Assembly: GCA_965248435.1 (NCBI GenBank)
Contig: OZ252100.1
Coordinates: 3,936,001 to 4,000,000 of the forward strand
Length of the DNA stretch: 64,000 nt
Reading direction: 5' to 3'
DNA from: Candidatus Latescibacterota bacterium
GTDB taxonomy: Bacteria > Latescibacterota > UBA2968 > GCA-2709665
Below, in pieces: positions 1 through 64,000 of the stretch. The notes below the pieces were generated by a model. It saw nothing but the letters and a program-made list of their open reading frames with translations. It was not told the DNA's origin and did not search any database. Both the position numbers and the translations under genes were made by a program. The stretch's first letter is position 1. Every line of letters begins with the position of its first letter.

Positions 1-494
1 ACCGCGACGTCGTCGAGCGAGTACGCATCGACGAACTGGGTCGGGTGCGCGGTGGCCGACCCGATCGCAAAGTGACTCAGAACCAACGGTGGTTGCTCCT
101 GCGCAGCAAAGCAAATGTCACGAGCAAAGAAGACAGAGTGTCGCTAAGAGAATTGCTTTCTGCAAACAAACGCCTCTACACGGTATATCTCCTCAAAGAG
201 GATCTCAATCATCTCTGGTCTTATCGATCCAGAGCTGCGGCCAACAGATTCTGGAATCAGTGGTATCGACGCGCCATCTACAGCAAGATCGAGCCACTCA
301 AGAAATTCGCACGCAATCTGAAGACGTATATGCCAGGAATCCTAGCTCACTGTGACTATCCCATCGGGACAAGCCTGATTGAGGGAATTAACAACAAAAT
401 CAAGGTCATCAAGCGGATGGCATATGGCTTCAGGGATGATAATTATTTCTTTCTTAGAATCCGCCACGCCTTCCCCGGAAATCGGTGATGAACC
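1..494 (+). mobile_element. ISL3-family insertion sequence, 3' part (cut by window edge)
   Basis: Matches 41491-41984 apart from one synonymous SNP seen by eye. Ends in right IR CCCCGGAAATCGGTGATGAACC, followed by TTTACAAA. Confidence 0.95.
45..488 (+). CDS. ISL3 transposase, C-terminal part (gene starts before the window)
   Basis: ISL3 C-terminal motif EGINNKIKVIKRMAYGFRD; same protein as 40764..41978. Confidence 0.95.
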   Translation: MRGGRPDRKVTQNQRWLLLRSKANVTSKEDRVSLRELLSANKRLYTVYLLKEDLNHLWSYRSRAAANRFWNQWYRRAIYSKIEPLKKFARNLKTYMPGILAHCDYPIGTSLIEGINNKIKVIKRMAYGFRDDNYFFLRIRHAFPGNR

Positions 495-554
495 TTTACA
501 AAGGCTCTTCACCAAATTCCGGGGAGGGTGGGGGATTTCGAGGCAAATACAGAC

Positions 555-1609
555 CCTGAGTTCAATAAGGAAGTGCAACACTTAGGGTAGCAACTGTCCT
601 ATCCTAAGTGTATGGGAAACAATTACAAGCATCTTACGATAGACGAACGCGAGCAGATTGCGCTTTGTCGAGCCACTGGTGCAAGCCTTAGAGATATTGC
701 CAAGGCCCTTGACCGGAGCGCCAGCACGATTTCAAGAGAGTTGAAACGTAATCCGTCCCCGATAGCTGAGAGTTACTCGGGCCTCCAGGCTCACAGAAGG
801 GCTGAGAAACGTAAGCGGGAGGCCGGCAAGCGGAAACGGCTGAAGAATCCGGTTATCCGGCGATATGTCGAGACCAAACTCAAGCAAGGATGGTCTCCCG
901 AGTTGATCGCTGGGAGGCTTCCCGAGGAGCGTCCGAGCGCGGGTATCAGCCACGAAGCCATCTACCAGTATATCTACGATCCAAAGGTGCACAAGCAGCG
1001 GGATCTGGTTGCTTGCTTATCCCGAGCTCACAAAAAACGAAAGCCGCGGTGGCATACCCGAAAACACCGGGAAAGCCACATTCCAGGCCGTATTTCGATC
1101 GATCGACGTCCCCGTTACATCGAAAAACGGAAACAACCTGGCCACTGGGAATCCGACACCATCATCTCTCGTGAGAGCAAACAGGCCGTTGGCGCTTGTC
1201 TTGAGCGATCGTCGAGATACCTACACCTGGCTAAGCTGGCAAAGAACGGACCCTCGGAGGTCGCCGAAGCGATTAATCGACGCCTTGGGCGACATCCTCC
1301 CCACATGAGGAAGAGCATCACATATGACAACGGATCCGAAAACGGCCAACATCAACGGGTCAACGAGGTGCTTGGCACCAAATCCTATTTCTGCAAACCG
1401 TTCCACAGCTGGGAGCGAGGCGCTGTGGAAAACGCTATCGGTCTGGTCCGCAGATACCTCCCCAAGAAGACAGACTTCTCAAAGGTCAGCAAACACGAGT
1501 TAAAGAAAATTCAGAACCGGATCAACAACCGACCAAGAAAATGTCTTAACTTCAAAACACCAGCTGAAGTCTTCAAGTCCAAGTGTTGCACTTAGTCATT
1601 GAATCCAGC
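555..1609 (+). mobile_element. IS30-family insertion sequence, copy 1 (1055 bp)
   Basis: Imperfect terminal IRs CCTGAGTTCAATAAGGAAGTGCAACACTT / GCTGGATTCAATGACTAAGTGCAACACTT; 3-bp TSD GAC (552-554, 1610-1612). Confidence 0.95.
612..1595 (+). CDS. IS30-family transposase
   Basis: N-terminal HTH (RSASTISRELKRN), WSPELIAG, and DDE motifs GHWESDT / TYDNGSE / WERGAVEN. Confidence 0.97.
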   Translation: MGNNYKHLTIDEREQIALCRATGASLRDIAKALDRSASTISRELKRNPSPIAESYSGLQAHRRAEKRKREAGKRKRLKNPVIRRYVETKLKQGWSPELIAGRLPEERPSAGISHEAIYQYIYDPKVHKQRDLVACLSRAHKKRKPRWHTRKHRESHIPGRISIDRRPRYIEKRKQPGHWESDTIISRESKQAVGACLERSSRYLHLAKLAKNGPSEVAEAINRRLGRHPPHMRKSITYDNGSENGQHQRVNEVLGTKSYFCKPFHSWERGAVENAIGLVRRYLPKKTDFSKVSKHELKKIQNRINNRPRKCLNFKTPAEVFKSKCCT

Positions 1610-1988
1610 GACATGATTCTTGGTCACCAAGCGTTCGCCTCCACCCCACCCAACATCCATGCCTCCGGCGGCCTACTTTTCTTGTCTCGCCACAAGAAAA
1701 GTAGGCAAAAGAAAGGCTCCGCTCAGGCGCCGCGGGGCTCGGGCCGCGGCACCTTACCCTCAGTGGAAAAAACGATCACGGCAGGAAGGCCAAATCCTCA
1801 CCACGTGCTCACGATCACTGAGGAACCAATCCGCTGGGAGGAGAAATCCACTCCTTGCAAGGTAAGTCGCACACCGCGGCCCTGACGGACTTGAGTGATA
1901 CAGTTCGCAAGTTCCAAGACCCTTCACAAATCGGCCAGTTCTACAATTAGAGCACATTACCTTAGCCCCCAACATTTGACGAAGAACC

Positions 1989-2122
1989 TTTCCAAAGGGG
2001 GGACATTGCTCTAAATGATGTGGATTCTTTATTCAGAAAGCTAATTCTTCCCCCTTTGAAAAAGCATGTCCCGAGCTTGCCGAGGGAGGGGATTGAGGGG
2101 GATTTCAAGATGCATCACTGCA
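1989..2122. repeat. Palindromic C/G-tract intergenic repeat (REP/REPIN-like family 1), right part
   Basis: TTTCCAAAGGGGGG-spacer-CCCCCTTTGAAAAAG...GGGGATTGAGGGGGATTTCAAGATGCATCACTGCA; spacer nearly identical to the 40595-40655 region. Confidence 0.8.
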
Positions 2123-2246
2123 GGGGAGTCGCACACCGCGGCCCTGATGGTTTCACCCGATGCATTTGGCGACCTTCAGGATCGCGGGCAAGTCGGCGAT
2201 TCTACGAATAGAATTCAGTACCAGACCCAACATTTGACGAAGAACT
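2119..2246 (-). mobile_element. Truncated left-end fragment of the ISL3-ended element (copy E)
   Basis: CCCAACATTTGACGAAGAAC (left IR, reverse complement) plus conserved block GAGTCGCACACCGCGGCCCTGA. Confidence 0.75.
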
Positions 2247-2359
2247 TTAGTAAAAACGGTCGACGGCGGATGCAACCGTTCCGCCAGAATCTCAGCATAG
2301 GGAGGGATTGGAGCGATGCCTTGCTTGAGGATCCTCTTGGCGCCGGGTAGGAGGATGAG

Positions 2360-3817
2360 ATGGCGGACGATCGGAGCCTAGCGAGCGAGCTATATCAACT
2401 CACCGCAACGCAGGTGGTCGCGATGCTCGGCCGCGGCGAGGTGTCACCGCTCGAGCTGGTCGATGCGGCGGTGGCGCGCATCGAGGCGACGGATCGGCAC
2501 TTGAACGCGTTGCCCACGCTGTGCGTGGACCGAGCGCGAGACCATGCGCGCCGAATCATGAAGCACGGCCGCCCGGATGGAGACGGACCGTGGCTCGGGG
2601 GGCTGCCGCTCGCGATCAAGGATCTCAACGAGGTGGCGGGGGTGCGCACCACGTTCGGTTCGCCGATTTTCGCCCACCACGTGCCGGAGCGTTCCGACAT
2701 TCTCGTAGAGGCCCTCGAGGCGCGAGGCGGGATCGTGCTCGCGAAGTCCAACACCCCGGAGTTCGGTGCCGGCGCGAGCACGTTCAACGAGGTGCTCGGC
2801 AAGACCCGCAATCCCTGGAACACCGACAAATCGGTAGCGGGCTCGTCCGGCGGCGCGGCCGCCGCGCTTGCGGCCGGCCAGGTGTGGCTCGCGCACGGCA
2901 GTGATCTCGGCGGCAGCCTGCGCATCCCCGCGAGCTTCAACGGCGTCATCGGGCTGCGCCCCAGCCCGGGCCGGGTGGCGAGCGGCCCTTCTTCGATGCC
3001 GTTCGACACGCTGTCTGTCAACGGACCGATGGCGCGCACCGCGCGCGATACCGCGCTGTTTCTCGACGCGCTGTGCGGCGAGCACCCGTGCGACCCCCTG
3101 ACCTTCCCCGCGCCGGCGCGCTCGTTTCTCGAGGCGGTCGAGGCTGCGGAGGCGCCGCGACGGATCGGATTCAGCGAGGACCTCGGGATCGTACCAGTGG
3201 ACCCGGAAGTCGCCGCGATCTGCGAGCGCGCCGCGCGCCGCTTCGAAGACCTCGGCGCGATCGTGGAACCGGCTTGCCCCGATTTCTCGCAAGCGTTCGA
3301 GTGTTTCCAGACCCTGCGCGCCGCCCAGTACGTCGCCGGGCACGGCGAACACCTGAGAGAGCATCGAACCCTGCTCAAGCAGGACATCATCTGGAACACC
3401 GAGAAGGGGCTCGCCCAGTCGGCCGAGGACGTGGCGGCGGCGGAGCTCGCGCGCGGCGCGCTCTATGAGGACACCGCGCGTTTCTTCGAGAACTACGACT
3501 TGCTGCTCTGTCCGACCGTCATCGTGCCGCCGTTCGACGTGGACGTACGCTATGTCGACGAGGTCCAAGGCCACAAGTTCGACAACTACGTGCACTGGCT
3601 CGCGCTAACGTTCGCAGTCACCCTCACGGCGTGCCCGGCGCTCTCGGCCCCGGCCGGGATGACCGAGGGCGGTCTCCCGGTCGGCCTGCAGATCATCGGC
3701 CCGCCCCGGGGAGAAGCTCGCATCCTCGCCGCCGCCGAGCTGCTGGAGCGCTCGAGCGGGCTCGCCGCGAAGCTTCCGATCGATCCACTAGACGCGTCGG
3801 GACGGGCGTTGGGGTGA
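2360..3817 (+). CDS. Amidase signature family protein
   Basis: AIKDL, GSSGGAAAA and GSDLGGSLRIPAS (Ser-cisSer-Lys triad); RBS AGGAGG. Confidence 0.95.
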   Translation: MADDRSLASELYQLTATQVVAMLGRGEVSPLELVDAAVARIEATDRHLNALPTLCVDRARDHARRIMKHGRPDGDGPWLGGLPLAIKDLNEVAGVRTTFGSPIFAHHVPERSDILVEALEARGGIVLAKSNTPEFGAGASTFNEVLGKTRNPWNTDKSVAGSSGGAAAALAAGQVWLAHGSDLGGSLRIPASFNGVIGLRPSPGRVASGPSSMPFDTLSVNGPMARTARDTALFLDALCGEHPCDPLTFPAPARSFLEAVEAAEAPRRIGFSEDLGIVPVDPEVAAICERAARRFEDLGAIVEPACPDFSQAFECFQTLRAAQYVAGHGEHLREHRTLLKQDIIWNTEKGLAQSAEDVAAAELARGALYEDTARFFENYDLLLCPTVIVPPFDVDVRYVDEVQGHKFDNYVHWLALTFAVTLTACPALSAPAGMTEGGLPVGLQIIGPPRGEARILAAAELLERSSGLAAKLPIDPLDASGRALG

Positions 3818-4009
3818 AGCCCGGGTCAAGCGCGGAACCGTAAATCCGTGTTCGTCGAATAGGACGTTATTCAATTGCGGATTTGGGATTGGGGATTGAA
3901 AGACAAATTTCACCGCAGATGACGCAGAGAAAATCGAATAGAATGAATAAGAGACAAAGACAATCGTTGCGAGATACGAGATACGGATTCACCCACTGGA
4001 GGCCTGAAG

Positions 4010-5596
4010 GTGAGCCCCCCATCGCCCGCCGTGTCTGACCTGGAAGCGCTGCGCGCCGAGCGGAAGCGGATTGCACGGCGCAAGCGACGGCTCGTCGTGC
4101 ACTCAGACGGCATGCACATGGAAGAGGGTAAACAGGCACTCGAGACGTATCCGTGCATCTTTCCTGACCTTCCAGGCACCCCGGTGGACACCCTGACCTA
4201 CTCCCTGATTCATCAGTTCAACGTGGCCAGGCTCTACCGGTCCCAGGTCGCCCAGGAATGGCCGCCGGGTCACGTAGCGGAGGTCTACGGCGACGGCCCC
4301 GACGGCCTAGAGGTCTACATCGATTTCTGCCGCAAGAACGGCTACGAGGCCTTTTGGGCCATGCGGATGAACGACACGCACGACGCGATGGACACCGAAC
4401 ACGGCTGGATGCGATGGAACAGCAACCCCTGGAAACAGGCCCGCACGGAGCTCCTGGTCGGGACACGCGAGGAGGTGCCACCGCACGGCCGCTGGAGCGC
4501 CCTGGACTTTTCGTTCGACGAGGTCCGGGAGCAGGTGTTCCTGATTCTGGAGGAAGTCTGCCGCCGCTACGACGTGGACGGCATCAAGCTCGACTTTTTT
4601 CGGCACCCGACCTGTTTCCGGTCGACCGCGTGGGGAGGGGAGGCGACCGATGAAGAGTGCGAGTTGATGACCGGGTTGATCCGCCGCATCCGGGAGATGA
4701 CCGAATCGGTCGGACTCGAACGGGGCCGGCCGATCCTGTTCGCCGCCCGAACCCCGGACTCGACGGCCTACTCGCGCGGGCTCGGGCTGGACGTGGAGGC
4801 ATGGATGCGCCAGGACCTGATCGACATCTGGGTCGGGGGTGGATACATCGTCCTTCGAGACTGGGAGGAGGCCGTGGAGATCGCGCACCGACTGGGGTGT
4901 CAGTTCTGGGCAGGACTGGACGAATCCCGGGCCGGGAGTGGGTCCGGGGGCTACAACTCCCCGGAGGCCTAGCGTGCCCGAGTCCTTACCGCGTGGTCCG
5001 CCCGCGTGGACGCCATCTTTCTGTTCAATTTCATGTACGCGCCGAATACGCCCTCGTTCGACGTTTTGCACGATCTTCACAGCCCCGAGGGGCTGGACCT
5101 GAAGGACAAGATGGTTGTTCCGAACCCGACCTACGAGTATGACACGGCCGGAGACTGGTTGAAGGATGGAGACAGGCACTTTCGCCGACCCGGCGGGTTC
5201 TCGCCCGGGAGCTCCGCAGTGCTGAAAGGCGGCGTGTCCCGCACGGTAGAGCTACGCATTGACGACGATCTCGGCGCGGCCGTTGAGGGCGGGCATGCCC
5301 CATCCGTCAAACTGGGTCTCCATCTCGACGGCGCAGAGAGCGTCTCCGACGTGGCGTTGGCCTTCAACGACGCTTCGATGTCAGACGCCGCCTTCGCCGT
5401 GGAATCGGGAGAGGGGCCGGACTTCTACGACCAGAAAGGTAAGGTCTTCGCCATGCCGTGTCCCGGCCGTTGGCTGCTGTACGACATCCCGCTGGAACGC
5501 GTTAAATCAGGACTAAATCAGGTCTGCATTTCAGCCGCAGCCTCTTCTCGGCTCACCCTGAACGATCTGCGGGTCTGGGTCCGCTATCCGGGTTAA
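4010..5596 (+). pseudogene. Putative TIM-barrel glycoside hydrolase-like protein (GHL10-like) split by an in-frame TAG at 4970-4972
   Basis: ORFs 4010..4972 and 5006..5596 are in the same frame and read through as PEA*RARVLTAWSARVDAIFLFNF. Motifs MRMNDTH and YDVDGIKLDFFR. Confidence 0.7.
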
Positions 5597-5609
5597 ATCG
5601 TCAACCACC

Positions 5610-6353
5610 ATGTCCTTGTCCTTCAGCTCCCGCGTCTCCGTGTTCGATGCGAACGTCGGTGTCGGACACCGTCCGGACCGGAGCTATCCGTTCGATTCAT
5701 CGGGTCAGCTGCTCGAAGAGATGTCACGCCACGGGGTCGGCCGCGCGCTCGTCTACGCTGTCCAAGGCGAATCGATCAGCCCGACTCAGGGCAACGACTC
5801 ACTCGCTGCATGGACCGATCGGAACGACCCGCTCGTTCCTCAGTTCGTGGCTGGATGCGACTCTGGATCGCTGAGCCAGCTGGCCGACCTCCATCAGGAC
5901 GGCCTGGTCTCGAGCGTTCGGCTGCACAACACCACGGAGTGCGGTCTGCCGTTCGCCCCGTGGCTCTACGGCGACCTGCTCTCCTGGCTGAGCGCTGAGC
6001 GCATCCCCATCTGGATCTCGCTGGCAGACACGCCTCCGACCGAGATCGTCGACACATTGTGTGGCACTCCGGACCTGACCGTCGTGTTGGTCGGCGCCCA
6101 CTACAGGCATTCGATGATGGTCCGTCCGATGATGCGCGCGCTGCCCGAAGCGTTCCTGGAACTCAGCCGCTACGAGAACATCTGCGGCATCGAAAAGCTC
6201 GTTCAGGAGTTTGGCGCGGGCCGCCTGCTATACGGGTCCTTCTTCCCAAGATATGCGATGGGACCGATGCTGTTCGCACTCCATCATCTGGAGATCTCGG
6301 AGGAGGATCTCACGTCAATCTGCGGGACGAATCTGGAGCGAATTCTGAGCTAA
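5610..6353 (+). CDS. Amidohydrolase-2 fold protein with degenerate metal site
   Basis: FDANVGVG in place of DxHxH; RLLYGSFFP; ICGTNLERIL C-terminus. Confidence 0.8.
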   Translation: MSLSFSSRVSVFDANVGVGHRPDRSYPFDSSGQLLEEMSRHGVGRALVYAVQGESISPTQGNDSLAAWTDRNDPLVPQFVAGCDSGSLSQLADLHQDGLVSSVRLHNTTECGLPFAPWLYGDLLSWLSAERIPIWISLADTPPTEIVDTLCGTPDLTVVLVGAHYRHSMMVRPMMRALPEAFLELSRYENICGIEKLVQEFGAGRLLYGSFFPRYAMGPMLFALHHLEISEEDLTSICGTNLERILS

Positions 6354-6398
6354 AGAGGATCAATGGTTCAGATGGAAACGAATCGTCCTTGCCGAAAC

Positions 6399-6460
6399 AA
6401 ATCCCCCCTGCCCCCCTTTGGAAAAGGGGGATTGAGGGGGATTTCAGAATGCATCACTGC
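6399..6460. repeat. REP-like family 1, compact unoccupied copy
   Basis: AAATCCCCCCTGCCCCCCTTTGGAAAAGGGGGATTGAGGGGGATTT hairpin followed by the CAGAATGCATCACTGC tail. Confidence 0.8.
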
Positions 6461-6533
6461 ACACAGCGCAAGGGACGGGCGCAGCAAAAGGGCTGAATTC
6501 TTCCGCCCATCTTGTGCTCGCTGTGGGACCTGC

Positions 6534-6642
6534 ACCCACCCCGCCCCTGCGGGGCACCCCTCCCAGGAGGGGATTCTGAGTGACCGTGTCGTAAACGCAG
6601 TGAATATGAAGTCCCCTCCTCGGAGGGGATTTAGGGGTGGGT
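6534..6642. repeat. REPIN-like repeat, family 2
   Basis: ACCCACCCC...CCCCTCCCAGGAGGGGA...TCCCCTCCTCGGAGGGGA...GGGGTGGGT nested palindromes; left half recurs at 54085-54125. Confidence 0.75.
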
Positions 6643-6645
6643 CTT

Positions 6646-7395
6646 ATGATTGACGGTCAGGAAATCATAGACTTCCACGGCCACGTCGGTCGGTGGGACA
6701 CGTTCGAAATGAACGATGACGCCGAAGAGATTGTCAGCGCGATGGACGCCGGGGACATCGATCGGAGCTGCCTGTTCAACATCTTTCACCCGGACGGCAC
6801 GACGGGCAATGACCAGACCGCGGCGTATGTGGCTCGATACCCCGACAGGTTTATCGGCTTCGCCTATGTCTCTCCGCTGATGCCAGAACGTATCCTACCC
6901 GAGCTGGAACGGGCGATCGACCAGCTCGGCTTTCTCGCGATCAAGATCTACCCGCCCTATACCCACTGGTCGTTGAACGATCCTGTCTGGGACCCGATCT
7001 ACCGGTTCGCGGACGGCCGTGGTCTGGCGGTCATCTCCCACACGGGGGAGGGAGAAACGTGTTCGCCCGTCTACGTCGAGGACATCGCCTGCCGTTTCCC
7101 CGACGCGAGATTCGTGATCGGCCATTCGGGCAATTCCGAGCCGTACCGCAGTCAGGCGATCCAGGCGGCGCGGCGATTCTCGAACGTCTACCTCGAAACG
7201 TGCTCCACCTTCCGCGAACCCGGCGTGATCGAGAGACTGGTCGCCGAGGCGGGTGCGGATCGCGTGGTCTTCGGGTCGGACGTCCCGCTCATGGATCCGA
7301 GACCGCAGCTGGGTAAGATCATTACCGCCAGGATCAGCGATGAGGAAAAACGCCTCGTGCTTGGAGAAAACTCAAAAAGACTGTTAAGACTGTAA
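6646..7395 (+). CDS. Amidohydrolase-2 family metallohydrolase
   Basis: IDFHGH, SHTG, GHSG and VFGSD metal ligands. Confidence 0.9.
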   Translation: MIDGQEIIDFHGHVGRWDTFEMNDDAEEIVSAMDAGDIDRSCLFNIFHPDGTTGNDQTAAYVARYPDRFIGFAYVSPLMPERILPELERAIDQLGFLAIKIYPPYTHWSLNDPVWDPIYRFADGRGLAVISHTGEGETCSPVYVEDIACRFPDARFVIGHSGNSEPYRSQAIQAARRFSNVYLETCSTFREPGVIERLVAEAGADRVVFGSDVPLMDPRPQLGKIITARISDEEKRLVLGENSKRLLRL

Positions 7396-7481
7396 CGGGG
7401 TGTTGAGAAGTTTCGGTCCAAGCGTTACCTTGCACGGGAAAGCTTTCCTGTATTCGTGGTTGTCCTGCTGGGGATTGTTCA

Positions 7482-8804
7482 ATGTCGCGAGAGACCATCG
7501 AAGCCAGATACCGCGAGCTGACGCCGACGTCCCGTCAGATGTTCGAGGACGGTCGATCGGTGAACGCGGGCGCCGCCAAGGGCGCCTATTACTTCGCACC
7601 CTACCCGATCACGCTCCGTCGGGGAAAAGCGTGTGTGCTCGAAGACGTGGACGGCAGGTCCTACGTCGACTTCTCGAACCACCACACCGCGCAGGTATTG
7701 GGGCACAACCATCCTGCGATCCTCGACGCCGTTAAGCGGCAGTTGGCCGATGGCATCGCGCTTGGAGCCCCGACGGGCGTCGAGACCCGGCTGGCTGAGA
7801 TGATGTGTGAGCGCGTGCCTTCGGTCGATCGCATCCGTTTCGTCAACTCCGGGACCGAAGCCACGCTGCACGCCATCCGGCTCGCGAGATGCTTCACCGG
7901 CAGGCCGAAAGTCGCGAAGTTCGAAGGCGGCTACCACGGCAGCCACGACGCCGTCGAAATCAGCGTGGCTCCGCCGCTGGAGTCCGCGGGCGAAGTCTCG
8001 GAGCCCAACGCCGTTCCCGGCGCAGGAGGCATGGCGCCACACGCCCACGAAGAGACGGTTGTTCTGCCTTACAACGACGAGGAGAGCGTCGAGCGACTGT
8101 TGTCACGCCACCGCGACGAACTGGCGTGTGTGATCCTCGATCCAAAGGCAGGCATCATCCCGATCCGGCACGAGTTCATTCGGAGGGTGCGTGAGATCAC
8201 CGAGGAACTCGGCATCCTGCTGATCCTCGACGAAGTCGTGAGTATCCGTCTGGCGGAGGGAGGCTTCCAGAGCCAGGTGGGGGTCAGGCCCGACCTGACC
8301 TGCTTCGGCAAGATGATCGGCGGCGGGTTTCCCATCGGAGCCTTCGGGGGGCGAGCGGACATTATGGACCTGGTGGACAACTCCGGCGGGTCTCCACCTG
8401 TTTGGCAGAGCGGGACTCACAGCAGTCACGCCGTGGCGATGGCCGCCGGGATCGCCACGCTCGAGACCTTGACGGACGAGGCTTATGCGCATCTGAACCG
8501 CCTTGGGGATCGGCTGAAGGCCGGCCTGGAAGGTTTGTTCGCCGACCGCGGTGTTACTGCGCAGGTCGCCACGATAGGATCCTTGTTCAGCATCAGCTTC
8601 GGCATCGACCGGCTGAATGACTATCGCGACCTGGCCCGGTCGGACAAAGCGATGGTGCACGCCGTGTTCCTGTCTCTGCTCAACCAGGGCTACTTCCCGG
8701 GGAAGGGACTGAACATGTGCGCAATCAGTCTCCCGACCCGGGACGATCACGTGGACGGCCTGGTTTCAGCCGTCGGAAACGCCCTCGACGAGGCTGCCTC
8801 ATAG
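7482..8804 (+). CDS. Class III PLP aminotransferase (glutamate-1-semialdehyde aminomutase-like)
   Basis: FVNSGTEA, FEGGYHG, LILDEV and PDLTCFGKMIGGG (PLP lysine). Confidence 0.92.
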   Translation: MSRETIEARYRELTPTSRQMFEDGRSVNAGAAKGAYYFAPYPITLRRGKACVLEDVDGRSYVDFSNHHTAQVLGHNHPAILDAVKRQLADGIALGAPTGVETRLAEMMCERVPSVDRIRFVNSGTEATLHAIRLARCFTGRPKVAKFEGGYHGSHDAVEISVAPPLESAGEVSEPNAVPGAGGMAPHAHEETVVLPYNDEESVERLLSRHRDELACVILDPKAGIIPIRHEFIRRVREITEELGILLILDEVVSIRLAEGGFQSQVGVRPDLTCFGKMIGGGFPIGAFGGRADIMDLVDNSGGSPPVWQSGTHSSHAVAMAAGIATLETLTDEAYAHLNRLGDRLKAGLEGLFADRGVTAQVATIGSLFSISFGIDRLNDYRDLARSDKAMVHAVFLSLLNQGYFPGKGLNMCAISLPTRDDHVDGLVSAVGNALDEAAS

Positions 8805-8907
8805 GGCGTCCAGGTCAAACGTCCACCAGACGGTATGAATTGTTCATCATTTTATGACCCTTAGATGCTTGTGCCTCTTACCCTACTTTTCTTGTGTGGG
8901 TCGATGG

Positions 8908-9480
8908 TTGACATGGAAACAAATCCCCCCTACCCCCCTTTTCCAAAGGTTCTTCTCCAAATGTTGGGGTTAAGGTAATATGCTCTATTGTAGAACTCGC
9001 TGACTTGCCGGCGGCCCTGGGACTCTCGAAATGCATCGCTCAAAGTGATCAGGGCCGCGGTGTGCGACTCCTATGCAACCTCGTTCTTTCACCTCCCACG
9101 CGGTTAGGGCCTCTGGTCCGGTCCCATAGTGGACGTCAAGCGGGGCAGGAGTCCCGCCCTGATTGCCGCCACCGTCCTTTCCATTGAGGGTGAGGTGCCG
9201 CGGCCGAGCCCCCGCGGCGTTTGAGCGGCGCCCTTCTTTTGTCTACTTTTCTTGTGGCGAGACAAGAAAAGTAGACCGCCGGAGGCTTGGGGTTCTGGGG
9301 TGGGGCGAACAGATTAGGGAGCAACGAGAGATAGCCACTTTTTCCTCTTGCCCTCCCCTAGATTCGGTGAAGAGCCTTTCCAAAGGGGGAAGGTTACTCT
9401 TGCTGAAAGAGTACCCATTCAGAAAATAGATTCTTCCACCTTTCCTAAAGGGGGATTAAGGGGATTTCAAAATGCATCAC
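8908..9480. repeat. REP-like family 1 copy hosting element B
   Basis: TTGACATGGAAACAAATCCCCCC... at left and GGGGGATTAAGGGGATTTCAAAATGCATCAC at right. Confidence 0.75.
8948..9376 (+). mobile_element. Non-autonomous ISL3-ended element, copy B (429 bp)
   Basis: Ends GGTTCTTCTCCAAATGTTGGGG and CCCCTAGATTCGGTGAAGAGCC; perfect 8-bp TSD TTTCCAAA (8940-8947, 9377-9384). Confidence 0.9.
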
Positions 9481-9718
9481 AATCTTTTCTCGCCCGCACG
9501 TCCTTGTATCGCACCACCGGCTATAATGCCATCTGGCATCTTGCCAACTTCGGCTTCGTTGTCCGGCTGGATGACGCCTACATTTTTCCTCGATCCCATC
9601 CTGAGGGCCACCACTCACGCCCGCAAATACCGTCCTGTAGAATGAATCACTACGACCCCGTTTCTCTGGATAAAGCCGATCTATTCGAACTCGAACGTGC
9701 GTACAAGAAGGGGATAAC

Positions 9719-10708
9719 GTGATGAAGATCGGGACTCGCATCAGTCCGGACTGGCTGAATCGACCGAAGGACTTCCAGTTCCTCAAGCAGATCGGCGTCG
9801 ATGTGGTGGACATCACTCTGGACATCTGTCCCGCTTACAAGGAGACCGGACGGCTGAGCAGGGAGGGGGTCGAGCGCGTGGCGGAGGTCGTCGACAGGGC
9901 AGGCCTCAAGGTCGAACGGGCGAATTCGCTCAGCCGCTACTTCCGGTCCGCCTTCCTGGGGGGTCCCGAAGTCGAGCAGGAGATCGACAACCTGGTCCAT
10001 AACATCGGGCTGTGCGGCGAGTTCGGATTCCCGGTCGTGGGGGTGCAGTGTTTCCAGGCGGGGCAGCTCGCGAAGACCGACGAGCGTCTCTACAGCTGGG
10101 TCGAGGGTCGGGGAGGGTATCAGCACCGGAAGGTGGATCTGCGAGAAGCGCTCGACAGGCCCCTGTTGGAGGCGTCACCGAGCCACGAGGAGCTCTGGGA
10201 GAGGACCTTGGAGATCTACCGCGCCGCCATCCCGGCCGCTGAGGAGGCCGGCGTCAAAATCGCGATGCACGGGAACGATCCACCCGTTCCGAGCATCAAC
10301 GGCGTCGCACAAATCCTCTACGACTTTGATGCGTTCGATCGGCTGTTTTCGGAGGTGCCGTCCGACCATAACGGGATGACGTTCTGTGTGGGAACACGCT
10401 ACGAGTCCGGCCAGGACGTGTTCGAGGGGATCCGTCGGTTCGGCGAGAAGGGGAAGATCTTCCACGTCCACTTTCGGAACGTGAAGGGGACGATTCCCGC
10501 TACAGGAGGCTACCAGGAGGTGATTCCGGACAGCGGGGACCTGAACATGTTCGAGGTCGCGAAGGCCCTGCACGATATCGCATACGAGGGCGCGATCGAT
10601 TACGATCACATCATGAAGCTCGCGACCGACGGTCCCGAAGGGCGTGAGTACATCGCGTTCTGTGTCGGACAGATGAAGGGGTATCTGGATGCCATAAGAG
10701 CAGCATGA
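9719..10708 (+). CDS. Mannonate dehydratase (UxuA)-like protein
   Basis: AIPAAEEAGVKIAMHGNDPP, GMTFCVGT, IFHVHFRNVKG and YDH motifs. Confidence 0.85.
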   Translation: MMKIGTRISPDWLNRPKDFQFLKQIGVDVVDITLDICPAYKETGRLSREGVERVAEVVDRAGLKVERANSLSRYFRSAFLGGPEVEQEIDNLVHNIGLCGEFGFPVVGVQCFQAGQLAKTDERLYSWVEGRGGYQHRKVDLREALDRPLLEASPSHEELWERTLEIYRAAIPAAEEAGVKIAMHGNDPPVPSINGVAQILYDFDAFDRLFSEVPSDHNGMTFCVGTRYESGQDVFEGIRRFGEKGKIFHVHFRNVKGTIPATGGYQEVIPDSGDLNMFEVAKALHDIAYEGAIDYDHIMKLATDGPEGREYIAFCVGQMKGYLDAIRAA

Positions 10709-10898
10709 CCTGGTGTATCGTCCGTTAAATTTCTGTACTAATATGATTTGGGCTTATGTCGTCCTCCAACAGAAGCCTTGAAGAATCATCCTGAAAATGG
10801 GGTGGCTCGGTCACTAGAAAAGAAACTCGGGGAGGTCCGTGAACCGGACCTCCTTCTTGCCCGGTGAATCGTTGAAGGATTGCCGAAGGGAGATTTCA

Positions 10899-12476
10899 GT
10901 GAGCTCAAAAAGGCCTGCAGGAAATAGCTCGAGACCGAACATTCTCCTGATTATGGTCGATGACATGGGGTTTTCCGACCTGGGCTGCTATGGCGGTGAG
11001 ATCCACACCCCCAACCTCGACCGGCTTGCCTCAAACGGCCTTCGCTTCACACAGTTCTACAACAACGCCATCTGCGCGCCAACCCGGGCCTCCCTGCTGA
11101 CCGGACTCTACTCCCAGCAGGTCGGAGGAAGTCAGCCGAAGGAGTGCGTCACCATCGCCGAGGTGCTCAAGACCGCTGGCTACCGCACCCTCATGGCGGG
11201 GAAGTGGCATCTATCCGGGTATCTGTCCGCGCTACCCGTTGAACGTGGGTTCGACCGCTATTACGGCCTCGTCGACGGATGCTGCAACTTCTTCAACCCG
11301 GGTCTGAAACGACCCGGGGAAAAAGCGCCCGGTGAAAAGTTCCCGGACGACAATCCCCCCTTCGCGATCGACGGCAGGGTGATCCAGCCTTACACGCCTG
11401 AGGACAAGAATTTCTACACCACCGACGCGTTCACGGATTACGCCCTCGAATACCTGGATGAGTACGGCGGAGAGGACAGACCCTTCTTCCTCTACGTGGC
11501 GTATACCGCGCCCCACTACCCCCTGCAGGCCTGGCCGGAGGACATCGAAAGATACAGAGGCAAATACAGCGTCGGCTGGGACAGACTCCGGCAGGAGCGC
11601 TTCGAGCGCATGGTCGAGATGGGCCTGGTGGAAAGGCGCTGGGACCTCTCGTCGCGCGACCCGGACTCGGTTTCGTGGGAAGATGTTGAAGACAAAGCGG
11701 CCTGGGACCTGAAGATGGCCGTCTACGCGGCGATGGTCGACCGCGTTGACCAGAACATCGGCCGCATCCTGACCAAGATGCAGGAACTGGGGGTGGAGGA
11801 AGACACCCTGGTGCTGTTTCTGTCGGACAACGGGGCCAGCGACGAAGACAGGACGAGCACGCCCGACATCCCGCCCGGGCCCGTGGAATCCTACCGTACG
11901 GTGGACCTGCCGTGGGCCAACCTCAGCAACACGCCCTTCCGAAAATTCAAGCGGTGGAACCACGAAGGCGGCATCGCCACGCCGCTCATCGCCCACTGGC
12001 CGCGAGTGATCAAAAATGGGGGCGAGATCACCCACCAGATCGGCCACCTGATCGACATCCCGGCCACCTGCGCAGACATTGCAGGGGCGGAATACCCGGC
12101 CACCCGCGACGGCCGCGAGGTCCTGCCCCTGGAGGGAAGGAGCCTGCTTCCGATCTTCAATGGCGAACGGCGCGAGGGCCACGAGGCCCTCTACTGGAAC
12201 CAGGCCGGCCTCTGGCGCGCCGTCAGGATGGGAAAATGGAAACTCGTCTCTCCCGACCACTGGAGGGATTACAACCCCTGGCGTGCTGGCGGAGGGGCAA
12301 AGTCGGAACAGAACGCGCAGCCGGATCCGAAAACGATCTGGGAGCTTTACGACATGGAAGCCGACCGGACTGAGGTGAATGACCTTGCGGATCAGTATCC
12401 GGACCGCGTGAAACAGATGGCCTGTATGTATGACGCGTGGGAGAGGCACTGCGCGATCAGGTCCGAAACGGACTGA
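10899..12476 (+). CDS. Arylsulfatase (Cys-type S1)
   Basis: RPNILLIMVDDMGFSD, CAPTRASLLTG, GKWHL, TAPHYP and SDNG; GTG start after GAAGGGAG. Confidence 0.95.
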   Translation: MSSKRPAGNSSRPNILLIMVDDMGFSDLGCYGGEIHTPNLDRLASNGLRFTQFYNNAICAPTRASLLTGLYSQQVGGSQPKECVTIAEVLKTAGYRTLMAGKWHLSGYLSALPVERGFDRYYGLVDGCCNFFNPGLKRPGEKAPGEKFPDDNPPFAIDGRVIQPYTPEDKNFYTTDAFTDYALEYLDEYGGEDRPFFLYVAYTAPHYPLQAWPEDIERYRGKYSVGWDRLRQERFERMVEMGLVERRWDLSSRDPDSVSWEDVEDKAAWDLKMAVYAAMVDRVDQNIGRILTKMQELGVEEDTLVLFLSDNGASDEDRTSTPDIPPGPVESYRTVDLPWANLSNTPFRKFKRWNHEGGIATPLIAHWPRVIKNGGEITHQIGHLIDIPATCADIAGAEYPATRDGREVLPLEGRSLLPIFNGERREGHEALYWNQAGLWRAVRMGKWKLVSPDHWRDYNPWRAGGGAKSEQNAQPDPKTIWELYDMEADRTEVNDLADQYPDRVKQMACMYDAWERHCAIRSETD

Positions 12477-12576
12477 CTCAAACGCCGCCCGCTCCGTCCT
12501 GTGAGCGCCGGACGCTCCGCCAACTGATGGGGAAGGTCGAGATCCCAAAGCTTACAGCGTGAAAAGGTCCTACAGT

Positions 12577-13364
12577 ATGGAAAAGCGCTATTCCTGTTGC
12601 ATTATGGGCACCTGCTGCGTGCCGTGGGACGGAGAAGGGGGGCTGGACGAGCCGGTCTTCCGGCGTCACATTCGGAGTCTCTTGGAGAGGGGAACGAAAC
12701 ATCTCTACGTCTTCGGGACGGCGGGAGAGGGCTACGCGGTCGATGATGAGCAGTTCGACCGGATCACGACCGTCTTTAGCGAGGAGATGCGCGCGGGCGG
12801 CGCCGAGCCGATGGTCGGGATCATCAGCCTTTCGCTTTCGACGGTGATCCGCCGGATCGAGCGGGCGTGCGAGCGCGGGATACAGCGCTTTCAGATTTCG
12901 CTGCCAAGCTGGCGGAAGCGTTCGAGAACTTCGTGGCGGTCAAGCTCGGGATCGATTCCGTGAGCACCCTGTGGGAGCTCGGCCGGCGGGATCTTCCCCT
13001 GCGTTTTTTCCTGACCGAGTTGAACTTCGCAGCGGCCCGCCTGATGGGCATGGACGCAGGGCTGCTGATCGCCACGGCATCGGTGAACTGGGAGATGGCC
13101 CACCGCTTCTTCGATGCTGGGGTGGAGGGCCGGTTCGAGGAGCTACGGGAGTACGTCACGGAACTGGTAGGGCTTCGGGCTGAAATGAAGCGGTGCCTGG
13201 ACGGGGCCGCACATATGGACGGCGCCTTCGACAAGCTGTTCGCAAAGATCGATCAGCCGGATTTCTCACTCCGCCTGCTGCCGCCGTACGAGGGTGCCAG
13301 CGACGCGGAATTCGCCCGTTTTACCGGAGTGCTGCGGGAGAAGTACCCGCGGTGGGCTCCCTGA
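12577..13364 (+). pseudogene. DHDPS/NAL-family lyase, frameshifted by an apparent internal deletion
   Basis: N-half has FGTAGEGY and QISLPSW; C-half (KLAEAFENFVAVK...DGAFDKLF) is in another frame; junction at 12903-12912. Confidence 0.8.
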
Positions 13365-13407
13365 ACACGCTCGAAGAGATATCTTATCCTGGAAGGAGTG
13401 GATCCTT

Positions 13408-14976
13408 ATGAATGGCGATTCCAGAACGCCAAACATCCTTCTGATCCTCACCGATCAGCACGCCCCGAAGATCGCCGGATTCGCCGGCGACCCTTACGTG
13501 CGCACCCAGCATCTGGACGACCTGGCCGCGCGATTCATCCAGTTCGACAATGCTTTCTGCGCCTCGCCCCTCTGCACGCCGTCGCGCATGTGTATGCTCA
13601 CCGCCAAGGAAGTCCACCGCTGCGCCGCCTGGAGCAACCACTGGATCATCTTCCCCGAACACGTCACCTGGCCTGCCCATTTCGCCGCGCACGGGTACCA
13701 GACCTGTCTGGTCGGCAAGATGCACTTTGGCGGTCGGGACCAGATGCAGGGGTTTCAGGACCGGCCCTACGGCGACCTCCGGCACGGATTGGGCCACCAG
13801 CCCGAACCGATCGACCTGTTCCCCGCTTATGACTCGGCGAACAGCGCGGGGCCCACGGAGATCCCGGAAAGCCTGCTGCAGGACGTGGTCGTCACCCGGG
13901 AGACGACGGCCTACCTGCTGGAACATCACGACCGGGAACCCGACATCCCCTGGTTCGTCTGCGCCTCTTACTCCCGCCCACACTCCCCCTACACCGCCCC
14001 CGGTCGCTACTTAAACCGGTACCGGGACAAACTTCCGGCGATCGGTCCGCCGTCGGATTTCGCCGACGGTCTGGAACCGTTTGCCAGGCGTCGTCTCCAC
14101 GATCTGACGTCTGAACAAACCCGGCGGGGCCGCGAAGGCTACTATGCCTGCGTCGATTTCGTGGATGACTGCATCGGCGAACTCGTGAACGTCCTGGAAA
14201 ACGCCGGTCTGCTCGACAACACGATCGTCATCTACACGAGCGATCACGGCGAAATGGCCGGCCTCCACGGGCTCTGGGGCAAAAACGTGTATTACGACCC
14301 CGCCATCGGCGTCCCCCTGTTGATGGCCGGCCCCGGCATACGCAGCGGCCAGCACCGGGTCGCGCACCCCATCTCCCTGATGGACCTCTACCCCACCACC
14401 TGCGCCCTGGCCGGTCTGCCCATGCCGGAAGGCCTGGACGGAGTGGACTTCAGCGGGCTGTTGGCCGACCCGGCATCTGCCCCGGTGCCGCGTCCCTTCG
14501 TGCCGAGCGCCAGCTACGCCTACGGGGGCAAAATCAAGCACAGGCAAACGGGCGAGAATGTTCTGCGTCGCGGTCCCCAATCCACTCACGAAAGTGAGCC
14601 CGCTGCGGCGATGCGCCTCGTACGCACCCGCGACTGGAAATACGTCGAAGTCGAGAAAGGCGATCCCCTGCTGTTCGATCTGGTGAACGACCCTGATGAA
14701 GAGATCAACCTGGCCGGCCGTCCAGAGCAGGCGGAGCGCTGCCGTGCCATGCGGGAGGACCTCTTCCAGGGGTTCAGCTGGGAGCACGTGCACGAACAGC
14801 TTGCGAATGACAGGCGCCGGCTGCCGGAATTCGCCTCCGGGCAGAAGCCGACCACGCCGAACCAGTACACGCTCCCGGACGGCCGGGTCTTCGACGCGGA
14901 AGGCGAGCTCTACGGCGCCCGGTGGCTCCATATTCCGGAGACAACGGGTGGCATCATCCCCCAGGAATTCGGTTAA
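13408..14976 (+). CDS. Sulfatase (choline-sulfatase-like)
   Basis: PNILLILTDQH, CTPSRMCMLT, GKMHF, SDHGE and GLWGK. Confidence 0.93.
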   Translation: MNGDSRTPNILLILTDQHAPKIAGFAGDPYVRTQHLDDLAARFIQFDNAFCASPLCTPSRMCMLTAKEVHRCAAWSNHWIIFPEHVTWPAHFAAHGYQTCLVGKMHFGGRDQMQGFQDRPYGDLRHGLGHQPEPIDLFPAYDSANSAGPTEIPESLLQDVVVTRETTAYLLEHHDREPDIPWFVCASYSRPHSPYTAPGRYLNRYRDKLPAIGPPSDFADGLEPFARRRLHDLTSEQTRRGREGYYACVDFVDDCIGELVNVLENAGLLDNTIVIYTSDHGEMAGLHGLWGKNVYYDPAIGVPLLMAGPGIRSGQHRVAHPISLMDLYPTTCALAGLPMPEGLDGVDFSGLLADPASAPVPRPFVPSASYAYGGKIKHRQTGENVLRRGPQSTHESEPAAAMRLVRTRDWKYVEVEKGDPLLFDLVNDPDEEINLAGRPEQAERCRAMREDLFQGFSWEHVHEQLANDRRRLPEFASGQKPTTPNQYTLPDGRVFDAEGELYGARWLHIPETTGGIIPQEFG

Positions 14977-14987
14977 GCCTTGAAGCG

Positions 14988-16580
14988 TCACGACCGGCTC
15001 ATTTGCCTCGGAACCGAGATATCCGTCTGCATGATCAAATCCAGCAACTCCAGGCGCAGGTCGTCCCGGACACTGCGATGCGCAGGATCGTTCCACAGAT
15101 TATGCAGCTCCTCGGGGTCGTTATCGAGATCGAAAAGTTCGCCGTACGACTGCCCGGAGTAGCAGGTCATCCGGTATCGCTGCGAGACCAGCGTGCGCAT
15201 CTTGAACCCCAGGTAGTCCTCATCCATTTCTACAAGTGCAGGCCGTTCGGCACCGGGATCATCACCGGCCAGGACAGAAGCCAGACTCCGACCCGGCCAG
15301 GCATCCGGTGCTTCGGGCGCTTCCGGTTCAGACGGAATCCGCCCTTCCGGTACGGGAACCGCGGCCATATCGAGTATCGTCGGCGCGAAGTCCAGCAGAC
15401 TGACGACACCGTGGTGCACCGTACCCGGGGTGGTGTGCCCGGGCCACCGCACAAGAAACGGCACCCGTATCACCCCGTCGATGTGGTACGGCCCCTTGCC
15501 CCACATGCCGTGATCCCCCAGCGCCTCACCGTGATCCGCGATAAACAGGACGATGGTCTCCTCCTCCAACCCGTTCGTCCGGAGTGCATCCAGCACCCGG
15601 CCGACCTGATCATCTATCATCTCGATCAACCCGTAATAGTGGGCGGCGCATTCCGCATAATGGGCCGTGGTCAACGCCATGGCCTGCCCCTTGTTGCCGC
15701 TTGTCGTCAGGTCTGTCTCATACATCCGTCGAAAGTGCGGCGGGAGGTGGTCGTATTCACCGTCCTTTTTCACCGGCGGAGGGACGTCCTTCGGATCGTA
15801 AAGATTACAGTAGGGCGCCGGAGGCGCGAAAGGCGGATGGGGCTCCTGGATGCTGCACATCAGGCAAAACGGCGGGGCATCGGCGGCATCCTGCCGACGC
15901 CTCCCGGCCGCGGTATTCAGAAAATCAATCGTCCGGTCGGCAATCCACGTCATGGGATGCAGTTCCTGCGGCAGTGCCCATTTGTATGAACTCCGGTTGA
16001 ACAACGCCGACGCCCCACTCGGCGGTTCCAGTGGAACCTGATCAAAAAAGAGAGGCGCCGCATCCGGATGGTCCTGCCTGAGCCAGTGGATATAATGTCC
16101 GAAGGAACCGTGGCCGTGGCCGCCGACATAGTCGATCCCGTCCAGACCGTAGAACGGCCGCGGCAGGTCCGTAATCCTGCCCGATTGCCATAATGCCCGG
16201 CACTCGGGCGCATTATCCGGAGACAATTCATCGAGCGGGATACCGTTCGGCGACCCGGAACAGTGCAGGTGAATTTTACCGCAGCAGTGCGTCTGATAAC
16301 CGGTCCGGCGGAGCGCTTCCGTAAACGTGGTGATAGTCGGATCGAGTGGAATGCCATTCATACGAACCCGGTGTCCACGCGGAGTGAGACCGGTAAACAT
16401 CGTCGCGCGTGCCGGCATACATAACGGCTGCGACGTATACATGCGTGTGAATGTCATCCCGCCGGAGGCAAGCCGGTCGATATGCGGTGTCCGGACCAGA
16501 GGATGCCCCGCATAACCGAGGCATCGAGGATGCCATTGATCGGTGATGAATATCAGGAAATTGGGACGCGTATCAGACAT
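14988..16580 (-). CDS. Sulfatase-like hydrolase
   Basis: RPNFLIFITDQ, CMPARATMFTG, GKIHL and ADHGEALGDHG; RBS GAGGAGG. Confidence 0.93.
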   Translation of the reverse strand: MSDTRPNFLIFITDQWHPRCLGYAGHPLVRTPHIDRLASGGMTFTRMYTSQPLCMPARATMFTGLTPRGHRVRMNGIPLDPTITTFTEALRRTGYQTHCCGKIHLHCSGSPNGIPLDELSPDNAPECRALWQSGRITDLPRPFYGLDGIDYVGGHGHGSFGHYIHWLRQDHPDAAPLFFDQVPLEPPSGASALFNRSSYKWALPQELHPMTWIADRTIDFLNTAAGRRRQDAADAPPFCLMCSIQEPHPPFAPPAPYCNLYDPKDVPPPVKKDGEYDHLPPHFRRMYETDLTTSGNKGQAMALTTAHYAECAAHYYGLIEMIDDQVGRVLDALRTNGLEEETIVLFIADHGEALGDHGMWGKGPYHIDGVIRVPFLVRWPGHTTPGTVHHGVVSLLDFAPTILDMAAVPVPEGRIPSEPEAPEAPDAWPGRSLASVLAGDDPGAERPALVEMDEDYLGFKMRTLVSQRYRMTCYSGQSYGELFDLDNDPEELHNLWNDPAHRSVRDDLRLELLDLIMQTDISVPRQMSRS

Positions 16581-16697
16581 CGGCACCTCCTCGACGGGAC
16601 GCTTTCAGATGGTCTCAACATCCCGATCATCATTCAGGACAATCCGGCAGGTCCCGTGCCCGGTTCCCGCCAGCCACAATGGTTCCCTGTAGATCCT

Positions 16698-18227
16698 CTA
16701 TCGCTCATCTAGCCAGTATGGTTTGGCATAATATTGAATTATGTCCTTCTCGCGGCAAAACTCGTTGTAGTCAGTATTCAAGCCGGCCGCCTTGAGCTTC
16801 ATTCTGTCGTTTGCCGAGAGGGGAAATGCAACTGGAAGATACTGTTGGTAGTGTGGAGACTTTTTCTTTAATCCGCTCTGCTCGGACGGCACAAAATCAT
16901 GAGCTTCCACTCGTACGCCCTTGGCAACAGTCATAAAATCTATAATGTGCATGAGTAGTTCACTTTTGACTTCCTGACAATCTTCGTTCGCGCTGAGGTT
17001 GTTCATACAGTATGGATCTTCCAATCGATCATAGAGCTCAGAAACTCCTTGAAACGGATAGAATGAAAATCGGAAACGTCCGTCATCAACTGTTTTCACA
17101 GAATCACAAAACTCGCTGAATATCACCTCCCGCGGGTTGAACGGCGGGTTGCGTCCCAGCTCCAGGAGTGACCTGGAATAGCCGATTGGCCGATTGTCTC
17201 CGGCAATATTCAAAACCGTTCCAGGTATATCGATATTACCGGCCAGGGACGCAGAACGAGATCCCGCCAAGATTTCCGGATGATTGGAAACGACGAGAGG
17301 TATATTCATCTGCCCAGGATACGGAAACGGCCCTTTTGCCTGAAGCCCAAAATCGCCAAGCATATCACCGTGATCTGCTGAAAAAATAAATGACGTGTTT
17401 TCAAAGATGCCGAGGTGTTCAATGCAATCGACAATTCGCCCAATCTGGCCGTCTATAGCCGCAATCATTTCGGCATAAGCAGTACGAAATGCCAGATTCG
17501 CCTCTTGATTTTCCGGGACCGTACCGAGGACAGATCGATACTCGACTGTCTCCGGAACGCTGTCTCTATCGGCCGGCGGCCGATCAATCACTTTTGGCAG
17601 CTTCGTATCATCCACCAAACCCTTAAACTCGGCAGGAGGATCAATGGGACCGTGCGGCCCCTGGAAAGAAATCCATGCGAGAAAGGGCAGCTCTTTTTGC
17701 TCTACCGATTCAGCAATAAACTCAATGGCTTCCGAGGCTATCCAATGCTCGTAATACTCATCCTCCGGAAACGAAAAGGTAAAATCGGCATAGTTCCACA
17801 ATCGAGTAACCTCAGGATGACGCTTGCGGATCCATTTCAAATAGGGCTCGCTCTCCTCAAGCCTGCCCTCTTCCATCTGGCTGAGATGGCTAAATCCCTT
17901 CCCATCAGCGGCCGGATAGTGATGCAGCTTTCCAAAAGCGCCGGTCGCATAGCCCAATTTATTCATTCGTTCGGCGAGGTATTCCATGCCTTCTCGAAAC
18001 GGCACGTCATTTGTCCAAACCATATGATCCGACACATACCGTCCGGTCATCATTGATGCCCGCGCCGGAGCGCATACGGTTGATTGAGTGATGGCATTCT
18101 CAAACACAACGCCTTTTGCGGCCAGCCTATCAAGATTAGGAGTCGGCACCGCAGTGCATCCATAACTATTCAGAAAGTCCGGTCTGAGTTGATCACAGAG
18201 AAGCACAACGATATTTCTATTTTGCAT
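16698..18227 (-). CDS. Sulfatase-like hydrolase
   Basis: NIVVLLCDQLR, CAPARASMMTG, GKLHH and ADHGDMLGD; RBS AGGAG. Confidence 0.93.
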   Translation of the reverse strand: MQNRNIVVLLCDQLRPDFLNSYGCTAVPTPNLDRLAAKGVVFENAITQSTVCAPARASMMTGRYVSDHMVWTNDVPFREGMEYLAERMNKLGYATGAFGKLHHYPAADGKGFSHLSQMEEGRLEESEPYLKWIRKRHPEVTRLWNYADFTFSFPEDEYYEHWIASEAIEFIAESVEQKELPFLAWISFQGPHGPIDPPAEFKGLVDDTKLPKVIDRPPADRDSVPETVEYRSVLGTVPENQEANLAFRTAYAEMIAAIDGQIGRIVDCIEHLGIFENTSFIFSADHGDMLGDFGLQAKGPFPYPGQMNIPLVVSNHPEILAGSRSASLAGNIDIPGTVLNIAGDNRPIGYSRSLLELGRNPPFNPREVIFSEFCDSVKTVDDGRFRFSFYPFQGVSELYDRLEDPYCMNNLSANEDCQEVKSELLMHIIDFMTVAKGVRVEAHDFVPSEQSGLKKKSPHYQQYLPVAFPLSANDRMKLKAAGLNTDYNEFCREKDIIQYYAKPYWLDER

Positions 18228-18432
18228 TTGACGGCTCCTAGATGCCTCGTGCATAAATTGGCAAATGGATATGCCGTTGCTATACTAACGGCATGGAAAA
18301 TGTAAAACAACAGCTAAGGGATTATTATGATCGCTGCGGCGCCAGCCGGAACAACTCCATCTGGAAGAGATCTCTATACTACAATTCAGCTTTGTAAATC
18401 TTGAAGACAAAGGTGCTGTTCTGCCTAAGGGA

Positions 18433-19410
18433 GTGCTTATGTTACGTTTTGCCAAGCCGGAGGGCAAATACAATCTCGTTCTCGAAGAAACACCGATCCC
18501 GGAACCGGGACCGGGAGAAGTCCGTGTCAAGGCTGTACGGAGCCTGATCAGCCGGGGTTCTGAGATGGGCGCCCGTTATACCCGTGAACATGCCGTGAGT
18601 CCGGAGATCATGGGATACTCACTGGCCGGTGTGGTCGATGCCCTTGGTGAGGGTGTCTCATACCTGGCCGTCGGCGACCGGGTCGTGGCGCTGGCGCCTC
18701 ATGCCCAGTACGTGGTACGTCCCGCCTTAATCTGCACCCCACAGGATCAGGCCCTGATAATCCCCATACCTGACGATGTGTCCTTTGACCAGGCGCCCTT
18801 CCATCCGCTGACCTGCGGTGCGGTGACCTGGACCGGTATAGAAGACATTCAGCCCAACGATACCGTGGTCATCATAGGACAGGGACTCGTAGGCAGCCTG
18901 ATGCTGCAGGTCATGAAAGCCAACGGGGTCGGCCGTGTCGTCGCCATCGATGCGCTGAAGAGCCGGTGTGCCATGGCGAAGTCCTTTGGCGCTGATGCGG
19001 TCATCAACGCGGCAGAAGAGGATCCGGTTCAGGCGGTGCGCCGCCTCACCAGCGGCATCGGCGCTGATATCGTGGTGTATGCGGTCGGCGGCCCTGCCGG
19101 TCCGAAAGCGTTCGAGCAGGGACTCGACATGCTGGCGGTAAACGGTCTGTTTCATCTGATCGGGTTATACGAAGATGAACCACTCCCGCTCATGTCTGAC
19201 AAAATCCAGCAGCGCCGTCTGATCGGAGGATACTACGGCACTACCATCGGTGCCCGCCAGTCCCGTCGCGCTATGGAACTACTCGCCTCCGGCGCCATAC
19301 AAACCGATGCTATGACCACCCATCGCTTCCCGTTCAAAGAAGGCCCGGAAGCGTTTGATTTGCTTTACAACCGCCCTGATGATGCGTTCGGAGTATTGTT
19401 TGAATGGTAA
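18433..19410 (+). CDS. MDR-superfamily (zinc-type) alcohol/sugar dehydrogenase
   Basis: GroES-like N-terminal domain, MGYSLAGVV, Rossmann motif GQGLVG. Confidence 0.9.
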   Translation: MLMLRFAKPEGKYNLVLEETPIPEPGPGEVRVKAVRSLISRGSEMGARYTREHAVSPEIMGYSLAGVVDALGEGVSYLAVGDRVVALAPHAQYVVRPALICTPQDQALIIPIPDDVSFDQAPFHPLTCGAVTWTGIEDIQPNDTVVIIGQGLVGSLMLQVMKANGVGRVVAIDALKSRCAMAKSFGADAVINAAEEDPVQAVRRLTSGIGADIVVYAVGGPAGPKAFEQGLDMLAVNGLFHLIGLYEDEPLPLMSDKIQQRRLIGGYYGTTIGARQSRRAMELLASGAIQTDAMTTHRFPFKEGPEAFDLLYNRPDDAFGVLFEW

Positions 19411-19701
19411 TCTACCCACCAAATTCCAGCCGCGTTAACAGATCGTTCAAATCCTCGAGCGTTTCAAGCCCTCGAGGCGGGATCGGTCATCGGCCTCGAC
19501 TACTCACTACGTTTACGGCGGTTCAGCTTCACATTTTGAAGAGGAAGCAAGACAAAAAAACAGAAGACGATTGTCTATGGCGTGCACTGTATTCCTGCCC
19601 TTTGAAGGGCTTCGCCGTGAAGGGGGCGCGCCGCCAGCGTCGCATCCCAAGGCCACCCCGCTTGTTATAAGGTTCGCGCGGTTAACCACCAGGAGGACGT
19701 A

Positions 19702-20136
19702 ATGGCGGACAAGCAGTTCTTTTTTCCCGATCGCGCATGGAACCAGGGCCACCCCGAGGGCACCGGTGGCTGGACACAGGCCGACGACGAAGGCGAAATC
19801 CGCTTCGCCCAGGCGGTTCGCATCGGCGATGTCGTCTACACGGCCGGACAGGTCGCGTGGGACAAGAACGGGGAGATCGTCGGCAAGGGAGACCTGCTGG
19901 CCCAGTCCAGGCAGGTGTTCAAGAACCTACAGGAGGTCCTCGAACTCGCTGGCGCGTCTCTGAACGACGTCGTTCAACTGACGCAGTACTTCATGGACAT
20001 GACCGACATCCACGCCTACCGGCAGGCACGCAGAGAGGCGATGCCGGGAGTCACGTGTCTGACCACGGGCGTTCAGGTCGCCCGCATGACGCAGCCGGAC
20101 CTGTTGCTCGAAGTTGAAGCTATGGCGGTACTCTAG
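19702..20136 (+). CDS. Rid (YjgF/YER057c/UK114) family protein
   Basis: VYTAGQV, AGASLNDVV and LLLEVEAMA; RBS AGGAGG. Confidence 0.9.
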   Translation: MADKQFFFPDRAWNQGHPEGTGGWTQADDEGEIRFAQAVRIGDVVYTAGQVAWDKNGEIVGKGDLLAQSRQVFKNLQEVLELAGASLNDVVQLTQYFMDMTDIHAYRQARREAMPGVTCLTTGVQVARMTQPDLLLEVEAMAVL

Positions 20137-20367
20137 CCGGGTTCTTGAAGATCCGATCTGACATTGGTATGAAAACAGGTTTGGTCGACGAGGGCCAGGA
20201 GCCCCTCGAACGGCGGTACGTAGGGGCGGCACGGTTTTCAGGAAAAGAGGCCGGCACGGTGATTGAAAACGGCTTCTGCTCGCCGGTCGACTGGCCACCA
20301 CGGAAGCGCCTAAAGCTTACCTGTAAGCGCCGGTTGGCGAGTCTAAAGAATGGAGGATGGATAAGAG

Positions 20368-22137
20368 ATGGCACCAACAGAGACACGGAGGTCCGGGAAG
20401 ATGAATACGGGCGGCAGGCGCGTTCGGTCCCAGCGAGACAGGGCACGGCTCTCGTGGTGGGAGGAGGCCAGGTTCGGCATGTTCATCCACTGGGGGTTGT
20501 ATGCCATTCCTGCGGGTAAGTGGAAGGGGAGGGACATTGCCGGCATCGGAGAGTGGATCATGCTGCGGTCCAGGATCCCGGTTGCAGAGTATGAAAAACT
20601 CGCCGGCCGGTTCAACCCCGTGAAGTTCGACGCCGATGCCTGCGTAGGGCTGGCCAAGAGGGCCGGGATGAAATACCTGGTGATCACGTCCAAACACCAC
20701 GACGGGTTTGCCATGTACGACTCTGCGTGCAGCGAATACGACATCGCAGATGCCACACCTTACGGCCGCGATCCGATAAAGGCCCTCGCAAGGGCGTGCA
20801 GGAGGGCGGGTATCCGGCTGTGCTTCTACTACTCCCAGGACCAGGACTGGCACGATCCGGATGCCTCGGGCAATGACTGGGACTATGATCCGGCGAAAAA
20901 GGACTTCGCCCGCTACCTGCGGAATAAGGTCAAGCCGCAGGTTCGCGAACTGTTGACCCAGTACGGGCCGATCGGGTTGATCTGGTTCGATACGCCAATC
21001 TCGATCTCGAAGGCCCAGAGCCTGGATCTGAGGCGGTTCGTACACGATCTGCAGCCCGACTGTCTCGTCAGCGGCCGGGTCGGGCACGGTGTGGGCGACT
21101 ACGGCTGCCTGGGTGACAATCAGATTCCGGTCGGACGGATCGAGGGCGCCTGGGAGACGCCGGCCACGATGAACGACACGTGGGGGTTCAAGACGGAGGA
21201 CCACAACTGGAAGTCGGTCAAGACGCTGCTTTCCCTGCTTGTAGATCTGGCCAGCAAAGGTGTCAACTACCTGCTGAACATCGGCCCCACGGCCGAGGGC
21301 GTTATCCCTGGGCCCAGCGTGAGGCGGTTGGAGGAGATCGGCCGATGGATGGCCGTCAACGGGGAGGCGATCTACGGGACGAAGGCCAGTCCTTATGCCT
21401 ATTCTTTCGACTGGGGCGCGATGACACAGAAAGGGAACAGGCTGTTCCTGCTGTTCACCCGGTGGCCCCGCGGAAGGTTCACGCTCTACGGTCTGCGGAA
21501 CCGGGTCAAGCAGGCCTCCTTGCTGGCCGATCGGAGGCGGAAGGTCGTCTTTTCCCAGGCGCGGGATGAGGCCCTCGACCACGATACACTGGAGCTGCGT
21601 CTGCCATCGAGGAAGCCCGATCGACACGTCCCGGTCGTGGTGCTGAGGCTCGACGGTGAAGCTGATGTGGACCCGTCGCCCCTCCAGCAGCCGGACGATA
21701 CGGTGACCCTGCTGCCCGGGATGGCCGACGTGCATGTTTCGAACACAGGCCGGCAGATCGGTGTCAGCCCGAGCGGTGTGATCCAGAACTGGTTCAACAA
21801 GGCCAACTGGCTGAGCTGGTCGTTCAAGGTGGTCCGTCCGGCAGATTTTGAGGTCAGGGTGATTACAGGGACCTTGAGGCCCGCCAGGGTCTGGAAGGGC
21901 GGACACAGGGTGAGCGTGGCCGTCGCCGGGAAAACCATCCGGCGAACCATCCGGGCCGATGAGAAAATCGAAAGCCCACGGGCACAATACTTCCCGGAGG
22001 CCGCAACGAGGTTCGGGCGGGTGAGGATCGAAGCGCCCGGGATTTACGAATTGAAGCTCAAAGCTGAAGAGATCAACAGAAACGCCCCGGCCGGTCTGAC
22101 CGTGGCCTCGGTGCGGTTGACGCCCGTAAGGGGGTGA
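20368..22137 (+). CDS. Alpha-L-fucosidase (GH29); alternative start at 20401
   Basis: RFGMFIHWG, GEWIM, TSKHHDGFAMY, LIWFD, WETPATMNDTWG and LLNIGP. Confidence 0.95.
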   Translation: MAPTETRRSGKMNTGGRRVRSQRDRARLSWWEEARFGMFIHWGLYAIPAGKWKGRDIAGIGEWIMLRSRIPVAEYEKLAGRFNPVKFDADACVGLAKRAGMKYLVITSKHHDGFAMYDSACSEYDIADATPYGRDPIKALARACRRAGIRLCFYYSQDQDWHDPDASGNDWDYDPAKKDFARYLRNKVKPQVRELLTQYGPIGLIWFDTPISISKAQSLDLRRFVHDLQPDCLVSGRVGHGVGDYGCLGDNQIPVGRIEGAWETPATMNDTWGFKTEDHNWKSVKTLLSLLVDLASKGVNYLLNIGPTAEGVIPGPSVRRLEEIGRWMAVNGEAIYGTKASPYAYSFDWGAMTQKGNRLFLLFTRWPRGRFTLYGLRNRVKQASLLADRRRKVVFSQARDEALDHDTLELRLPSRKPDRHVPVVVLRLDGEADVDPSPLQQPDDTVTLLPGMADVHVSNTGRQIGVSPSGVIQNWFNKANWLSWSFKVVRPADFEVRVITGTLRPARVWKGGHRVSVAVAGKTIRRTIRADEKIESPRAQYFPEAATRFGRVRIEAPGIYELKLKAEEINRNAPAGLTVASVRLTPVRG

Positions 22138-22288
22138 GGATCTCCGGAGGCCACAGAGAACACGATCGGATGTGACACCCTACTCAGGTCAAGAATTCAC
22201 AAAATCCAGGACAGGTCATTGCAGCGAAGTTTGTCCAACACTCCTTTATTTTCAATATGTTATGAATTCCTAAGCCGCATTATCCATT

Positions 22289-22350
22289 CGTCAAAAAATT
22301 ACTTGACGGAGGTTTCAGGAGTGCGTACTATATGTATATATTGTATACAA
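22289..22350 (+). promoter_or_regulatory. Sigma70-type promoter with candidate GntR operator
   Basis: -35 TTGACG (22303-22308), 17-bp spacer, -10 TACTAT (22326-22331). Palindrome TTGTATACAA at 22341-22350, preceded by the near-repeat TGTATATA; CGTCAA-N8-TTGACG inverted repeat over the -35. Confidence 0.7.
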
Positions 22351-22403
22351 AATAGCCTTCCTCCTCGTTCAATCGCGTCATCTTCCATCCAACAGGACCT
22401 CTC

Positions 22404-23072
22404 GTGTCGTCCAATCCTGAAAGAAACGGCCGGATCGAACTCAAGCGAAGCCTCCTGAAAGATCAGGCGAGTGAGCGCTTACGGGGACTGCTCTTAGAGG
22501 GCGCCTTCCTGCCCGGCAGCAAGATACCTGCACGGAAGGTGATGGAGCTGCTGGGGATCGGGCGCATGCCGGCGCGAGACGCGCTCCTCGAACTCCAAAG
22601 AGACGGCCTGGTCACGAACGAGAATGGCGGAAGGTATTGTGTGGTCGAACTCGACAAAGAGACGCTGGACGACCTCTACGACGCGCGTCTGATGCTGGAG
22701 AAGCGGGCCATCGAACTGGCGACGCGGAACGCCCAGCGGGAGGACCACGCTATGCTCTCACACAAATTCGAGGAGATGAAGGAGGCCTGCCACCGGAAAG
22801 ATATAGCGGGCGTGCGCAAGGCCGACATAGAACTCCATCGCCTGATCTGGCGCCTGTCGAACAATTCCATACTGGAAAAGATCCTGAATTACATAGGCGA
22901 TTTGACCTTTTTCGGTCACATGGGACTGAAAGATGTGGATGAAGTGGCGCTGGAACGCTGGTCCATCCAACTGGACAAGCACCGCGACCTAGTGGACCGT
23001 ATAAATTCCGGCGACACACAGGGAGCGGTCGAGAGCATTGAGCACCACGTGCACAGGTCGCTTCGTTCTTAG
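22404..23072 (+). CDS. GntR-family regulator (FadR/FCD type)
   Basis: wHTH (LGIGRMPARDALLEL) plus FCD domain (DLYDARLMLE, DIELH, H..LV..I). Confidence 0.92.
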   Translation: MSSNPERNGRIELKRSLLKDQASERLRGLLLEGAFLPGSKIPARKVMELLGIGRMPARDALLELQRDGLVTNENGGRYCVVELDKETLDDLYDARLMLEKRAIELATRNAQREDHAMLSHKFEEMKEACHRKDIAGVRKADIELHRLIWRLSNNSILEKILNYIGDLTFFGHMGLKDVDEVALERWSIQLDKHRDLVDRINSGDTQGAVESIEHHVHRSLRS

Positions 23073-23341
23073 CTTAGCCTGCTAAGCTCTGAAGGCATTG
23101 TGGCCTGAAGCTTTCCGCGTAGCCTCACCGGAGTCGGGTCGGAGGAGATCGTGTCTACAGGAATCCTGTTCAATTTTTTCATCAGAGAGGGGCGGATGGC
23201 CGATGCCTAAGGAGATCCGTAGCCTTCAGGTAGATCCAAACAAGCAGGTATAAGGAGGCCAGTCTATGGATATATTATGGTATAGATTAAGAGACAGTTC
23301 AAACCCTCACGTGTTCAGCAGACAAACTCAAGGAGGTTACG

Positions 23342-26300
23342 ATGAGAGCTAGCAAAAGTTTGATCTCTCTTGTACTCGCCGGGGCGTTGCTCGCCTTCTG
23401 TCCGGCTGATGGTATGGCCGGCACAGTCGGCAAGGTCAACGGCGTCGTCACCGACGCAACGGGCCAGCCGCTTCCAGGCGCCAACGTTGTGATCGAAGGC
23501 ACACGGCGAGGCGCGACGACCGATACCGACGGTTACTACCTCATCCTGTCGGTCGATCCTGGTCGGTATGAATTGACCGCATCGATGGTCGGCTATAACA
23601 CGTCCATCAAGCAGGACGTGCTGGTGCAGGCGGACTTCACCACCGCTGTCGACCTTACCCTGGAGGAGACCGCGCTGCAGGCCGCCGAGATGGTGGTGGT
23701 CGCGCAGCGTCCGCCCGTGGAGCCGGACCGGACCTCGACCCGCTACGTCATCAATCTGGCGGACATCCAGGCCGTGCCTCTGGCGCGGGAGACCGAAGAC
23801 CTGATCGAGCTGCAGCCCGGCGTCTCTGTGGACGGCGACCTCCGCATCCGGGGGAGCAACGTGGCCCACCCCGACGGGCAGAACGAGGTGTTCGTGCAGA
23901 TCGACGGGGTGCGGCTGATCAACAGCGACGGCGGGACCCAGGCAGGGCAGCAGCAGGGCCTCTTCCTCGGCGTCAACAAGCAGGCGCTGCAGGAGGTGTC
24001 CGTGCTCACCGGTGGCATGGACGCCGAGTACGGCAACGCGCAGGGCGGTGTGTTCAGCTTTGTTACCCGGGAGGCCAGGGCCACCTTCGGGGGCCTGGGC
24101 GAGTACCGGCTGACCCCGTCGGGGAAGAAGCACTGGGGGTCCAACGTCTACGACGGCGCACGGGTGAAAGAGACCGCGGGTCTGACCAACCCCTGGTCGG
24201 ACTCTGACTTTCAGAACGAGACCGACCCGTTGACCGGGCAGAAGGTGCACGAGCGGACCGACTATACGGGCGTGTGGGGGAACTACCTGGAGGGGTCGCT
24301 CTCCGGCCCGCTGGCCGAAGACCTCGGCTTCTTCGTAAGCGGGCGCTACAGCCGGGACGCCACCGCCTTCCCGAGCCCGCTCAACCGTGAGCCGTTCAAC
24401 ATGCAGATGTTCGGCAACGCCACCTACCGCGCCGGCGGCAACATCAAGGTGAAACTGGGCGGCATCTACGCCGCCGAGGACATCTTCAACCGGGGCGGTA
24501 CCGCTAACCGGAACTACGACCTTACGGTGATTCCCGAAGGGGTGCTGCGCGGCGTCGAGCACAACAGTCTGAACCTCTTCCTCCCGGAGGACTACGGCGG
24601 GGCGGGCACGCAGGACATGTCGCAGAGCGTCGTTTACGGGACGGCAACGCACAGCCTTTCTCCCAAGACGTTCTACGAACTCCGGGTCTCCTACCAGCAG
24701 CGCGACATCAACAGCCAGGGCGTGCCCGAGGCCACCGAGGGGATCCGGAGGGACAGCTTCGGGTTCCACCTGGCGCGGGACTACCACAGCACCCGGACCT
24801 CCGAGCTCAAGCGCTGGTTCTTGAAAGCCGACCTCAGCAGCCAGGTGTCCAAAGGGCACCTGGTCAAGGCGGGCGCCGAGTTCACCCGCTACAGCGTGCA
24901 GGAGAGCGGCGAGATCTTCAGGGACGCCAAGAACCGGCACGTCTACATGGTCGGCAAGGGGGACGTCGTGATCGGGATGGAGCCGTTCCATCCGATCCGG
25001 TACGGCGCCTACATCCAGGACAAGATGGAGTTCGAGGGCCTTGTGATCAACGCCGGCGTCCGGTTCGACGCCATCTCCTCGCGCGAGAGCATCGGACAAA
25101 ACATGGGCATCGCCATGAATTTCAGGCATTACGATACCCTCACCCGGTTTCGGAACGTGCCCGTCGTCGGCAATCAGCCGACGACGACCGCGTGGAGCCC
25201 CCGGCTGGGGCTCTCCCACCCGATCACCGAACGCTCAACCCTCCGGTTCTTCACGGGGCGCTTCACCCAGCTCCCCGACGTCCAGAGCTTCTATCACCGC
25301 AACTTTGAAGGGAGCGGCGCGGACCAGGACCTGAACGGCAACGGCCAGATCGACCAGATGGAGCGGTACAACAGGCTCCTGACAACGAAAAACGGGTTTG
25401 TTGGCTGGGCGCACGGGCAGGCGGAGGCGACGACGAGCGTGGAGGCCGGCTTCGACTGGAACTTCGCCGGGGACTACATCGCCAGTCTCTCGGCCTTCTA
25501 CAAGGACCAGGAGGGCGGCCTCCGCAGGCGATCGGTCTTCTTCGTGACGGATCCGATCGACGGCAGGAACCCGCGCCAGGCCCGGGTCTTCTCGAACATG
25601 GTCTTCAACACCTCGCGAGGGTTCGAGGTCGCCTTCAAGAAGATGTTCAATGACTACACCTCCTTCAACCTGGCCTACAACGCCCAGTGGCTGCGATATC
25701 AGCAGGGCGGGCGCCCGAATTTCTTCAACATCATCACATCGCGATGGTACCCCGATTCCTCCTACGTGGCCAGCGACCGCTACTTCAACGGCGTCACCGT
25801 CCGGGAGGACGGCCAGGAAATCCCCAAACCGCTCACCGAGGAGCAGAAACGCGAGGTCGGTCATACGGCCAACGAATTCCTCAGGAACCAGTCCAAAGTC
25901 CCTGGTTACAGCCCGGGTACCCCCATCGTGCCGGGCCGGATGGAAGAGGGGTTCTACAGCTTTTTCTACGACGGCAGTGTAAACGCTCCGATGAACGCCC
26001 TGCCCCGGCTGAGGGCCGGCATCGACCGGCGCAACTACGGCAGCGTGCAGTTCCTCTTCTCCACCCCGGCCGACTTCCACATCCGGCCGTTGTCCGGATT
26101 CCGGGCCACGATGGTCTGGCGGATGCAGACCGGCACCCCCTTCCTCTATACGTCGCCCACCGGCGTCACCTCGGAGCGGAGCGCGCCGCTCTCCACGCTG
26201 ACCGACGTGAACTTCGAGAAAGACTTCCAGTTCGGCGGGAGCGGGGTGGCGACCGCGTTCCTGGAGGTGCGAAACCTCTGGAACCAGAAAGACGACATGA

Positions 26301-26458
26301 CCGTGGGGTTCAACCCCGTGCAGTACGGCCTGCAGGAGCCCGAGCCGGGGGACTCCCGGTATGAGGAGTTCGGAGATGTCGAGGAACTGGTCCGCTACGG
26401 CGCCGGGTTGGGTCGTTCGCCTCGCCTGGCCGTGCTCGGTGCCCGTTTCAAGTTCTAA
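23342..26458 (+). CDS. TonB-dependent receptor with carboxypeptidase-regulatory-like N-domain
   Basis: Signal peptide; GQPLPGANVVIEGT..GATTD.DGYY; plug motif TGGMDAEYGNAQGGV; YIQDKME, NAGVRFD, SPRLGLSHP; C-terminal Phe. Confidence 0.93.
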   Translation: MRASKSLISLVLAGALLAFCPADGMAGTVGKVNGVVTDATGQPLPGANVVIEGTRRGATTDTDGYYLILSVDPGRYELTASMVGYNTSIKQDVLVQADFTTAVDLTLEETALQAAEMVVVAQRPPVEPDRTSTRYVINLADIQAVPLARETEDLIELQPGVSVDGDLRIRGSNVAHPDGQNEVFVQIDGVRLINSDGGTQAGQQQGLFLGVNKQALQEVSVLTGGMDAEYGNAQGGVFSFVTREARATFGGLGEYRLTPSGKKHWGSNVYDGARVKETAGLTNPWSDSDFQNETDPLTGQKVHERTDYTGVWGNYLEGSLSGPLAEDLGFFVSGRYSRDATAFPSPLNREPFNMQMFGNATYRAGGNIKVKLGGIYAAEDIFNRGGTANRNYDLTVIPEGVLRGVEHNSLNLFLPEDYGGAGTQDMSQSVVYGTATHSLSPKTFYELRVSYQQRDINSQGVPEATEGIRRDSFGFHLARDYHSTRTSELKRWFLKADLSSQVSKGHLVKAGAEFTRYSVQESGEIFRDAKNRHVYMVGKGDVVIGMEPFHPIRYGAYIQDKMEFEGLVINAGVRFDAISSRESIGQNMGIAMNFRHYDTLTRFRNVPVVGNQPTTTAWSPRLGLSHPITERSTLRFFTGRFTQLPDVQSFYHRNFEGSGADQDLNGNGQIDQMERYNRLLTTKNGFVGWAHGQAEATTSVEAGFDWNFAGDYIASLSAFYKDQEGGLRRRSVFFVTDPIDGRNPRQARVFSNMVFNTSRGFEVAFKKMFNDYTSFNLAYNAQWLRYQQGGRPNFFNIITSRWYPDSSYVASDRYFNGVTVREDGQEIPKPLTEEQKREVGHTANEFLRNQSKVPGYSPGTPIVPGRMEEGFYSFFYDGSVNAPMNALPRLRAGIDRRNYGSVQFLFSTPADFHIRPLSGFRATMVWRMQTGTPFLYTSPTGVTSERSAPLSTLTDVNFEKDFQFGGSGVATAFLEVRNLWNQKDDMTVGFNPVQYGLQEPEPGDSRYEEFGDVEELVRYGAGLGRSPRLAVLGARFKF

Positions 26459-26491
26459 TCCTCGGACAACATAGATTTGGAGGAACACCTT

Positions 26492-28846
26492 ATGTCTGGT
26501 ATTCGCTTTTTGAGATGGGGCCTCGCGTTCCTGGCAGCCTCGGCGCTGCTGACCGCAGGCGTCCCCCCCGCTACAGGCAAGAACGTGGACTACGAGGCGG
26601 GCTGGGACATTACACGCTCCCTCGTCTGGTGGTCGGCCAGCAACGCCGGAAACATGGGCGGGCACTACTTAGTGGGTGACTCGCGGACAATGTTCGCGTT
26701 GACCTATCCGGGCACCATATACGGGTACTGGGGCGCGCCGTCAGACCCCACCACCTCCAACTGGGGCAACAAGGGGTGGCGGGGTGGCGAGGCCTGGAAC
26801 GAGCCTCCCGTCCACGGAATCGGCTGGGGCGTGCTGGCCCTGACGAACGTGGGCGGGGAGAAGTGGGTCTCCTGGACGGGCCCGCGCCAGCCCTCGGAAG
26901 ATACCGAGGAGATGATCTACGACATCGAAAACGGCCCGGAGCGTGACTGGGGCTTCGACACCCGCACCGCTCCCTGGACGAACCAGAGCGGCCGGGCCCC
27001 AACCAACCCGCCGGGCTCGCGGACGGCCAACTGGTTCCCCGGGGCGACCCCTCAAAGCGGCGACCCGTTCGGTTCGTCGCCCTACAACATCCACAACTTC
27101 GACTACGGGGTCTACCCCCCGGTCCAGAACACGGCCGAGGAGATCCTGATCTCGCAGTGGCGCTCCCAAAATGACGTGGTGACCACGCGGAAGATGTACG
27201 CCTGGAGCAACCAGGACTTCGACGACTTCGTCATCGTGGAGCTCGAGTTCGAAAACCAGGGTGGTCAGGCGCTCAACGACGCCTACTTCGGAGTGATGGG
27301 CGACTTCGCGGTGAACCAGGCGGGCCTGGCCTACCGCTGGTCCAATGAAGGTCACTATCCCACCTACGCACGGCCCGCCGGGCTGGACGACTGGTTCAAG
27401 TACAGCGAGGCGACCAACTTCGACGGCGATCCGGCTGCCGCAGGGAAGTTCATCTCCTACCAGTTCGACGGAAACGCGGTGCAGAGCGTCGACGATGACA
27501 CCGGTGACCCTTACATCCGGGAGCTCGAGCACCCGAACGGCAAGTTCCCCGGCAGCAGCTTCCGGCCCGACGGCACGCCGCTTGCGCCGGCCTACGTCGG
27601 GGTGGCCCCCCTGGCCTTCCGCAACAGCGGTCCGAGCCACACGTTCAATGCTGCTGACCAGGCTGCGGGCTACGTGGACCCGGGCAGCGACGGGCCGCTC
27701 ATGCACCGATACAATGTATTCGGGGAAAGCAACGTCGACGATCCTACCCGCGGCGCGCTGAGCCCGGCCGAGATGTACGACTTCTTCACCGGCCCGACGA
27801 TGGACCAGCCCGCGGAGTTCGGCATGTCCTGGAGCGACCAGGTCTACGGGCCCTACAACCTGGGCCCGGGCGATAGGGCCAAGCTCGTGCTGGTCTATGT
27901 GTTCGGCACGGGTGCAGATGGGGATACGGGCAACATCGAATCGCAGACGGGATATCCGAAGGACATCACCAGCTGGTCCTGGGACCTCGCCACCGATCCG
28001 AGCACGCTGAAGCCGGAGGTGGCCAAAGGCGAACAGGTGATACTGAAGCATCTTTCGCACGCGCAGTTCGCTTACGACAACGAGTTCCGCATCCCCACCT
28101 CGCCGCCGGACGTCAGTTTCAGCATCGGGGACAACGAGCTCGCGCAGAATCAGCTCACCTTCCCGGGCGACGCCGAACAGTCGACCAACCCCGACTATGG
28201 GGAAGCGGACGTCACGGCCTACCGGGTCTACAGGTCCAGTTTCCAGGACTACGGCCCGTTTGAATTGCTCGGAGAGATCCCGGCCACAGGCCAGAGCGAG
28301 TACGTGTTCGACGATGACACCTCCGTAGCCGGATTCGCCTACACCTACTCCGTGCGCGCGGTGGCGTCGCCGAAGACGACCTGGAGCGAGGGGGGCAGAA
28401 CGATGGCAGACCTGCCCCAGGTCGTTCAGGATCATCTGAGCAAGGGACTGGAGGGCGGGTATGGTGCGATCGAGCAGAAGATGCTGGTCGCCCGCAACCC
28501 CTCCGCCCCCGGCCTGCCGGTCTTCAACAGGCTGGAGCGGAAGGTGCTGGTGGTGCCCAACCCCTACACCCTCGCCGACGAGACAGGCAACTACCAGGGC
28601 GTCGAGAAGATCCGGTTTGTCGGCATCCCGGAAAAGTGCGTCATCCGCATCTTCTCGGTATCGGGCGACCTGCAGAGCGAGATCCATCACGACAAGCCGG
28701 GGGTCGGTGAGTTGAGCTGGCTCAGCTTTCAGAACCTCGTCGCAACCGACGAAGTCAGGTCGGGGGTCTACTTCTTCGTCGTGGAATCCCTGATGCCGGA
28801 AAGCCTCGGCAAGGTGGAAAAGGGCATCTTCGTGATCCAGAGATAG
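26492..28846 (+). CDS. Secreted protein with Fn3-like domain and T9SS type-A-like C-terminal sorting domain
   Basis: Signal peptide without lipobox Cys; YRVYRS...YTYSVRA; C-terminus VVPNPY...IRIFSVSGDL...SGVYFFVVE...KGIFVIQR. Confidence 0.8.
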   Translation: MSGIRFLRWGLAFLAASALLTAGVPPATGKNVDYEAGWDITRSLVWWSASNAGNMGGHYLVGDSRTMFALTYPGTIYGYWGAPSDPTTSNWGNKGWRGGEAWNEPPVHGIGWGVLALTNVGGEKWVSWTGPRQPSEDTEEMIYDIENGPERDWGFDTRTAPWTNQSGRAPTNPPGSRTANWFPGATPQSGDPFGSSPYNIHNFDYGVYPPVQNTAEEILISQWRSQNDVVTTRKMYAWSNQDFDDFVIVELEFENQGGQALNDAYFGVMGDFAVNQAGLAYRWSNEGHYPTYARPAGLDDWFKYSEATNFDGDPAAAGKFISYQFDGNAVQSVDDDTGDPYIRELEHPNGKFPGSSFRPDGTPLAPAYVGVAPLAFRNSGPSHTFNAADQAAGYVDPGSDGPLMHRYNVFGESNVDDPTRGALSPAEMYDFFTGPTMDQPAEFGMSWSDQVYGPYNLGPGDRAKLVLVYVFGTGADGDTGNIESQTGYPKDITSWSWDLATDPSTLKPEVAKGEQVILKHLSHAQFAYDNEFRIPTSPPDVSFSIGDNELAQNQLTFPGDAEQSTNPDYGEADVTAYRVYRSSFQDYGPFELLGEIPATGQSEYVFDDDTSVAGFAYTYSVRAVASPKTTWSEGGRTMADLPQVVQDHLSKGLEGGYGAIEQKMLVARNPSAPGLPVFNRLERKVLVVPNPYTLADETGNYQGVEKIRFVGIPEKCVIRIFSVSGDLQSEIHHDKPGVGELSWLSFQNLVATDEVRSGVYFFVVESLMPESLGKVEKGIFVIQR

Positions 28847-28870
28847 CGACTTTCGAAAGGATGATCGGAT

Positions 28871-29860
28871 ATGAAACGGTTACCCAGCACTGGTGCGATC
28901 CTCGCGTTCTCTGCGCTCCTTGCGGCGGCGCCTGCGCAGGCGCAGGAGCTCTTCCCGGACGCACCCATAGGCCCCGCGGATCTTGCACAAACAGAAAAGC
29001 TCTGGTCCTCTGCCTTCCAGTTCCTGAAGATCTCACCCACTGCCCGGGTGTCAGGGATGGGCGACGCCTACACGGCCGTCGCGGAAGGGATGGACGCGGC
29101 CTTCTGGAACCCGGCCGGGCTCACGACGATCGAAACGGTGGGATATTCCTTCTCTTACGCGGACTGGCTCCTGGGAACGGAGCTATACTCGGGCGCCATC
29201 GCCTTCAACATCGGGTGGGGCTCGGTCGTGGGCATCTCCGTGGTCAGCCTGCAGTTCCCGGACGTCGAGCAGACCACCCCTTTGAACCCGCTGGGCACGG
29301 GAGAGATGCTGGACCTGGGGGACACCGCCGTGGGGCTGGTCTACGCCCGGCAGTTGACCGACAAGCTCTCCGTCGGCGGCGTGGTCCGGTTCGTCGAGTC
29401 CAAACTCCACAACAGGAATATGTCCGGGACCCTCTTCAGCGTGGGGACGATACTGCACACCGGGTTCCGCAGCCTGCGCATCGGGATGGGTATGAAGAAC
29501 CTGGGCGACGACGTGATCATCCTCTCGGATGCGTCGCGGATGCCTATCGTGTTCCACGTCGGCACCTCCCTGGAAGTGATCAGGGAACTGGGTGACCCGA
29601 TGTCGCTGACCGGGTCGTTCGAAGGCACCTACTTCACCGACCGGTTCCAGCGCTGGAGCCTGGGCGGGGAGCTCTGGCTAAGGGACCTGCTCGCATTTCG
29701 CGCCGGCCGGAAGTGGCGTTACGACGCGGAGACCTGGAGCGTCGGCGCGGGCCTGAAGGCCAGGTTGCTGGGCAACACCTTCCAGGTGGACGTCTCCTAC
29801 TCCGACTACGGAAGACTGCTGAAGAACCCGGTCCGGCTGACCTTCTCCGGTGCGTTCTGA
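28871..29860 (+). CDS. PorV/PorQ-family outer-membrane beta-barrel
   Basis: FQFLKISPTARVSGMGDAYTAVA...FWNPAGL signature; signal peptide; C-terminal Phe. Confidence 0.9.
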   Translation: MKRLPSTGAILAFSALLAAAPAQAQELFPDAPIGPADLAQTEKLWSSAFQFLKISPTARVSGMGDAYTAVAEGMDAAFWNPAGLTTIETVGYSFSYADWLLGTELYSGAIAFNIGWGSVVGISVVSLQFPDVEQTTPLNPLGTGEMLDLGDTAVGLVYARQLTDKLSVGGVVRFVESKLHNRNMSGTLFSVGTILHTGFRSLRIGMGMKNLGDDVIILSDASRMPIVFHVGTSLEVIRELGDPMSLTGSFEGTYFTDRFQRWSLGGELWLRDLLAFRAGRKWRYDAETWSVGAGLKARLLGNTFQVDVSYSDYGRLLKNPVRLTFSGAF

Positions 29861-29912
29861 AATGGAATCTTTGCATCAACCGTTCACTGATTGAAGAAGG
29901 AGGATTGAGGAA

Positions 29913-30926
29913 ATGGCTGACGATCGCCGGGAAATGTTGAAAGGTGCGCTCGTTGCCGCGGTCACGCCGGCAACGCCGGAGTTCGACGTGGATTACGATC
30001 GCCTCAGGGATCACTATCGATTCATCGTCGAGGGCGGCATTCGGCACGGGGTCGGGATGGTCCTGGCCGTGGGCGGGGGCGGAGAGGGCTACTTCCTCAA
30101 CGACGAGGAGTGGTCCAAAGCGGTGGAGATCTTCGCCGAGGAAGTCGTGGGCAAGGTGCCGACCCTGGTCGGGGTCTTCGACCTGAACACGAAACACGCG
30201 ATCTCCAAGATCAAGTACGCGGAAGATCTGGGGATCGATTTCGTACAGCTGGCGCCTCCGCACTACCAGCATCCGACAGACCTGGAGGTCCTCACGCACT
30301 ACAGGCTGGTGAACGACGCCGTGAGCAGGATGGGTATCGTGGTCTACCACACCTTCTGGGCACTGCCCGAGTCATACGAAATGACCCCGCCCGTCTTCGC
30401 CCGGCTGGCGGAGCTCGAAAACGTGGTCGGGATAAAGTGGGGGTCCGACAAACTGAAGAACTTCACGAATGTGCTGTTCGAATTCCGCGACAGGTTCGCC
30501 TTCATGGACAACCAGGGTTGGTGCGGCGCGCTCGGCCAACCGCACGGTATGACTTCCTTCCCGTTCTTCATGGGCAACGTGGATCCGCCGATGGCGGTCC
30601 GAGCGGGGAAGTGCTTCGTGGAAGGCGACTACGCGGGGTTCAAGGCGGAAGTCTCAAAGGGCGGAGGTCTCAGAGAGCGGGTGAGGCAGGCGATTATCGA
30701 AGAGGTTCACGGACCGGGAAGCCCGCTGTGGAGGACGACGGGTGAGGGCACCCTGGCCAAGGCCGCGATCGAGATCTTCGGCCGGCCGATGGGTCCGGCA
30801 TTTCCGCCCCAGTATAACCTGTCGGAGGAGGCGAAGGAGCGTATAAAGAGAGAACTGGGTGTCGGCGAGCAGGAAACGCAGCCTGAAATGGCCGGTGCGA
30901 TAGGCGCAGCCGGCGGCGCGACCTGA
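29913..30926 (+). CDS. DHDPS/NAL-family aldolase
   Basis: VTP, GGGGEGY, QLAPPHY, VVYH and VVGIKW (Schiff-base Lys). Confidence 0.88.
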   Translation: MADDRREMLKGALVAAVTPATPEFDVDYDRLRDHYRFIVEGGIRHGVGMVLAVGGGGEGYFLNDEEWSKAVEIFAEEVVGKVPTLVGVFDLNTKHAISKIKYAEDLGIDFVQLAPPHYQHPTDLEVLTHYRLVNDAVSRMGIVVYHTFWALPESYEMTPPVFARLAELENVVGIKWGSDKLKNFTNVLFEFRDRFAFMDNQGWCGALGQPHGMTSFPFFMGNVDPPMAVRAGKCFVEGDYAGFKAEVSKGGGLRERVRQAIIEEVHGPGSPLWRTTGEGTLAKAAIEIFGRPMGPAFPPQYNLSEEAKERIKRELGVGEQETQPEMAGAIGAAGGAT

Positions 30927-31308
30927 GCTTCCTCACGCTTCCAGATGTAACCAGGCTGAAGCGATCGACAGGGCTGTGGCACAACCGACCGGCAGACGGA
31001 TCGAGAAAAAGCCCGTCCGCCCCCAACCACCCTTCTCTGCATCATCACGCAAGGCGCAACTCATTCCGGTGACGGGCCGCCACGAGCGCGTCAACCTGTC
31101 TCACCTCATTTAGCCCGCGCGGGTCCTGCCGCATCCCTGCCTGTAAGTGCTCTCACGCTTCAGCCCAACTCTAACAGTATCGACACAGTCTGCGTCCGTA
31201 TCGACCTCGTAGAGAATCCGGGTGTTGCGGTCGATCCAGAAGCGAAGCCTATTCCTGCGCTCCCGAATTATTGGCGTGTGGCTACATTAATAATGGGGAG
31301 GGTGACGG

Positions 31309-33291
31309 GTGGCCAGCAGCCAGAAACTAGAGCAGAAGGGTCTCTACCCGAAGCCGGATGCCGGCGCCTCGGTGAGCTTCGGGACAGTGGTGACCGTCCT
31401 TGTGGTGATCGCGGCGGGCGTGATCTGGGCCGAATGGACCGCCTTCTACCTCCGGGCGTCGCGGCTGACCCGCAGCCACTTCCCGATGGCCCTCTTCTTC
31501 CCGTTCCTGACGGCGGCCGTCCTGAATATGCTGCTGAACCGGGTCAGGCCAGGATGGGGGCTCTCCCGGACCGAACTCCTGGTGGTGATGGGGGCCGGGT
31601 TGGTGGCCATGGCCGTGCCGTTCGAAGGGATTGTGGGCCACCTGATCGGGATCTCCGCGGGGTTCTTCTACTTTGCCGCGCCGGAAAACGGATGGATACG
31701 CTACCTGAACGACCTCGTCCCCGGCTGGATGGTCACGCAAGACGTGGGGAACGCGACGACGTGGTTCTACGAAGGTCTCCCGCAGGGCCAGATGCCGCCC
31801 GTTGCGGCCTGGCTGACGCCCCTTTTCTGGTGGACCTGTCTGATCGGGGGCATGGCCTTTGCGGTCTTCTGCCTGGTGGTGATGCTCCGGAAGCAGTGGG
31901 TGGAGCACGAGCGGCTGACCTACCCCATGGTCGAAGTGGGTCAGATGCTGTCGGAGACGGAACCGGGCGGGCGGCTGCCGGTGCTTCTCCACGCCCGAAT
32001 GTTCTGGGTCGGGTTCGGGCTGGTTATGGCGCTCAAGCTGTGGAACATACTCTCCTACTTCACCCCGGCGTTTCCCGAGATTCCGTTCGAAACGGGCACC
32101 TTCGAGCCCCTCACGGACTTCCCCTCACTCCCTCAACGCATCAGCTTCTACGCCATCGGGTTCGGCTACTTCGCCCGAAAGGACGTGCTTTTCAGCGTCT
32201 GGTTCTTCATCCTGCTGACGGGGTGCGAGGTCTTCGCCTTCAACCGGCTCGGCTACCCGCTGGGGGCAGCGGGCACGCACTGGGAGAGTGAAGTGCTGAG
32301 ATGGCAGGGTGTAGGGGCGCTGTTGTTCCTGGCCGGTTGGAGCCTCTGGATGGCCCGGCGGCACCTCCGGGCGGTCTGGCGCAAGGCCCTGCAACCGAAC
32401 TCGGCGACTGATGACAGCGGGGAACTCCTCTCCTACCGCACGGCCGTCTTCGGTCTTGTGGGATCGCTTGTGTTCGTGGGCGCCTGGCTGCACGCGGCGG
32501 GGATGGAGCTCTGGGTCGTGCTCACGTTTCTTTCGGCGTCGCTCCTCATCCCTCTGGGCCTCGCAAGGGTGGTCGCCGAGGTCGGCCTGGCCTATGTCTA
32601 CTACCGGGTCCATCCTTACGATTTTGTGCTGCAGATGATGGGCACCCGCCTGATGGGGCCAGCGAGCGCGACCGCGGTCGCGACGATGGGGGCGCTCAGC
32701 AGCGGGGGGCTCAAGAGCGGCAAGGGCTTCCTGCTTCCGGCGTTCACCCAGGCAGCGAAGGCCGTGGACGGCCTCGTCACCCCCAGGCGGATCGCGTGGG
32801 TCATCTGCCTGGGGCTCGGCGTTGGATTCGCCATCTCCCTGGCCGACACTCTGTTTCTGGGGTATCGCTACGGGGCCTACAACCTGAGGGCCCACCTGGT
32901 GTGGGTCTCCAAATACGCATTCAACCAGGCAGTCTCCTCCATCCGGAACCCCATGCCGATGGGGGGAAACGGGCGCGCGATGTGGGCCGGGATGGGCGCG
33001 GCGGTGATGGCGGCGCTGACGCTCGTGCGCTACCGGCTGCCCTGGTGGCCGCTGCACCCGATCGGGCTGGCCGTACAGGGTAACTACGGGGTGACCAAGA
33101 CGGGGCAGTCGATCCTTCTGGTCTGGGCGATCAAGTCCGTGGTCCTGCGCCTCGGAGGGGTCGCCCTCTACGACCGGGGCAAACCCTTCTTCGTCGGGCT
33201 GCTGGCCGCACAGGCGCTGAGCGCGGCTCTGGTGTCGGGCATCGACTTTCTTTGGTTTCCGCTGCACGGGCACAATGTCCACAACTATTGA
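31309..33291 (+). CDS. DUF6785/DUF6784-like polytopic membrane protein (putative transporter)
   Basis: Many TM segments; LSRTELL, YFAAPENGW, RKQWVEHERLTYPM, SYRTA, WWPLHPIG and KPFFVGL. Confidence 0.8.
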   Translation: MASSQKLEQKGLYPKPDAGASVSFGTVVTVLVVIAAGVIWAEWTAFYLRASRLTRSHFPMALFFPFLTAAVLNMLLNRVRPGWGLSRTELLVVMGAGLVAMAVPFEGIVGHLIGISAGFFYFAAPENGWIRYLNDLVPGWMVTQDVGNATTWFYEGLPQGQMPPVAAWLTPLFWWTCLIGGMAFAVFCLVVMLRKQWVEHERLTYPMVEVGQMLSETEPGGRLPVLLHARMFWVGFGLVMALKLWNILSYFTPAFPEIPFETGTFEPLTDFPSLPQRISFYAIGFGYFARKDVLFSVWFFILLTGCEVFAFNRLGYPLGAAGTHWESEVLRWQGVGALLFLAGWSLWMARRHLRAVWRKALQPNSATDDSGELLSYRTAVFGLVGSLVFVGAWLHAAGMELWVVLTFLSASLLIPLGLARVVAEVGLAYVYYRVHPYDFVLQMMGTRLMGPASATAVATMGALSSGGLKSGKGFLLPAFTQAAKAVDGLVTPRRIAWVICLGLGVGFAISLADTLFLGYRYGAYNLRAHLVWVSKYAFNQAVSSIRNPMPMGGNGRAMWAGMGAAVMAALTLVRYRLPWWPLHPIGLAVQGNYGVTKTGQSILLVWAIKSVVLRLGGVALYDRGKPFFVGLLAAQALSAALVSGIDFLWFPLHGHNVHNY

Positions 33292-33305
33292 CCTGGAGGG
33301 AATCG

Positions 33306-34799
33306 ATGGAACCGCTCCTCAGCTACGCACGCGTCTTCGCCGGAGCGTCACGGTATGATGAAGCCGGCAATGCGCACCCCTTTCATGCACCGGAAGGGAT
33401 TTGTCTGAAGCTTACGCCTGCCGAGAAGTCGGACGTCGTGGTGGCTATGGACCGCCCGTGGGAAAGGGAGGTCATTGGCCACGTCACAGTTTACCGTGAT
33501 CAAGGCAAGTACCGGATGTGGTACGGGGCGCGCAGCGGGCCCCTTCCAGACGAGCGGTTCACGTGCTACGCTGAAAGCGAAGACGGATTTCAGTGGGAGA
33601 AACCGGAGCTGGGCCTGTATGAGTTCGAAGGGTCAAAGAAAAACAACATCTGCCTTGTAGGCCCCTATGCCATGCAAGGCTCCGTGTTCATCGACGAGAA
33701 CCCTGATGCGACGGAACGCTACAAGAGGCTTGGTCATTGTCCGCAGTGGTACGACGAAGAGGGTAAGGAGATTTCGAACAAAGTAGGCCTGGCGCGGTGG
33801 AAGGAGCTGGGCGAACAGGGCTACGACCGTGACGAGGTGAGGCAGATGGTGCGGTTGGTAGGCACGCACCGGGCAATGACGTCTCCGGACGGAATCCACT
33901 GGACAGTGCTAAAAGAACCCATTTTTGAGGGCTTCTGCGACACTCAAACGGTGGCGTATTTCGATGTGGAAAAGAAGAAGTACATCGGCTACTTCCGGAC
34001 CACTATCGACGGCCGGCGGGCGGTGGGGATGTCGGAGACCGAGGACTTCTCGGCGTGGCCGGTACCAAAGCCGATATTCGCGCCGGATGCGCTGGATGGT
34101 CCGAGTGACTCGTTTTACACGAATGCGTACTCCCGCTATCCGGGAGCGGACCTGCATCTGATGTTTCCGGCCGTGTTCCACCAGGTTACCGACAATACAG
34201 ACATCCAACTCGCCGTGAGTAGTGACGGGCGGAATTGGTCGAGGCCGTCCAGGGAAAGCATACTTGATTGTGGGGATTTGGAAAGTGGCGAACCTGGTGG
34301 AGTCTACGTCAACGCTGCTCTTTTCACCCTGCCTGATGGTAGATTTGCGATTCCGTACTTGGGACGGAGATCACGCCATCATCAAGTGTACTACACAACC
34401 ATCACCAAAGATGCGCAGGTCCGGCTTGCGCTGTGGCCCGAGCACCGACTCGGCGGCATACGGGCCGATAATCGCGGGGAGTTTACGCTCGAGAGTCGGA
34501 TGATCTCCGGCGGGGAGCTTGTGCTGAACTGCCAGGCGGACAGAGGCGGATGGATTCGGGCTGCGCTCTACGAGAACATCCCGCACCCCCCGCAGCCGGG
34601 GGAGCCGCTTCCCGGCTATTCCTTCGAAGATTGCGAACCGGTTTCGGGAAATCATTTTCGGCAGCCGATGAAGTGGAAGGGCAGCTCCGATCTGTCGTCT
34701 CTGTCGGGGAAGAAGATCAACCTCCGGTTTCAGATGAACCGGGCGATTCTGTATGCGCTTGAGCTCGGAAAAGCGACCGACGAACGTCACAGTACGTGA
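33306..34799 (+). CDS. Uncharacterised beta-propeller glycoside hydrolase-like protein (GH32/43 clan-like), paralog A1
   Basis: RPWE, YRMWY, CYAESEDGFQWEKP, SPDGIHW and SSDGRNWSR repeats, plus a C-terminal domain. Confidence 0.75.
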   Translation: MEPLLSYARVFAGASRYDEAGNAHPFHAPEGICLKLTPAEKSDVVVAMDRPWEREVIGHVTVYRDQGKYRMWYGARSGPLPDERFTCYAESEDGFQWEKPELGLYEFEGSKKNNICLVGPYAMQGSVFIDENPDATERYKRLGHCPQWYDEEGKEISNKVGLARWKELGEQGYDRDEVRQMVRLVGTHRAMTSPDGIHWTVLKEPIFEGFCDTQTVAYFDVEKKKYIGYFRTTIDGRRAVGMSETEDFSAWPVPKPIFAPDALDGPSDSFYTNAYSRYPGADLHLMFPAVFHQVTDNTDIQLAVSSDGRNWSRPSRESILDCGDLESGEPGGVYVNAALFTLPDGRFAIPYLGRRSRHHQVYYTTITKDAQVRLALWPEHRLGGIRADNRGEFTLESRMISGGELVLNCQADRGGWIRAALYENIPHPPQPGEPLPGYSFEDCEPVSGNHFRQPMKWKGSSDLSSLSGKKINLRFQMNRAILYALELGKATDERHST

Positions 34800-34821
34800 A
34801 GAATGAAACAATAATCAATAT

Positions 34822-35841
34822 GCTGGATTCAATGACTAAGTGCAACACTTGGACTTGAAGACTTCAGCTGGTGTTTTGAAGTTAAGACATTTTCTTGGTC
34901 GGTTGTTGATCCGGTTCTGAATTTTCTTTAACTCGTGTTTGCTGACCTTTGAGAAGTCTGTCTTCTTGGGGAGGTATCTGCGGACCAGACCGATAGCGTT
35001 TTCCACAGCGCCTCGCTCCCAGCTGTGGAACGGTTTGCAGAAATAGGATTTGGTGCCAAGCACCTCGTTGACCCGTTGATGTTGGCCGTTTTCGGATCCG
35101 TTGTCATATGTGATGCTCTTCCTCATGTGGGGAGGATGTCGCCCAAGGCGTCGATTAATCGCTTCGGCGACCTCCGAGGGTCCGTTCTTTGCCAGCTTAG
35201 CCAGGTGTAGGTATCTCGACGATCGCTCAAGACAAGCGCCAACGGCCTGTTTGCTCTCACGAGAGATGATGGTGTCGGATTCCCAGTGGCCAGGTTGTTT
35301 CCGTTTTTCGATGTAACGGGGACGTCGATCGATCGAAATACGGCCTGGAATGTGGCTTTCCCGGTGTTTTCGGGTATGCCACCGCGGCTTTCGTTTTTTG
35401 TGAGCTCGGGATAAGCAAGCAACCAGATCCCGCTGCTTGTGCACCTTTGGATCGTAGATATACTGGTAGATGGCTTCGTGGCTGATACCCGCGCTCGGAC
35501 GCTCCTCGGGAAGCCTCCCAGCGATCAACTCGGGAGACCATCCTTGCTTGAGTTTGGTCTCGACATATCGCCGGATAACCGGATTCTTCAGCCGTTTCCG
35601 CTTGCCGGCCTCCCGCTTACGTTTCTCAGCCCTTCTGTGAGCCTGGAGGCCCGAGTAACTCTCAGCTATCGGGGACGGATTACGTTTCAACTCTCTTGAA
35701 ATCGTGCTGGCGCTCCGGTCAAGGGCCTTGGCAATATCTCTAAGGCTTGCACCAGTGGCTCGACTGCTTGTAATTGTTTCCCATACACTTAGGATAGGAC
35801 AGTTGCTACCCTAAGTGTTGCACTTCCTTATTGAACTCGGG
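34822..35841 (-). mobile_element. IS30 copy 2 (1020 bp) with a 35-bp deletion frameshifting the transposase
   Basis: Same IRs as copy 1; TSD TAT; lacks AAAGCGCAAT...CGTAAGA at 35764/35765 relative to copy 3. Confidence 0.93.
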
Positions 35842-35950
35842 TATCCAATATCGAATATCCAATGATCAAGGGCGATGAGAAACGCGTGGTTCACGAGTCG
35901 GTGAGCCCAATGCAACAATAGAGATTTGGTCCAAAAACCGGAGGGAATCG

Positions 35951-37444
35951 ATGGAACCGCTACTCAGCTATGCACGCGTCTTCGCCGGAGCGTCACGGTA
36001 TGATGAAGCAGGCAATGCGCACCCCTTTCATGCACCGGAAGGGATTTGCCTGAAGCTTACGCCTGCCGAGAAGTCGGACGTCGTGGTGGCGATGGACCGC
36101 CCGTGGGAAAGGATGATGATTTGCCACGTGACAGTGCGCCGTGATCAAGGCAAGTACCGGATGTGGTACGGGGCACGCAGCGGGCCCCCTCCTGACGAGC
36201 AGTTCTTGTGCTACGCCGAGAGCGAAGACGGATTTCAGTGGGAGAAACCGGAGCTGGGCCTGTATGAGTTCGAAGGGTCCAAGAAGAACAACATCTGTCT
36301 TGTAGGCCCCCATGCCATGCGAGGCTCCGTGTTCATCGACGAGAACCCTGAGGCCGAGGAACGGTACAAGAAGCTCGGTCATTCTCCCCGGTGGTACGAC
36401 GAAGAGGGCAAGGAGATCTCGAACAAAGAAGGCCTGGCGCGGTGGAAGGAACTGGGCGAGCAGGGCTACAACCGTGACGAGGTGAGGCAGAAGGTGCGTT
36501 TGGTGGGCACGCACCGGGCAATGACGTCTTCGGACGGAATCCACTGGACAGTGTTGAAAGAACCCATTTTTGAGGGCTTCTGCGACTCCCAAACGGTGGC
36601 GTATTTCGACGTCGAAAAGAAGAAGTACATCGGTTACTTCCGGACCACAATCGACGGCCGGAGGGCGGTGGGAATGTCGGAGACCAAAGACTTCTCGGCG
36701 TGGCCGGTACCAAAACCGATATTCGCGCCGGATGCGCTGGATGGTCCGAGTGACTCGTTATACACGAACGCGTACTCCCGCTATCCGGGAGCGGACTTGC
36801 ATCTGATGTTTCCGGCCGTGTTCCACCAGGTTACCGACAATACAGACATCCAGCTCGCCGTGAGTAGTGACGGGCGGAATTGGTCGAGGCCGTCCAGGGC
36901 AAGCATACTTGATTGTGGGGATTCGGAAAGCGGCGATGGCGGTGGAGTCTACGCCTCCGCTGCTCTCTTCATCTTGCCTGATGGTAGATTTGCGATTCCG
37001 TACCTGGCACAGAGATCACGCCATCATGAAGCGTTCTACCCAACCACCGACAAGGAAACACAGCTCCGTCTTGCGTTGTGGCCCGAGCATCGGCTCGGAG
37101 GCATACGGGCCGACAATCGCGGGGAGTTTACGCTCGAGAGTCGGATGATCGCCGGAGGGGAGCTTGTGCTGAACTCCCAGGCGGACAGAGGCGGATGGAT
37201 TCGGGCTGCGTTCTACGAGAACATCCCGCACCCCCCGGAGCCGGGGGAGCCGCTTCCCGGCTATTCCTTCGAAGATTGCGAACCGGTTTCGGGAAATCAT
37301 TTTCGGCAGCCGATGAAGTGGAAGGGCAGCTCCGATCTGTCGTCTCTGTCGGGGAAGAAGATCAACGTCCGGTTTCAGATGAACCGGGCGACCCTGTATG
37401 CGCTTGAGCTCGGAAAAGCGACCGACGAACGTCACAGTACGTGA
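35951..37444 (+). CDS. Beta-propeller hydrolase-like protein, paralog A2
   Basis: Colinear 497-aa near-duplicate of A1. Confidence 0.75.
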   Translation: MEPLLSYARVFAGASRYDEAGNAHPFHAPEGICLKLTPAEKSDVVVAMDRPWERMMICHVTVRRDQGKYRMWYGARSGPPPDEQFLCYAESEDGFQWEKPELGLYEFEGSKKNNICLVGPHAMRGSVFIDENPEAEERYKKLGHSPRWYDEEGKEISNKEGLARWKELGEQGYNRDEVRQKVRLVGTHRAMTSSDGIHWTVLKEPIFEGFCDSQTVAYFDVEKKKYIGYFRTTIDGRRAVGMSETKDFSAWPVPKPIFAPDALDGPSDSLYTNAYSRYPGADLHLMFPAVFHQVTDNTDIQLAVSSDGRNWSRPSRASILDCGDSESGDGGGVYASAALFILPDGRFAIPYLAQRSRHHEAFYPTTDKETQLRLALWPEHRLGGIRADNRGEFTLESRMIAGGELVLNSQADRGGWIRAAFYENIPHPPEPGEPLPGYSFEDCEPVSGNHFRQPMKWKGSSDLSSLSGKKINVRFQMNRATLYALELGKATDERHST

Positions 37445-37531
37445 AAAAAGAAACAATATCCAATAATCAAGGGCGATAAGAAACGCCTGGTTGACATTCG
37501 CCGGCGGCAACCCATAGATGGAGTTCCATTC

Positions 37532-38992
37532 GTGTCCGATCCCGATTGCCCAAACATCGTCCTGCTGATGACGGATCAGCAGAAGGCGTCGGCCGTCGGT
37601 TGCTACGGCAACCGTCACGTGCCGTCGCCGTTTCAGGATCGCATGGCGGCCGAAGGTATTGCGTTCACACAATGCTTCGCGAACTCATCGGTGTGTACGC
37701 CTTCCCGGGCCTCGATCATGACCGGGGTCAATCCGCTGGTGCATCAGTCTACGGCCGTGCAACATCGCGTGCCTTGGAACCTGCCGCAGTTTCCCGAACT
37801 GCTCAGCTGGCACGGCTATTTAAATGCCGCTTTCGGCCATTGTGAAGGTCCGCGCGGACTCGACCGCGGTTATCACCGGCAGAAGGATGGCAGCTCGGTG
37901 GGGCCGCTGCTCAATGCCAAGCGCACGTGGATGGACGCCGGCCGGGCCGACGTCGCGTGGGGGTACGGCCCCGTCGATTTGCCGGTCGAGGCGTCGCACG
38001 CCGCGCTGTTGACCGATGAAGCGATCCGAGCCCTGCGGGAGGCGAAGCATGCCGAGGCGCCATTCTTTCTGCAGCTATCCTTCGACGATCCGCATCAGCC
38101 TTATTGCGCGCCGCGTCCCTTCGATACGCTCGTCGATCCGATGGCCGTCGACCTTCCGCCACGCAAACCCACCGCAGGCCGGCCGGCGTGGCAGGAGAAG
38201 GTTGCGCGCGAGTGCGGGTCGCATCTCGCGTCGGACATGGACATGCGCAAAGCCATAAGCCACTACTACGGCATGATCGCGCATGCCAATGCCCAGATGG
38301 AACGGCTGTACGACGCCATGGATGCGCTTGGCCAACTGGACAACACCTGGTTCATCCTTACCTCCGACCACGGCGATTTCACCGGCGAGAAGAACCTCTA
38401 CGCCAAGTGCGAAACGACCTACGAATGTCTGCTCCGGGTACCCCTGATCATCCGACCTCCGGATTCGGTGCAAATGAAGAGGGGCATGCGTGTCGAGCAC
38501 CTCACGCAACTTGTCGACCTCATGCCCACCGTGCTCGGCCTCGCCGGCGTCAACGCCCCGCATTATATGCAGGGATACGATCTCATAGAATGGATCGCGC
38601 ATGGCGCAACGAAGCCGCTGCGCGACACGGCCTTCGCACAAGTGGGCGCCTACGAAGGCGATCTCAAAACCACCTGGCCCGGCGGGATGCCCGAGTCGGG
38701 GCGACATCCTTCCCTCGTGCAGCACGCACGCACCCTTGGCATCGCCTACACCCGGGATCCGGACTATGGCGATGAAGCCTACGACCTGCGCGCCGATCCT
38801 CATGAGTTGGACAACCTGCTCAATCCCGGCAAAGCCGCCCCGCCCGCGGAAGTGGAGGACCTGCGGGGCCGGCTCGATGGATTCGAAGCCACGTGCCTTG
38901 CGCTGCGTGACGAGTTGAAAATTCGCCCCGGGGACCGCGGGTATCACGAAGGCACCAGATGGCTCGAAGCGCAGGCACGTAGTTATCCGTGA
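37532..38992 (+). CDS. Sulfatase-like hydrolase
   Basis: PNIVLLMTDQQ, CTPSRASIMTG, DPHQP and SDHGD. Confidence 0.9.
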   Translation: MSDPDCPNIVLLMTDQQKASAVGCYGNRHVPSPFQDRMAAEGIAFTQCFANSSVCTPSRASIMTGVNPLVHQSTAVQHRVPWNLPQFPELLSWHGYLNAAFGHCEGPRGLDRGYHRQKDGSSVGPLLNAKRTWMDAGRADVAWGYGPVDLPVEASHAALLTDEAIRALREAKHAEAPFFLQLSFDDPHQPYCAPRPFDTLVDPMAVDLPPRKPTAGRPAWQEKVARECGSHLASDMDMRKAISHYYGMIAHANAQMERLYDAMDALGQLDNTWFILTSDHGDFTGEKNLYAKCETTYECLLRVPLIIRPPDSVQMKRGMRVEHLTQLVDLMPTVLGLAGVNAPHYMQGYDLIEWIAHGATKPLRDTAFAQVGAYEGDLKTTWPGGMPESGRHPSLVQHARTLGIAYTRDPDYGDEAYDLRADPHELDNLLNPGKAAPPAEVEDLRGRLDGFEATCLALRDELKIRPGDRGYHEGTRWLEAQARSYP

Positions 38993-39048
38993 TTTTGTCG
39001 TAGATTACCGGACCAAACGAGATTTGGTCCGAAAACCGGAGGGAATCG

Positions 39049-40542
39049 ATGGAACCGCTCCTCAGCTATGCGCGCGTCTTCGCCGGAGCGTCACGGTATG
39101 ATGAAGCAGGCAATGCGCACCCCTTTCATGCACCGGAAGGGATTTGTCTGAAGTTTACGCCTGCCGAGAAGTCGGACGTCGTGGTGGCGATGGACCGCCC
39201 GTGGGAAAGGATGATGATTAGCCACGTGACAGTGCGCCGTGATCAAGGCAAGTACCGGATGTGGTACGGGGCGCGCAGCGGGCCCCCTCCTGACGAGCAG
39301 TTCTTGTGCTACGCTGAAAGCGAAGACGGATTTCAGTGGGAGAAACCGGAGCTGGGCCTGTATGAGTTCGAAGGGTCCAAGAAGAACAACATCTGTCTTG
39401 TTGGCCCCCATGCTATGCGAGGCTCCGTGTTTATCGACGAGAACCCTGATGCGACGGAACGGTACAAGAAGCTCGGTCATTGTCCTCAGTGGTACAACGA
39501 AGAGGGCAAGGAGATCTCGAACAAAGAAGGCCTGGCGCGGTGGAAGGAACTGGGCGAGCAGGGCTACAACCGTGACGAGGTGAGGCAGAAGGTGCGTTTG
39601 GTGGGCACGCACCGGGCAATGGCGTCTTCGGACGGAATCCACTGGACAGTGTTGAAAGAACCCATTTTCGAGGGCTTCTGTGACACCCAAACGGTGGCGT
39701 ATTTCGATGTGGAAAAGAGGAAGTACATCGGCTACTTTCGGACCACAATCGACGGCCGGAGGGCGGTGGGAATGTCGGAGACCAAAGACTTCTCGGCGTG
39801 GCCGGTACCAAAACCGATATTCGCGCCGGATGCGCTGGATGGTCCGAGTGACTCGTTTTACTCGAACTCGTGCTCCCGCTATCCGGGAGCGGATCTACAC
39901 ATCATGTTTCCGGCTGTTTTCCACCAGGTCGACTGCAGCGTGGACATTCAACTAGCGGTTAGCAGCGACGGTGTCAACTGGTCAAGGCCTTCGCGAGAAC
40001 CGATCGTGCGTTGCCTCGGCGAAAACGGCAGTGGCGACGAAATGGTACGCGGCGGAGCGGGACTGGTCGTACTGACTGACGGGCGATTCGCGCTGCCGTA
40101 CGTCGGAACAATGGGTCGCCATCACGAAACGTATTATCGGGAAATTAAACCGGGCAGCCAGTTCCGGCTTGCGATCTGGCCCGAGCATCGGCTCGGCGGC
40201 ATACGGGCTGACAATCGCGGTGAATTTACGCTTGAGAGTCGGATGATCGCCGGCGGGGAGCTTGTACTGAACTGCCAGGCGGACCGAGGCGGATGGATTC
40301 GGGCTGCGCTCTACGAGAACATCCCGCACCCCCCGGAGCCGGGGGAACCGCTTCCCGGCTATTCCTTCGAAGATTGCGAACCGGTTTCGGGAAATCAGGT
40401 TCGGCAGCCAATGAAGTGGAAGGGCAGCTCCGATCTGTCATCTCTCTCGGGGAAGAAGATCAACGTCCGGTTTCAGATGAACCGGGCGACCCTGTATGCG
40501 CTTGAGCTCGGAAAAGCGACCGACGAACGCCACAGTATTTGA
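39049..40542 (+). CDS. Beta-propeller hydrolase-like protein, paralog A3
   Basis: Colinear 497-aa near-duplicate of A1/A2 with one divergent internal block. Confidence 0.75.
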   Translation: MEPLLSYARVFAGASRYDEAGNAHPFHAPEGICLKFTPAEKSDVVVAMDRPWERMMISHVTVRRDQGKYRMWYGARSGPPPDEQFLCYAESEDGFQWEKPELGLYEFEGSKKNNICLVGPHAMRGSVFIDENPDATERYKKLGHCPQWYNEEGKEISNKEGLARWKELGEQGYNRDEVRQKVRLVGTHRAMASSDGIHWTVLKEPIFEGFCDTQTVAYFDVEKRKYIGYFRTTIDGRRAVGMSETKDFSAWPVPKPIFAPDALDGPSDSFYSNSCSRYPGADLHIMFPAVFHQVDCSVDIQLAVSSDGVNWSRPSREPIVRCLGENGSGDEMVRGGAGLVVLTDGRFALPYVGTMGRHHETYYREIKPGSQFRLAIWPEHRLGGIRADNRGEFTLESRMIAGGELVLNCQADRGGWIRAALYENIPHPPEPGEPLPGYSFEDCEPVSGNQVRQPMKWKGSSDLSSLSGKKINVRFQMNRATLYALELGKATDERHSI

Positions 40543-40662
40543 CCACAAGAAGGAATTGACATTGAAATAAATCCCCCCTGCCCCCCTTTTTCAAAGGGGG
40601 GACATTGCTCTAAATGATGTGGATTCTCTATTCAGAAAGCTAATACTTCCCCCTTTGTTAAA

Positions 40663-41984
40663 GGTTCTTCGTCAAATGTTGGGGTAGAAAATAGACGAGA
40701 CAACGGCATCCGACCTATCTTCAGAGTATCCTCTATAAACCTGAAGGTAGAAAGGAGAGCGCGTTGTCTCAGGTGCAAAGTATATCCTTACTGGGTAGGT
40801 GGCAAGGGTTTGTGGTAGTTGGCATTCAACGTCAGGAAGCAGACGTTGTTGGAGTCGAGTTACGTCCCAAGACAGGCCGCCTTCCTCGGTGTGGTGGTTG
40901 CGGGAAGAAGGCGTACCGGGTTCATGATTGGGCAGTGCGATTTGCTCAGGATTTGCCGATCTGGGGGTCTCGAACCAGGCTGATCGTGCACTCCCGGCGC
41001 GTCCTATGTCCCCGATGTGGCTGCCGGACGGAGCAGATTGACTGGCTGGATCGGTATTCACGGGTCACTCAACGCCTGGCTGAAAGTGTTGTTCGATTGT
41101 GCGAAGTCCTGCCCATCCAGCACGTGGCACAGCACTATGGGATGAGCTGGAATACCGTGAAGCGCATTCACAAGACCCATCTCCAGCAAGAGCTGGAACC
41201 GCCGGATTTTGCCAGGGTCACGGTGATCGGCATGGACGAATTTGCGATCCAAAAGGGCCATCGCTACGCCACAGTGATTGTTGACATGGAGACCAAGCGT
41301 GTCCTATGGGTGGGTCGCGGCCGAAGTCGAGAGGACATCCGCCCGTTTTTCCACCTCCTTGGAGAAGAAGGCTGCAAGCAACTTGAGGCCGTGGCGATGG
41401 ACATGAACGGTGCCTACGAAGAGGAGGTGCGATCCCATTGTCCGGATGTGGACATCATCTATGACCTGTATCACGTTAAAGCCAAGTACAACCGCGACGT
41501 CGTCGAGCGAGTACGCATCGACGAACTGGGTCGGGTGCGCGGTGGCCGACCCGATCGCAAAGTGACTCAGAACCAACGGTGGTTGCTCCTGCGCAGCAAA
41601 GCAAATGTCACGAGCAAAGAAGACAGAGTGTCGCTAAGAGAATTGCTTTCTGCAAACAAACGCCTCTACACGGTATACCTCCTCAAAGAGGATCTCAATC
41701 ATCTCTGGTCTTATCGATCCAGAGCTGCGGCCAACAGATTCTGGAATCAGTGGTATCGACGCGCCATCTACAGCAAGATCGAGCCACTCAAGAAATTCGC
41801 ACGCAATCTGAAGACGTATATGCCAGGAATCCTAGCTCACTGTGACTATCCCATCGGGACAAGCCTGATTGAGGGAATTAACAACAAAATCAAGGTCATC
41901 AAGCGGATGGCATATGGCTTCAGGGATGATAATTATTTCTTTCTTAGAATCCGCCACGCCTTCCCCGGAAATCGGTGATGAACC
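40663..41984 (+). mobile_element. ISL3-family insertion sequence, complete (1322 bp)
   Basis: Ends GGTTCTTCGTCAAATGTTGGGG and CCCCGGAAATCGGTGATGAACC; 8-bp TSD TTGTTAAA (40655-40662, 41985-41992). Confidence 0.96.
40764..41978 (+). CDS. ISL3 transposase
   Basis: Zn finger CGGCG...CPRCG; IGMDEF, VAMDM, DLYHV and EGINNKIK. Confidence 0.97.
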   Translation: MSQVQSISLLGRWQGFVVVGIQRQEADVVGVELRPKTGRLPRCGGCGKKAYRVHDWAVRFAQDLPIWGSRTRLIVHSRRVLCPRCGCRTEQIDWLDRYSRVTQRLAESVVRLCEVLPIQHVAQHYGMSWNTVKRIHKTHLQQELEPPDFARVTVIGMDEFAIQKGHRYATVIVDMETKRVLWVGRGRSREDIRPFFHLLGEEGCKQLEAVAMDMNGAYEEEVRSHCPDVDIIYDLYHVKAKYNRDVVERVRIDELGRVRGGRPDRKVTQNQRWLLLRSKANVTSKEDRVSLRELLSANKRLYTVYLLKEDLNHLWSYRSRAAANRFWNQWYRRAIYSKIEPLKKFARNLKTYMPGILAHCDYPIGTSLIEGINNKIKVIKRMAYGFRDDNYFFLRIRHAFPGNR

Positions 41985-42147
41985 TTGTTAAAGGGGGATT
42001 GAGGGGGATTTCAAGATGCATCACTGCAGTGATGGTTAGGCGCGATATTTTTTGCGAGTTTCACAGACAGCATGCAACTTCAAGGTGGATTGTTCTTATT
42101 CGCCCCAAATGAGAAGAATCGCTTAATTTACGATCCAATATCGAATA

Positions 42148-43202
42148 GCTGGATTCAATGACTAAGTGCAACACTTGGACTTGAAGACTTCAGCTGGTGT
42201 TTTGAAGTTAAGACATTTTCTTGGTCGGTTGTTGATCCGGTTCTGAATTTTCTTTAACTCGTGTTTGCTGACCTTTGAGAAGTCTGTCTTCTTGGGGAGG
42301 TATCTGCGGACCAGACCGATAGCGTTTTCCACAGCGCCTCGCTCCCAGCTGTGGAACGGTTTGCAGAAATAGGATTTGGTGCCAAGCACCTCGTTGACCC
42401 GTTGATGTTGGCCGTTTTCGGATCCGTTGTCATATGTGATGCTCTTCCTCATGTGGGGAGGATGTCGCCCAAGGCGTCGATTAATCGCTTCGGCGACCTC
42501 CGAGGGTCCGTTCTTTGCCAGCTTAGCCAGGTGTAGGTATCTCGACGATCGCTCAAGACAAGCGCCAACGGCCTGTTTGCTCTCACGAGAGATGATGGTG
42601 TCGGATTCCCAGTGGCCAGGTTGTTTCCGTTTTTCGATGTAACGGGGACGTCGATCGATCGAAATACGGCCTGGAATGTGGCTTTCCCGGTGTTTTCGGG
42701 TATGCCACCGCGGCTTTCGTTTTTTGTGAGCTCGGGATAAGCAAGCAACCAGATCCCGCTGCTTGTGCACCTTTGGATCGTAGATATACTGGTAGATGGC
42801 TTCGTGGCTGATACCCGCGCTCGGACGCTCCTCGGGAAGCCTCCCAGCGATCAACTCGGGAGACCATCCTTGCTTGAGTTTGGTCTCGACATATCGCCGG
42901 ATAACCGGATTCTTCAGCCGTTTCCGCTTGCCGGCCTCCCGCTTACGTTTCTCAGCCCTTCTGTGAGCCTGGAGGCCCGAGTAACTCTCAGCTATCGGGG
43001 ACGGATTACGTTTCAACTCTCTTGAAATCGTGCTGGCGCTCCGGTCAAGGGCCTTGGCAATATCTCTAAGGCTTGCACCAGTGGCTCGACAAAGCGCAAT
43101 CTGCTCGCGTTCGTCTATCGTAAGATGCTTGTAATTGTTTCCCATACACTTAGGATAGGACAGTTGCTACCCTAAGTGTTGCACTTCCTTATTGAACTCG
43201 GG
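42148..43202 (-). mobile_element. IS30 copy 3 (1055 bp, intact)
   Basis: Same IRs; TSD ATA (42145-42147, 43203-43205). Confidence 0.95.
42162..43145 (-). CDS. IS30-family transposase
   Basis: Protein identical to 612..1595. Confidence 0.97.
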   Translation of the reverse strand: MGNNYKHLTIDEREQIALCRATGASLRDIAKALDRSASTISRELKRNPSPIAESYSGLQAHRRAEKRKREAGKRKRLKNPVIRRYVETKLKQGWSPELIAGRLPEERPSAGISHEAIYQYIYDPKVHKQRDLVACLSRAHKKRKPRWHTRKHRESHIPGRISIDRRPRYIEKRKQPGHWESDTIISRESKQAVGACLERSSRYLHLAKLAKNGPSEVAEAINRRLGRHPPHMRKSITYDNGSENGQHQRVNEVLGTKSYFCKPFHSWERGAVENAIGLVRRYLPKKTDFSKVSKHELKKIQNRINNRPRKCLNFKTPAEVFKSKCCT

Positions 43203-43244
43203 ATATCGAATGATCAAGGGCGATGAGAAAGGCAAGGACAGTTC

Positions 43245-44042
43245 ATGGAGAAAGAACTGCTGCACATGGAGGTCAACGGCTGGTGCATCCTCGAAGGTGT
43301 GATCCCACGAGATGACGTGGCCGCCGTGCGCCGGAGCGTCGAGGAAACCATCGCCCGGCACGGCCGGTCCGACGCGCCGGAGAACCTCGGCCACCTTCGC
43401 TCGATCATCAATTACGACCAGTCGTTTGCGCCCTACCTGGCCGACGAGCGCCTCCTCGGCATCGCGAGCGCCCTGCTCGGCCAGCACGTCCGGATCTCCT
43501 TCACAACCGCGATGGTCAACGGCCCCGGTGTAAAGCGGGGCGGCTGGCACGCCGACTGGCCCTTCAATCAGAAGAACGCGGGGCACATCCCCGCGCCCTA
43601 TCCCGACGCCGTGATGCACCTGACCACCCTCTGGATGCTTTCGGATTTCACCGGAGAAAACGGCGGCACTTTCATCCTGCCCGGCAGCCATCGCTCAGCA
43701 AACAACCCGACAGGAAACAACGGCGTCGACCCTGAGGCCTCCCTGCCGGGCGAGTTCCAGGTCACGGGGAATGCCGGTAGCATACTGGTCATGGACAGCC
43801 GGCTGTGGCACGCCATCGCCCCGAACACCTCAGACCGTCCACGCGTCGGTATGGCGATCCGGTATGCCCCCTGGTGGCTCAACCTGGACGTGCTATTACA
43901 CGGCTCGGACGAGCGGGCCCGGATGGTGGACGAACCGGGAGAGAAGGAAAACCTCAACTTTCCCGTGTCTCAGGAAGTCTTTGAAACTCTGCCCGACAAG
44001 GTGAAACCCCTATACCGACATTGTGTTGAAAGGAAGGATTGA
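43245..44042 (+). CDS. Phytanoyl-CoA dioxygenase (PhyH)-family Fe(II)/2OG oxygenase
   Basis: WHADW, NGGTFILPGSH and RLWH...PNTSDRPR. Confidence 0.92.
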   Translation: MEKELLHMEVNGWCILEGVIPRDDVAAVRRSVEETIARHGRSDAPENLGHLRSIINYDQSFAPYLADERLLGIASALLGQHVRISFTTAMVNGPGVKRGGWHADWPFNQKNAGHIPAPYPDAVMHLTTLWMLSDFTGENGGTFILPGSHRSANNPTGNNGVDPEASLPGEFQVTGNAGSILVMDSRLWHAIAPNTSDRPRVGMAIRYAPWWLNLDVLLHGSDERARMVDEPGEKENLNFPVSQEVFETLPDKVKPLYRHCVERKD

Positions 44043-44043
44043 G

Positions 44044-45585
44044 ATGGATGGCGTCATCGACATCGGAAACCAGAAGCAGCTGTTCATCGACGACAAATGG
44101 TTCGCCTCCCAACGGGGCATGACCCTCACGGCCAACCCGCCCGTCAAAGCGGAACGGGTGCTTCGTTCGGAGAGACCGTGGGAGGTCCAGAGCATCTCCA
44201 CTGCCACCGTCCTTGAAGACGGCGGCGTCTACAAGATGTGGTACCGCTGCTCGGGCCCGGGCAGCAAGCAGACGGCCCCGCACGCCTGGACGATGATCTG
44301 CTACGCCGTGAGTGAGGACGGGCTCCACTGGGAACGGCAGAACGTCAACCTGTTCGAGTGGGAGGGGATCGCAGAGAACAACATCCTGATGCCGGGCGCG
44401 CACGGGGGCGTCACGATCGACCCGAACGGCCCGGACGAACACCGCTACAAGGCTTTGATCCGCGTCGTGGAAAACGACGTCTGGCCGGGCTCCAAGGGCG
44501 CGGTCTTCACCCTGCACGAGGGCAAGATGTGGTCCGAGCTCTACCTTGCCACGAGCCCGGACGGCATCCGCTGGCAGCGCCAGGAGCCCTCCGCGCTCCC
44601 GTTCTTTCACGACACGAACAACCAGCTCTTCTTCGACACGCGCCTGGGCAAATACGTCGCCTATGTCCGCACGCAGGCCAGGAAGCGGACGGTCGGCCGC
44701 GTCGAATTCGACGACCCGATGGACCTGCCCTGGCCGTATCGCGACAACCCCGACGCCCCGCGCGGTCCGGGACGCTCCCGCAGGGCGGCCGGCGGGGAGA
44801 TCCCGGTCGCCATCACTTGCGACGAGTCCGACCCGCCCGACACCGACCTCTACACCCCCTGCGTGCATCCATACCCATGGGCGGCGGACGCCTACTTCGC
44901 CTTCCCCTCGCCCTACCGGCACTACCCCGTCGGCGAGGTCTCCCTGAAACCGGGCAATCCGCCCGACCCGACGCTGAAGGGCCCCCTGGGAGACGAGCGG
45001 GGCGTCTACAGCAACTCCGGCCCGGTCGAGGTGCAGATGGCGGTCAGCCGGGATGGGATCGTGTTCTCCCGCCCCGACCGCCGCCCCTACGTTCCTCTCG
45101 GCCTGGTCGGGTCCTGGGACGGCGGCCAGACCTTCATGGGGCTCGGTATGATCCGAAAGGGAGATGAAATCTGGCAGTATTACCACGGCACAAAACGCCT
45201 CCACGGGGTGAAGGACAACCGCTCCGCGGACGGTGATGGTAGCATCTTCCGCCTCGTCCAGCGCCTGGACGGGTTCGTCTCCGCCGATGCCGACTACACG
45301 GGCGCGGAGTTCACCACGCCTCTGTTGGAGTTCTCCGGTTCCCACCTGCAACTGAACGCCGACTGCTCGGCGATGGGCGAGATCTGGGTCGAGATCCGGG
45401 ACGATCGGAATGTCCCGGTACCGGGCTACACGATGGAGGACACGATCAGCGTGGAACGCAACCAGACGGCTGCGCCCGTCGTCTGGCGGGAACGGGAGGA
45501 CGTCGCCGAACTGGTCGGCCGTCCCGTGCGCTTGCATTTCAAGCTGCGCGCGTGTAAGCTCTACGCGTTTCAATTTGCGGGGTAG
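44044..45585 (+). CDS. Beta-propeller hydrolase-like protein, paralog B1
   Basis: QLFIDD, RPWE, YKMWY, SEDGLHW, SPDGIRW, SRDGIVF and RLDGFVS. Confidence 0.75.
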   Translation: MDGVIDIGNQKQLFIDDKWFASQRGMTLTANPPVKAERVLRSERPWEVQSISTATVLEDGGVYKMWYRCSGPGSKQTAPHAWTMICYAVSEDGLHWERQNVNLFEWEGIAENNILMPGAHGGVTIDPNGPDEHRYKALIRVVENDVWPGSKGAVFTLHEGKMWSELYLATSPDGIRWQRQEPSALPFFHDTNNQLFFDTRLGKYVAYVRTQARKRTVGRVEFDDPMDLPWPYRDNPDAPRGPGRSRRAAGGEIPVAITCDESDPPDTDLYTPCVHPYPWAADAYFAFPSPYRHYPVGEVSLKPGNPPDPTLKGPLGDERGVYSNSGPVEVQMAVSRDGIVFSRPDRRPYVPLGLVGSWDGGQTFMGLGMIRKGDEIWQYYHGTKRLHGVKDNRSADGDGSIFRLVQRLDGFVSADADYTGAEFTTPLLEFSGSHLQLNADCSAMGEIWVEIRDDRNVPVPGYTMEDTISVERNQTAAPVVWREREDVAELVGRPVRLHFKLRACKLYAFQFAG

Positions 45586-45655
45586 AGACGAGCGCGCGTC
45601 CCAACATCCTGTTTATGATCGCGCACGATCATCTGCGTGGAAAGGAGGGATTGAG

Positions 45656-47206
45656 ATGGGTAGCGTTATCGACATCGGAAACCAGAAGCAGCTCTTCATC
45701 GACAACAAATGGTTCTCCTCCCAGCGGGGCATGACGCTCACGGCCAACCCGCCCGTGAAGGCCGAACGCGTCTTCGTTCCGGAGAAGCCGTGGGAGTCCT
45801 CGAGAATCTCTCTCTCACCCACGATTCTCGAGGACGGTGGCATTTACAAGATGTGGTACCGCTGCTCGGGCCCGGGCAGCAAGGAGACGTCCCCGCACGG
45901 CTGGTCGATGATCTGCTACGCCGTGAGTGATGACGGGATCCACTGGGAGCGGCAGAACGTCAACCTGTTCGAGTGGGAGGGGATCGCAGAGAACAACATC
46001 CTGATGCCAGGCGCGCACGGGGGCGTCACGATCGACCCGAACGGCCCGGACGAACACAGATACAAGGCTTTGATCCGCGTCGTGGAAAACGACGTCTGGC
46101 CGGGCTCCAAGGGCGCGGTCTTCACCCGGCGCGAGGGGTGGGGGTGGTCGGAGCTCTATCTTGCCACGAGCCCGGACGGCATTCACTGGACGCGCCAGGA
46201 GCCCTCCGCGCTCCCGTTCTTTCACGACACGCACAACCACTTCTTCTTCGACGCCCGCCTGGACAAATACGTCGCCTATGTCCGCACGCACGCCAGGAAG
46301 CGGACCGTTGGCCGCGTCGAATTCGACGACCCGATGGACCTGCCCTGGCCCTATCACGACAACCCCGACGCCCCGCGCGGTCCCGGCCGCACCCGCAGGG
46401 AGGCCGGCGGCGAAATCCCGATCGCGCTTACCTGCGACGAGTCCGACCCGCCCGACACCGACCTCTACACCCCCTTCGTGCATCTATACCCCTGGGCGGC
46501 GGACGCCTATTTCGCATTTCCCTCCCCCTACCGGCACTACCCCGTCGGCGAGGTCTCCCTGAAGCCGGGCGATCCGCCAGACCCGACGCTGAAGGGCCCT
46601 TTGGGCGATGAGCGGGGCGTCTACAGCAACTCCGGCCCGGTGGAGGTGCACATGGCAGTCAGCCGGGACGGGATCGTGTTCTCCCGCCCCGACCGCCGAC
46701 CCTATGTTCCCCTCGGTTTGGTTGGCTCTTGGGATGCTGGCCAGACTTATATGGGACTCGGCATGATCCGGAAAGGGGACGAAATCTGGCAGTATTATCT
46801 TGCCATGGATCACGTTCACGGCCTGTTCGACAGGAACTCTGCGGACAGGGCTGGAGGCATCTGCCGCCTCGTCCAGCGCCTGGACGGGTTCATTTCCGCC
46901 GACGCGGACTACACCGGCGCGGAGTTCACCACTCCGCTCTTGGAGTTCTCCGGTTCCCACCTGCAACTGAACGCCGACTGCTCGGCGATGGGGGAGATCT
47001 GGGTGGAGATCCGGGACGATCGAAACGTCCCGGTGCCAGGCTACACGATGGAAGACTCAGTCAGCGTTGAGCGCAACCAGACGGCCGCACCCGTCGTCTG
47101 GCGGGAGCGGGAGGACGTAGCAGAACTGGTCGGCCGTCCCGTACGCCTGCATTTTAAGCTCCGGGCCTCCAAACTCTACGCGTTTCACTTTGCGGAGAAG
47201 AGATGA
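45656..47206 (+). CDS. Beta-propeller hydrolase-like protein, paralog B2
   Basis: Tandem near-duplicate of B1; RBS AGGAGG. Confidence 0.75.
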   Translation: MGSVIDIGNQKQLFIDNKWFSSQRGMTLTANPPVKAERVFVPEKPWESSRISLSPTILEDGGIYKMWYRCSGPGSKETSPHGWSMICYAVSDDGIHWERQNVNLFEWEGIAENNILMPGAHGGVTIDPNGPDEHRYKALIRVVENDVWPGSKGAVFTRREGWGWSELYLATSPDGIHWTRQEPSALPFFHDTHNHFFFDARLDKYVAYVRTHARKRTVGRVEFDDPMDLPWPYHDNPDAPRGPGRTRREAGGEIPIALTCDESDPPDTDLYTPFVHLYPWAADAYFAFPSPYRHYPVGEVSLKPGDPPDPTLKGPLGDERGVYSNSGPVEVHMAVSRDGIVFSRPDRRPYVPLGLVGSWDAGQTYMGLGMIRKGDEIWQYYLAMDHVHGLFDRNSADRAGGICRLVQRLDGFISADADYTGAEFTTPLLEFSGSHLQLNADCSAMGEIWVEIRDDRNVPVPGYTMEDSVSVERNQTAAPVVWREREDVAELVGRPVRLHFKLRASKLYAFHFAEKR

Positions 47207-48564
47207 GTGCCCGTCCCAACATCCTGTTTGTCATTGCAGACGATCACCGTTTCAACGCGATCCGCGCCTTTGGGGATCCGACGGTCCAGACTCCGGTTCT
47301 GGACCGCCTTGCCGGAGACGGCGTGGCCTTCCGGAAGGCGCACATGATGGGCGGGCCTCTGGGGGCCGTGTGCGTCCCCAGCCGAGCCTGCCTGCACACG
47401 GGTGCGAACGTCTTCCGGGCCTCCTGCAGCCGCGAGGTCGATGACGACCAGAACGTCAAGATCCTCAATCCAGACCTGGCGCTCCTGCCTGAGGTCTTTC
47501 GTCAGGCTGGCTATCACACCTTTGCCACCGGCAAGTGGCACAACGACAAACAGAGCTTTGCGAGAGGGTTTTGCAGCGGGGGGCGCGTCTTCTTCGGCGG
47601 TATGAGCGACCACCTGAAAGTGCCCGTCCACGACTTCGACACAGAGGGCATCTACCCTGACGAAAGCATATACACAGGTGAAAAATTCTCGACCGAACTG
47701 TTCACCGACGCTGCGATTGAATTTCTCCAGGGGTACGATAAGAGCGATCCGTTCTTCTTATATCTGGCTTTTACCTCACCGCACGACCCGCGGATGGCCC
47801 CTGACGAATACGCCAAGCTCTACGACCCGGAGGCCATCCCCCTCCCCGAAAACTTCCTGCCCGAACACCCGTTCGACAACGGCGAGCTGAAGATCCGCGA
47901 CGAGGAACTCGCCCCCTTCCCCCGCAGCCCTGACGTGATCCGTCGGCACATCGCGGACTACTACGCGATGATCACCCATCACGACGCCCACATCGGCCAT
48001 CTGCTGGATACCCTGGAGGCGTCCGGTCGCGCCGACGACACGCTGATCGTTTATACCGCCGACCACGGCCTTGCGGTGGGCCAGCACGGCCTGATGGGGA
48101 AACAGAACATGTACGACCACAGCGTCCGCATCCCCCAGATCCTCCACGGTCCGGGCGTCCCTCAGGGCAAAGAGATCCACGCGCTCACCTACCTTTACGA
48201 CCTCTATCCCACCCTTTGCGAGCTGTCCGGGATCCCGATCCCGGACAGCGTCGAAGGCCACAGCCTGGTCCCCGTGCTGACCGGCGAGCGGGAACGCATC
48301 CGTGACAGTGTATGCTCCGTCTACAAGGACCTTCAGCGCATGGTCAGCGACGGCCGCTGGAAGCTGATTCGATACTACAGGTCCGGCGATGCGGGGACTG
48401 ACCGCATCCAGCTCTTCGACCTGGAATCGGACCCCTGGGAGACCCGGGACCTCTCGGAGGCGCCAAAACAGCAGGAACGCATCCGGGGACTTGCGGACAA
48501 GCTCGCCGCCTGGCAGGCAGAGGTCGACGACCCCCTGGCTGGACTCCAGATCATTCCCGATTGA
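47203..48564 (+). CDS. Sulfatase-like hydrolase
   Basis: RPNILFVIADDH, CVPSRACLHTG, GKWHN, SPHDP and ADHG..VGQHGLMGKQ; ATGA overlap with the upstream gene. Confidence 0.95.
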   Translation: MSARPNILFVIADDHRFNAIRAFGDPTVQTPVLDRLAGDGVAFRKAHMMGGPLGAVCVPSRACLHTGANVFRASCSREVDDDQNVKILNPDLALLPEVFRQAGYHTFATGKWHNDKQSFARGFCSGGRVFFGGMSDHLKVPVHDFDTEGIYPDESIYTGEKFSTELFTDAAIEFLQGYDKSDPFFLYLAFTSPHDPRMAPDEYAKLYDPEAIPLPENFLPEHPFDNGELKIRDEELAPFPRSPDVIRRHIADYYAMITHHDAHIGHLLDTLEASGRADDTLIVYTADHGLAVGQHGLMGKQNMYDHSVRIPQILHGPGVPQGKEIHALTYLYDLYPTLCELSGIPIPDSVEGHSLVPVLTGERERIRDSVCSVYKDLQRMVSDGRWKLIRYYRSGDAGTDRIQLFDLESDPWETRDLSEAPKQQERIRGLADKLAAWQAEVDDPLAGLQIIPD

Positions 48565-48637
48565 TCACGGCATTTCTGCTCTCTTCTCCAAAAAAGCCGT
48601 CTGACACGAGGACGGAATTGCGTATTTTGACCCCTAT

Positions 48638-50083
48638 ATGAATACAGACAGACCTAACATCATCCTCATCATGTGCGACGATCTCGGGTATGGAGATACC
48701 GGGTTCAACGGCAGCGAGGTGATCCGAACGCCTTGTCTGGACTCGATGCGGGTGGAGGGGGCCCGCTTTACCCGGTTTTACGCCGGGGGTCCGGTCTGCT
48801 CCCCCACACGCGGCACGTGCCTGACCGGACGCCATTATTCGAGGTACGGGGTGACACACGCAAACGCGGGCCGTCTGCCGACACAGGAGATCGGCCTGGC
48901 TCGCGTGTGCAAGGACCGGGGCTATGAAACGGGACATTTCGGAAAGTGGCATTTAGGCACCCTGACCACTCGCGAACGGGACAGCAACAGAGGGAGTCCT
49001 CAGAATCGGAACGAATTTTCGCCCCCGTGGATTCACGGATTCGACCGATGCTTCTCGTCTGAGGCCAAGGTGCCGACGTGGGATCCCATGATCACGCCAG
49101 ATGAGAGGGGACCCAGCGGTTACGTGTGGGGTAGCCCCGGCTCGCCCTTCGGGACGGCCTACTGGAACGAGGAAGGTGAAAAGGTGTCCGACAATCTCGA
49201 AGGAGACGATTCACGCGTTATCGTGGATCGAGCGGATCCGTTCATCCGGGACTGCGTCCGCAAGGGCGTGCCGTTCCTGGCGGTGGTGTGGTTCCACACG
49301 CCCCACGCCCCCGTGGTCGCCGGGCCACAGTATCGCGAGATCTACTCTCAGTTTTCCGAGGACGAGCAGCACTACTACGGTTGTGTTACCGCAATGGATG
49401 AGCAGGTTGGCCGCGTGAACGGCCTTGTGAAGGAACTGGGCGTGGAAGGTAACACCGCGATCTTGTTCTGTTCCGACAACGGCCCGGAAGGTTCCGAGGA
49501 CCTCGCCAGGAACGGCAGGGACCGCGGTTCTACGCGGGGGCTGCGGGGGCGAAAGCGGAGCCTGTTCAACGGCGGCGTGGGCGTTCCGGCGCTTGTGAAA
49601 TGGCCCAAGTACGTGAACCCGGGCGCGGAATACAAGACGGCGTGCAGCACCCTGGACTATTTCCCCACGATTGCCGAGGAACTGGGCTACAGCATGCCTG
49701 ACGACCGGCCGCTCGACGGGGTGAGTCTGCTGCCGCTGCTTCGGAACGAAATGGAAGAGAGACCCTCCGCAATCCCGTACCGGTTTCTCGAGGGAAAGAA
49801 TGCGATGTTCGGTTCCCCCACGCTGGCGCTGATGGGCAATCGCTACAAGTATCTGACGAACCTGTCTGAAGACGGGGCCGAGGACATGATGTTCGACATC
49901 CTCGAAGATCCATTCGAGACGACCAACCTGATCCACGAGCAAAAGGAAACCGCCGAACAGATGAGGGCGCAGCTCGAAGCGTTTATGGCCTCGTGCAGGC
50001 AGAGCCACTTCGGCGCGGATTATTCAGAACCCTACGAGCCCGTGAACGATTTCCAGGAAACCACGGGGACGTGGCTGAGGTAG
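48638..50083 (+). CDS. Sulfatase (N-acetylgalactosamine-6-sulfatase-like)
   Basis: RPNIILIMCDDLGYGD, CSPTRGTCLTG, GKWHLG, TPHAP and SDNGP. Confidence 0.93.
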   Translation: MNTDRPNIILIMCDDLGYGDTGFNGSEVIRTPCLDSMRVEGARFTRFYAGGPVCSPTRGTCLTGRHYSRYGVTHANAGRLPTQEIGLARVCKDRGYETGHFGKWHLGTLTTRERDSNRGSPQNRNEFSPPWIHGFDRCFSSEAKVPTWDPMITPDERGPSGYVWGSPGSPFGTAYWNEEGEKVSDNLEGDDSRVIVDRADPFIRDCVRKGVPFLAVVWFHTPHAPVVAGPQYREIYSQFSEDEQHYYGCVTAMDEQVGRVNGLVKELGVEGNTAILFCSDNGPEGSEDLARNGRDRGSTRGLRGRKRSLFNGGVGVPALVKWPKYVNPGAEYKTACSTLDYFPTIAEELGYSMPDDRPLDGVSLLPLLRNEMEERPSAIPYRFLEGKNAMFGSPTLALMGNRYKYLTNLSEDGAEDMMFDILEDPFETTNLIHEQKETAEQMRAQLEAFMASCRQSHFGADYSEPYEPVNDFQETTGTWLR

Positions 50084-50211
50084 ACCGGGAAGGCAGAAGA
50101 CGGGTACCGGGAAATCGTAGATCGTCGATCGCAGAATCAAAGCACGGTGCTCTCGTCCTGAAAAAGTGGATGAATTGCGGATTTCGGATTGCGAAACTCG
50201 GAGAAAGTAGC

Positions 50212-51336
50212 ATGAACAAAGATTCTGACCCCGACCCGCCTGAACTTATCCAGTACTCGGGCCATATGGGCCACGTCGCTCGGCTCCCGGACGGCCTTCT
50301 TCTCTCCCACTACACGCTCGGCCGGCCGAAAGATGAGACCGCGCTCCCGGGTCCGGCACAGCCCGCCTACATCCGACACTCCTCTGACGGCGGCCTGATC
50401 TGGTCGGAGCCGGAGATCGCTTATGCGTATCCTCCCGGCAGGGGACGGCTCCCGTCTATCACGCAATCGCAGGGCACCTATCTCCTGGTAGACAGGGATG
50501 GCAACATCCACGCGTTCGCCTTGCGGTATCATTACCACCACACCCCGAAACACGGAGATCCGACCGCCCCGGCGCTCACTGAACTGCTGCACAACGTCTC
50601 CCGGGACGGAGGAAAGTCCTGGACGGAGCCAGGGCGGGTGGACTACGGACACTGGTACACGGGGGAGATCATGTCCGTCATCCAGCTGGAGAGCGGACGG
50701 ATCCTCATCCCCCTGGGCTACAACACGGACAACTACATTCGCGAGCGCGGCGAATACGAGCGACGGATCGTCACGGTGTATTCCGAAGACGGCGGCGAAA
50801 CCTGGGAGATCGGATCGGACAACATTGCGACGCCCATCGGCCTGCTGATGGGGCATACAGGGGCCATGGAGCCCGTGGTCGTCGAATTGGGGGACGGACG
50901 CGTATGGATGATCATCCGCACCCAGACGCCCTGCTTCTACGAGTCGTTTTCCGAAGACGGCGGCAAGACCTGGGCCCATCCTGCGCCCACGCAGTTCCAG
51001 GCGCCCAACGCTCCCGCGGCTGTCCTGCGCCTGACCGACGGGCGACTGGTCCTGTGCTGGAACGATGTCTCAGAATACCCCGGGGAAGTCATCCGGTCGG
51101 GCCGTCAATACCTCCACATCGCCGTGTCGAGTGACGATGGCAAATCGTGGAGCCGATCCAAGTTGATCGCCCAGAGAGAAGAGGGAGAACACGAGAACAT
51201 AAACGTGCGATACCCTTTTCTCTGCGAAACGGCGGACGGGTCGCTGCTCGTGAGGTATCACCGAACTGGAGGGGGTGGGGGGATCAACCGTCGTGAGCTG
51301 GTACGCATCGACCCGGACTGGATTGCCGAACGATGA
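50212..51336 (+). CDS. Sialidase-like BNR/Asp-box propeller protein
   Basis: Five Asp boxes (SSDGGLIW, SRDGGKSW, SEDGGETW, SEDGGKTW, SDDGKSW), MEP and RYP. Confidence 0.88.
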   Translation: MNKDSDPDPPELIQYSGHMGHVARLPDGLLLSHYTLGRPKDETALPGPAQPAYIRHSSDGGLIWSEPEIAYAYPPGRGRLPSITQSQGTYLLVDRDGNIHAFALRYHYHHTPKHGDPTAPALTELLHNVSRDGGKSWTEPGRVDYGHWYTGEIMSVIQLESGRILIPLGYNTDNYIRERGEYERRIVTVYSEDGGETWEIGSDNIATPIGLLMGHTGAMEPVVVELGDGRVWMIIRTQTPCFYESFSEDGGKTWAHPAPTQFQAPNAPAAVLRLTDGRLVLCWNDVSEYPGEVIRSGRQYLHIAVSSDDGKSWSRSKLIAQREEGEHENINVRYPFLCETADGSLLVRYHRTGGGGGINRRELVRIDPDWIAER

Positions 51337-51533
51337 CGACCGACAGGGTCTGGAAACATTACACTCCGGAAACTCGTTGCGATCGACTTCAGTCGAGTTG
51401 AAAGCCCACGCTCGAGAGATCATCATATCTAAATCCTGCGCTCCGAGAACGGCCGGGATTGGACCAACCCTGGTACGCAGTTCCATCCTCCCGGCCTCCC
51501 CTGATCCTCTCCTAACACCTAAGGAGACGAAGC

Positions 51534-52256
51534 GTGAAGGTTCTGGTGATCACCGACATTCACAGCAATATTCGCGCGCTTGAAGCCATCTGGGACCGTG
51601 AAAAAGACAGCGATATCGTGTATTGCACCGGAGATCTGGTGGACTACGGGCCGCGCCCAAAAGAGGTGATCGATTGGGTCAGGGAATGCGAGGCAATTTG
51701 CGTAAAGGGCAACCACGACACGGAGGTGGTATCGTGCTACAGGGATTGTGACCTCGGACGCCTGCCGGTAGAAGAAACCAGGTGGCAGCATCACAATGCA
51801 ATACGCTTGAGCGAGGAAGACATTATATTCCTTGAGCAGTTGCCTGCGGGCGTGGATTTCCGAGCAGACGGCATAAAGTACGGCATGACGCATCTATACA
51901 GAGAGCTCGAAGTGATCACGAGCCCACACGCGTTCGATCTCTTTGTCAAAGAGATGTTTTCTGGCGATCAGGACGGGTTCCCTGCGCGCTTGATTTTAGG
52001 GCACACCCATCGGGCCGGCGTCACCTATCTTGACGACACCAAACTCTGGATGAACGCAGGCAGCGTCTCTTACCGCGGGCAGCGCGACATACCCACTGAC
52101 CCATCGCAGGATGCGCAGTATATCACGATTGTAGACGGGGAGATTCAGATCAAGCGTGTTGCCTATGATGTAGCAAGCGTATACGGCGAAATGAAGAAGC
52201 AAAGCGTCATGGATACCGAGATGGAGACGGCCATCAGACTGTTTGGTCCGCGGTGA
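51534..52256 (+). CDS. Metallophosphoesterase (calcineurin-like)
   Basis: DIHSN, GDLVDYG, GNHD, GHTH and NAGSV. Confidence 0.93.
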   Translation: MKVLVITDIHSNIRALEAIWDREKDSDIVYCTGDLVDYGPRPKEVIDWVRECEAICVKGNHDTEVVSCYRDCDLGRLPVEETRWQHHNAIRLSEEDIIFLEQLPAGVDFRADGIKYGMTHLYRELEVITSPHAFDLFVKEMFSGDQDGFPARLILGHTHRAGVTYLDDTKLWMNAGSVSYRGQRDIPTDPSQDAQYITIVDGEIQIKRVAYDVASVYGEMKKQSVMDTEMETAIRLFGPR

Positions 52257-52329
52257 GCTCGACAGATTAGGGAATCCTTGTCCGTAAGAACGGGATCTGA
52301 TCACGTTTCCCACGCCAAAGGGAGGATGC

Positions 52330-53670
52330 ATGGCAGACAGCGAACGAGGGATCGTCGAGATCACACGGGGCGGTCCGGATCTGAGGACCCCACCGGATAC
52401 GCCTTCGGGCCGGACGTGGATCTACCAGATTACACACGTTTTTCAGGTGGCGGATGGTTTGGCGGGCGTTTTCTGTAATATTCGCGAAGGAAAGGTGAAG
52501 GGCGTGGATTTCGAGCAGGGGGGCGACGTGATCCTGTTCGACGACCTGTCTCGGGTGAGTGCCGAAGGCGCAGTGCCCGTGACCCGGAATCACGAAGAGG
52601 CGAATCCCAACTCGCACCCACCGGGGAAGCCGGGGAACATGGTAAAGTATCCGACGCACGGCGGTTTTGTGCCGCTGGGCGCGAAGCGGAGCGACGGCTC
52701 GCCTCATCCTCACGAAGGCACCGGGTTCAGCATCAGTCAAGTCATCGCCTGGCGCACGGACGATCCAGGCGAGCCCCCATATGGCCTGGGTTATTTCACC
52801 GGTGAGGAATCTTACGCCTACTTCGAATGCTTCCAGTACGCCTATGACGGCGCATCGTTCCGCGTTGTCAAAACGGAACGCCTTTCACACGAAGACCTCC
52901 TTCCGGGATGGAAGGTGAACGGTCAGGGGATGGCGGTCGCTATTCCGGACGGTGAGGATCTGCTGATGGCCTTTACGGCGACAAATCCGGACGCCGGTCT
53001 CGGGGCAGGTGTGATGCGCTGGCGCCGCAGCGGCGAGGACTGGCGCCCCGTTTCGTTCGTGCAAATCGCACCCAATTCGAGAGAGGCGAGCCTGATACGC
53101 GACCTCGATGGATCGTTCCTCTTTTCCACCCGCGGGGGCCCGGAACCGGACTACAACGATATCTGCGTCTGGCACTCTACGGACGGCGGAGAGACGTGGA
53201 CGAAGGTGATTCACGTTCGCGGCGTGATTTCGAGCGCACCGATCACGCTAAATCGCGCGGCAGATGGGACGCCGTACATCGTGGCCAATCTTTACGAGGT
53301 GTTCGTGCATCCAGCCGATGGGGTCAAGATGAAGGTCGATGCCGAGGGACAGCTGCGCGGAGGCGGGTGGACCCGGAAGACGCTGTGCATCTGGCCGTTG
53401 AACGAAGAACGAACCGGGCTGCTGACGCCGATCATTGCCAGGGACTGCCGGGAGGAATGGGGGCCGCCGCCGGGGGGATCGACGTGGCGGATCGATCATC
53501 CCTCAGGCACGACGGTGAAGCTCGCGGATGGGCAGTGGCACCACATCCTCGGGGCCCGCGTTGTGGAATACGCGGAGTTGACGCACGCAATGGGGCCTAC
53601 GCCTCAGACGGGTGCCTATCTGGAGGAAGTGATTTCGGCCGGGGAGCCGATACCGGCCTGGAATTTCTGA
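52330..53670 (+). CDS. Hypothetical protein with an Asp-box (probable beta-propeller)
   Basis: Long ORF with RBS GGAGG; STDGGETW. Confidence 0.7.
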   Translation: MADSERGIVEITRGGPDLRTPPDTPSGRTWIYQITHVFQVADGLAGVFCNIREGKVKGVDFEQGGDVILFDDLSRVSAEGAVPVTRNHEEANPNSHPPGKPGNMVKYPTHGGFVPLGAKRSDGSPHPHEGTGFSISQVIAWRTDDPGEPPYGLGYFTGEESYAYFECFQYAYDGASFRVVKTERLSHEDLLPGWKVNGQGMAVAIPDGEDLLMAFTATNPDAGLGAGVMRWRRSGEDWRPVSFVQIAPNSREASLIRDLDGSFLFSTRGGPEPDYNDICVWHSTDGGETWTKVIHVRGVISSAPITLNRAADGTPYIVANLYEVFVHPADGVKMKVDAEGQLRGGGWTRKTLCIWPLNEERTGLLTPIIARDCREEWGPPPGGSTWRIDHPSGTTVKLADGQWHHILGARVVEYAELTHAMGPTPQTGAYLEEVISAGEPIPAWNF

Positions 53671-53689
53671 CCAAAAAAGGCAAATGGTG

Positions 53690-54338
53690 TTGACATTGAG
53701 AGAAATCCCCCCTGCCCCCCTTTGTAAAGGTTCTTCGCCGAATGTTGGGGTTAGGCCATCAAGCTCTATTTGTAGAACTCGCCAGCTAGCCAGCGTCCCT
53801 GTAACTCAGGAGATGCATAGCTCAAAGCCATCAGGGCCGCGGTGTGCGACTTACCGTGCAACAAGGGGATTTCACCTCCCGGCGGGTTGGTTTTCAGTGA
53901 TCGCGAGCGTGTGGTGAGGATGTGGCCCACCTGCCATGATTGTTTTTTCCACTGAGGGTAAGGTGCCGCGGCCCGAGCCCCCCCGGCGTTTGAGGGGCGC
54001 CTTTCTTTTGCCTACTTTTCTTGTGGCGTGACAAGAAAAGTAGGCCGCCGGAGGCATGGTCTTATTTCTGGTTCTCGCGATACAACCCACCCCGCCCCTT
54101 CGGGGCACCCCTCCCAGGAGGGGACGGATTGTGCAGCCCCGGAGACATCGTCATTGCAGAGCGGAGCAAACGGCTTTGGAGTCAGAGAACATCGTCTCGA
54201 GATACGCCACGCCTTCCCCCGGAAATCGGTGATGAACCTTTACAAAGGGGGAGGTTGCTCTTTCTGAAAGAATACCTATCCATGAATAGATTCTTCACCC
54301 TTTGGAAAGGGGGATTGAGGGGGATTTCAAAACGCATC
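53690..54338. repeat. REP-like family 1 copy hosting element C
   Basis: TTGACATTGAGAGAAATCCCCCC... at left and GGGGGATTGAGGGGGATTTCAAAACGCATC at right. Confidence 0.75.
53729..54238 (+). mobile_element. Non-autonomous ISL3-ended element, copy C (510 bp)
   Basis: Left end GGTTCTTCGCCGAATGTTGGGG; shared core; right end CGCCACGCCTTCCCCCGGAAATCGGTGATGAACC, nearly identical to the autonomous ISL3 end. Confidence 0.88.
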
Positions 54339-54406
54339 GAATCCTTTTTCCACGACACACCACAGCCCTAAATATTTTCGCCACAGTACGTTAGGAGAAA
54401 CGAATC

Positions 54407-55621
54407 GTGTCTGAGCTGGATGGTCTGCTTCAAACCGCTGAATTCGAACAGAATCCTTATCCTGTCTATCACGAGCTTCGTGAAAGGGACCCTGTCTACT
54501 GGAGCGATCTCTGGGGCTGCTGGGTGCTCACGCGGTATGACGACGTCGTCTCCACGATGCAGGACCACAAGCGTTTTTCGAGCAAGGGTCGATTCACCCG
54601 GGTGATCGAAGGTGAGCTGCCGGAGCCGGTGCTCGAGAAGATCGCGCCGCTCATCCGTCACTATTCCACCGGGCTGATCAACGTGGATCCGCCAGATCAC
54701 ACCCGCATGAGGGCACTCGTGCACAAGGCCTTTTCCCCCCGCGTACTCGAGCGTCTGCGGTCCCACATCCAGGAGATCACGGACGAGCTGTTGGACGAGG
54801 TGCAACCAAGGGGCGAGATGGAGGTGATCCGGGAGTTCGCTTACCCGCTTCCCGTCATCGTGATCGCCGAGCTGATGGGGGTGCCGCAGGAGGACCGAGA
54901 CAGGCTGAAGGGATGGTCTGGGAGGATCATCGAATTCATGGCTACGCCCCGTCCAACGGCTGAGGTAATGCTGCGATCTCAGGAAGCCCTGCTCGAATTG
55001 AGGGAGTATTTCCGCGGTATCTACGACCAGCGCCGAAAGGAGCCTCGCGAGGACCTGATCGGCAATCTCGTAGAAGTGGAAGAGGCGGGCGACAAGCTGA
55101 CGGAAGAAGAGCTGCTGTCCACCTGTGTCACGATCTTGATCGGCGGCCACGAGACGACAACAAACCTGATCTCGAGCGGGCTGTATGCCCTGCTGCAGCA
55201 CCAGGACGCGCTCCTTAAGCTGAAGCGCGATCCGTCGCTGATCGAAACGGCCGTGGAGGAGTTCCTCAGATACGAGGGCCCCTTCCAGCGAAACCGGCGT
55301 GTGGTGATGGAAGATCTGGAACTACGCGGAAGACAGATCCAGAAGGGTCAGCTCGTGTTCCAGCTCGTCGGCGCGGCGAATCGGGACCCGGAAGAGTTTC
55401 CGGATCCCGATCGGTTGGACATCGAGCGCAAGCCGAACCGCCACGTCGCGTTCGGATACGGGGTCCACTTCTGTCTGGGGGCGGCGCTGTCACGGATCGA
55501 GGCCCCGATCGCGATCAACACGATCCTCAATCGCATGCCTGATCTGAAACTCGCGACGGATGCCGTGACCTGGAACAATGCTGTGTTCAGGGGGTTAGAG
55601 GCGCTGCCTGTGGCCTTTTGA
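54407..55621 (+). CDS. Cytochrome P450
   Basis: DPPDHTRMR, GGHETT, EEFLRY (ExxR) and FGYGVHFCLG heme motif. Confidence 0.97.
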   Translation: MSELDGLLQTAEFEQNPYPVYHELRERDPVYWSDLWGCWVLTRYDDVVSTMQDHKRFSSKGRFTRVIEGELPEPVLEKIAPLIRHYSTGLINVDPPDHTRMRALVHKAFSPRVLERLRSHIQEITDELLDEVQPRGEMEVIREFAYPLPVIVIAELMGVPQEDRDRLKGWSGRIIEFMATPRPTAEVMLRSQEALLELREYFRGIYDQRRKEPREDLIGNLVEVEEAGDKLTEEELLSTCVTILIGGHETTTNLISSGLYALLQHQDALLKLKRDPSLIETAVEEFLRYEGPFQRNRRVVMEDLELRGRQIQKGQLVFQLVGAANRDPEEFPDPDRLDIERKPNRHVAFGYGVHFCLGAALSRIEAPIAINTILNRMPDLKLATDAVTWNNAVFRGLEALPVAF

Positions 55622-55623
55622 AA

Positions 55624-55815
55624 GGGCCCTCACCCTGCCTCGCGGAGTTTATCCCGAGCCTGTCGAGGGGCTCGGCATCCCTCTCCCATAAATGGGAGAG
55701 GGAAGAAGCATGCTGCGTAACCCTCTCCCCTCTCCCACGTGTGGGTGAGAGTACATACTGATGAAACAGTTATGCGAGCACTGAAACGAGGGAGCGGGGC
55801 CGGGGGTGAGGGCCT
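55624..55815. repeat. REPIN-like repeat, family 3
   Basis: GGCCCTCACCC ... CCCTCTCCCATAAATGGGAGAGGG ... GGGTGAGGGCC nested inverted repeats. Confidence 0.75.
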
Positions 55816-55906
55816 TCAGCAATACCCAATATCTAATAATCAAAGAAGAGGTTACCGTGACACTAGCCGTGAAGAGATGTCAGTTTTCATCACAAGGAGG
55901 ATAACA

Positions 55907-56662
55907 ATGAGCACAGAACCGATCAAACAGGACACAGACGGGAACGGGATTCCAACCTACACGCTGTTTCCTCCGGCGGAAGATCGGCCGAAATATTCTA
56001 CTGAGGTGGAATCGGAGGCGGAGTTTCTGGGAGAAATCCGCGAGCCGCAGGTCTTCGAGACGGAGCACCACGTCTACACGGTTCCGTTCCGATACCGGAA
56101 CGTGAAGGTGGAAAACTTCCTGACACGAGGCGGCGGGAAGGGGATCGAACTGGCCGCGGAGATGGGGGCGATTACGATAGAGGAGGAGAAGCCGATCGTC
56201 TCAGTAACGGTCGTCGGATCGGGATGCTCCGGGAAGAACTACAACATCGTGGAGTGGTGGGGACCCGGAGAGGACATCAATAATTTGCGCAAGCTCCAGA
56301 AACTGGTGAAGAGACAGCGCGTGGACAACATGAACGGGCAACACAATGCCTGGATCCAGACGGCGCTGACCGAGGAGCCGCCTGAGTTCGAGACCGCAGA
56401 GGAGGGCAGAGATTACATCAAGAAGATCCAGAAGATCTTCTACAACATGACGAGCGGCTACAGCGTGCCAGGCAGCGTGATGAGCGGACTGTATGAGAAC
56501 ACGGCCTATTTCAGGATCGGGGACACGTCGCGTCCCGAGAATACGGTCACTCGGGTCGTCATCCGTGGAGGAGGCCTGGACTACGAAGATCCGGGCGGCA
56601 AGATCGCGCGATATCCCGCGGACTACACGTTCAGGCTGATCGATCTTGTTGTCAGAAAATAG
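55907..56662 (+). CDS. Hypothetical protein (251 aa)
   Basis: Strong RBS AAGGAGG, protein-like composition, downstream terminator; no motif recognised. Confidence 0.75.
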   Translation: MSTEPIKQDTDGNGIPTYTLFPPAEDRPKYSTEVESEAEFLGEIREPQVFETEHHVYTVPFRYRNVKVENFLTRGGGKGIELAAEMGAITIEEEKPIVSVTVVGSGCSGKNYNIVEWWGPGEDINNLRKLQKLVKRQRVDNMNGQHNAWIQTALTEEPPEFETAEEGRDYIKKIQKIFYNMTSGYSVPGSVMSGLYENTAYFRIGDTSRPENTVTRVVIRGGGLDYEDPGGKIARYPADYTFRLIDLVVRK

Positions 56663-56694
56663 GAGAGAATCGCTCCTAAAGTAAGACAGAGGGG

Positions 56695-56747
56695 AAAAGA
56701 AATCGCCGGGAGAGGCTGACGCAAACCTCCCGGCGATTTTCTTTTTT
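56695..56747 (+). terminator. Intrinsic terminator (possibly bidirectional)
   Basis: Stem AAATCGCCGGGAG / CTCCCGGCGATTT flanked by an A tract and TTTTCTTTTTT. Confidence 0.85.
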
Positions 56748-56917
56748 CGCCAACTGTAGATCGAGGATATATTACCTTGCTTCGCACCACAGACACACTC
56801 CGACCTTGTGTGTGATCCCCACCCTGTTGGTCAGCGGAGAGAGTTTCACAACTTGATACTAAACAGCAACTTATATCTTTATCTCTCAGCCCGCCAACTC
56901 TGAGTTTGGGAGAAAAA

Positions 56918-58903
56918 GTGGCATCCAACATCCCTGAAGCGATCCGGCCCAAAACGGAGGTCGCAACTGACCATCCTCCAGAGCGAGTGACACCGCGTGC
57001 GTTCGTTTTGGGGCTCGTGACGATCGTTGCGATGTGCATCTTCTCGGAGAACTATGGGAGAGGCCTAGTAAGAAGCTTCATGCCGATGCCGGCGCTGCTG
57101 ATGTTCATGGTGTGGATCGCGATCAACCTGGTGCTCAAGAGCGCCTACCCGCGCGTCGCGCTGTCCCGCACTGAAGTGCTGACGATCTTCGGCATGGCGT
57201 GGCTGGTCGGCACGCTCCCGGGCCTTGGCCTGGTCGGCTATCTGATGCGCAATGTCGCGGGTCCGGCTTACTACTCGACCCCTGAAGACCGGTTCTGGGA
57301 GGTCGTGGGGTTTTACGTCCCAAGGTTCCTATTGTTCGAACAGGATAACCCGGCCGTAAGGCCCTACTATCTCGGGCTGCGTGCGGGCGAGGTGATTGCC
57401 TGGGAAGCGTGGTTCGTCCGGCTTTACTGGTGGTTCGTGGGGATCTTGAGTGTGGTGATGGCCGGATTCTTCGCAAGCGTGATCTTTTACAGACAGTGGG
57501 CGGACAAAGAGCGACTCGTCTTTCCTCTGGCGACCTTTCCGGTGGAGTTGCTGCAGGAATCAGAGGCGAGTCGATTACCCGACTTTGTCAGGAATCCGGT
57601 CTTTTGGCTCGGGTTTGCCACGACGTTCGGGCTCCTCGCGTGGAACGTGGCGGGTTGGTTCGTTCTCACTTTGCCCCGGATCAGCCTCTATGACCATTAT
57701 ATCTTCAAGAATGTCTTGATTGCCCGGGATTTCCCTCCGTTGAACGTTCGCTTCCACGCCTTCATCATTGGCCTGGCCTATCACTGTCCTCTGAACATCC
57801 TGTTCAACATCTGGTTTTTCTACCTCTTGAATATTTTAAAAGAAGGGATCATGAACAGGACCGGGTTCTCTGTCGGTCTGGAAGGCCAACCCGCCGACCC
57901 AAGAGACATCTTGACGCTGGAGAGCCACGGGGCCCTGGTGGTGCTGGTGCTCTGGTCTGTGTGGGTCGCAAGAGGTCATCTGAAAGAGACGTTTCAAAAG
58001 GCTTTTCTAAGTCGCCGTCACGAGGATGATGGGGCCCCGGTCTCTTATCGAACGGCTTACCTGGGTTTCCTCGGGGCCGCGATCTTTCTACTGGGCTGGC
58101 TGATGGCGGTTGGCTTCAGTCTGCCCGTAGCCCTCCTCCAGATGTCCCTGTTGTTTATCATCTACTTCGCAATGGCGAAGTATGCCGCAGCAACGGGGTT
58201 CATCTTCCTCCGGGTCCCCGGGAGTAAGGGCACGTTGATCCTGAAGTCCATCCTCGGGACGGAGAACTTCTCGTCATCCAACCTGGTGGGTTTTGTGATC
58301 GTGGAGCGAAATTCGTTCGCCGGGGCGACGGCCCGGATGCTGGCGATTCCAGGGATTTGCCACGTGTTTCGAATGCTGGGTAACGCACTCCGACGGCATC
58401 CGCTGATTTCGCTTGCACTTCCTGCCGCGCTGATCACTGGCTACACCGCCCAGTGCTGGACGCACCTCTACAACAGCCACACGGAAGGCGGGATGAACGT
58501 CGCCTTCAGCGGGGCCGGAGCCGCCATGCTGGGCCTGGTACCACAGATAGAGGGGAGCGATCGGACGGTCTTCGATACGGAGAAGCTGATCGTCTGGGGG
58601 GTCGGGGTTGCTGAGGCCGCCCTGTTCATATTGTTGGGAACGCGATTTTCCAGCTGGCCGATTCATCCGGTGGGGTTGGCTTTTCCAACCCGCTACGGGT
58701 TCAGCGTGTTCCTGACCTGGCTGCCGAAGTTCATCATCCTCCGGTTCGGCGGGGTGGCCATGTATCGAAAATCTGTTCCCTTCTTTTATGGCCTCATCGT
58801 CGGGTATATCATGGCCGTTTGGTTCTATGCAATCGTCGACATCATCTTCTTTCCCTTCGTACGCGGATACGGGACCGCTCACGGCCTGCCACATCACTGG
58901 TAA
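56918..58903 (+). CDS. DUF6785/DUF6784-like membrane protein, tandem copy 1
   Basis: VTPRAFVLG, LSRTE, RQWADKERLVFPL, SYRTA, WPIHPVG and PFFYGL. Confidence 0.8.
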   Translation: MASNIPEAIRPKTEVATDHPPERVTPRAFVLGLVTIVAMCIFSENYGRGLVRSFMPMPALLMFMVWIAINLVLKSAYPRVALSRTEVLTIFGMAWLVGTLPGLGLVGYLMRNVAGPAYYSTPEDRFWEVVGFYVPRFLLFEQDNPAVRPYYLGLRAGEVIAWEAWFVRLYWWFVGILSVVMAGFFASVIFYRQWADKERLVFPLATFPVELLQESEASRLPDFVRNPVFWLGFATTFGLLAWNVAGWFVLTLPRISLYDHYIFKNVLIARDFPPLNVRFHAFIIGLAYHCPLNILFNIWFFYLLNILKEGIMNRTGFSVGLEGQPADPRDILTLESHGALVVLVLWSVWVARGHLKETFQKAFLSRRHEDDGAPVSYRTAYLGFLGAAIFLLGWLMAVGFSLPVALLQMSLLFIIYFAMAKYAAATGFIFLRVPGSKGTLILKSILGTENFSSSNLVGFVIVERNSFAGATARMLAIPGICHVFRMLGNALRRHPLISLALPAALITGYTAQCWTHLYNSHTEGGMNVAFSGAGAAMLGLVPQIEGSDRTVFDTEKLIVWGVGVAEAALFILLGTRFSSWPIHPVGLAFPTRYGFSVFLTWLPKFIILRFGGVAMYRKSVPFFYGLIVGYIMAVWFYAIVDIIFFPFVRGYGTAHGLPHHW

Positions 58904-58907
58904 AAGG

Positions 58908-58996
58908 CCGGGTACCGGGTACCGTAAAACACAGAATTCTAAAAGTCATGATTTTTGTTGGTTTTCGAACCCCGGTACCCTGTACCCGGTACCCGG
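58908..58996. repeat. GGTACC-heptamer inverted-repeat spacer, copy 1
   Basis: CCGGGTACCGGGTACCG-spacer-CGGTACCCTGTACCCGGTACCCGG; recurs at 61021-61108 and in part at 63681-63700. Confidence 0.85.
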
Positions 58997-59011
58997 ATTT
59001 CAAGGGGTAAA

Positions 59012-60994
59012 TTGGAATCGAGCATTGCACATAGGGAGATGCATCCCGAGACGGACACCGTTCCAGGGCGACCTCGGGAGCGGGTGACAGGCCGGGCCTT
59101 CGTGCTCGGCCTGATCACGATTGTGGCCATGTGTCTCTTAAGCGAGAACTATGGTAGGGGCCTGATCAGAAGCAATATGCCCGTTCCGGCGCTGCTCATG
59201 TTTACGCTTTGGTTCGGGATCTACATTCTGCTCAAGTTGACTCTTCCACGGCTGGCACTGTCCCAAACCGAGCTTTTGACCATTTTCGGGATGGCCTGGC
59301 TCGTCGGGACGCTGCCGGGCCTCGGTGTGGTGGGCTACTTGATGTTCGAGGTCACGGCTCCGGCCTATTTCTCGACGCCCGAGGACCGGTTCTGGGAGGT
59401 GGTGGGGCTCTATCTACCCAGATTCCTTTTGTTCGATCAGGGTAACCCGGCCGTGGCGACCTACTACCTCGGACTTCGCCCGGGAGAGGCGATTGTCTGG
59501 AGCGAGTGGTTTTTTCGGCTCTACTGGTGGTTTGTCGGGCTCTCGAGTCTGGCGCTGGCGGGGTTTTTTGCCAGTGTCGTCTTCTACAGGCAGTGGGCGG
59601 ATAAGGAGCGGCTCGTGTTTCCGCTGGCGACCTTTCCGGTCGAGCTCCTTAAGGAATCCGCGGGGAATCGACTGCCTGATGTGCTCAGAAACCTGGTGTT
59701 CTGGGCGGGGTTTGCTTTTACGTTCGGGATTCTCGCGTGGAATGTGGCGAGGTACTTCATCCTTGACCTACCCCGAATCACCTTGTTCGATCATGAGACC
59801 TTTAAGAACATCACTCTCGCTCGAGACTTTCCGCCCCTCAATGTGCGCGTTCACCCATTTATCATCGGACTGGCCTATCATGCTCCCCTAAACATCCTGT
59901 TCAACATCTGGTTTTTCTATGTTCTGAATATTTTGAAAATAGGACTGATGAATGTAACCGGATTCTCTGTCGGCCTCGAAGGCCAACCGGCAGCGCCAAG
60001 AGATATCACGACGTTGGAGAGTCACGGCGCGCTCGTAGTCCTTGTGATCTGGTCTGTGTGGATCGGAAGGGGCCATCTGAGGGAGACGTTCCAGAAGGCC
60101 TTCTTTTTCCGTCGTGCCGAAGACGACGGTGCTCCAGTGACCTACCGAACGGCCTACCTCGGTTTTGTCTGCGCTGCCATTTTTCTGTTGGGATGGCTAG
60201 TGTCGACCGGGTTCAGCCTGCCGTTTGCCCTTCTGCAAATGGCCCTGCTTTTCGTTATCTACTTCGGGACGGCAAAATATCTCGCGGCCACCGGGTTCAT
60301 CTCCCTGAGGGTTCCGGGGAACAAAGGCGCCGTGATTCTTCGGTCCATTATCGGGATTAGAAATCTCTCCCCGTCCAACCTTGTGGGCGTGAAGATGGTC
60401 GATATAAATGGCTTCGCGGGCACGACCTCCCGGATGCTGTCGATTCCCGGGATCCCGCACCTTTTTCGTATGCTCGGGACGGCTTTGAAGCGGCATCCCC
60501 TGATTTCACTCGCGCTGCCTGCGGCACTCATCACCGGTTTCACCGCCCAGTGTTGGGCACATCTAGACCTCAGCCACAGGGAAGGCGGCATGAATGTCGC
60601 CTTCACCGGGATGCGAATGCTGGACCTGGTCTCTCAAATCGGCGGGAGCGGCCAGTCTACCTTCGATGTCCAGAAGCTGCTCGTCTGGATCGTGGGGGCG
60701 GCTGAAGCCTGTCTGTTCACCTTCCTTGGGACGAGGTTCACAGGATGGCCGATTCATCCCGTGGGCCTGGCCTTCCCCACCTACTACGGATTCAGCGTTT
60801 TCCTCGTCTGGCTGCCCAAGATCATCATCCTTAGACTCGGCGGGGTGCTGCTCTATCGCAGGTCGGTTCCCTTCTTTTATGGGATGATCGTCGGGTACCT
60901 AGTGGGTATCTTGTACGCGGCCGCTGTGGATATCATTTTCTTTCCCTCCGTCCGCGGATATGGGACCTTCCACGGCTTGCCTCACCATGACTAA
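59012..60994 (+). CDS. DUF6785/DUF6784-like membrane protein, tandem copy 2
   Basis: Colinear paralog of copy 1. TTG start inferred from the aligned ATG in copy 4 (MESSIAH). Confidence 0.8.
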   Translation: MESSIAHREMHPETDTVPGRPRERVTGRAFVLGLITIVAMCLLSENYGRGLIRSNMPVPALLMFTLWFGIYILLKLTLPRLALSQTELLTIFGMAWLVGTLPGLGVVGYLMFEVTAPAYFSTPEDRFWEVVGLYLPRFLLFDQGNPAVATYYLGLRPGEAIVWSEWFFRLYWWFVGLSSLALAGFFASVVFYRQWADKERLVFPLATFPVELLKESAGNRLPDVLRNLVFWAGFAFTFGILAWNVARYFILDLPRITLFDHETFKNITLARDFPPLNVRVHPFIIGLAYHAPLNILFNIWFFYVLNILKIGLMNVTGFSVGLEGQPAAPRDITTLESHGALVVLVIWSVWIGRGHLRETFQKAFFFRRAEDDGAPVTYRTAYLGFVCAAIFLLGWLVSTGFSLPFALLQMALLFVIYFGTAKYLAATGFISLRVPGNKGAVILRSIIGIRNLSPSNLVGVKMVDINGFAGTTSRMLSIPGIPHLFRMLGTALKRHPLISLALPAALITGFTAQCWAHLDLSHREGGMNVAFTGMRMLDLVSQIGGSGQSTFDVQKLLVWIVGAAEACLFTFLGTRFTGWPIHPVGLAFPTYYGFSVFLVWLPKIIILRLGGVLLYRRSVPFFYGMIVGYLVGILYAAAVDIIFFPSVRGYGTFHGLPHHD

Positions 60995-61020
60995 CGAGCG
61001 CGTACCGGGAAACCAAAACA

Positions 61021-61108
61021 CGGGTACCGGGTACCGTAAAAGACAGAATTTTAAGAGTCAGGATTTTTGTTGGTTTTCGAACCCCGGTACCCTGTACCCG
61101 GTACCCGG
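61021..61108. repeat. GGTACC-heptamer inverted-repeat spacer, copy 2
   Basis: Nearly identical to 58908-58996. Confidence 0.85.
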
Positions 61109-61123
61109 ATTTCAAGGGGTAAA

Positions 61124-63027
61124 TTGGAATCGAGCATTGCACATAGGGTGATGCAACCCGAGCCGGTCGCCGATCCAGGGCGACCTCCCGAGCGCGTGAC
61201 GCCACGTGCGTTCGTCCTGGGGCTCGTGACGATCGTCGTGATGTGCATCTTCTCGGAGCACTACGGGAGGGGCCTTGTCAGGAGCTTCATGCCGATGCCG
61301 GCTCTGCTGATGTTCATGGTGTGGATCGCGATCAATCTGGTGCTCAAGAGCGCATATCCGCGCGTGGCGCTGTCTCGTACAGAGATCCTTATGATCTTTG
61401 GCATGACCTGGCTGGTCGGAACGCTCCCGGGTCTTGGTCTGGTCGGCTACCTGATGCATTACGTCACGGGTCCGGCCTATTTCTCCACGCCCGAAGACCG
61501 CTTCTGGGAGGTCGTGGGGCTCTACGTCCCGGAATTTCTCCTGTTCGAGCAGGGTAGCCCGGTCGTGGGGCCCTACTATCTCGGACTGCGCGTAGGTGAG
61601 GTAATTTCCTGGGAAGCGTGGTTCGTTCGCCTCTACTGGTGGTTCGTGGGGATCTTGAGCGTGGTGATGGCAGGATTCTTTGCAAGCGTGATCTTTTACA
61701 GGCAATGGGCGGACAAAGAGCGGCTTGTCTTCCCTCTGGCGACTTTTCCTGTGGAGCTGCTTCAGGAATCAGAGGAGAGTCGGCTGCCGGGCTTCGTCAG
61801 GAATCCCATCTTCTGGATCGGGTTTGCGACGACGTTTGGGCTCCTCGCCTGGAACGTGGCGGGCTGGTTCATTCTCGATTTGCCCCGGATGTCACTCTAC
61901 GATCATCGTGACTTCAAGTATATCCTGATTGCCCGTGATTTCCCTCCCCTGAACGTTCGCGTACACCCCTTTATCATTGGCCTGGCTTATCACTGTCCGT
62001 TGAACATCCTTTTCAACATCTGGTTCTTCTATCTCTTGAGTATTCTCAAACAAGGGATCATGAACCGGACCGGGGTCTCTGTCGGGGTGGAAGGCCAACC
62101 CGCCGACCCGAGAGACATCCTGACACTGGAGAGCCACGGGGCCCTGGTGGTGCTGGTGCTCTGGTCCGTGTGGGTCGCGAGAGGTCACCTGAAAGAGACG
62201 TTTCAAAAGGCCTTCCTGAGTCGCCGTCACGAGGATGATGGGGCTCCGGTATCCTACCGAACGGCCTACCTCGGTTTCCTCGGGGCCGCGATTTTTCTCC
62301 TGGGCTGGCTGATGACGGTCGGCTTCAGCCTGCCCGTGGCCCTTCTGCAGATGTCCCTGTTGTTCATCATCTACTTCGGGATGGCGAAGTACGCGGCAGC
62401 AACGGGGTTCATCTTCCTCCGGGTCCCGGGAGGAAAGGGCACGTTGATCCTGAAGTCAATCCTCGGGACGGAGAAATTCTCGCCATCCAACCTGGTGGGT
62501 TTGGTGGTCGTGGAGCAAAACGCGTTTGTAGGTTCCACGGCGCGGATGCTGGCGATTCCCGGGATCTCCCACGTCTTTCGAATGCTGGGTAGTGCCCTGC
62601 GTCGGCATCCACTGATCTGGCTTGCCCTGCCTGCCGCTCTCATCACGGGCTACACCACCCAGTGCTGGACACACCTCTACAACAGCCACACGGAAGGCGG
62701 GATGAACGTCGCCTTCAGCGGGATCCCGGGGGCCATGCTGGGCCTGGTCTCAGATATCGAGGGGACCGACCCCACGGTCTTCGACGTCGAGAAGCTGACC
62801 GTCTGGGGGGTCGGAGTCACGGAGGCCGCCCTGTTCATACCTGGCTGCCGAAGATTATCATCCTCCGATTCGGCGGGGTGGCCCTGTATCGAAAGTCTGT
62901 TCCTTTCTTTTACGGCCTTATCGTCGGATATATCATGGCCGTCTGGTTTTATGCCACCGTCGACATCATGTTCTTTCCTTACGTGCGCGGATACGGGACC
63001 GCTCACGGCCTGCCTCATCACTGGTAG
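61124..63027 (+). pseudogene. DUF6785/DUF6784-like copy 3, frameshifted by an ~85-bp deletion near 62839
   Basis: The segment equivalent to 58631-58715 (including WPIHPVG) is missing; the C-terminus TWLPK...HGLPHHW continues in another frame (ORF 62662..63027). Confidence 0.85.
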
Positions 63028-63070
63028 AAAGCCGTCGTTCGTCGGTAATCAATTTCTGATCATTATCGGG

Positions 63071-63633
63071 AAATCCCCCTCAGTCCCCCTTTGTTAAAGG
63101 GGGAGGATTCTACTCCGGAGGTGAGTACTCTTTCAGCTAAGTAATGTTCCCCCTTTGGAAAGGTTCTTCGCCGAATGTTGGGGTTAAGGTATTAAGCTCT
63201 AATTGTAGACTCGCCCGCTTGCCGGCGTCTCTGTAACTCGCGAGATGCATCGCTCAAAGTCATCAGGGCCGCGGTGTGCGACTCCGATGCAACCTCGTTC
63301 TTTCACCTCCCACGCGGTTAGGCCCTCTGGGCCGGTCCCATAGTGGGCGTTCTGTGGGGCAGGAGTCCCGCCCTGATTGCCGCCCCCGTCCTTTCCACTG
63401 AGGGTGAGGTGCCGCGGCCCGAGCCCCCGCGGCGTTTGAGCGGCGCCCTTCTTTTGTCTACTTTTCTTGTGGCGAGACAAGAAAAGTAGACCGCCGGAGG
63501 CATGGGGTTCTTGGGTGGGGCGAACAGCCTAGGGAGCAAGGAGAGATAGCCACTTTTTTCTCGAAATCTGCTCATGACCTCCCCTAAATTCGGTGAAGAG
63601 CCTTTGGAAAAGGGGGGTAGCGGGGATTTGAAT
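63071..63633. repeat. REP-like family 1 copy (reverse orientation) hosting element D
   Basis: AAATCCCCCTCAGTCCCCCTTTGTTAAAGGGGG ... CCCCCTTTGGAAA[element]TTTGGAAAAGGGGGG..GGGGATTT. Confidence 0.75.
63162..63602 (+). mobile_element. Non-autonomous ISL3-ended element, copy D (441 bp)
   Basis: Ends GGTTCTTCGCCGAATGTTGGGG and CCCCTAAATTCGGTGAAGAGCC; perfect TSD TTTGGAAA (63154-63161, 63603-63610). Confidence 0.9.
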
Positions 63634-63715
63634 TTCGGGAAGAGCGGTGACGCCTAATTCGTTTGATGGGTGTGGCAGAACCCCGGTACCCGGTACCCGG
63701 ATTTCAAGAGGTGAA

Positions 63716-64000
63716 ATGGAATCGAGTATCGCACATATAGAGATGCAAGATCAGGCGCTTGAACCAGGTAGAGAGCGCGTGACAGGCCGTGCCTTCCTGC
63801 TCGGCTTGATCTCTATCGTGGGGATGTGCCTGTTCGCCGAGAACTACGGCAGGGGGCTGGTCCGAACATTCATGCCTGTGACGGCCCTGCTCGTGCTGGT
63901 GGCCTGGATCGGGATCAACATCCTGCTAAAATGTTCGTTCCCGCGCCTGGCGTTGTCGCGGATCGAGTTGCTGACGATCTTCGGGATGACCTGGCTGGTG
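63716..64000 (+). CDS. DUF6785/DUF6784-like tandem copy 4, 5' part (runs off the window; absent from the ORF track)
   Basis: Translates MESSIAHIEMQDQALEPGRERVTGRAFLLGL...ENYGRGL...LSRIELLTIFGMTWLV; RBS GAGGTG. Confidence 0.85.
   Translation, partial: MESSIAHIEMQDQALEPGRERVTGRAFLLGLISIVGMCLFAENYGRGLVRTFMPVTALLVLVAWIGINILLKCSFPRLALSRIELLTIFGMTWLV

Follow-up and report, generated by a model that had tools for sequence, protein, structure and literature searches.

The question raised by this locus is what kind of element carries the ends of an ISL3 insertion sequence around an interior that does not resemble one. We analyzed a window of 64,000 nucleotides (C1:3936001-4000000) from a genome of 5.67 Mb with 56.6% G+C (G000), and concentrated on element B (8948-9376), which is 429 bp long, has inverted repeats of the ISL3 type and lies between the two copies of a perfect 8-bp target duplication, TTTCCAAA. 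We consider it somewhat better than an even bet that B is a chimeric ISL3-type MITE with a captured, older folded element as its cargo, a reading in which an RNA, a triple helix and mobilization in trans would all take part. As an ISL3 MITE, B is nothing out of the ordinary; what it carries is unnamed, phylum-wide and conserved in structure.

ISL3-type ends in the window and in the genome

The preliminary description had reported four full copies (A, B, C and D) and one fragment, and a repeat finder combined with alignment located all five in the window. Besides B, the elements are the following:

503..1988, - strand: copy A, into which an IS30-like element has inserted (555-1609); flanks agree at 7/8 positions
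2119..2246, - strand: fragment, consisting of the left ISL3 end plus the core to just beyond the 5' arm of P1, where another repeat module cuts it off
40663..41984, + strand: autonomous ISL3 of 1322 bp, with a 404-aa transposase (DDE_Tnp_ISL3, E 6.9e-66)
53729..54238, + strand: copy C, with flanks TTTGTAAA and TTTACAAA that agree at 6/8 positions and are mutually reverse complementary
63162..63602, + strand: copy D, with target duplication TTTGGAAA, 8/8

The insertion sequence inside copy A measures 1055 bp and has a 327-aa ORF with HTH_38 and rve domains; a second, identical copy lies at 42148-43202. Copy C has an additional repeat module downstream of its tail, and the autonomous ISL3 is flanked by the duplication TTGTTAAA (8/8). 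Within B, we distinguish these features:

8940..8947, + strand: left copy of the target site duplication TTTCCAAA, 8/8 against 9377-9384
8948..8969, + strand: left ISL3-type inverted repeat (GGTTCTTC...GGGG), with a match in the left terminus (40663) of the autonomous ISL3
9052..9062, + strand: 5' arm of helix P1; 9053-9062 pairs with 9196-9205, the last two pairs being U.G and G.U
9063..9195, + strand: variable domain closed by P1, which contains helices (ii) and (v) of the preliminary description
9196..9205, + strand: 3' arm of P1, pairing with 9053-9062
9212..9228, + strand: hairpin P2 (helix iii of the preliminary description), CCGC/GCGG with a 9-nt loop
9216-9232, + strand: alternative hairpin, followed by CTTCTTTT; terminator-like in a scan
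9234..9240, + strand: tract H (TTCTTTT), which mirrors pyrimidine run W in the 5' arm of P3 and is the proposed Hoogsteen strand
9241..9276, + strand: hairpin P3 (helix iv of the preliminary description), 15 bp with the loop GGCGAG
9247-9253, + strand: pyrimidine run W of P3
9264-9270, + strand: purine run R of P3
9277..9286, + strand: conserved tail CGCCGGAGGC, which is CGCCGAAGGC in other lineages
9355..9376, + strand: right ISL3-type inverted repeat, the inverted partner of the left end
9377..9384, + strand: right copy of the target site duplication TTTCCAAA

The small elements and the autonomous ISL3 agree only over the outermost ~40 bp (left) and ~36 bp (right); hence, the interior is not a deletion derivative, and the dissimilarity already pointed out in the preliminary description extends over everything but the termini. 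A genome-wide pattern search paired both ends for nine distinct small copies, a count that leaves aside C-type ends, which the right-end pattern missed. The target duplication is 8/8 in four of the nine (B, D, a copy at C1:4703475 and an A-like copy at C1:3786428), 7/8 in three and at most 3/8 in two, which are abutting pairs. The autonomous element and the MITEs have a common target, the palindrome CCCCC-TTTNNAAA-GGGGG, which itself belongs to a different repeat family; on the + strand, a scan counted 26 uninterrupted copies of it.

With its ISL3 termini, 8-bp duplication, lack of a transposase gene and autonomous partner in the genome, B has most of the attributes of a MITE (Pfam returned no family for the two ORFs that overlap its right end). 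IS-derived MITEs have the same inverted repeats, 8-bp duplication, several copies and target preference, and likewise lack a transposase. However, the interior of such a MITE arises from the IS by internal deletion, whereas that of B is a captured, independently widespread repeat with no deleted IS in it. Among the papers listed for ISL3 MITEs with secondary structure, the titles and abstracts describe no such element. Considering the common ends, the duplication length and the common target, we regard it as a sound inference that the ISL3 transposase can mobilize the ISL3-ended copies of this genome in trans.

The core and its distribution

A profile search of the genome gave 130 matches, 52 of them long; positions 3-41 of the profile also matched full IS copies. 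Only 20 of the 52 begin with the ISL3 left end; the other 32 begin within the core, beside other repeat modules, so that a core of ~270 nt stands there without ISL3 ends, and the same search found 5'-truncated copies. The core also occurs without ISL3 ends in other genera. Both observations imply that it is not a feature of ISL3 and was captured, and they overturn the view of the preliminary description that the core belongs to an ISL3-ended family. To judge from these sequence comparisons, the core is older than its ISL3 ends: two ISL3 inverted repeats and an 8-bp duplication would enclose a captured non-coding element of ~230-270 nt that had already spread, in many copies, through one phylum.

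By DNA, the core is matched in 33 of 41 related genomes, over ~155 nt within the genus and mainly over the last ~65-85 nt in other genera. An exact-pattern scan of species genomes gave 44 loci, and the records are mostly from this phylum: 40 are titled 'Candidatus Latescibacterota', three 'Gemmatimonadota bacterium' (all from one MAG) and one 'uncultured bacterium'. R1, a covariance model with 99 positions built from the 3' module, had matches in 61 of 151 genomes, a sample of mutually related members of the phylum, and scored matches per genome often number at least 27. By family, the positive genomes are:

f1: 18/18
f2: 29/30
f4: 2/2
f10: 8/13
f9: 2/6
f12: 1/1
f3: 0/64 of the genomes sampled

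The 3' module is conserved across families, with E-values down to 1e-24. The element has no match in Rfam 15, in agreement with the preliminary description, which recognized no named RNA: the whole window gave no match at the gathering score, 8900-9420 in E-value mode gave only microRNA and lncRNA noise (E ≥ 3.4), and eight loci of relatives gave only two tRNAs. The interior is neither a peptide gene nor decayed coding sequence (the preliminary description had named decayed sequence of another ISL3 transposase as a refutation): three-base periodicity is absent (0.88/0.77/0.88), and one of eight copies checked has stops in all six frames.

The copies are intergenic and follow no orientation rule with respect to neighboring genes. 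For 61 copies, judged by crude in-house gene calls, the orientations relative to the copy are:

upstream gene same, downstream gene same: 22/61
upstream gene opposite, downstream gene opposite: 18/61
upstream gene same, downstream gene opposite: 12/61
upstream gene opposite, downstream gene same: 9/61

The upstream gene is thus co-oriented with 34 of the 61. Two co-oriented arrays were found, one of 19 copies at C1:4.956-5.037 Mb in this genome and one of 10 copies at C1:1.47-1.57 Mb in genome G018; they show no synteny, with two proteins of the first array matched at E ≤ 1e-20. Relative to GC skew, 49 of the 61 copies of this genome (37 of 45 by motif) lie in one orientation. We dropped the idea of a replication-strand bias, since it was not reproduced in G001 and G018 with sampled GC skew among the matches listed. 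Four contigs that we examined break within the repeat, and a clean empty site was not found among them.

The search for a partner protein was negative for the usual candidates. No recurrent neighbor emerged, the largest related group numbering 4 among 150 neighboring proteins. RAYT-like Y1 genes are present, yet no 3' module flanks them as in a RAYT/REPIN system, and a single query with a 168-aa Y1 protein found it in 27 of 151 genomes, in none of 20 from genus g6 and in none of 13 from family f10. An omega-RNA of TnpB or a PATE of IS200/IS605 was rejected, as PF07282 has no match in the genome and the IS200-like copies have different flanks. SINE-like retro-mobilization was set aside with no match to the reverse transcriptase family PF00078 in G000, and so was IS110, whose four copies adjoin no core copy among those listed.

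Structured intergenic repeats of other bacteria are among the closest known systems. Those called bcr1 (of the Bacillus cereus group), ERIC, Correia/NEMIS and REP/BIME also have many intergenic copies, predicted stable folds and mosaic structures, and are targets of insertion sequences. A review describes bcr1 and others as transcribed, with folds kept through compensatory changes, and REPs as serving as IS targets (PMC3184786). The element described here differs from bcr1, ERIC, Correia and REP in being phylum-wide across families with a 3' module conserved at E 1e-24, in its multi-part fold with a long-range helix and a mirror tract, and in having no link to RAYT. Literature searches outside subscription journals listed no paper that deals with repeats or non-coding RNAs from this phylum.

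A conserved fold with a mirrored pyrimidine tract

The plan of the element is common to all lineages. From 5' to 3' it consists of the 5' arm of P1, a variable domain of ~90 to 200 nt, the 3' arm of P1, a short linker ending in AGCC, the 4-bp hairpin P2, CGCC, a pyrimidine tract and P3, a hairpin of 13-15 bp whose 5' arm is rich in U and whose 3' arm is rich in A; in many lineages a CGCCGRAGGC tail follows P3. The element would be kept as the fold of one strand, read from the GGTTCTTC end, in which P1 would close the variable domain and be followed by P2, H, P3 and the tail. P1 is a long-range helix with arms 100-210 nt apart, and it exists in at least nine complementary versions across lineages:

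GGCCGCGGTG/TGCCGCGGCC (this genome)
GGCCGTGGCG/CGCCACGGCC
GCTTTTCCGCG/CGCGGAAAAGC
GATTTTCCGCG/CGCGGAAAATC
GGTTTTTCCGTG/CACGGAAAAACC
GGTTTTTCCACG/CGTGGAAAAACC
GGCGCGGCGC/GCGCCGCGCC
GGCGCGACGCA/TGCGTCGCGCC
GCACAGCGC/GCGCTGTGC

The preliminary description had proposed five pairings, (i) to (v), and had read their compensatory changes as a sign of a selected fold. We counted these pairings on 48 distinct near-full copies of this genome. Helix (i), GGCCGCGGTG/TGCCGCGGCC, is nearly invariant, with the terminal pairs U.G and G.U; pair (ii) is C-G in 38 copies, U-A in 8 and C.A in 2; pair (iii) is G-C in 25, C-G in 20 and something else in 3; and the outer pairs of the 15-bp hairpin (iv) covary. Pairing (v) is weak: one of its pairs holds as C-G (28 copies) or U.G (20), and its neighbor is U-A in 24 copies and an A.A mismatch in 22. 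The compensatory changes are thus real, and many more appear when other genomes are included.

In a model-fitted alignment of 98 distinct sequences, which is biased towards structure and contains register shifts in P3, paired cells amount to 88.2% against 72.5% in shuffles (0/500 shuffles as high), and both sides have changed in 16 of 19 pairs. The covariation score of these 98 sequences is 0.388 against 0.144 when shuffled (reached by 0/500), and slid partners score at most 0.195. An unfitted MAFFT alignment of 39 elements analyzed with RNAalifold recovered P1, P2 and P3 alike; here P1 has both-side changes in 9 of 10 pairs and only 2 broken cells out of 390. The G-C/C-G flip in P2 is found at 61/30 in the fitted alignment and at 27/11 in the MAFFT alignment. 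The variable domain gave no consensus helices in the MFE folds of 17 copies or in two RNAalifold runs, and it contains the conserved words UCCGUYCAGC and GCAGGSCA. Single-sequence folding energy is modestly below that of shuffles (z -2.1 on the + strand, -2.7 on the - strand). Taken on their comparative evidence, these patterns support a fold kept by selection.

The preliminary description missed a further feature, which is new here: the pyrimidine tract H before P3 is the mirror image of W, not its direct copy. The three strands (H / W / R) read as follows:

this genome: TTCTTTT / TTTTCTT / AAGAAAA
genera g2 and g3: TTCTTTTT / TTTTTCTT / AAGAAAAA
some distant genomes: TTTCTTTT / TTTTCTTT / AAAGAAAA
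g6 and g10: all T / all T / all A
one f10 genome: TTTCCTTT / TTTCCTTT / AAAGGAAA

Among 103 distinct sequences, 63 have an asymmetric W that H mirrors exactly, and these fall into four classes. Symmetric classes, which are uninformative, account for 12 sequences, and inexact mirrors for 28, of which 19 are off by one terminal T; a direct repeat of an asymmetric W was found in none of the 103. As there are just four asymmetric classes, in sequences related to one another, few independent events stand behind this rule. In distant families, H, W and R change in concert. Template switching produces inverted or direct repeats but never mirror repeats, and the mirror rule therefore argues for selection.

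The mirror of W reproduces the 5'-3' order of R, A being replaced by U and G by C, as would suit a third strand parallel to R, so that H can occupy the major groove of P3. The rule fits a candidate major-groove triple helix of U.A-U and C+.G-C triples: as the sequence pattern of a pyrimidine-motif triple helix demands, the mirror strand is kept through sequence change. H would lie parallel to R in 6-8 U.A-U triples, with C+.G-C where W has C. Between H and W lie 1-2 nt and the lower stem of P3 (4-6 bp), which gives a spacing of 5-6 nt in most classes; this segment would correspond to loop 1 of an H-type pseudoknot. In pseudoknots of that type, 1-2 nt are enough to cross the deep groove across ~6 bp, which makes the geometry plausible here. 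The triple-helix hairpin may make the 3' part of the RNA resistant to nucleases.

Known RNA triplexes, namely those of SAM-II, preQ1-II/III, the telomerase RNA pseudoknot and ENE/MALAT1, have the same U-rich third strand parallel to an A-rich strand, and in them, as would be the case here, one end of the helix is where the third strand connects with the Watson-Crick pyrimidine strand. The bacterial cases are riboswitch pseudoknots with about two canonical U.A-U triples, according to a review of RNA triple helices (PMC7583470); with 6-8 consecutive triples predicted from sequence, the present candidate is several times longer. ENE clamps a poly(A) strand, of which the present element has none; unlike these RNAs, it is a many-copy repeat, and its triplex is a prediction from sequence. 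The element also resembles H-DNA in having a homopyrimidine mirror repeat with a short spacer. However, its purine partner is on the same strand, as an inverted repeat, and a single strand can thus supply all three, something that H-DNA does not require.

Nature of the folded strand and its significance

Does the fold belong to an RNA? The preliminary description had argued for RNA from a tolerance of G-U pairs. Such tolerance is clear in P1, which has 8 G.U cells against 1 C.A cell in the 39-element MAFFT alignment, and whose terminal pairs are U.G and G.U in this genome and C-G and G-C in a sister genome. It vanishes in P3, which is Watson-Crick in 1188 of 1221 cells (97%): with both mismatch kinds scored alike, there are 2 G.T against 13 A.C, most of these A.C cells lying where the ends are over-extended, and counts of this kind on the nhmmer alignment are inflated by register shifts. 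As P3 has no excess of G.U over A.C, it cannot by itself separate RNA from DNA. The loop of P3, which on the + strand of B starts with GGCG in nearly all copies, and the G.U cells of P1 both speak for a single folded strand, and for this one. A scan of 8700-9800 for sigma-70-type promoters found no site, and no RNA run among those listed contains the stretch. We infer that the folded strand, read from the GGTTCTTC end, is RNA, and favor, from the comparisons above, a stable folded RNA module that the ISL3 transposase would move in trans in this genome. More tentatively, as a bolder reading to which we give clearly less than even chances, the core may be a new class of bacterial non-coding RNA, with tens of copies per genome in much of the Latescibacterota and an unusually long intramolecular U.A-U/C+.G-C triple helix, that travels as a passenger of ISL3 MITEs; its 3' module would then be the bacterial counterpart of the triple helices that protect 3' ends in eukaryotes and viruses.

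It is rather unlikely, in our judgment, that the fold acts instead as single-stranded DNA that an enzyme recognizes in its folded form during replication or transposition, with H, W and R forming a T.A-T/C+.G-C DNA triplex. The many copies, the absence of a gene-orientation rule and the mosaic junctions with other repeats do resemble mobile DNA, P3 is almost wholly Watson-Crick, HUH Y1 genes exist in the genome, and 49 of its 61 copies point the same way with respect to GC skew. However, this bias was not reproduced in G001 and G018 among the matches listed, TnpB has no match in the genome, and the Y1 genes lack the usual flanking copies of the repeat; the RAYT-like Y1 is moreover missing from all 20 genomes of g6 and all 13 of f10, two groups in which the element occurs. 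The known DNA recognition hairpins are, to our knowledge, smaller than a multi-helix fold of 250 nt. The tolerance of G.T in P1 is confined to the + strand, which is compatible with either RNA or DNA. A terminator or attenuator acting in cis, in which a GGCGYY..GGCGCC hairpin followed by CUUCUUUU would end transcripts and P2 and P3 would be competing or backup structures, seems to us a still poorer candidate. The scan does flag 9216-9232 with its T-rich tail, the loop positions YY vary from U to C in a manner that strengthens the alternative hairpin, and B, C and D each lie 46-131 nt downstream of a co-oriented gene. This alternative hairpin with its U tract competes with P2, and H would become the tail of the terminator; P3 is not followed by a U tract. 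Against this, the S-S covariation favors P2, the alternative in this form is missing from lineages whose P2 loop is shortened, an upstream gene is co-oriented with only 34 of 61 copies genome-wide, and a terminator could do without the conserved P1 domain and the mirror rule.

We hold it to be highly improbable that the element is a selfish repeat without a selected fold, whose hairpins were perfected by template-switch repair and gene conversion. Mutational correction of quasi-palindromes through template switching is known, P3 is a near-perfect palindrome, and the copies within a genome are similar, as this explanation would have it. Yet it does not account for P1, with arms 100-210 nt apart in nine or more complementary versions, for mirror repeats, which template switching cannot produce, for the conserved asymmetric GGCG loop, or for a 3' module conserved across families at E-values down to 1e-24. 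Least credible of all is the proposal of a long attC, a recombination site like those of integrons, as an explanation of the co-oriented arrays of 19 copies at C1:4.956-5.037 Mb and of 10 copies in G018. The arms of an attC enclose a variable region, as P1 does, and an integrase fragment (C1:4954422-4954607) adjoins the first array; however, the genes between copies are metabolic, span 1-6 kb and run in both directions, synteny between the two arrays is lacking, and inspection by eye revealed no GTTRRRY/RYYYAAC cores and an XerD-like appearance of the integrase within the G018 array.

Even as a mere DNA repeat, the element would be of use, since its covariance model provides a marker for these genomes and flags the positions at which short-read assemblies break. 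If, as we favor, the fold works as RNA, it would represent a large, unnamed family of structured RNAs from an uncultured phylum. Its triple helix would be among the longest candidates for a natural bacterial one, backed by covariation of three strands, and the elements of this genome would be a clear case of transposon ends capturing and spreading a pre-existing structured element.

Insertion target and mobile elements in the window

The ISL3 element and its MITEs both insert into a CCCCC-TTTNNAAA-GGGGG palindrome that adjoins GGGGGATTGAGGGGGATTTCAAGATGCATCAC, a separate repeat family found at the following window positions:

9441-9484, GGGGGATTGAGGGGGATTTCAAGATGCATCAC repeat
41985-42028, GGGGGATTGAGGGGGATTTCAAGATGCATCAC repeat
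54301-54344, GGGGGATTGAGGGGGATTTCAAGATGCATCAC repeat
6418-6461, GGGGGATTGAGGGGGATTTCAAGATGCATCAC repeat
2079-2122, GGGGGATTGAGGGGGATTTCAAGATGCATCAC repeat

A genome scan of the + strand found 26 uninterrupted palindromes of this type. The 8-bp flanks of MITE copy C (window 53729-54238), TTTGTAAA and TTTACAAA, do not form a direct duplication; one is the reverse complement of the other, an arrangement that could have arisen by inversion between two copies. Another MITE, copy A, is split by an IS30-like element, which is present in at least three copies within the window and encodes a 327-aa ORF with HTH_38 and rve domains:

555-1609, IS30-like copy
42148-43202, IS30-like copy
34809-35764, IS30-like copy

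Identity between two of these copies is 100% across 1055 bp; for the third it is 99% across 956 bp.

The window also contains tandemly repeated genes. Three to four paralogues of ca. 670 aa with a DUF6785 domain (56906-63097 and 63647-64000) share 70-90% DNA identity, and MITE copy D is placed after the third of them. The stretch 33252-40542 is a tandem triplication with units of ca. 2.6-3.1 kb (87-97% mutual identity), whose 497-aa ORFs matched no Pfam family.

Core arrays and chromosomal orientation

Dense arrays of co-oriented cores were found in the source genome, G000 (19 copies at C1:4.956-5.037 Mb), where a tyrosine-recombinase fragment (C1:4954422-4954607) adjoins the array, and in genome G018 (10 copies at C1:1.47-1.57 Mb). 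The genes amid the copies are unrelated, and the two arrays show no synteny with each other. Along the whole G000 chromosome, in which GC skew places the origin near 3.0 Mb and the terminus near 0.22 Mb, 49 of the 61 core copies have the same orientation relative to the skew; this bias was not reproduced in G001 and G018, for which skew was sampled and match lists were partial.

Interrupted cores and neighboring modules

Among the Y1 (HUH) genes of G000 are two RAYT-like ones, the first encoding 168 aa and the second 189 aa:

G000:C1:3752779-3753282 (locus L057, 1333-1839), first gene
Locus L059, 1453-2022, second gene

The first gene is flanked by other repeat modules, which also adjoin some core copies.

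No P3 hairpin was found close downstream of the P2 motif in 11 G000 loci:

L065, L069, L070, L072, L073, L081-L083, L088, L090 and L096, loci without a nearby P3

Profile matches revealed an insert of ca. 90 nt between P2 and P3 in many of these, parting the P3 hairpin from the pyrimidine tract H or from P2. In at least six copies (window 2119-2246 and others in G000), the core is broken off a few bases past GGTGTGCGACTCC and the module GTGATGCATCTTGAAATCCCCCTCAG... takes over, as if a fixed site within the core were the insertion point of this module.

Follow-up and report, generated by a model that had tools for sequence, protein, structure and literature searches.

How does a TonB-dependent receptor keep a partner at the cell surface when the gene that follows it encodes an exported protein without a lipid anchor? 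The question is raised by three genes in a 64-kb stretch of a Candidatus Latescibacterota genome (the window), which lie on the + strand and encode a TonB-dependent transporter (TBDR; 23342-26458, 1038 aa), a secreted three-domain protein (the middle protein; 26492-28846, 784 aa counted from an ATG behind GGAGG) and a FadL-like barrel of the PorV/PorQ family (28871-29860, 329 aa). The first-pass annotation had seen a triad with gaps of 33 and 24 bp, downstream of a GntR gene and inside a sulfatase/fucosidase region; the coordinates confirm the gaps, and the setting is borne out by a GntR/FCD regulator (22404-23072, + strand; Pfam GntR and FCD), a GH29 alpha-L-fucosidase gene (20368-22137) and seven sulfatase genes within the window. 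We put at roughly 55% the probability that the triad, together with an inner-membrane transporter described below, is an uptake module spanning the whole envelope, in which the surface partner of the TBDR is held by a protein anchor and not by a lipid.

To look at the triad beyond this locus, we kept 80 related loci from 31 assemblies, mostly Latescibacterota. The order TBDR, CTD protein, barrel is found in 77 of the 80, the three exceptions all being at contig ends, so the triad is not a chance arrangement; the TBDR lies upstream of the middle gene in 79 loci and the barrel downstream in 78. Up to eight copies occur per genome (counted among the loci kept), each with its own diverged barrel, as expected of the dedicated PorV-family paralogue that had been proposed. 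Two distant cassettes found by chance, one 24% identical (L075:1254) and one alike in the CTD and Fn3 domain only (L002:8274), have the identical order. Trees of the three genes from 23 non-redundant triads have 12–13 of 20 splits in common, whereas none of 2000 relabellings gave more than 3, and strongly supported splits show no conflict. Barrel paralogues and partners diverge to a similar degree (mean identities of 45% and 40%). The triad is thus a conserved, co-inherited unit, and its three genes are inherited and duplicated as one, each copy with a PorV/PorQ-family barrel of its own; tree congruence is nevertheless expected of any co-duplicated operon, and says nothing of contact between the products. 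As a practical matter, the gene trio can be used as a marker of uptake loci, in the way that susCD is used for PULs.

Other features of the window are more local. The GntR gene is present, among the related loci, solely in the window, L001 and L077, and we rejected it as a component of the module. A perfect palindrome (22341..22350, unstranded) just 3′ of a sigma70-like promoter match (22303-22331) is a possible candidate operator of GntR/FadR type, judged by its letters against what we take to be the consensus; a match with at most one mismatch arises at least once in 28 of 100 shuffles and is hence weak, and the palindrome is preserved in L001, itself a close relative of the window locus. 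Scans for promoters and terminators gave results at chance level, and an Rfam search gave zero matches. The three ORFs share a frame in the window, but they are not read through or fused: frame offsets differ between loci and just 18 of 79 triads keep all three genes in one frame, so the in-frame spacing in the window is a coincidence. Behind the triad lies a local catabolic gene for a DHDPS/NAL-family aldolase or dehydratase (29913..30926, + strand; Pfam DHDPS), which scores under every NCBIfam equivalog cut-off and has just two phmmer matches across the window and the loci. The neighbourhood also bears on the “PUL-like” label given to the module: an uptake role is supported, but the label is only partly upheld, since of 115 ORFs neighbouring the related loci 19 encode PhyH dioxygenases and 4 encode sulfatases, with CAZymes also rarer than PhyH.

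The TBDR itself has CarboxypepD_reg and Plug domains, a C-terminal Phe, and near residues 116-121 a stretch resembling the motif that we take to be a TonB box. Its layout recalls SusCD, where a TonB-dependent transporter with a CarboxypepD-type N-terminal extension is likewise encoded directly before a dedicated, surface-directed partner, with many paralogues per genome and catabolic neighbours. However, it is not a SusC: on the SusC model TIGR04056 it reaches 59.9 bits against a cut-off of 368.25, over its N-terminal part only. In related loci a gene for an 8-stranded outer membrane protein usually lies upstream of the TBDR, a usual partner that the first-pass annotation overlooked.

The middle protein differs still more from the SusCD pattern. 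It matches no SusD/RagB family in Pfam or NCBIfam, and its confident AF2 model (pLDDT 92.2, pTM 0.93) is mainly beta and three-domain: behind a signal peptide come a beta-supersandwich, an Fn3 domain and a T9SS-type CTD, by model and profiles, instead of the TPR/helical fold of SusD. The N-terminus, read from the sequence and the model, is basic and then hydrophobic without Cys, as in a Sec/SPI-type signal peptide. With its sole Cys at 716, the protein lacks a lipobox, as noted earlier, and a strict lipobox pattern is found in 1 of 125 family rows. The Fn3-like domain (28112..28531, + strand; aa 541-680), which carries a conserved insertion, is also upheld, with the family profile matching Fn3 structure 3mpc at E 6.8e-6 and further Fn3 matches listed by Foldseek.

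The C-terminal domain (28532..28843, + strand; aa 681-784), all-beta in the AF2 model, is a divergent, type-A-like CTD nearest to those of PorZ and PorU. It matches the PorZ model at E 0.0075, and the family profile matches residues 666-758 of PorZ (5m11) at E 5.9e-5, though PDB searches with the middle protein as a single sequence or a 21-row alignment found nothing. In fold searches PorZ stands at Foldseek rank 25, and by Z no CTD match was listed because N-domain matches filled the places. The Lbeta3beta4 Gly (G725) is invariant across 125 rows. The type-A-like CTD that had been proposed is thus recognized only by its profile likeness to PorZ and through homologues, and two type A marks are missing. 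There is no match to TIGR04183, either for the whole protein (E<=1) or for the CTD alone (E<=0.05), while 32 of 67 homologues match at E<=0.05 and 3 of 67 score above the cut-off; and the near-C-terminal Lys is not kept among close family members, position 779 being Ile in the middle protein and Lys in 3 of 37 intermediate and 48 of 57 distant homologues, with the equivalence of positions inferred from the alignment. The middle protein is neither a SusCD partner nor canonical type A cargo. Its family comprises 1710 clusters at E<=1e-10, many matched via the CTD alone. None of the loci examined showed SprA, PorK-N or PorU; one locus, L080, encodes a canonical TIGR04183 protein (35 bits, cut-off 23).

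The third gene supplies the putative anchor. The barrel scores 157.5 bits on the PorV/PorQ family model NF033709 (cut-off 90), which six of six relatives also pass, and its family profile matches Flavobacterium johnsoniae PorV (6h3i) at E 1.3e-20. The PorV-family barrel of the first-pass annotation is thereby confirmed at family level, although the equivalog cut-offs for PorV and PorQ (NF033710 and NF033711) are both missed (65.3 against 250 and 72.4 against 220 bits). In the modelled complex the CTD is predicted to dock in the outer mouth of the adjacent barrel, with a score of 0.89 compared to 0.01 for the best of three controls; of solved complexes, 116 of 157 clear the score mark applied, as do 2 of 215 mismatched pairs. 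At least 90% of contacts are shared between runs, and pLDDT of the partners is at least 67. This pass may reflect likeness to solved PorV–CTD complexes; at the strength of a model, it is in line with the earlier proposal that a CTD-bearing partner is held by its own PorV paralogue. The modelled interface involves the CTD only (686-784), and on the barrel the N-terminal hatch and all seven outer loops, as read from the alignment. Barrel residue F129, which aligns with F115 of F. johnsoniae PorV, touches CTD position 779 in the model; in PMC10994853, a conserved CTD Lys binds PorV F115. Interface positions of the CTD are more conserved than its others (0.55 compared to 0.46, p 0.026), and rate covariation between CTD and barrel is not significant, being matched by 41 of 150 nulls.

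Docking of this kind has two precedents among known systems. In the T9SS attachment complex (PorZ–PorQ and PorU–PorV), uncleaved type-A-like CTD proteins sit on PorV/PorQ-family barrels, according to PMC12365241 and PMC11285876, and the triad CTD best matches that of PorZ; those, however, are single housekeeping parts of a secretion machine with a propeller or gingipain domain, which the triad protein lacks, whereas the triad forms up to eight diverged pairs per genome, each tied to a TBDR. Type B cargo resembles the triad in having its PorP/SprF barrel gene directly 3′, with specific pairing and surface anchoring (PMC12618676 and PMC9143113, whose main texts do not contain the word “TonB”), but here the CTD is type-A-like, the barrel is of the PorV/PorQ family, and the known type B cargo are adhesins.

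The barrel might instead be a dedicated shuttle, collecting a protein that is then freed, or cleaved by a PorU-like sortase and anchored to LPS, to serve the TBDR as a soluble co-receptor as hemophilin does with its T11SS barrel. PorV does shuttle type A cargo (PMC12618676), TBDR loci with a cognate barrel and soluble cargo exist (bioRxiv 10.1101/2023.03.15.532718), and the PorZ/PorU-like hairpin leaves cleavage undecided (PMC11285876). Yet a recycled carrier would need no paralogue for each cargo, PMC12618676 argues that cognate pairs are stoichiometric, and the modelled contacts with the hatch and many loops exceed the three loops described for the translocon complex in PMC10994853. We regard such a released scavenger as improbable. 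The T11SS loci (hemophilin or TbpB, a Slam-type barrel and a TonB-dependent receptor) are an analogy and not a homology: they too combine a TBDR, a C-terminally targeted co-receptor, in some cases unlipidated, and a cognate barrel, but the folds are unrelated, the barrel itself translocates, and what they bind is haem or metal.

What the anchored protein does depends on its N-domain (26579..28111, + strand; aa 30-540), a galactose-mutarotase-like beta-supersandwich with linker helices. The best VIA-align matches are 8rf9 (Z 18.7, rmsd 3.1, 257 aligned) and the N-domain of glucoamylase 1lf6 (Z 18.4, rmsd 3.2, 245 aligned). Alignments to chains of GH15, GH65, GH94 and GH116 type reach only the N-domains of those chains, and supersandwich domains in these enzymes are non-catalytic; in the middle protein three linker helices (492-529) are followed by Fn3 and CTD, with no (alpha/alpha)6 catalytic barrel. 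Aldose 1-epimerases (mutarotases) rely for catalysis on a His and a Glu that are conserved in their supersandwich; no column of the N-domain has His in more than 26% of 118 rows, which argues against an enzyme of that kind. In GH174 fucanase, however, this fold is the catalytic domain, where an acidic pair on the concave sheet would be expected to catalyse, and the N-domain also aligns with GH174 structure 9k1g (Z 14.5, rmsd 4.2, 240 aligned, 8% identity). A barrel-tethered enzyme, trimming substrate beside the TBDR as SusG does and not as SusD, would further suit the conserved acidic residues (D244, D245, D299, D326, D336 and D389), several Asp being 81–100% conserved in close or distant homologue sets, as well as the fucosidase and sulfatases of the window. 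Against this, the middle protein matches no enzyme family in Pfam or NCBIfam, its sequence profile matches no enzyme in the PDB, the N-domains of 67 homologues give one marginal enzyme match (E 0.045), the structures closest in fold are those of accessory domains, and one partner per TBDR across diverse neighbourhoods suits an obligate subunit better. We therefore consider catalysis unlikely, though worth keeping in view.

A different role at the same place would be structural, with the tethered protein shielding, stabilizing or helping to fold the TBDR loops, or acting as an adhesin, and binding no solute. The model for this is BamH, held by BamG over BamA, where a FadL-family barrel packs against a large barrel and anchors an extracellular subunit (PMC12611786); the predicted TBDR loops are very long, up to about 115 aa as read from the sequence, and the one-to-one linkage of TBDR and partner is strict. 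Set against such a canopy, the N-domain has a fold associated with sugar enzymes and is the least conserved region of all three proteins (38% mean identity, compared to 40–45%), which weakly fits adaptation to substrates; we judge it a rather poor prospect. Rate covariation between TBDR loops and N-domain was dropped as evidence of contact: r of 0.53 at first looked significant, but of two sets of simulations with equal trees, one (0.28+-0.14) attained it in 1 of 40 runs and the other (0.35+-0.16) in 18 of 150, so that the value is not significant. A post hoc contrast with the barrel, reached by 0 of 150, may merely separate exposed from membrane-embedded parts and is not counted.

The uptake role proposed for the triad is strengthened by a linked inner-membrane protein with Pfam domains DUF6785 and DUF6784 (31309..33291, + strand), a usual partner that was also overlooked earlier. 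Its gene follows the triad in 65 of the 74 loci with room for it and is absent in 9; in the window another gene separates the two. The AF2 model (pLDDT 85.9) matches barley YS1, an OPT/YSL transporter, by Foldseek (7wst, E 2.5e-8, TM about 0.6) and by VIA-align (7wsr, Z 23.5, rmsd 3.9, 538 aligned; the next best among 48161 chains has Z 5.8). The protein is only 11–12% identical to YS1, with no OPT match in Pfam and no sequence-profile match in the PDB, but it carries the OPT/YSL fold across the whole chain, and on the modelled fold we take it to be a transporter. Known OPT/YSL transporters carry peptides or metal chelates with H+ coupling. The literature searched, which covers few subscription papers, has no mention of these domains.

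Taken in order, the middle protein would leave the cytoplasm by Sec/SPI and then pass the outer membrane by a T9SS translocon reading its CTD; the CTD, predicted to remain uncleaved, would seat in the outward-facing mouth of the barrel encoded beside it, in the manner of PorZ with PorQ or of type B cargo with PorP/SprF; the Fn3 spacer would present the supersandwich to the TBDR loops, where it would capture substrate or form a lid without catalysis; and the DUF6785 protein, from its fold and synteny, would move the solute across the inner membrane. More tentatively than the module as such, we propose that this T9SS-exported protein, plugged by its uncleaved CTD into a PorV-like barrel of its own, forms a lid over the TBDR that selects the substrate, and passes solute to the DUF6785 transporter, in Latescibacterota and probably in other FCB lineages outside the Bacteroidota. 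The capping is here a hypothesis, and the partner, unlike lipid-anchored SusD, requires a third gene as its anchor. The substrate probably differs between paralogues, and in the window may be sulfated, fucose-containing oligosaccharides or sugar acids.

The literature searched, with subscription papers mostly outside its coverage, did not describe such an arrangement. The conserved linkage of the TBDR with a surface protein and its anchoring barrel, and usually with an inner-membrane transporter, points to a so far undescribed alternative to the lid that gut and marine Bacteroidota anchor by lipid. The lid so proposed would be a multi-copy counterpart of SusCD made from secretion-system parts, and might reflect an ancestral role of PorV–CTD pairs. 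A fold is now assigned to two anonymous families, that of the middle protein and DUF6785/6784. If the proposal is true, cognate CTD–barrel pairing, known for type B adhesins, would also apply to barrels of the PorV/PorQ family, and the T9SS would be linked directly to the architecture of transporters. It would also account for the uptake of complex solutes, in the absence of SusD, by FCB bacteria that are abundant, uncultured and rich in catabolic genes.

The first-pass annotation had described a tight triad downstream of a GntR gene in a sulfatase/fucosidase setting, and the locus bears this out: genes for a TonB-dependent receptor (TBDR; 23342–26458), a middle protein (26492–28846) and a PorV-family barrel (28871–29860) follow one another on the forward strand with gaps of 33 and 24 bp, a GntR/FCD gene and a GH29 fucosidase gene lie upstream, and seven sulfatase genes fall within the window. 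The first product, with CarboxypepD_reg and Plug domains and a terminal Phe, is a TonB-dependent transporter. Its family profile aligns with FepA-type receptors in their plug regions and with a SusC homologue along the N-terminal half. The protein is not SusC, scoring 59.9 bits where the SusC model requires 368. A conserved DxDxNGNGQID in a predicted loop (aa 661–673) resembles a Ca2+-binding EF-hand loop. The third product passes the PorV/PorQ family model, as had been proposed, falls below the cut-offs of both orthologue models (PorV and PorQ), and by profile matches F. johnsoniae PorV with an E-value of 1.3e-20. The middle protein gave no match in Pfam and NCBIfam scans, and no lipobox was found in it, in keeping with the signal peptide originally described.

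The AlphaFold2 model of the middle protein (118 sequences; pLDDT 92.2, pTM 0.93) gives residues 30–540 the fold of a galactose-mutarotase-like beta-supersandwich, joined by linker helices. Cyclic glucan synthase, glucoamylase, GH94 and GH116 provide the best fold matches of this N-domain, in each case through their supersandwich domains (Z 17–18.7, rmsd 3.1–4.2, 244–282 residues aligned). The catalytic (alpha/alpha)6 barrel of these enzymes has no counterpart in the middle protein, and no His is conserved in the N-domain, which argues against a mutarotase. Given conserved Asp residues and a fold match to GH174 (Z 14.5), catalysis is possible; that the middle protein is a tethered enzyme is a reading we consider unlikely.

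In the family profile an Fn3 domain and then the C-terminal domain (CTD) follow. A search with a profile built from 21 close relatives reached 4609 clusters when the threshold was E≤0.001, of which 1710 remained at 1e-10 and 147 at 1e-30; in many of them the alignment to the middle protein runs through the CTD only. Of the claim that this is a T9SS type-A-like CTD, the kinship stood, the family profile matching the PorZ CTD in the PDB (E 5.9e-5), while the middle protein gave no match to TIGR04183, the type A model. Among 67 homologues scanned (a subset of the alignment's 117; 20 others were scanned separately), 32 match TIGR04183 weakly, 3 pass its cut-off, and the PorZ model is matched at its C-terminal end by 35. 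At the position of the type A Lys, 48 of the 57 distant members have this residue and the close family has another. The CTD is divergent. The middle protein falls outside canonical type A cargo, though it may function in a similar way. Near one triad, a small secreted protein (L080:15303–16112; L numbers denote related loci) carries a canonical TIGR04183 CTD (35 bits against a cut-off of 23), which hints that this genome has a general T9SS.

We modelled the barrel (residues 26–329) with the Fn3 domain and CTD (536–784), and the proposed hold of the barrel on the CTD was recovered as a predicted interface scoring 0.89, against 0.01 for the best of three controls; of 157 solved complexes 116 attain the mark used, as do 2 of 215 mismatched pairs. 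The runs have at least 90% of contacts in common, and partner pLDDT is 67 or higher. Only the CTD of this construct contacts the barrel, its VVPNP start, Lβ3β4 loop and last strand meeting the hatch together with the outer loops. In the model, F129 of the barrel, aligned with PorV F115, touches CTD position 779, echoing the contact of a CTD Lys with PorV F115 described in the accessible part of one report (PMC10994853). Because PorV–CTD complexes are already solved, such a pass should be read as likeness to them, not as binding by this copy or cognate specificity. The middle protein's CTD would stay on its dedicated barrel; that the protein is instead a released co-receptor we hold to be very improbable. 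With TBDR loop boundaries drawn by eye, the evolutionary rates of the loops and the N-domain covary with r 0.53, a value reached by 18 of 150 null simulations. The middle protein may act as capture subunit or lid of the TBDR, and a purely structural canopy seems distinctly improbable.

In a scan of GTDB genomes we analysed the best 80 of 293 relatives (going by their record titles, 72 Latescibacterota, 6 Gemmatimonadota-type and 2 "bacterium"). They are spread over 31 assemblies, one genome holding as many as 8 loci, and cluster into 26 groups, so that they do not amount to 80 independent cases. The triad proved conserved as a unit, with a TBDR upstream in 79/80, a PorV-family gene downstream in 78/80 and both in 77/80; the three remaining loci (L004, L007, L053) all stop at contig edges. 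Reciprocally, such a protein precedes 82 of the 83 PorV-family genes of the loci and window (the exception lies at a locus edge), a weak control in that these are mostly the focal genes. The gene trees were also congruent. After 6 of 79 triads had been set aside because they were truncated, split or unusual in length, the genes of 23 non-redundant triads have 12–13 of 20 splits in common, where random relabelling gives 3 at most, and no conflict has strong support. Each cassette has therefore retained its own barrel. The folds and the co-inheritance of the triad are established, these trees bearing on co-inheritance rather than contact. Split ORFs in L026 (middle gene), L076 (barrel), L078 (TBDR) and L019 (DUF6785) are decay or assembly errors. 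Two further cassettes of the same gene order, encountered incidentally (L002:5316–12588 and L075:2–4496), hold far more distant middle proteins, one convincingly similar in Fn3 and CTD only, which suggests that the arrangement may reach beyond this family.

Two usual partners of the triad had been overlooked. Of the 74 loci with room for it, 65 have a DUF6785/6784 gene no more than 3.5 kb beyond the barrel, and among the 66 loci with such a gene downstream it starts within 400 bp in 42; in the window an aldolase-family gene stands between it (31309–33291) and the barrel. The predicted structure of the DUF6785/6784 protein (pLDDT 85.9) aligns along the whole chain with barley YS1, a member of the OPT family (Z 23.5, rmsd 3.9, 538 aligned; Foldseek E 2.5e-8), the next best match having Z 5.8. 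This OPT-fold transporter would serve the inner membrane. Directly upstream of the TBDR, 69 of the 74 loci with room have a gene for an 8-stranded OMP-like protein of about 235 aa (PF13505, near or below cut-off; for instance L005:6164–6862 and L073:5989–6705, and seen across L003–L079). It is missing from the window, L001, L030, L032, L037 and L080, and is possibly a fourth outer-membrane subunit. In 35 of the 80 loci the neighbourhood of the module includes GWxTD-domain proteins, some of them carrying TPRs (for instance L009:19414–21855, L055:13187–14566, L073:13280–14773); in some cases the gene follows the barrel immediately. The remaining neighbours differ between loci: scanning 115 of 134 neighbour ORFs picked from 22 representative loci gave 19 PhyH dioxygenases, 4 sulfatases, 3 LacI regulators, 7 glycosidase- or lyase-like Pfam matches and no SusD. 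These are raw counts and do not measure enrichment; a glycan substrate is no more than plausible.

Elsewhere in the window, a tandem array (56906–64000) holds four further DUF6785 transporter genes, 69–87% identical in DNA in parts, the third without a DUF6784 match and with an apparent frameshift towards its end, the fourth truncated where the window stops. A transposase gene and a sulfatase gene stand among three near-identical genes (33295–40542; 88–91% protein identity) with weak GH130/beta-propeller similarity; relatives of the latter at 44023 and 45410 (44023–47206) have a 94% identical stretch in common. An IS30-like HTH_38+rve transposase element occurs in three copies 99–100% identical (555–1622, 34809–35841, 42148–43202), and ISL3 in two (1–488, 40764–41978). 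The window also has at least four copies, in both orientations, of a MITE-like non-coding repeat that is several hundred bases long and has inverted ends (1657–1953, 8935–9389, 53716–54116, 63140–63615).

Every element of the module has a precedent, as far as the accessible parts of the sources go: SusD for a lid (PMC13543919), PorZ–PorQ and PorU–PorV for a CTD protein on a barrel (PMC12365241, PMC11285876), type B cargo with a cognate barrel downstream (PMC12618676, PMC9143113), BamG holding BamH (PMC12611786 and its preprint), and T11SS loci combining cargo, barrel and TBDR (bioRxiv 10.1101/2023.03.15.532718). The accessible part of the Latescibacteria genome paper mentions TonB import for B12 and iron only (PMC4454575). 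Our literature searches returned no description of the combined TBDR–CTD protein–barrel–transporter arrangement, no paper on DUF6785/6784 and none linking Latescibacter* with "type IX secretion", and the combination is apparently undescribed. The module is not a SusCD system, the alternative to which it had been proposed to be, but may work similarly. It is real and widely repeated, and we put at somewhat better than even (roughly 0.55) the probability that it is an uptake module, in which the middle protein, probably exported as T9SS-type cargo and kept on a dedicated barrel through its CTD, would serve the TBDR as capture subunit or lid, together with an OPT-fold inner-membrane transporter.

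Follow-up and report, generated by a model that had tools for sequence, protein, structure and literature searches.

The ISL3-family insertion sequence (IS) described here, together with the MITEs that carry the same or related ends, most probably has a strong preference for a single kind of target, to which we assign a probability of roughly 0.85: the 8-9 bp A/T-rich apex, bracketed by a C-run and a G-run, of a short REP/REPIN-like repeat. We analysed a stretch of 64,000 nucleotides (referred to as the window), the complete source genome (G000; 5.67 Mb, 56.6% G+C) and ISL3 relatives in other genomes. The proposal of a landing-pad repeat occupied by an autonomous ISL3 element came from a first-pass annotation of the window, and it was borne out by genome-wide counts, by an empty paralogue of the occupied site and by a second IS family of the genome (IS30-like) that served as internal control.

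ISL3 elements characteristically end in inverted repeats and duplicate 8 bp of their target, and the 1322-bp element of the window is an ordinary DDE transposon of this family with 8-bp target duplications (Table 1). Its 404-aa transposase matches DDE_Tnp_ISL3 (PF01610) over profile positions 1-240 of 240 with an E-value of 6.9e-66 and bears the N-terminal domains HTH_Tnp_ISL3 (PF13542, E 3.4e-15) and Zn_ribbon_ISL3 (PF14690, E 1e-9; all Pfam). Both terminal inverted repeats start with GG (GGTTCTTCG... and GGTTCATCA...); the left one (IRL) reads GGTTCTTCGTCAAATGTTGGGG and the right one (IRR), as reverse complement, GGTTCATCACCGATTTCCGGGG. The element is flanked on both sides by TTGTTAAA, beyond which lie CCCCC(T) on the left and GGGGG on the right. 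In the surrounding repeat of about 170 bp, a left arm (AAATCCCCCCTGCCCCCC) and hairpin 1 are separated by some 57 nt of spacer from hairpin 2 and a right arm (GGGGGATTGAGGGGGATTT), and the left part of the repeat has a 95% identical paralogue at G000:C1:3882162-3882268. This paralogous unit (G000:C1:3882041-3882300) is unoccupied and reads CCCCC-TTTGTTAAA-GGGGG, while the window site reads CCCCCT-TTGTTAAA-IS-TTGTTAAA-GGGGG; the two thus differ exactly by the IS and one copy of the duplication, which the paralogue lacks. When the repeat was folded as DNA, the TTT of the hairpin paired with the AAA and left a loop proper of 3 nt, and the 8-bp duplication therefore corresponds to the A/T apex of the hairpin. 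The first-pass annotation had placed the insertions in the loop, but the target is the whole A/T apex and not only the true loop.

Table 1 ISL3-type elements and repeat units within the 64,000-nt window.
Feature	Position	Strand	Remarks
Second ISL3 copy, 3' part	1..494	+	genome 3935173-3936494
TTTACAAA, junction of ISL3 right end and MITE end	495..502	.	internal to 2816-bp composite
ISL3-type MITE interrupted by IS30-like element	503..1988	-	IS30-like ORF 612-1595
TTTCCAAA, then GGGGGG and remainder of repeat to about 2124	1989-1996 onward		adjoins MITE 503..1988
Compact unoccupied repeat	6399..6460	+	single extended hairpin C6-TTTGGAAAA-G5 inside AAATCCCCC...GGGGGATTT
MITE, 429 bp	8948..9376	+	in hairpin 1; perfect duplication TTTCCAAA at 8940-8947 and 9377-9384
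Repeat unit, left part	40550..40654	+	left arm AAATCCCCCCTGCCCCCC, hairpin 1, ~57-nt spacer, C-run of hairpin 2
Hairpin 1 of this unit, C6-TTTTTCAAA-G6	about 40581-40603		part of repeat 40550..40654
Left 8-bp target duplication TTGTTAAA	40655..40662	.	read from sequence
Autonomous ISL3-family IS, 1322 bp, intact	40663..41984	+	ends read from sequence
Transposase ORF, 404 aa	40764..41978	+	three ISL3 Pfam domains
Right 8-bp target duplication TTGTTAAA	41985..41992	.	read from sequence
G-run of hairpin 2 and right arm of repeat (GGGGGATTGAGGGGGATTTCAAGATGCATCACTGCA)	41993..42028	+	
MITE, 510 bp	53729..54238	+	right 37 nt identical to ISL3 right end
MITE, 441 bp	63162..63602	+	perfect duplication TTTGGAAA at 63154-63161 and 63603-63610

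The other sites listed by the first-pass annotation in the window (495/1989, 8940, 53721 and 63154) were all read and, like that at 40655, are as it had described them. Its statement that every intact ISL3-type terminus abuts a hairpin apex holds throughout the window; the sole exception, a terminus at about 2246 with the flank TTAGTAAA outside any hairpin, is degenerate and hence not among the intact ones. The compact unoccupied copy that it had reported is present as well (DNA fold -15.5 kcal/mol, z -2.7), and a further unoccupied hairpin at 63084-63103 is part of the repeat unit that holds the 441-bp MITE. The stop codon of an ORF at 61067-63097 is supplied by a hairpin apex. The 510-bp MITE is flanked by TTTGTAAA and TTTACAAA, which are reverse complements of each other and form no direct repeat. 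As had also been claimed, no gene is interrupted: a search across the window for ORFs of at least 100 aa split by ISL3-type insertions found none.

Genome-wide, ten full-length ISL3 copies with 99.8-100% identity occur, and all ten are located in the A/T apex of a hairpin, either bracketed by C-run and G-run or adjoining a MITE end that is itself so placed. When ISL3 and MITEs were taken together, 27 of the 37 insertion events in a partly hand-curated list fell into a C/G-hairpin apex. The remaining ten, all of them older or degenerate MITE ends, lie outside the repeat, so that the preference is not absolute. The list was built from a search with three terminal-repeat types, which gave 88 matches at up to five mismatches and 62 termini at up to four; the latter formed the starting set. 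Left out were terminus 948816, a part of another repeat whose flank recurs at 2051487, and eight termini at internal junctions; one paralogous pair was merged, and five termini with five mismatches were added. An automatic rule for calling the apex and manual reading differed in two rows with a net effect of zero. Within the repeat, the position of insertion is fixed. The distance from the element end to the C-run was 8 nt (31 termini) or 9 nt (10 termini) at 41 of the 44 repeat-associated termini, which makes the 8-bp duplication the apex itself. Either hairpin and either orientation can be used, as the first-pass annotation had it, with hairpin 1 holding nine ISL3 copies and hairpin 2 the remaining one, and with IRL facing the left arm in six copies and IRR in three. 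Spacers and 8-mers differ between the ISL3-bearing loci, indicating separate insertion events save for one 2816-bp composite of ISL3, TTTACAAA and a MITE::IS30. This composite occurs twice in the genome, at 3785098-3787913 and at the left edge of the window, where it has a new outer duplication, TTTCCAAA.

This placement lies far beyond chance. The genome contains 1254 TTTNNAAA words, among which only 27 (51 by a wide definition) are empty C4..G4 hairpin loops. Windows with an A/T content of 7/8 or more number 68,625, and 15,012 of these lie outside every ORF of at least 100 aa. The binomial probability of finding at least 27 of 34 insertions in the apex ranged from 9e-16 under the most generous of four nulls to 3e-31; one of the nulls considered only AT-rich sites abutting any GC hairpin (78/1457). 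The count of insertions inside the repeat against those at other TTTNNAAA words, which the first-pass annotation had proposed, accordingly showed that insertions are not distributed in proportion to word number.

The landing pad is a short imperfect palindrome that is intergenic, multi-copy and organized as single units, inverted doublets with a spacer, and mosaics. A unit starts with AAATCCCCCC and carries AAAT-C6-N3-C6. The repeat pattern gave 62 matches in the source genome and none when reversed. An exact 21-mer of the repeat was found at at least 122 loci in many phyla and is followed by loop and G-run in 117 of 124 cases among the matches listed; the same repeat occurs in many phyla, which adds to the first-pass annotation. 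Locally it is lineage-specific, with two pattern matches in a relative of the same genus (G001) against 62 in the source genome, and it is absent from all four orthologous G001 loci that were compared. By its form and distribution, the landing pad is a REP/REPIN-like intergenic repeat that has no superfamily tag and for which no cognate RAYT gene was found among the matches considered. REP, REPIN and BIME sequences are likewise short, GC-rich, intergenic palindromes that are present in multiple copies as singlets, doublets or mosaics. REP families, however, are usually lineage-specific, whereas near-identical 21-mers of the landing pad are spread over many phyla. When RAYT (Y1 transposase) genes bordered by the repeat were sought, five PF01797 matches emerged, none with a C/G hairpin within the 1.5-kb flanks covered, a range that a distant or unrecognised mobiliser would escape. 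The terminal tags GTAG and CGTC, which mark two large REP superfamilies (PMC3733652), were absent from the repeat units. A literature search by sequence words returned nothing relevant to the repeat, and the accessible part of the RepRanger paper holds no passage on a C/G-run repeat. The C6/G6 palindrome, given this wide spread of near-identical 21-mers, deserves a study of its own.

We also asked where relatives of the transposase reside. They were found at 80 loci in many phyla with 48-64% amino-acid identity. Of the 49 usable loci, 38 had a target 8-mer with an A/T content of 7/8 or more. A GC hairpin abutted or spanned the target at 24 of these 49 loci, which are not independent (several per genome) and were scored by an arbitrary, author-set hairpin criterion, compared to 179 of 1814 random positions (9.9%) and 43 of 813 other AT-rich 8-mers (5.3%). 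The same repeat flanks the IS at two relative loci, in Geomonas anaerohicana and in an Omnitrophota MAG. Besides the source genome (62 pattern matches; ten of ten IS copies in the apex), four genomes with the repeat carry related ISL3 copies, and all six of these copies sit in the apex: one in Geomonas (G031; 133 matches), three in G042 (194 matches), one in G087 (59 matches) and one in the Omnitrophota MAG (G032; 14 matches), which gives 16 of 16 in five genomes. In contrast, G061 has only two pattern matches, and none of its 13 IS copies, whose protein is 75-77% identical to that of the G031 IS, lies in an apex. All 13 are inserted in mostly A/T-rich 8-mers, with a perfect 8-bp duplication in 12. 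Targets abutting a GC hairpin numbered four of 13 under the strict requirement of perfect stems and about eight by eye with imperfect stems, so that the terminator reading leans in part on imperfect stems judged by eye. The Geobacteraceae have TTCGCAAA, TCGCAAAA or TTTGCGAA as apex 8-mer, only 5/8 A/T, which argues that the C/G bracket or the hairpin matters and not A/T richness alone. As far as genome sequences can tell, the comparison shows that relatives occupy the apex where the repeat is abundant and, where it is nearly absent, A/T tracts, several of them at GC-rich terminator-like hairpins. The preference shown by these genomes belongs to a whole clade of ISL3 transposases, whose other targets are A/T tracts next to GC hairpins.

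The duplications themselves are not uniform. Identical 8-mers on both sides were found at five of the ten ISL3 copies, and a sixth is represented by the outer duplication of the composite. Imperfect duplications, which are unexpected from a plain staggered cut, occur at four of the ten copies (1, 2, 6 and 10) and at four of the eight MITEs that have two host-facing ends. Some 8-mers recur by IS end: TTTGTAAA adjoins IRL in copies 1, 2, 4 and 9, and TTGCTAAA adjoins IRR in copies 2 and 10. Beside A-type ends, TTTGTAAA was found ten times and its complement once (p = 0.012). For copies 1 and 10, gross inversion or deletion between IS copies was ruled out as the cause because their two flanks lie side by side in G001, 298 and 86 bp apart. 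Short conversion tracts or template switching at the quasi-palindrome could be the cause, as could a target with an orientation bias or a donor 8-mer that is carried over.

The element is inserted by two staggered cuts, one at the G.C/A.T boundary of each arm, so that the duplicated 8-mer is the apex. The transposase complex would presumably read a two-fold-symmetric site, either as duplex DNA, in which rigid G/C tracts surround a bendable A/T core, or in the form of an extruded hairpin. Duplex sequence and structure are inseparable here because every hairpin target comes from a single repeat family. Since the repeat is both intergenic and multi-copy, it offers a harmless landing pad. A bolder version, which we regard as rather unlikely, holds that this ISL3 clade reads the geometry of a G/C-bracketed hairpin apex, as a cruciform or a hairpin exposed at the replication fork, and not the bases. 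The REPIN-like repeat of many phyla would then be a shared safe harbour with terminator hairpins as fallback, and the imperfect duplications would reflect a hairpin-specific integration in which the donor 8-mer travels with one IS end and the apex is left unduplicated.

Three other explanations were weighed against targeting of the apex. Insertion may be random among AT-rich sites, with purifying selection leaving only those copies that hit the harmless repeat. This would fit the intergenic position of the repeat, the absence of split ORFs of at least 100 aa and the A/T-rich regions reported as preferred by ISL3 members such as IS31831 (PMC1590026). Selection would, however, have to account for ten of ten near-identical ISL3 copies in about 80 loops despite 15,012 AT-rich windows outside ORFs, for the constant distance of 8-9 nt to the C-run, and for relatives that are present as single copies elsewhere and also sit in the apex. 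Moreover, the IS30-like element, present in the same genome in 32 copies with at least 98.8% identity and under equal selection, was never found in the apex (0/32 compared to 10/10 for ISL3; Fisher p = 6.8e-10). Selection alone can therefore not explain the ISL3 pattern, and we consider this account very improbable. Spread of the IS between repeats by homologous recombination or gene conversion via the arms, instead of targeted transposition, seems only slightly more credible and is still improbable. Homologous arms are available at every copy, the IS copies are nearly identical, the 8-mers recur by IS end, and the collinearity of G001 with the flanks of copies 1 and 10 makes their mismatched duplications local events. 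Yet both orientations and both hairpins are occupied, five different perfect 8-bp duplications exist among the ISL3 copies and further ones among MITEs, insertions outside the repeat occur, and IS-adjacent spacers vary by locus; past the 8-mer, the homology on the spacer side amounts to the 6-nt G-run only. Conversion may thus account for some of the imperfect duplications, but not for the whole pattern.

The C/G tracts could also be mobile, in that the IS brings half-hairpins along or that repeat and IS cargo are copied together. The 2816-bp composite did move as a unit, and the lineage-specific distribution of the repeat, including its absence from the orthologous G001 loci, would agree with mobility. 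Against this, empty hairpins are found here and at more than 100 other loci across phyla, extra-repeat termini lack the tracts, the IS ends directly adjoin the 8-bp duplications, and arms and spacers differ among the ISL3-bearing units, to which the empty paralogue is to be added. In addition, the repeat is present in G001 and in a further relative (G005), while a full-length ISL3 match is found in neither; in G001 the similarity is limited to a 70-residue fragment (E 1.8e-6). The repeat without a full-length IS indicates that the C/G tracts are not IS cargo. Hence, the tracts are no part of the mobile unit, in line with the first-pass annotation, and their mobility with the IS is extremely improbable. 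An empty orthologous allele was sought in G001, which is collinear with the source genome around ISL3 copies 1, 9 and 10 and around the window copy and lacks the whole repeat in all four cases; no empty allele of a sister strain was found in read-derived contigs or in G001. The contigs showed joints across the IS (40611>41989/41990 and 40661>42002) whose sides, 21-36 nt long, lie inside the repeat, and unoccupied paralogues account for them.

Targeting of REPs is a known behaviour of insertion sequences, which the parts of Tobes and Pareja 2006 available to us document for the IS3, IS110, IS4, IS256 and IS5 families only (PMC1525189). Like the first-pass annotation, which knew of no such description for ISL3, our literature search for ISL3 together with REP targeting found no paper. 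With most copies in the repeat and at a fixed position, ISL3 would be a new family for this behaviour. For IS1397, the insertion point lies centrally within the palindromic unit. Along with ISKpn1, also of the IS3 family, this element is described as inserting specifically in the REP-type palindrome of BIMEs, with the transposase thought to choose the site (PMC1525189). These elements share with ours the DDE-type transposition and the REP-type target; here, however, the IS is an ISL3 element, the 8-bp duplication comprises the whole A/T apex, the repeat is a different one and the case is known from genome data alone. IS621, ISPpu9, ISPpu10 and ISPa11 (IS110 family) are listed with all or nearly all copies in REPs, such as seven of seven for ISPpu9 and six of six for ISPa11 (PMC1525189, Table 2). 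In contrast to the present DDE element, which is bounded by inverted repeats and flanked by a target duplication, the IS110 group lacks typical inverted repeats and uses another recombinase. IS110 elements were reportedly tied to bridge-RNA guidance in a 2024 paper. The same table gives REP association by genome counting for ISRm22 (IS4), ISRm5 (IS256), ISNm1106 (IS5) and ISPsy8 (IS3) (PMC1525189, Table 2); our evidence has the same basis, and ISL3 falls outside those five listed families. Canonical ISL3, as exemplified by IS31831, agrees in transposase domains, GG-initiated inverted repeats and 8-bp duplication. For IS31831, a preference for A/T-rich targets is reported (PMC1590026), whereas here one defined position of a repeat with a C/G-run bracket is used and the 8-mer of the Geobacteraceae is just 5/8 A/T. 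A 2026 survey in ISME J describes an excess of terminator-like sequences (hairpin plus T-tract) just outside or upstream of ISs of several families and interprets them as control of transposase expression (PMC13548323). The ISL3 relatives show a matching pattern; in our case, the A/T tract forms the duplication, which speaks for target choice, and the per-family supplementary data of the survey may bear on ISL3.

REP-targeting shows how transposons can persist without harm to the host, and ISL3 would extend this rule beyond the five families. The contrast across genomes, 16 of 16 in the apex as compared to 13 of 13 in A/T tracts, amounts to a natural experiment on site choice by a DDE transposase, and insertion with little damage in planctomycetes or Geobacteraceae is a conceivable use of such a site-restricted ISL3.

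The MITEs appear from their ends and their 8-bp duplication to be derivatives of the ISL3 element. They measure 422-627 bp, and the list of ORFs of at least 100 aa assigns no transposase to them. Compared with IRL, most copies have an A end with changes at 1-3 of 22 positions, their B end equals the last 37 nt of ISL3, and perfect duplications were found at four MITEs. The first-pass annotation had added an RNA-bearing passenger as a third tier to the landing pad and the autonomous ISL3, and this tier stands only in part. An Rfam search gave no match at gathering score in the whole window and none at E of up to 1 in 6300-9450, which covers the compact repeat and a MITE. The passenger proves to be a repeat in its own right, about 270 nt long, for which blast gave 82 matches, many of them without ISL3 ends, and its conserved pairing is RNA-like.

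An element of 2816 bp, consisting of ISL3 (the 1322-bp insertion sequence), the 8-mer TTTACAAA and a small ISL3-ended derivative (MITE) interrupted by the IS30-like element, occurs in two copies. At one locus TTTACAAA occupies all three 8-mer positions, while the window copy has TTTCCAAA as its two outer words, so the unit transposed as a composite via its outer ends. Flanking the window copy are two degenerate ends, one of them 890 nt left of the window, which both carry TTAGTAAA as the outside 8-mer. These look like the ends of one old MITE that inserted outside any hairpin, its interior having since been replaced by a whole repeat unit plus the 2816-bp composite.

The interior of the MITEs is a distinct repeat of about 270 nt, with 82 blast hits, many of them lacking ISL3 ends; 22 of these fall in 4.96-5.04 Mb, and the repeat is also found in the same-genus relative G001. 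A long-range helix, GGGCCGCGG...CCGCGGCC, is conserved, with 97.2% of the cells paired compared to 36-58% when the partners were slid. Two-sided changes affect six pairs and lie between two subfamilies, and numerous C-G to U-G changes are consistent with one strand. The repeat looks RNA-like, but no Rfam match was obtained for it.

Positions of the features in the window and on contig C1 of the source genome; further C6/G6 units lie in the window
Feature	Window	Contig C1
Composite, 2816 bp	1-1996	3785098-3787913
Degenerate MITE ends	2246	3935110
MITE-interior repeat (loci L244-L263)	9007-9317; 53788-54075; 63221-63540	
C6/G6 repeat units	6399-6460; 40550-42028	
rve-type integrase element, 1306 bp		3641372-3642677
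Loose end matching this element	40664	
IS30-like element, 1055 bp	42148-43202	
Head-to-tail MITE copies		2244274/2244280; 3815324/3815330
Paralogous ORFs, 497 aa each	35951-37444; 39049-40542	
ORF ending in a hairpin (stop)	61067-63097 (63095-63097)	

The landing-pad repeat, AAATCCCCCC-TGY-CCCCCC-loop-GGGGGG, is present as exact 21-mers in many phyla (at least 122 loci, L122-L243). Among the matches listed, carriers include Geomonas spp., Desulfobacteraceae, Gallionellaceae and Thiobacillus, and further Poribacteria, Chloroflexia, Okeania, Bacteroidetes and Spirochaetia. It is missing at all four orthologous loci of G001, and this analysis identified no mobiliser for it. In Geomonas sp. Red32 (L151, L172, L230), certain units contain short pieces that look like leftover ISL3 ends, such as CCCCGGTATTTCCCGATGAACC, then TTTGACAAA and a G-run, pointing to old insertions that have since degenerated at the site.

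A single-copy element that is bounded by TG...CA and carries an ORF for an rve-type integrase, by our own reading IS481/IS3-like, is also placed at the repeat, where the apex meets the stem in hairpin 2 of one unit. Its end matches a loose end in contigs of the metagenome run X1. The IS30-like element occurs in the window and at 31 other places (32 copies), one copy being located within an ISL3-type MITE; it shows a site preference of its own, with flanks enriched in ...AATC / GATT... words. Where MITE copies stand head to tail, 5 bp separate the abutted ends (CC-TGTAA-GG), which resembles a circle or tandem-dimer junction.

Identity to G001 is 85-97% across window positions 33000-50000 compared to about 77-83% around other ISL3 copies. 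Either this region has been exchanged recently or its conservation is unusually high. Of the two paralogous ORFs, the one searched gave no Pfam match. Another ORF, whose TAA stop falls within an unoccupied hairpin at its apex TTTGTTAAA, takes its last codons and stop from the repeat.
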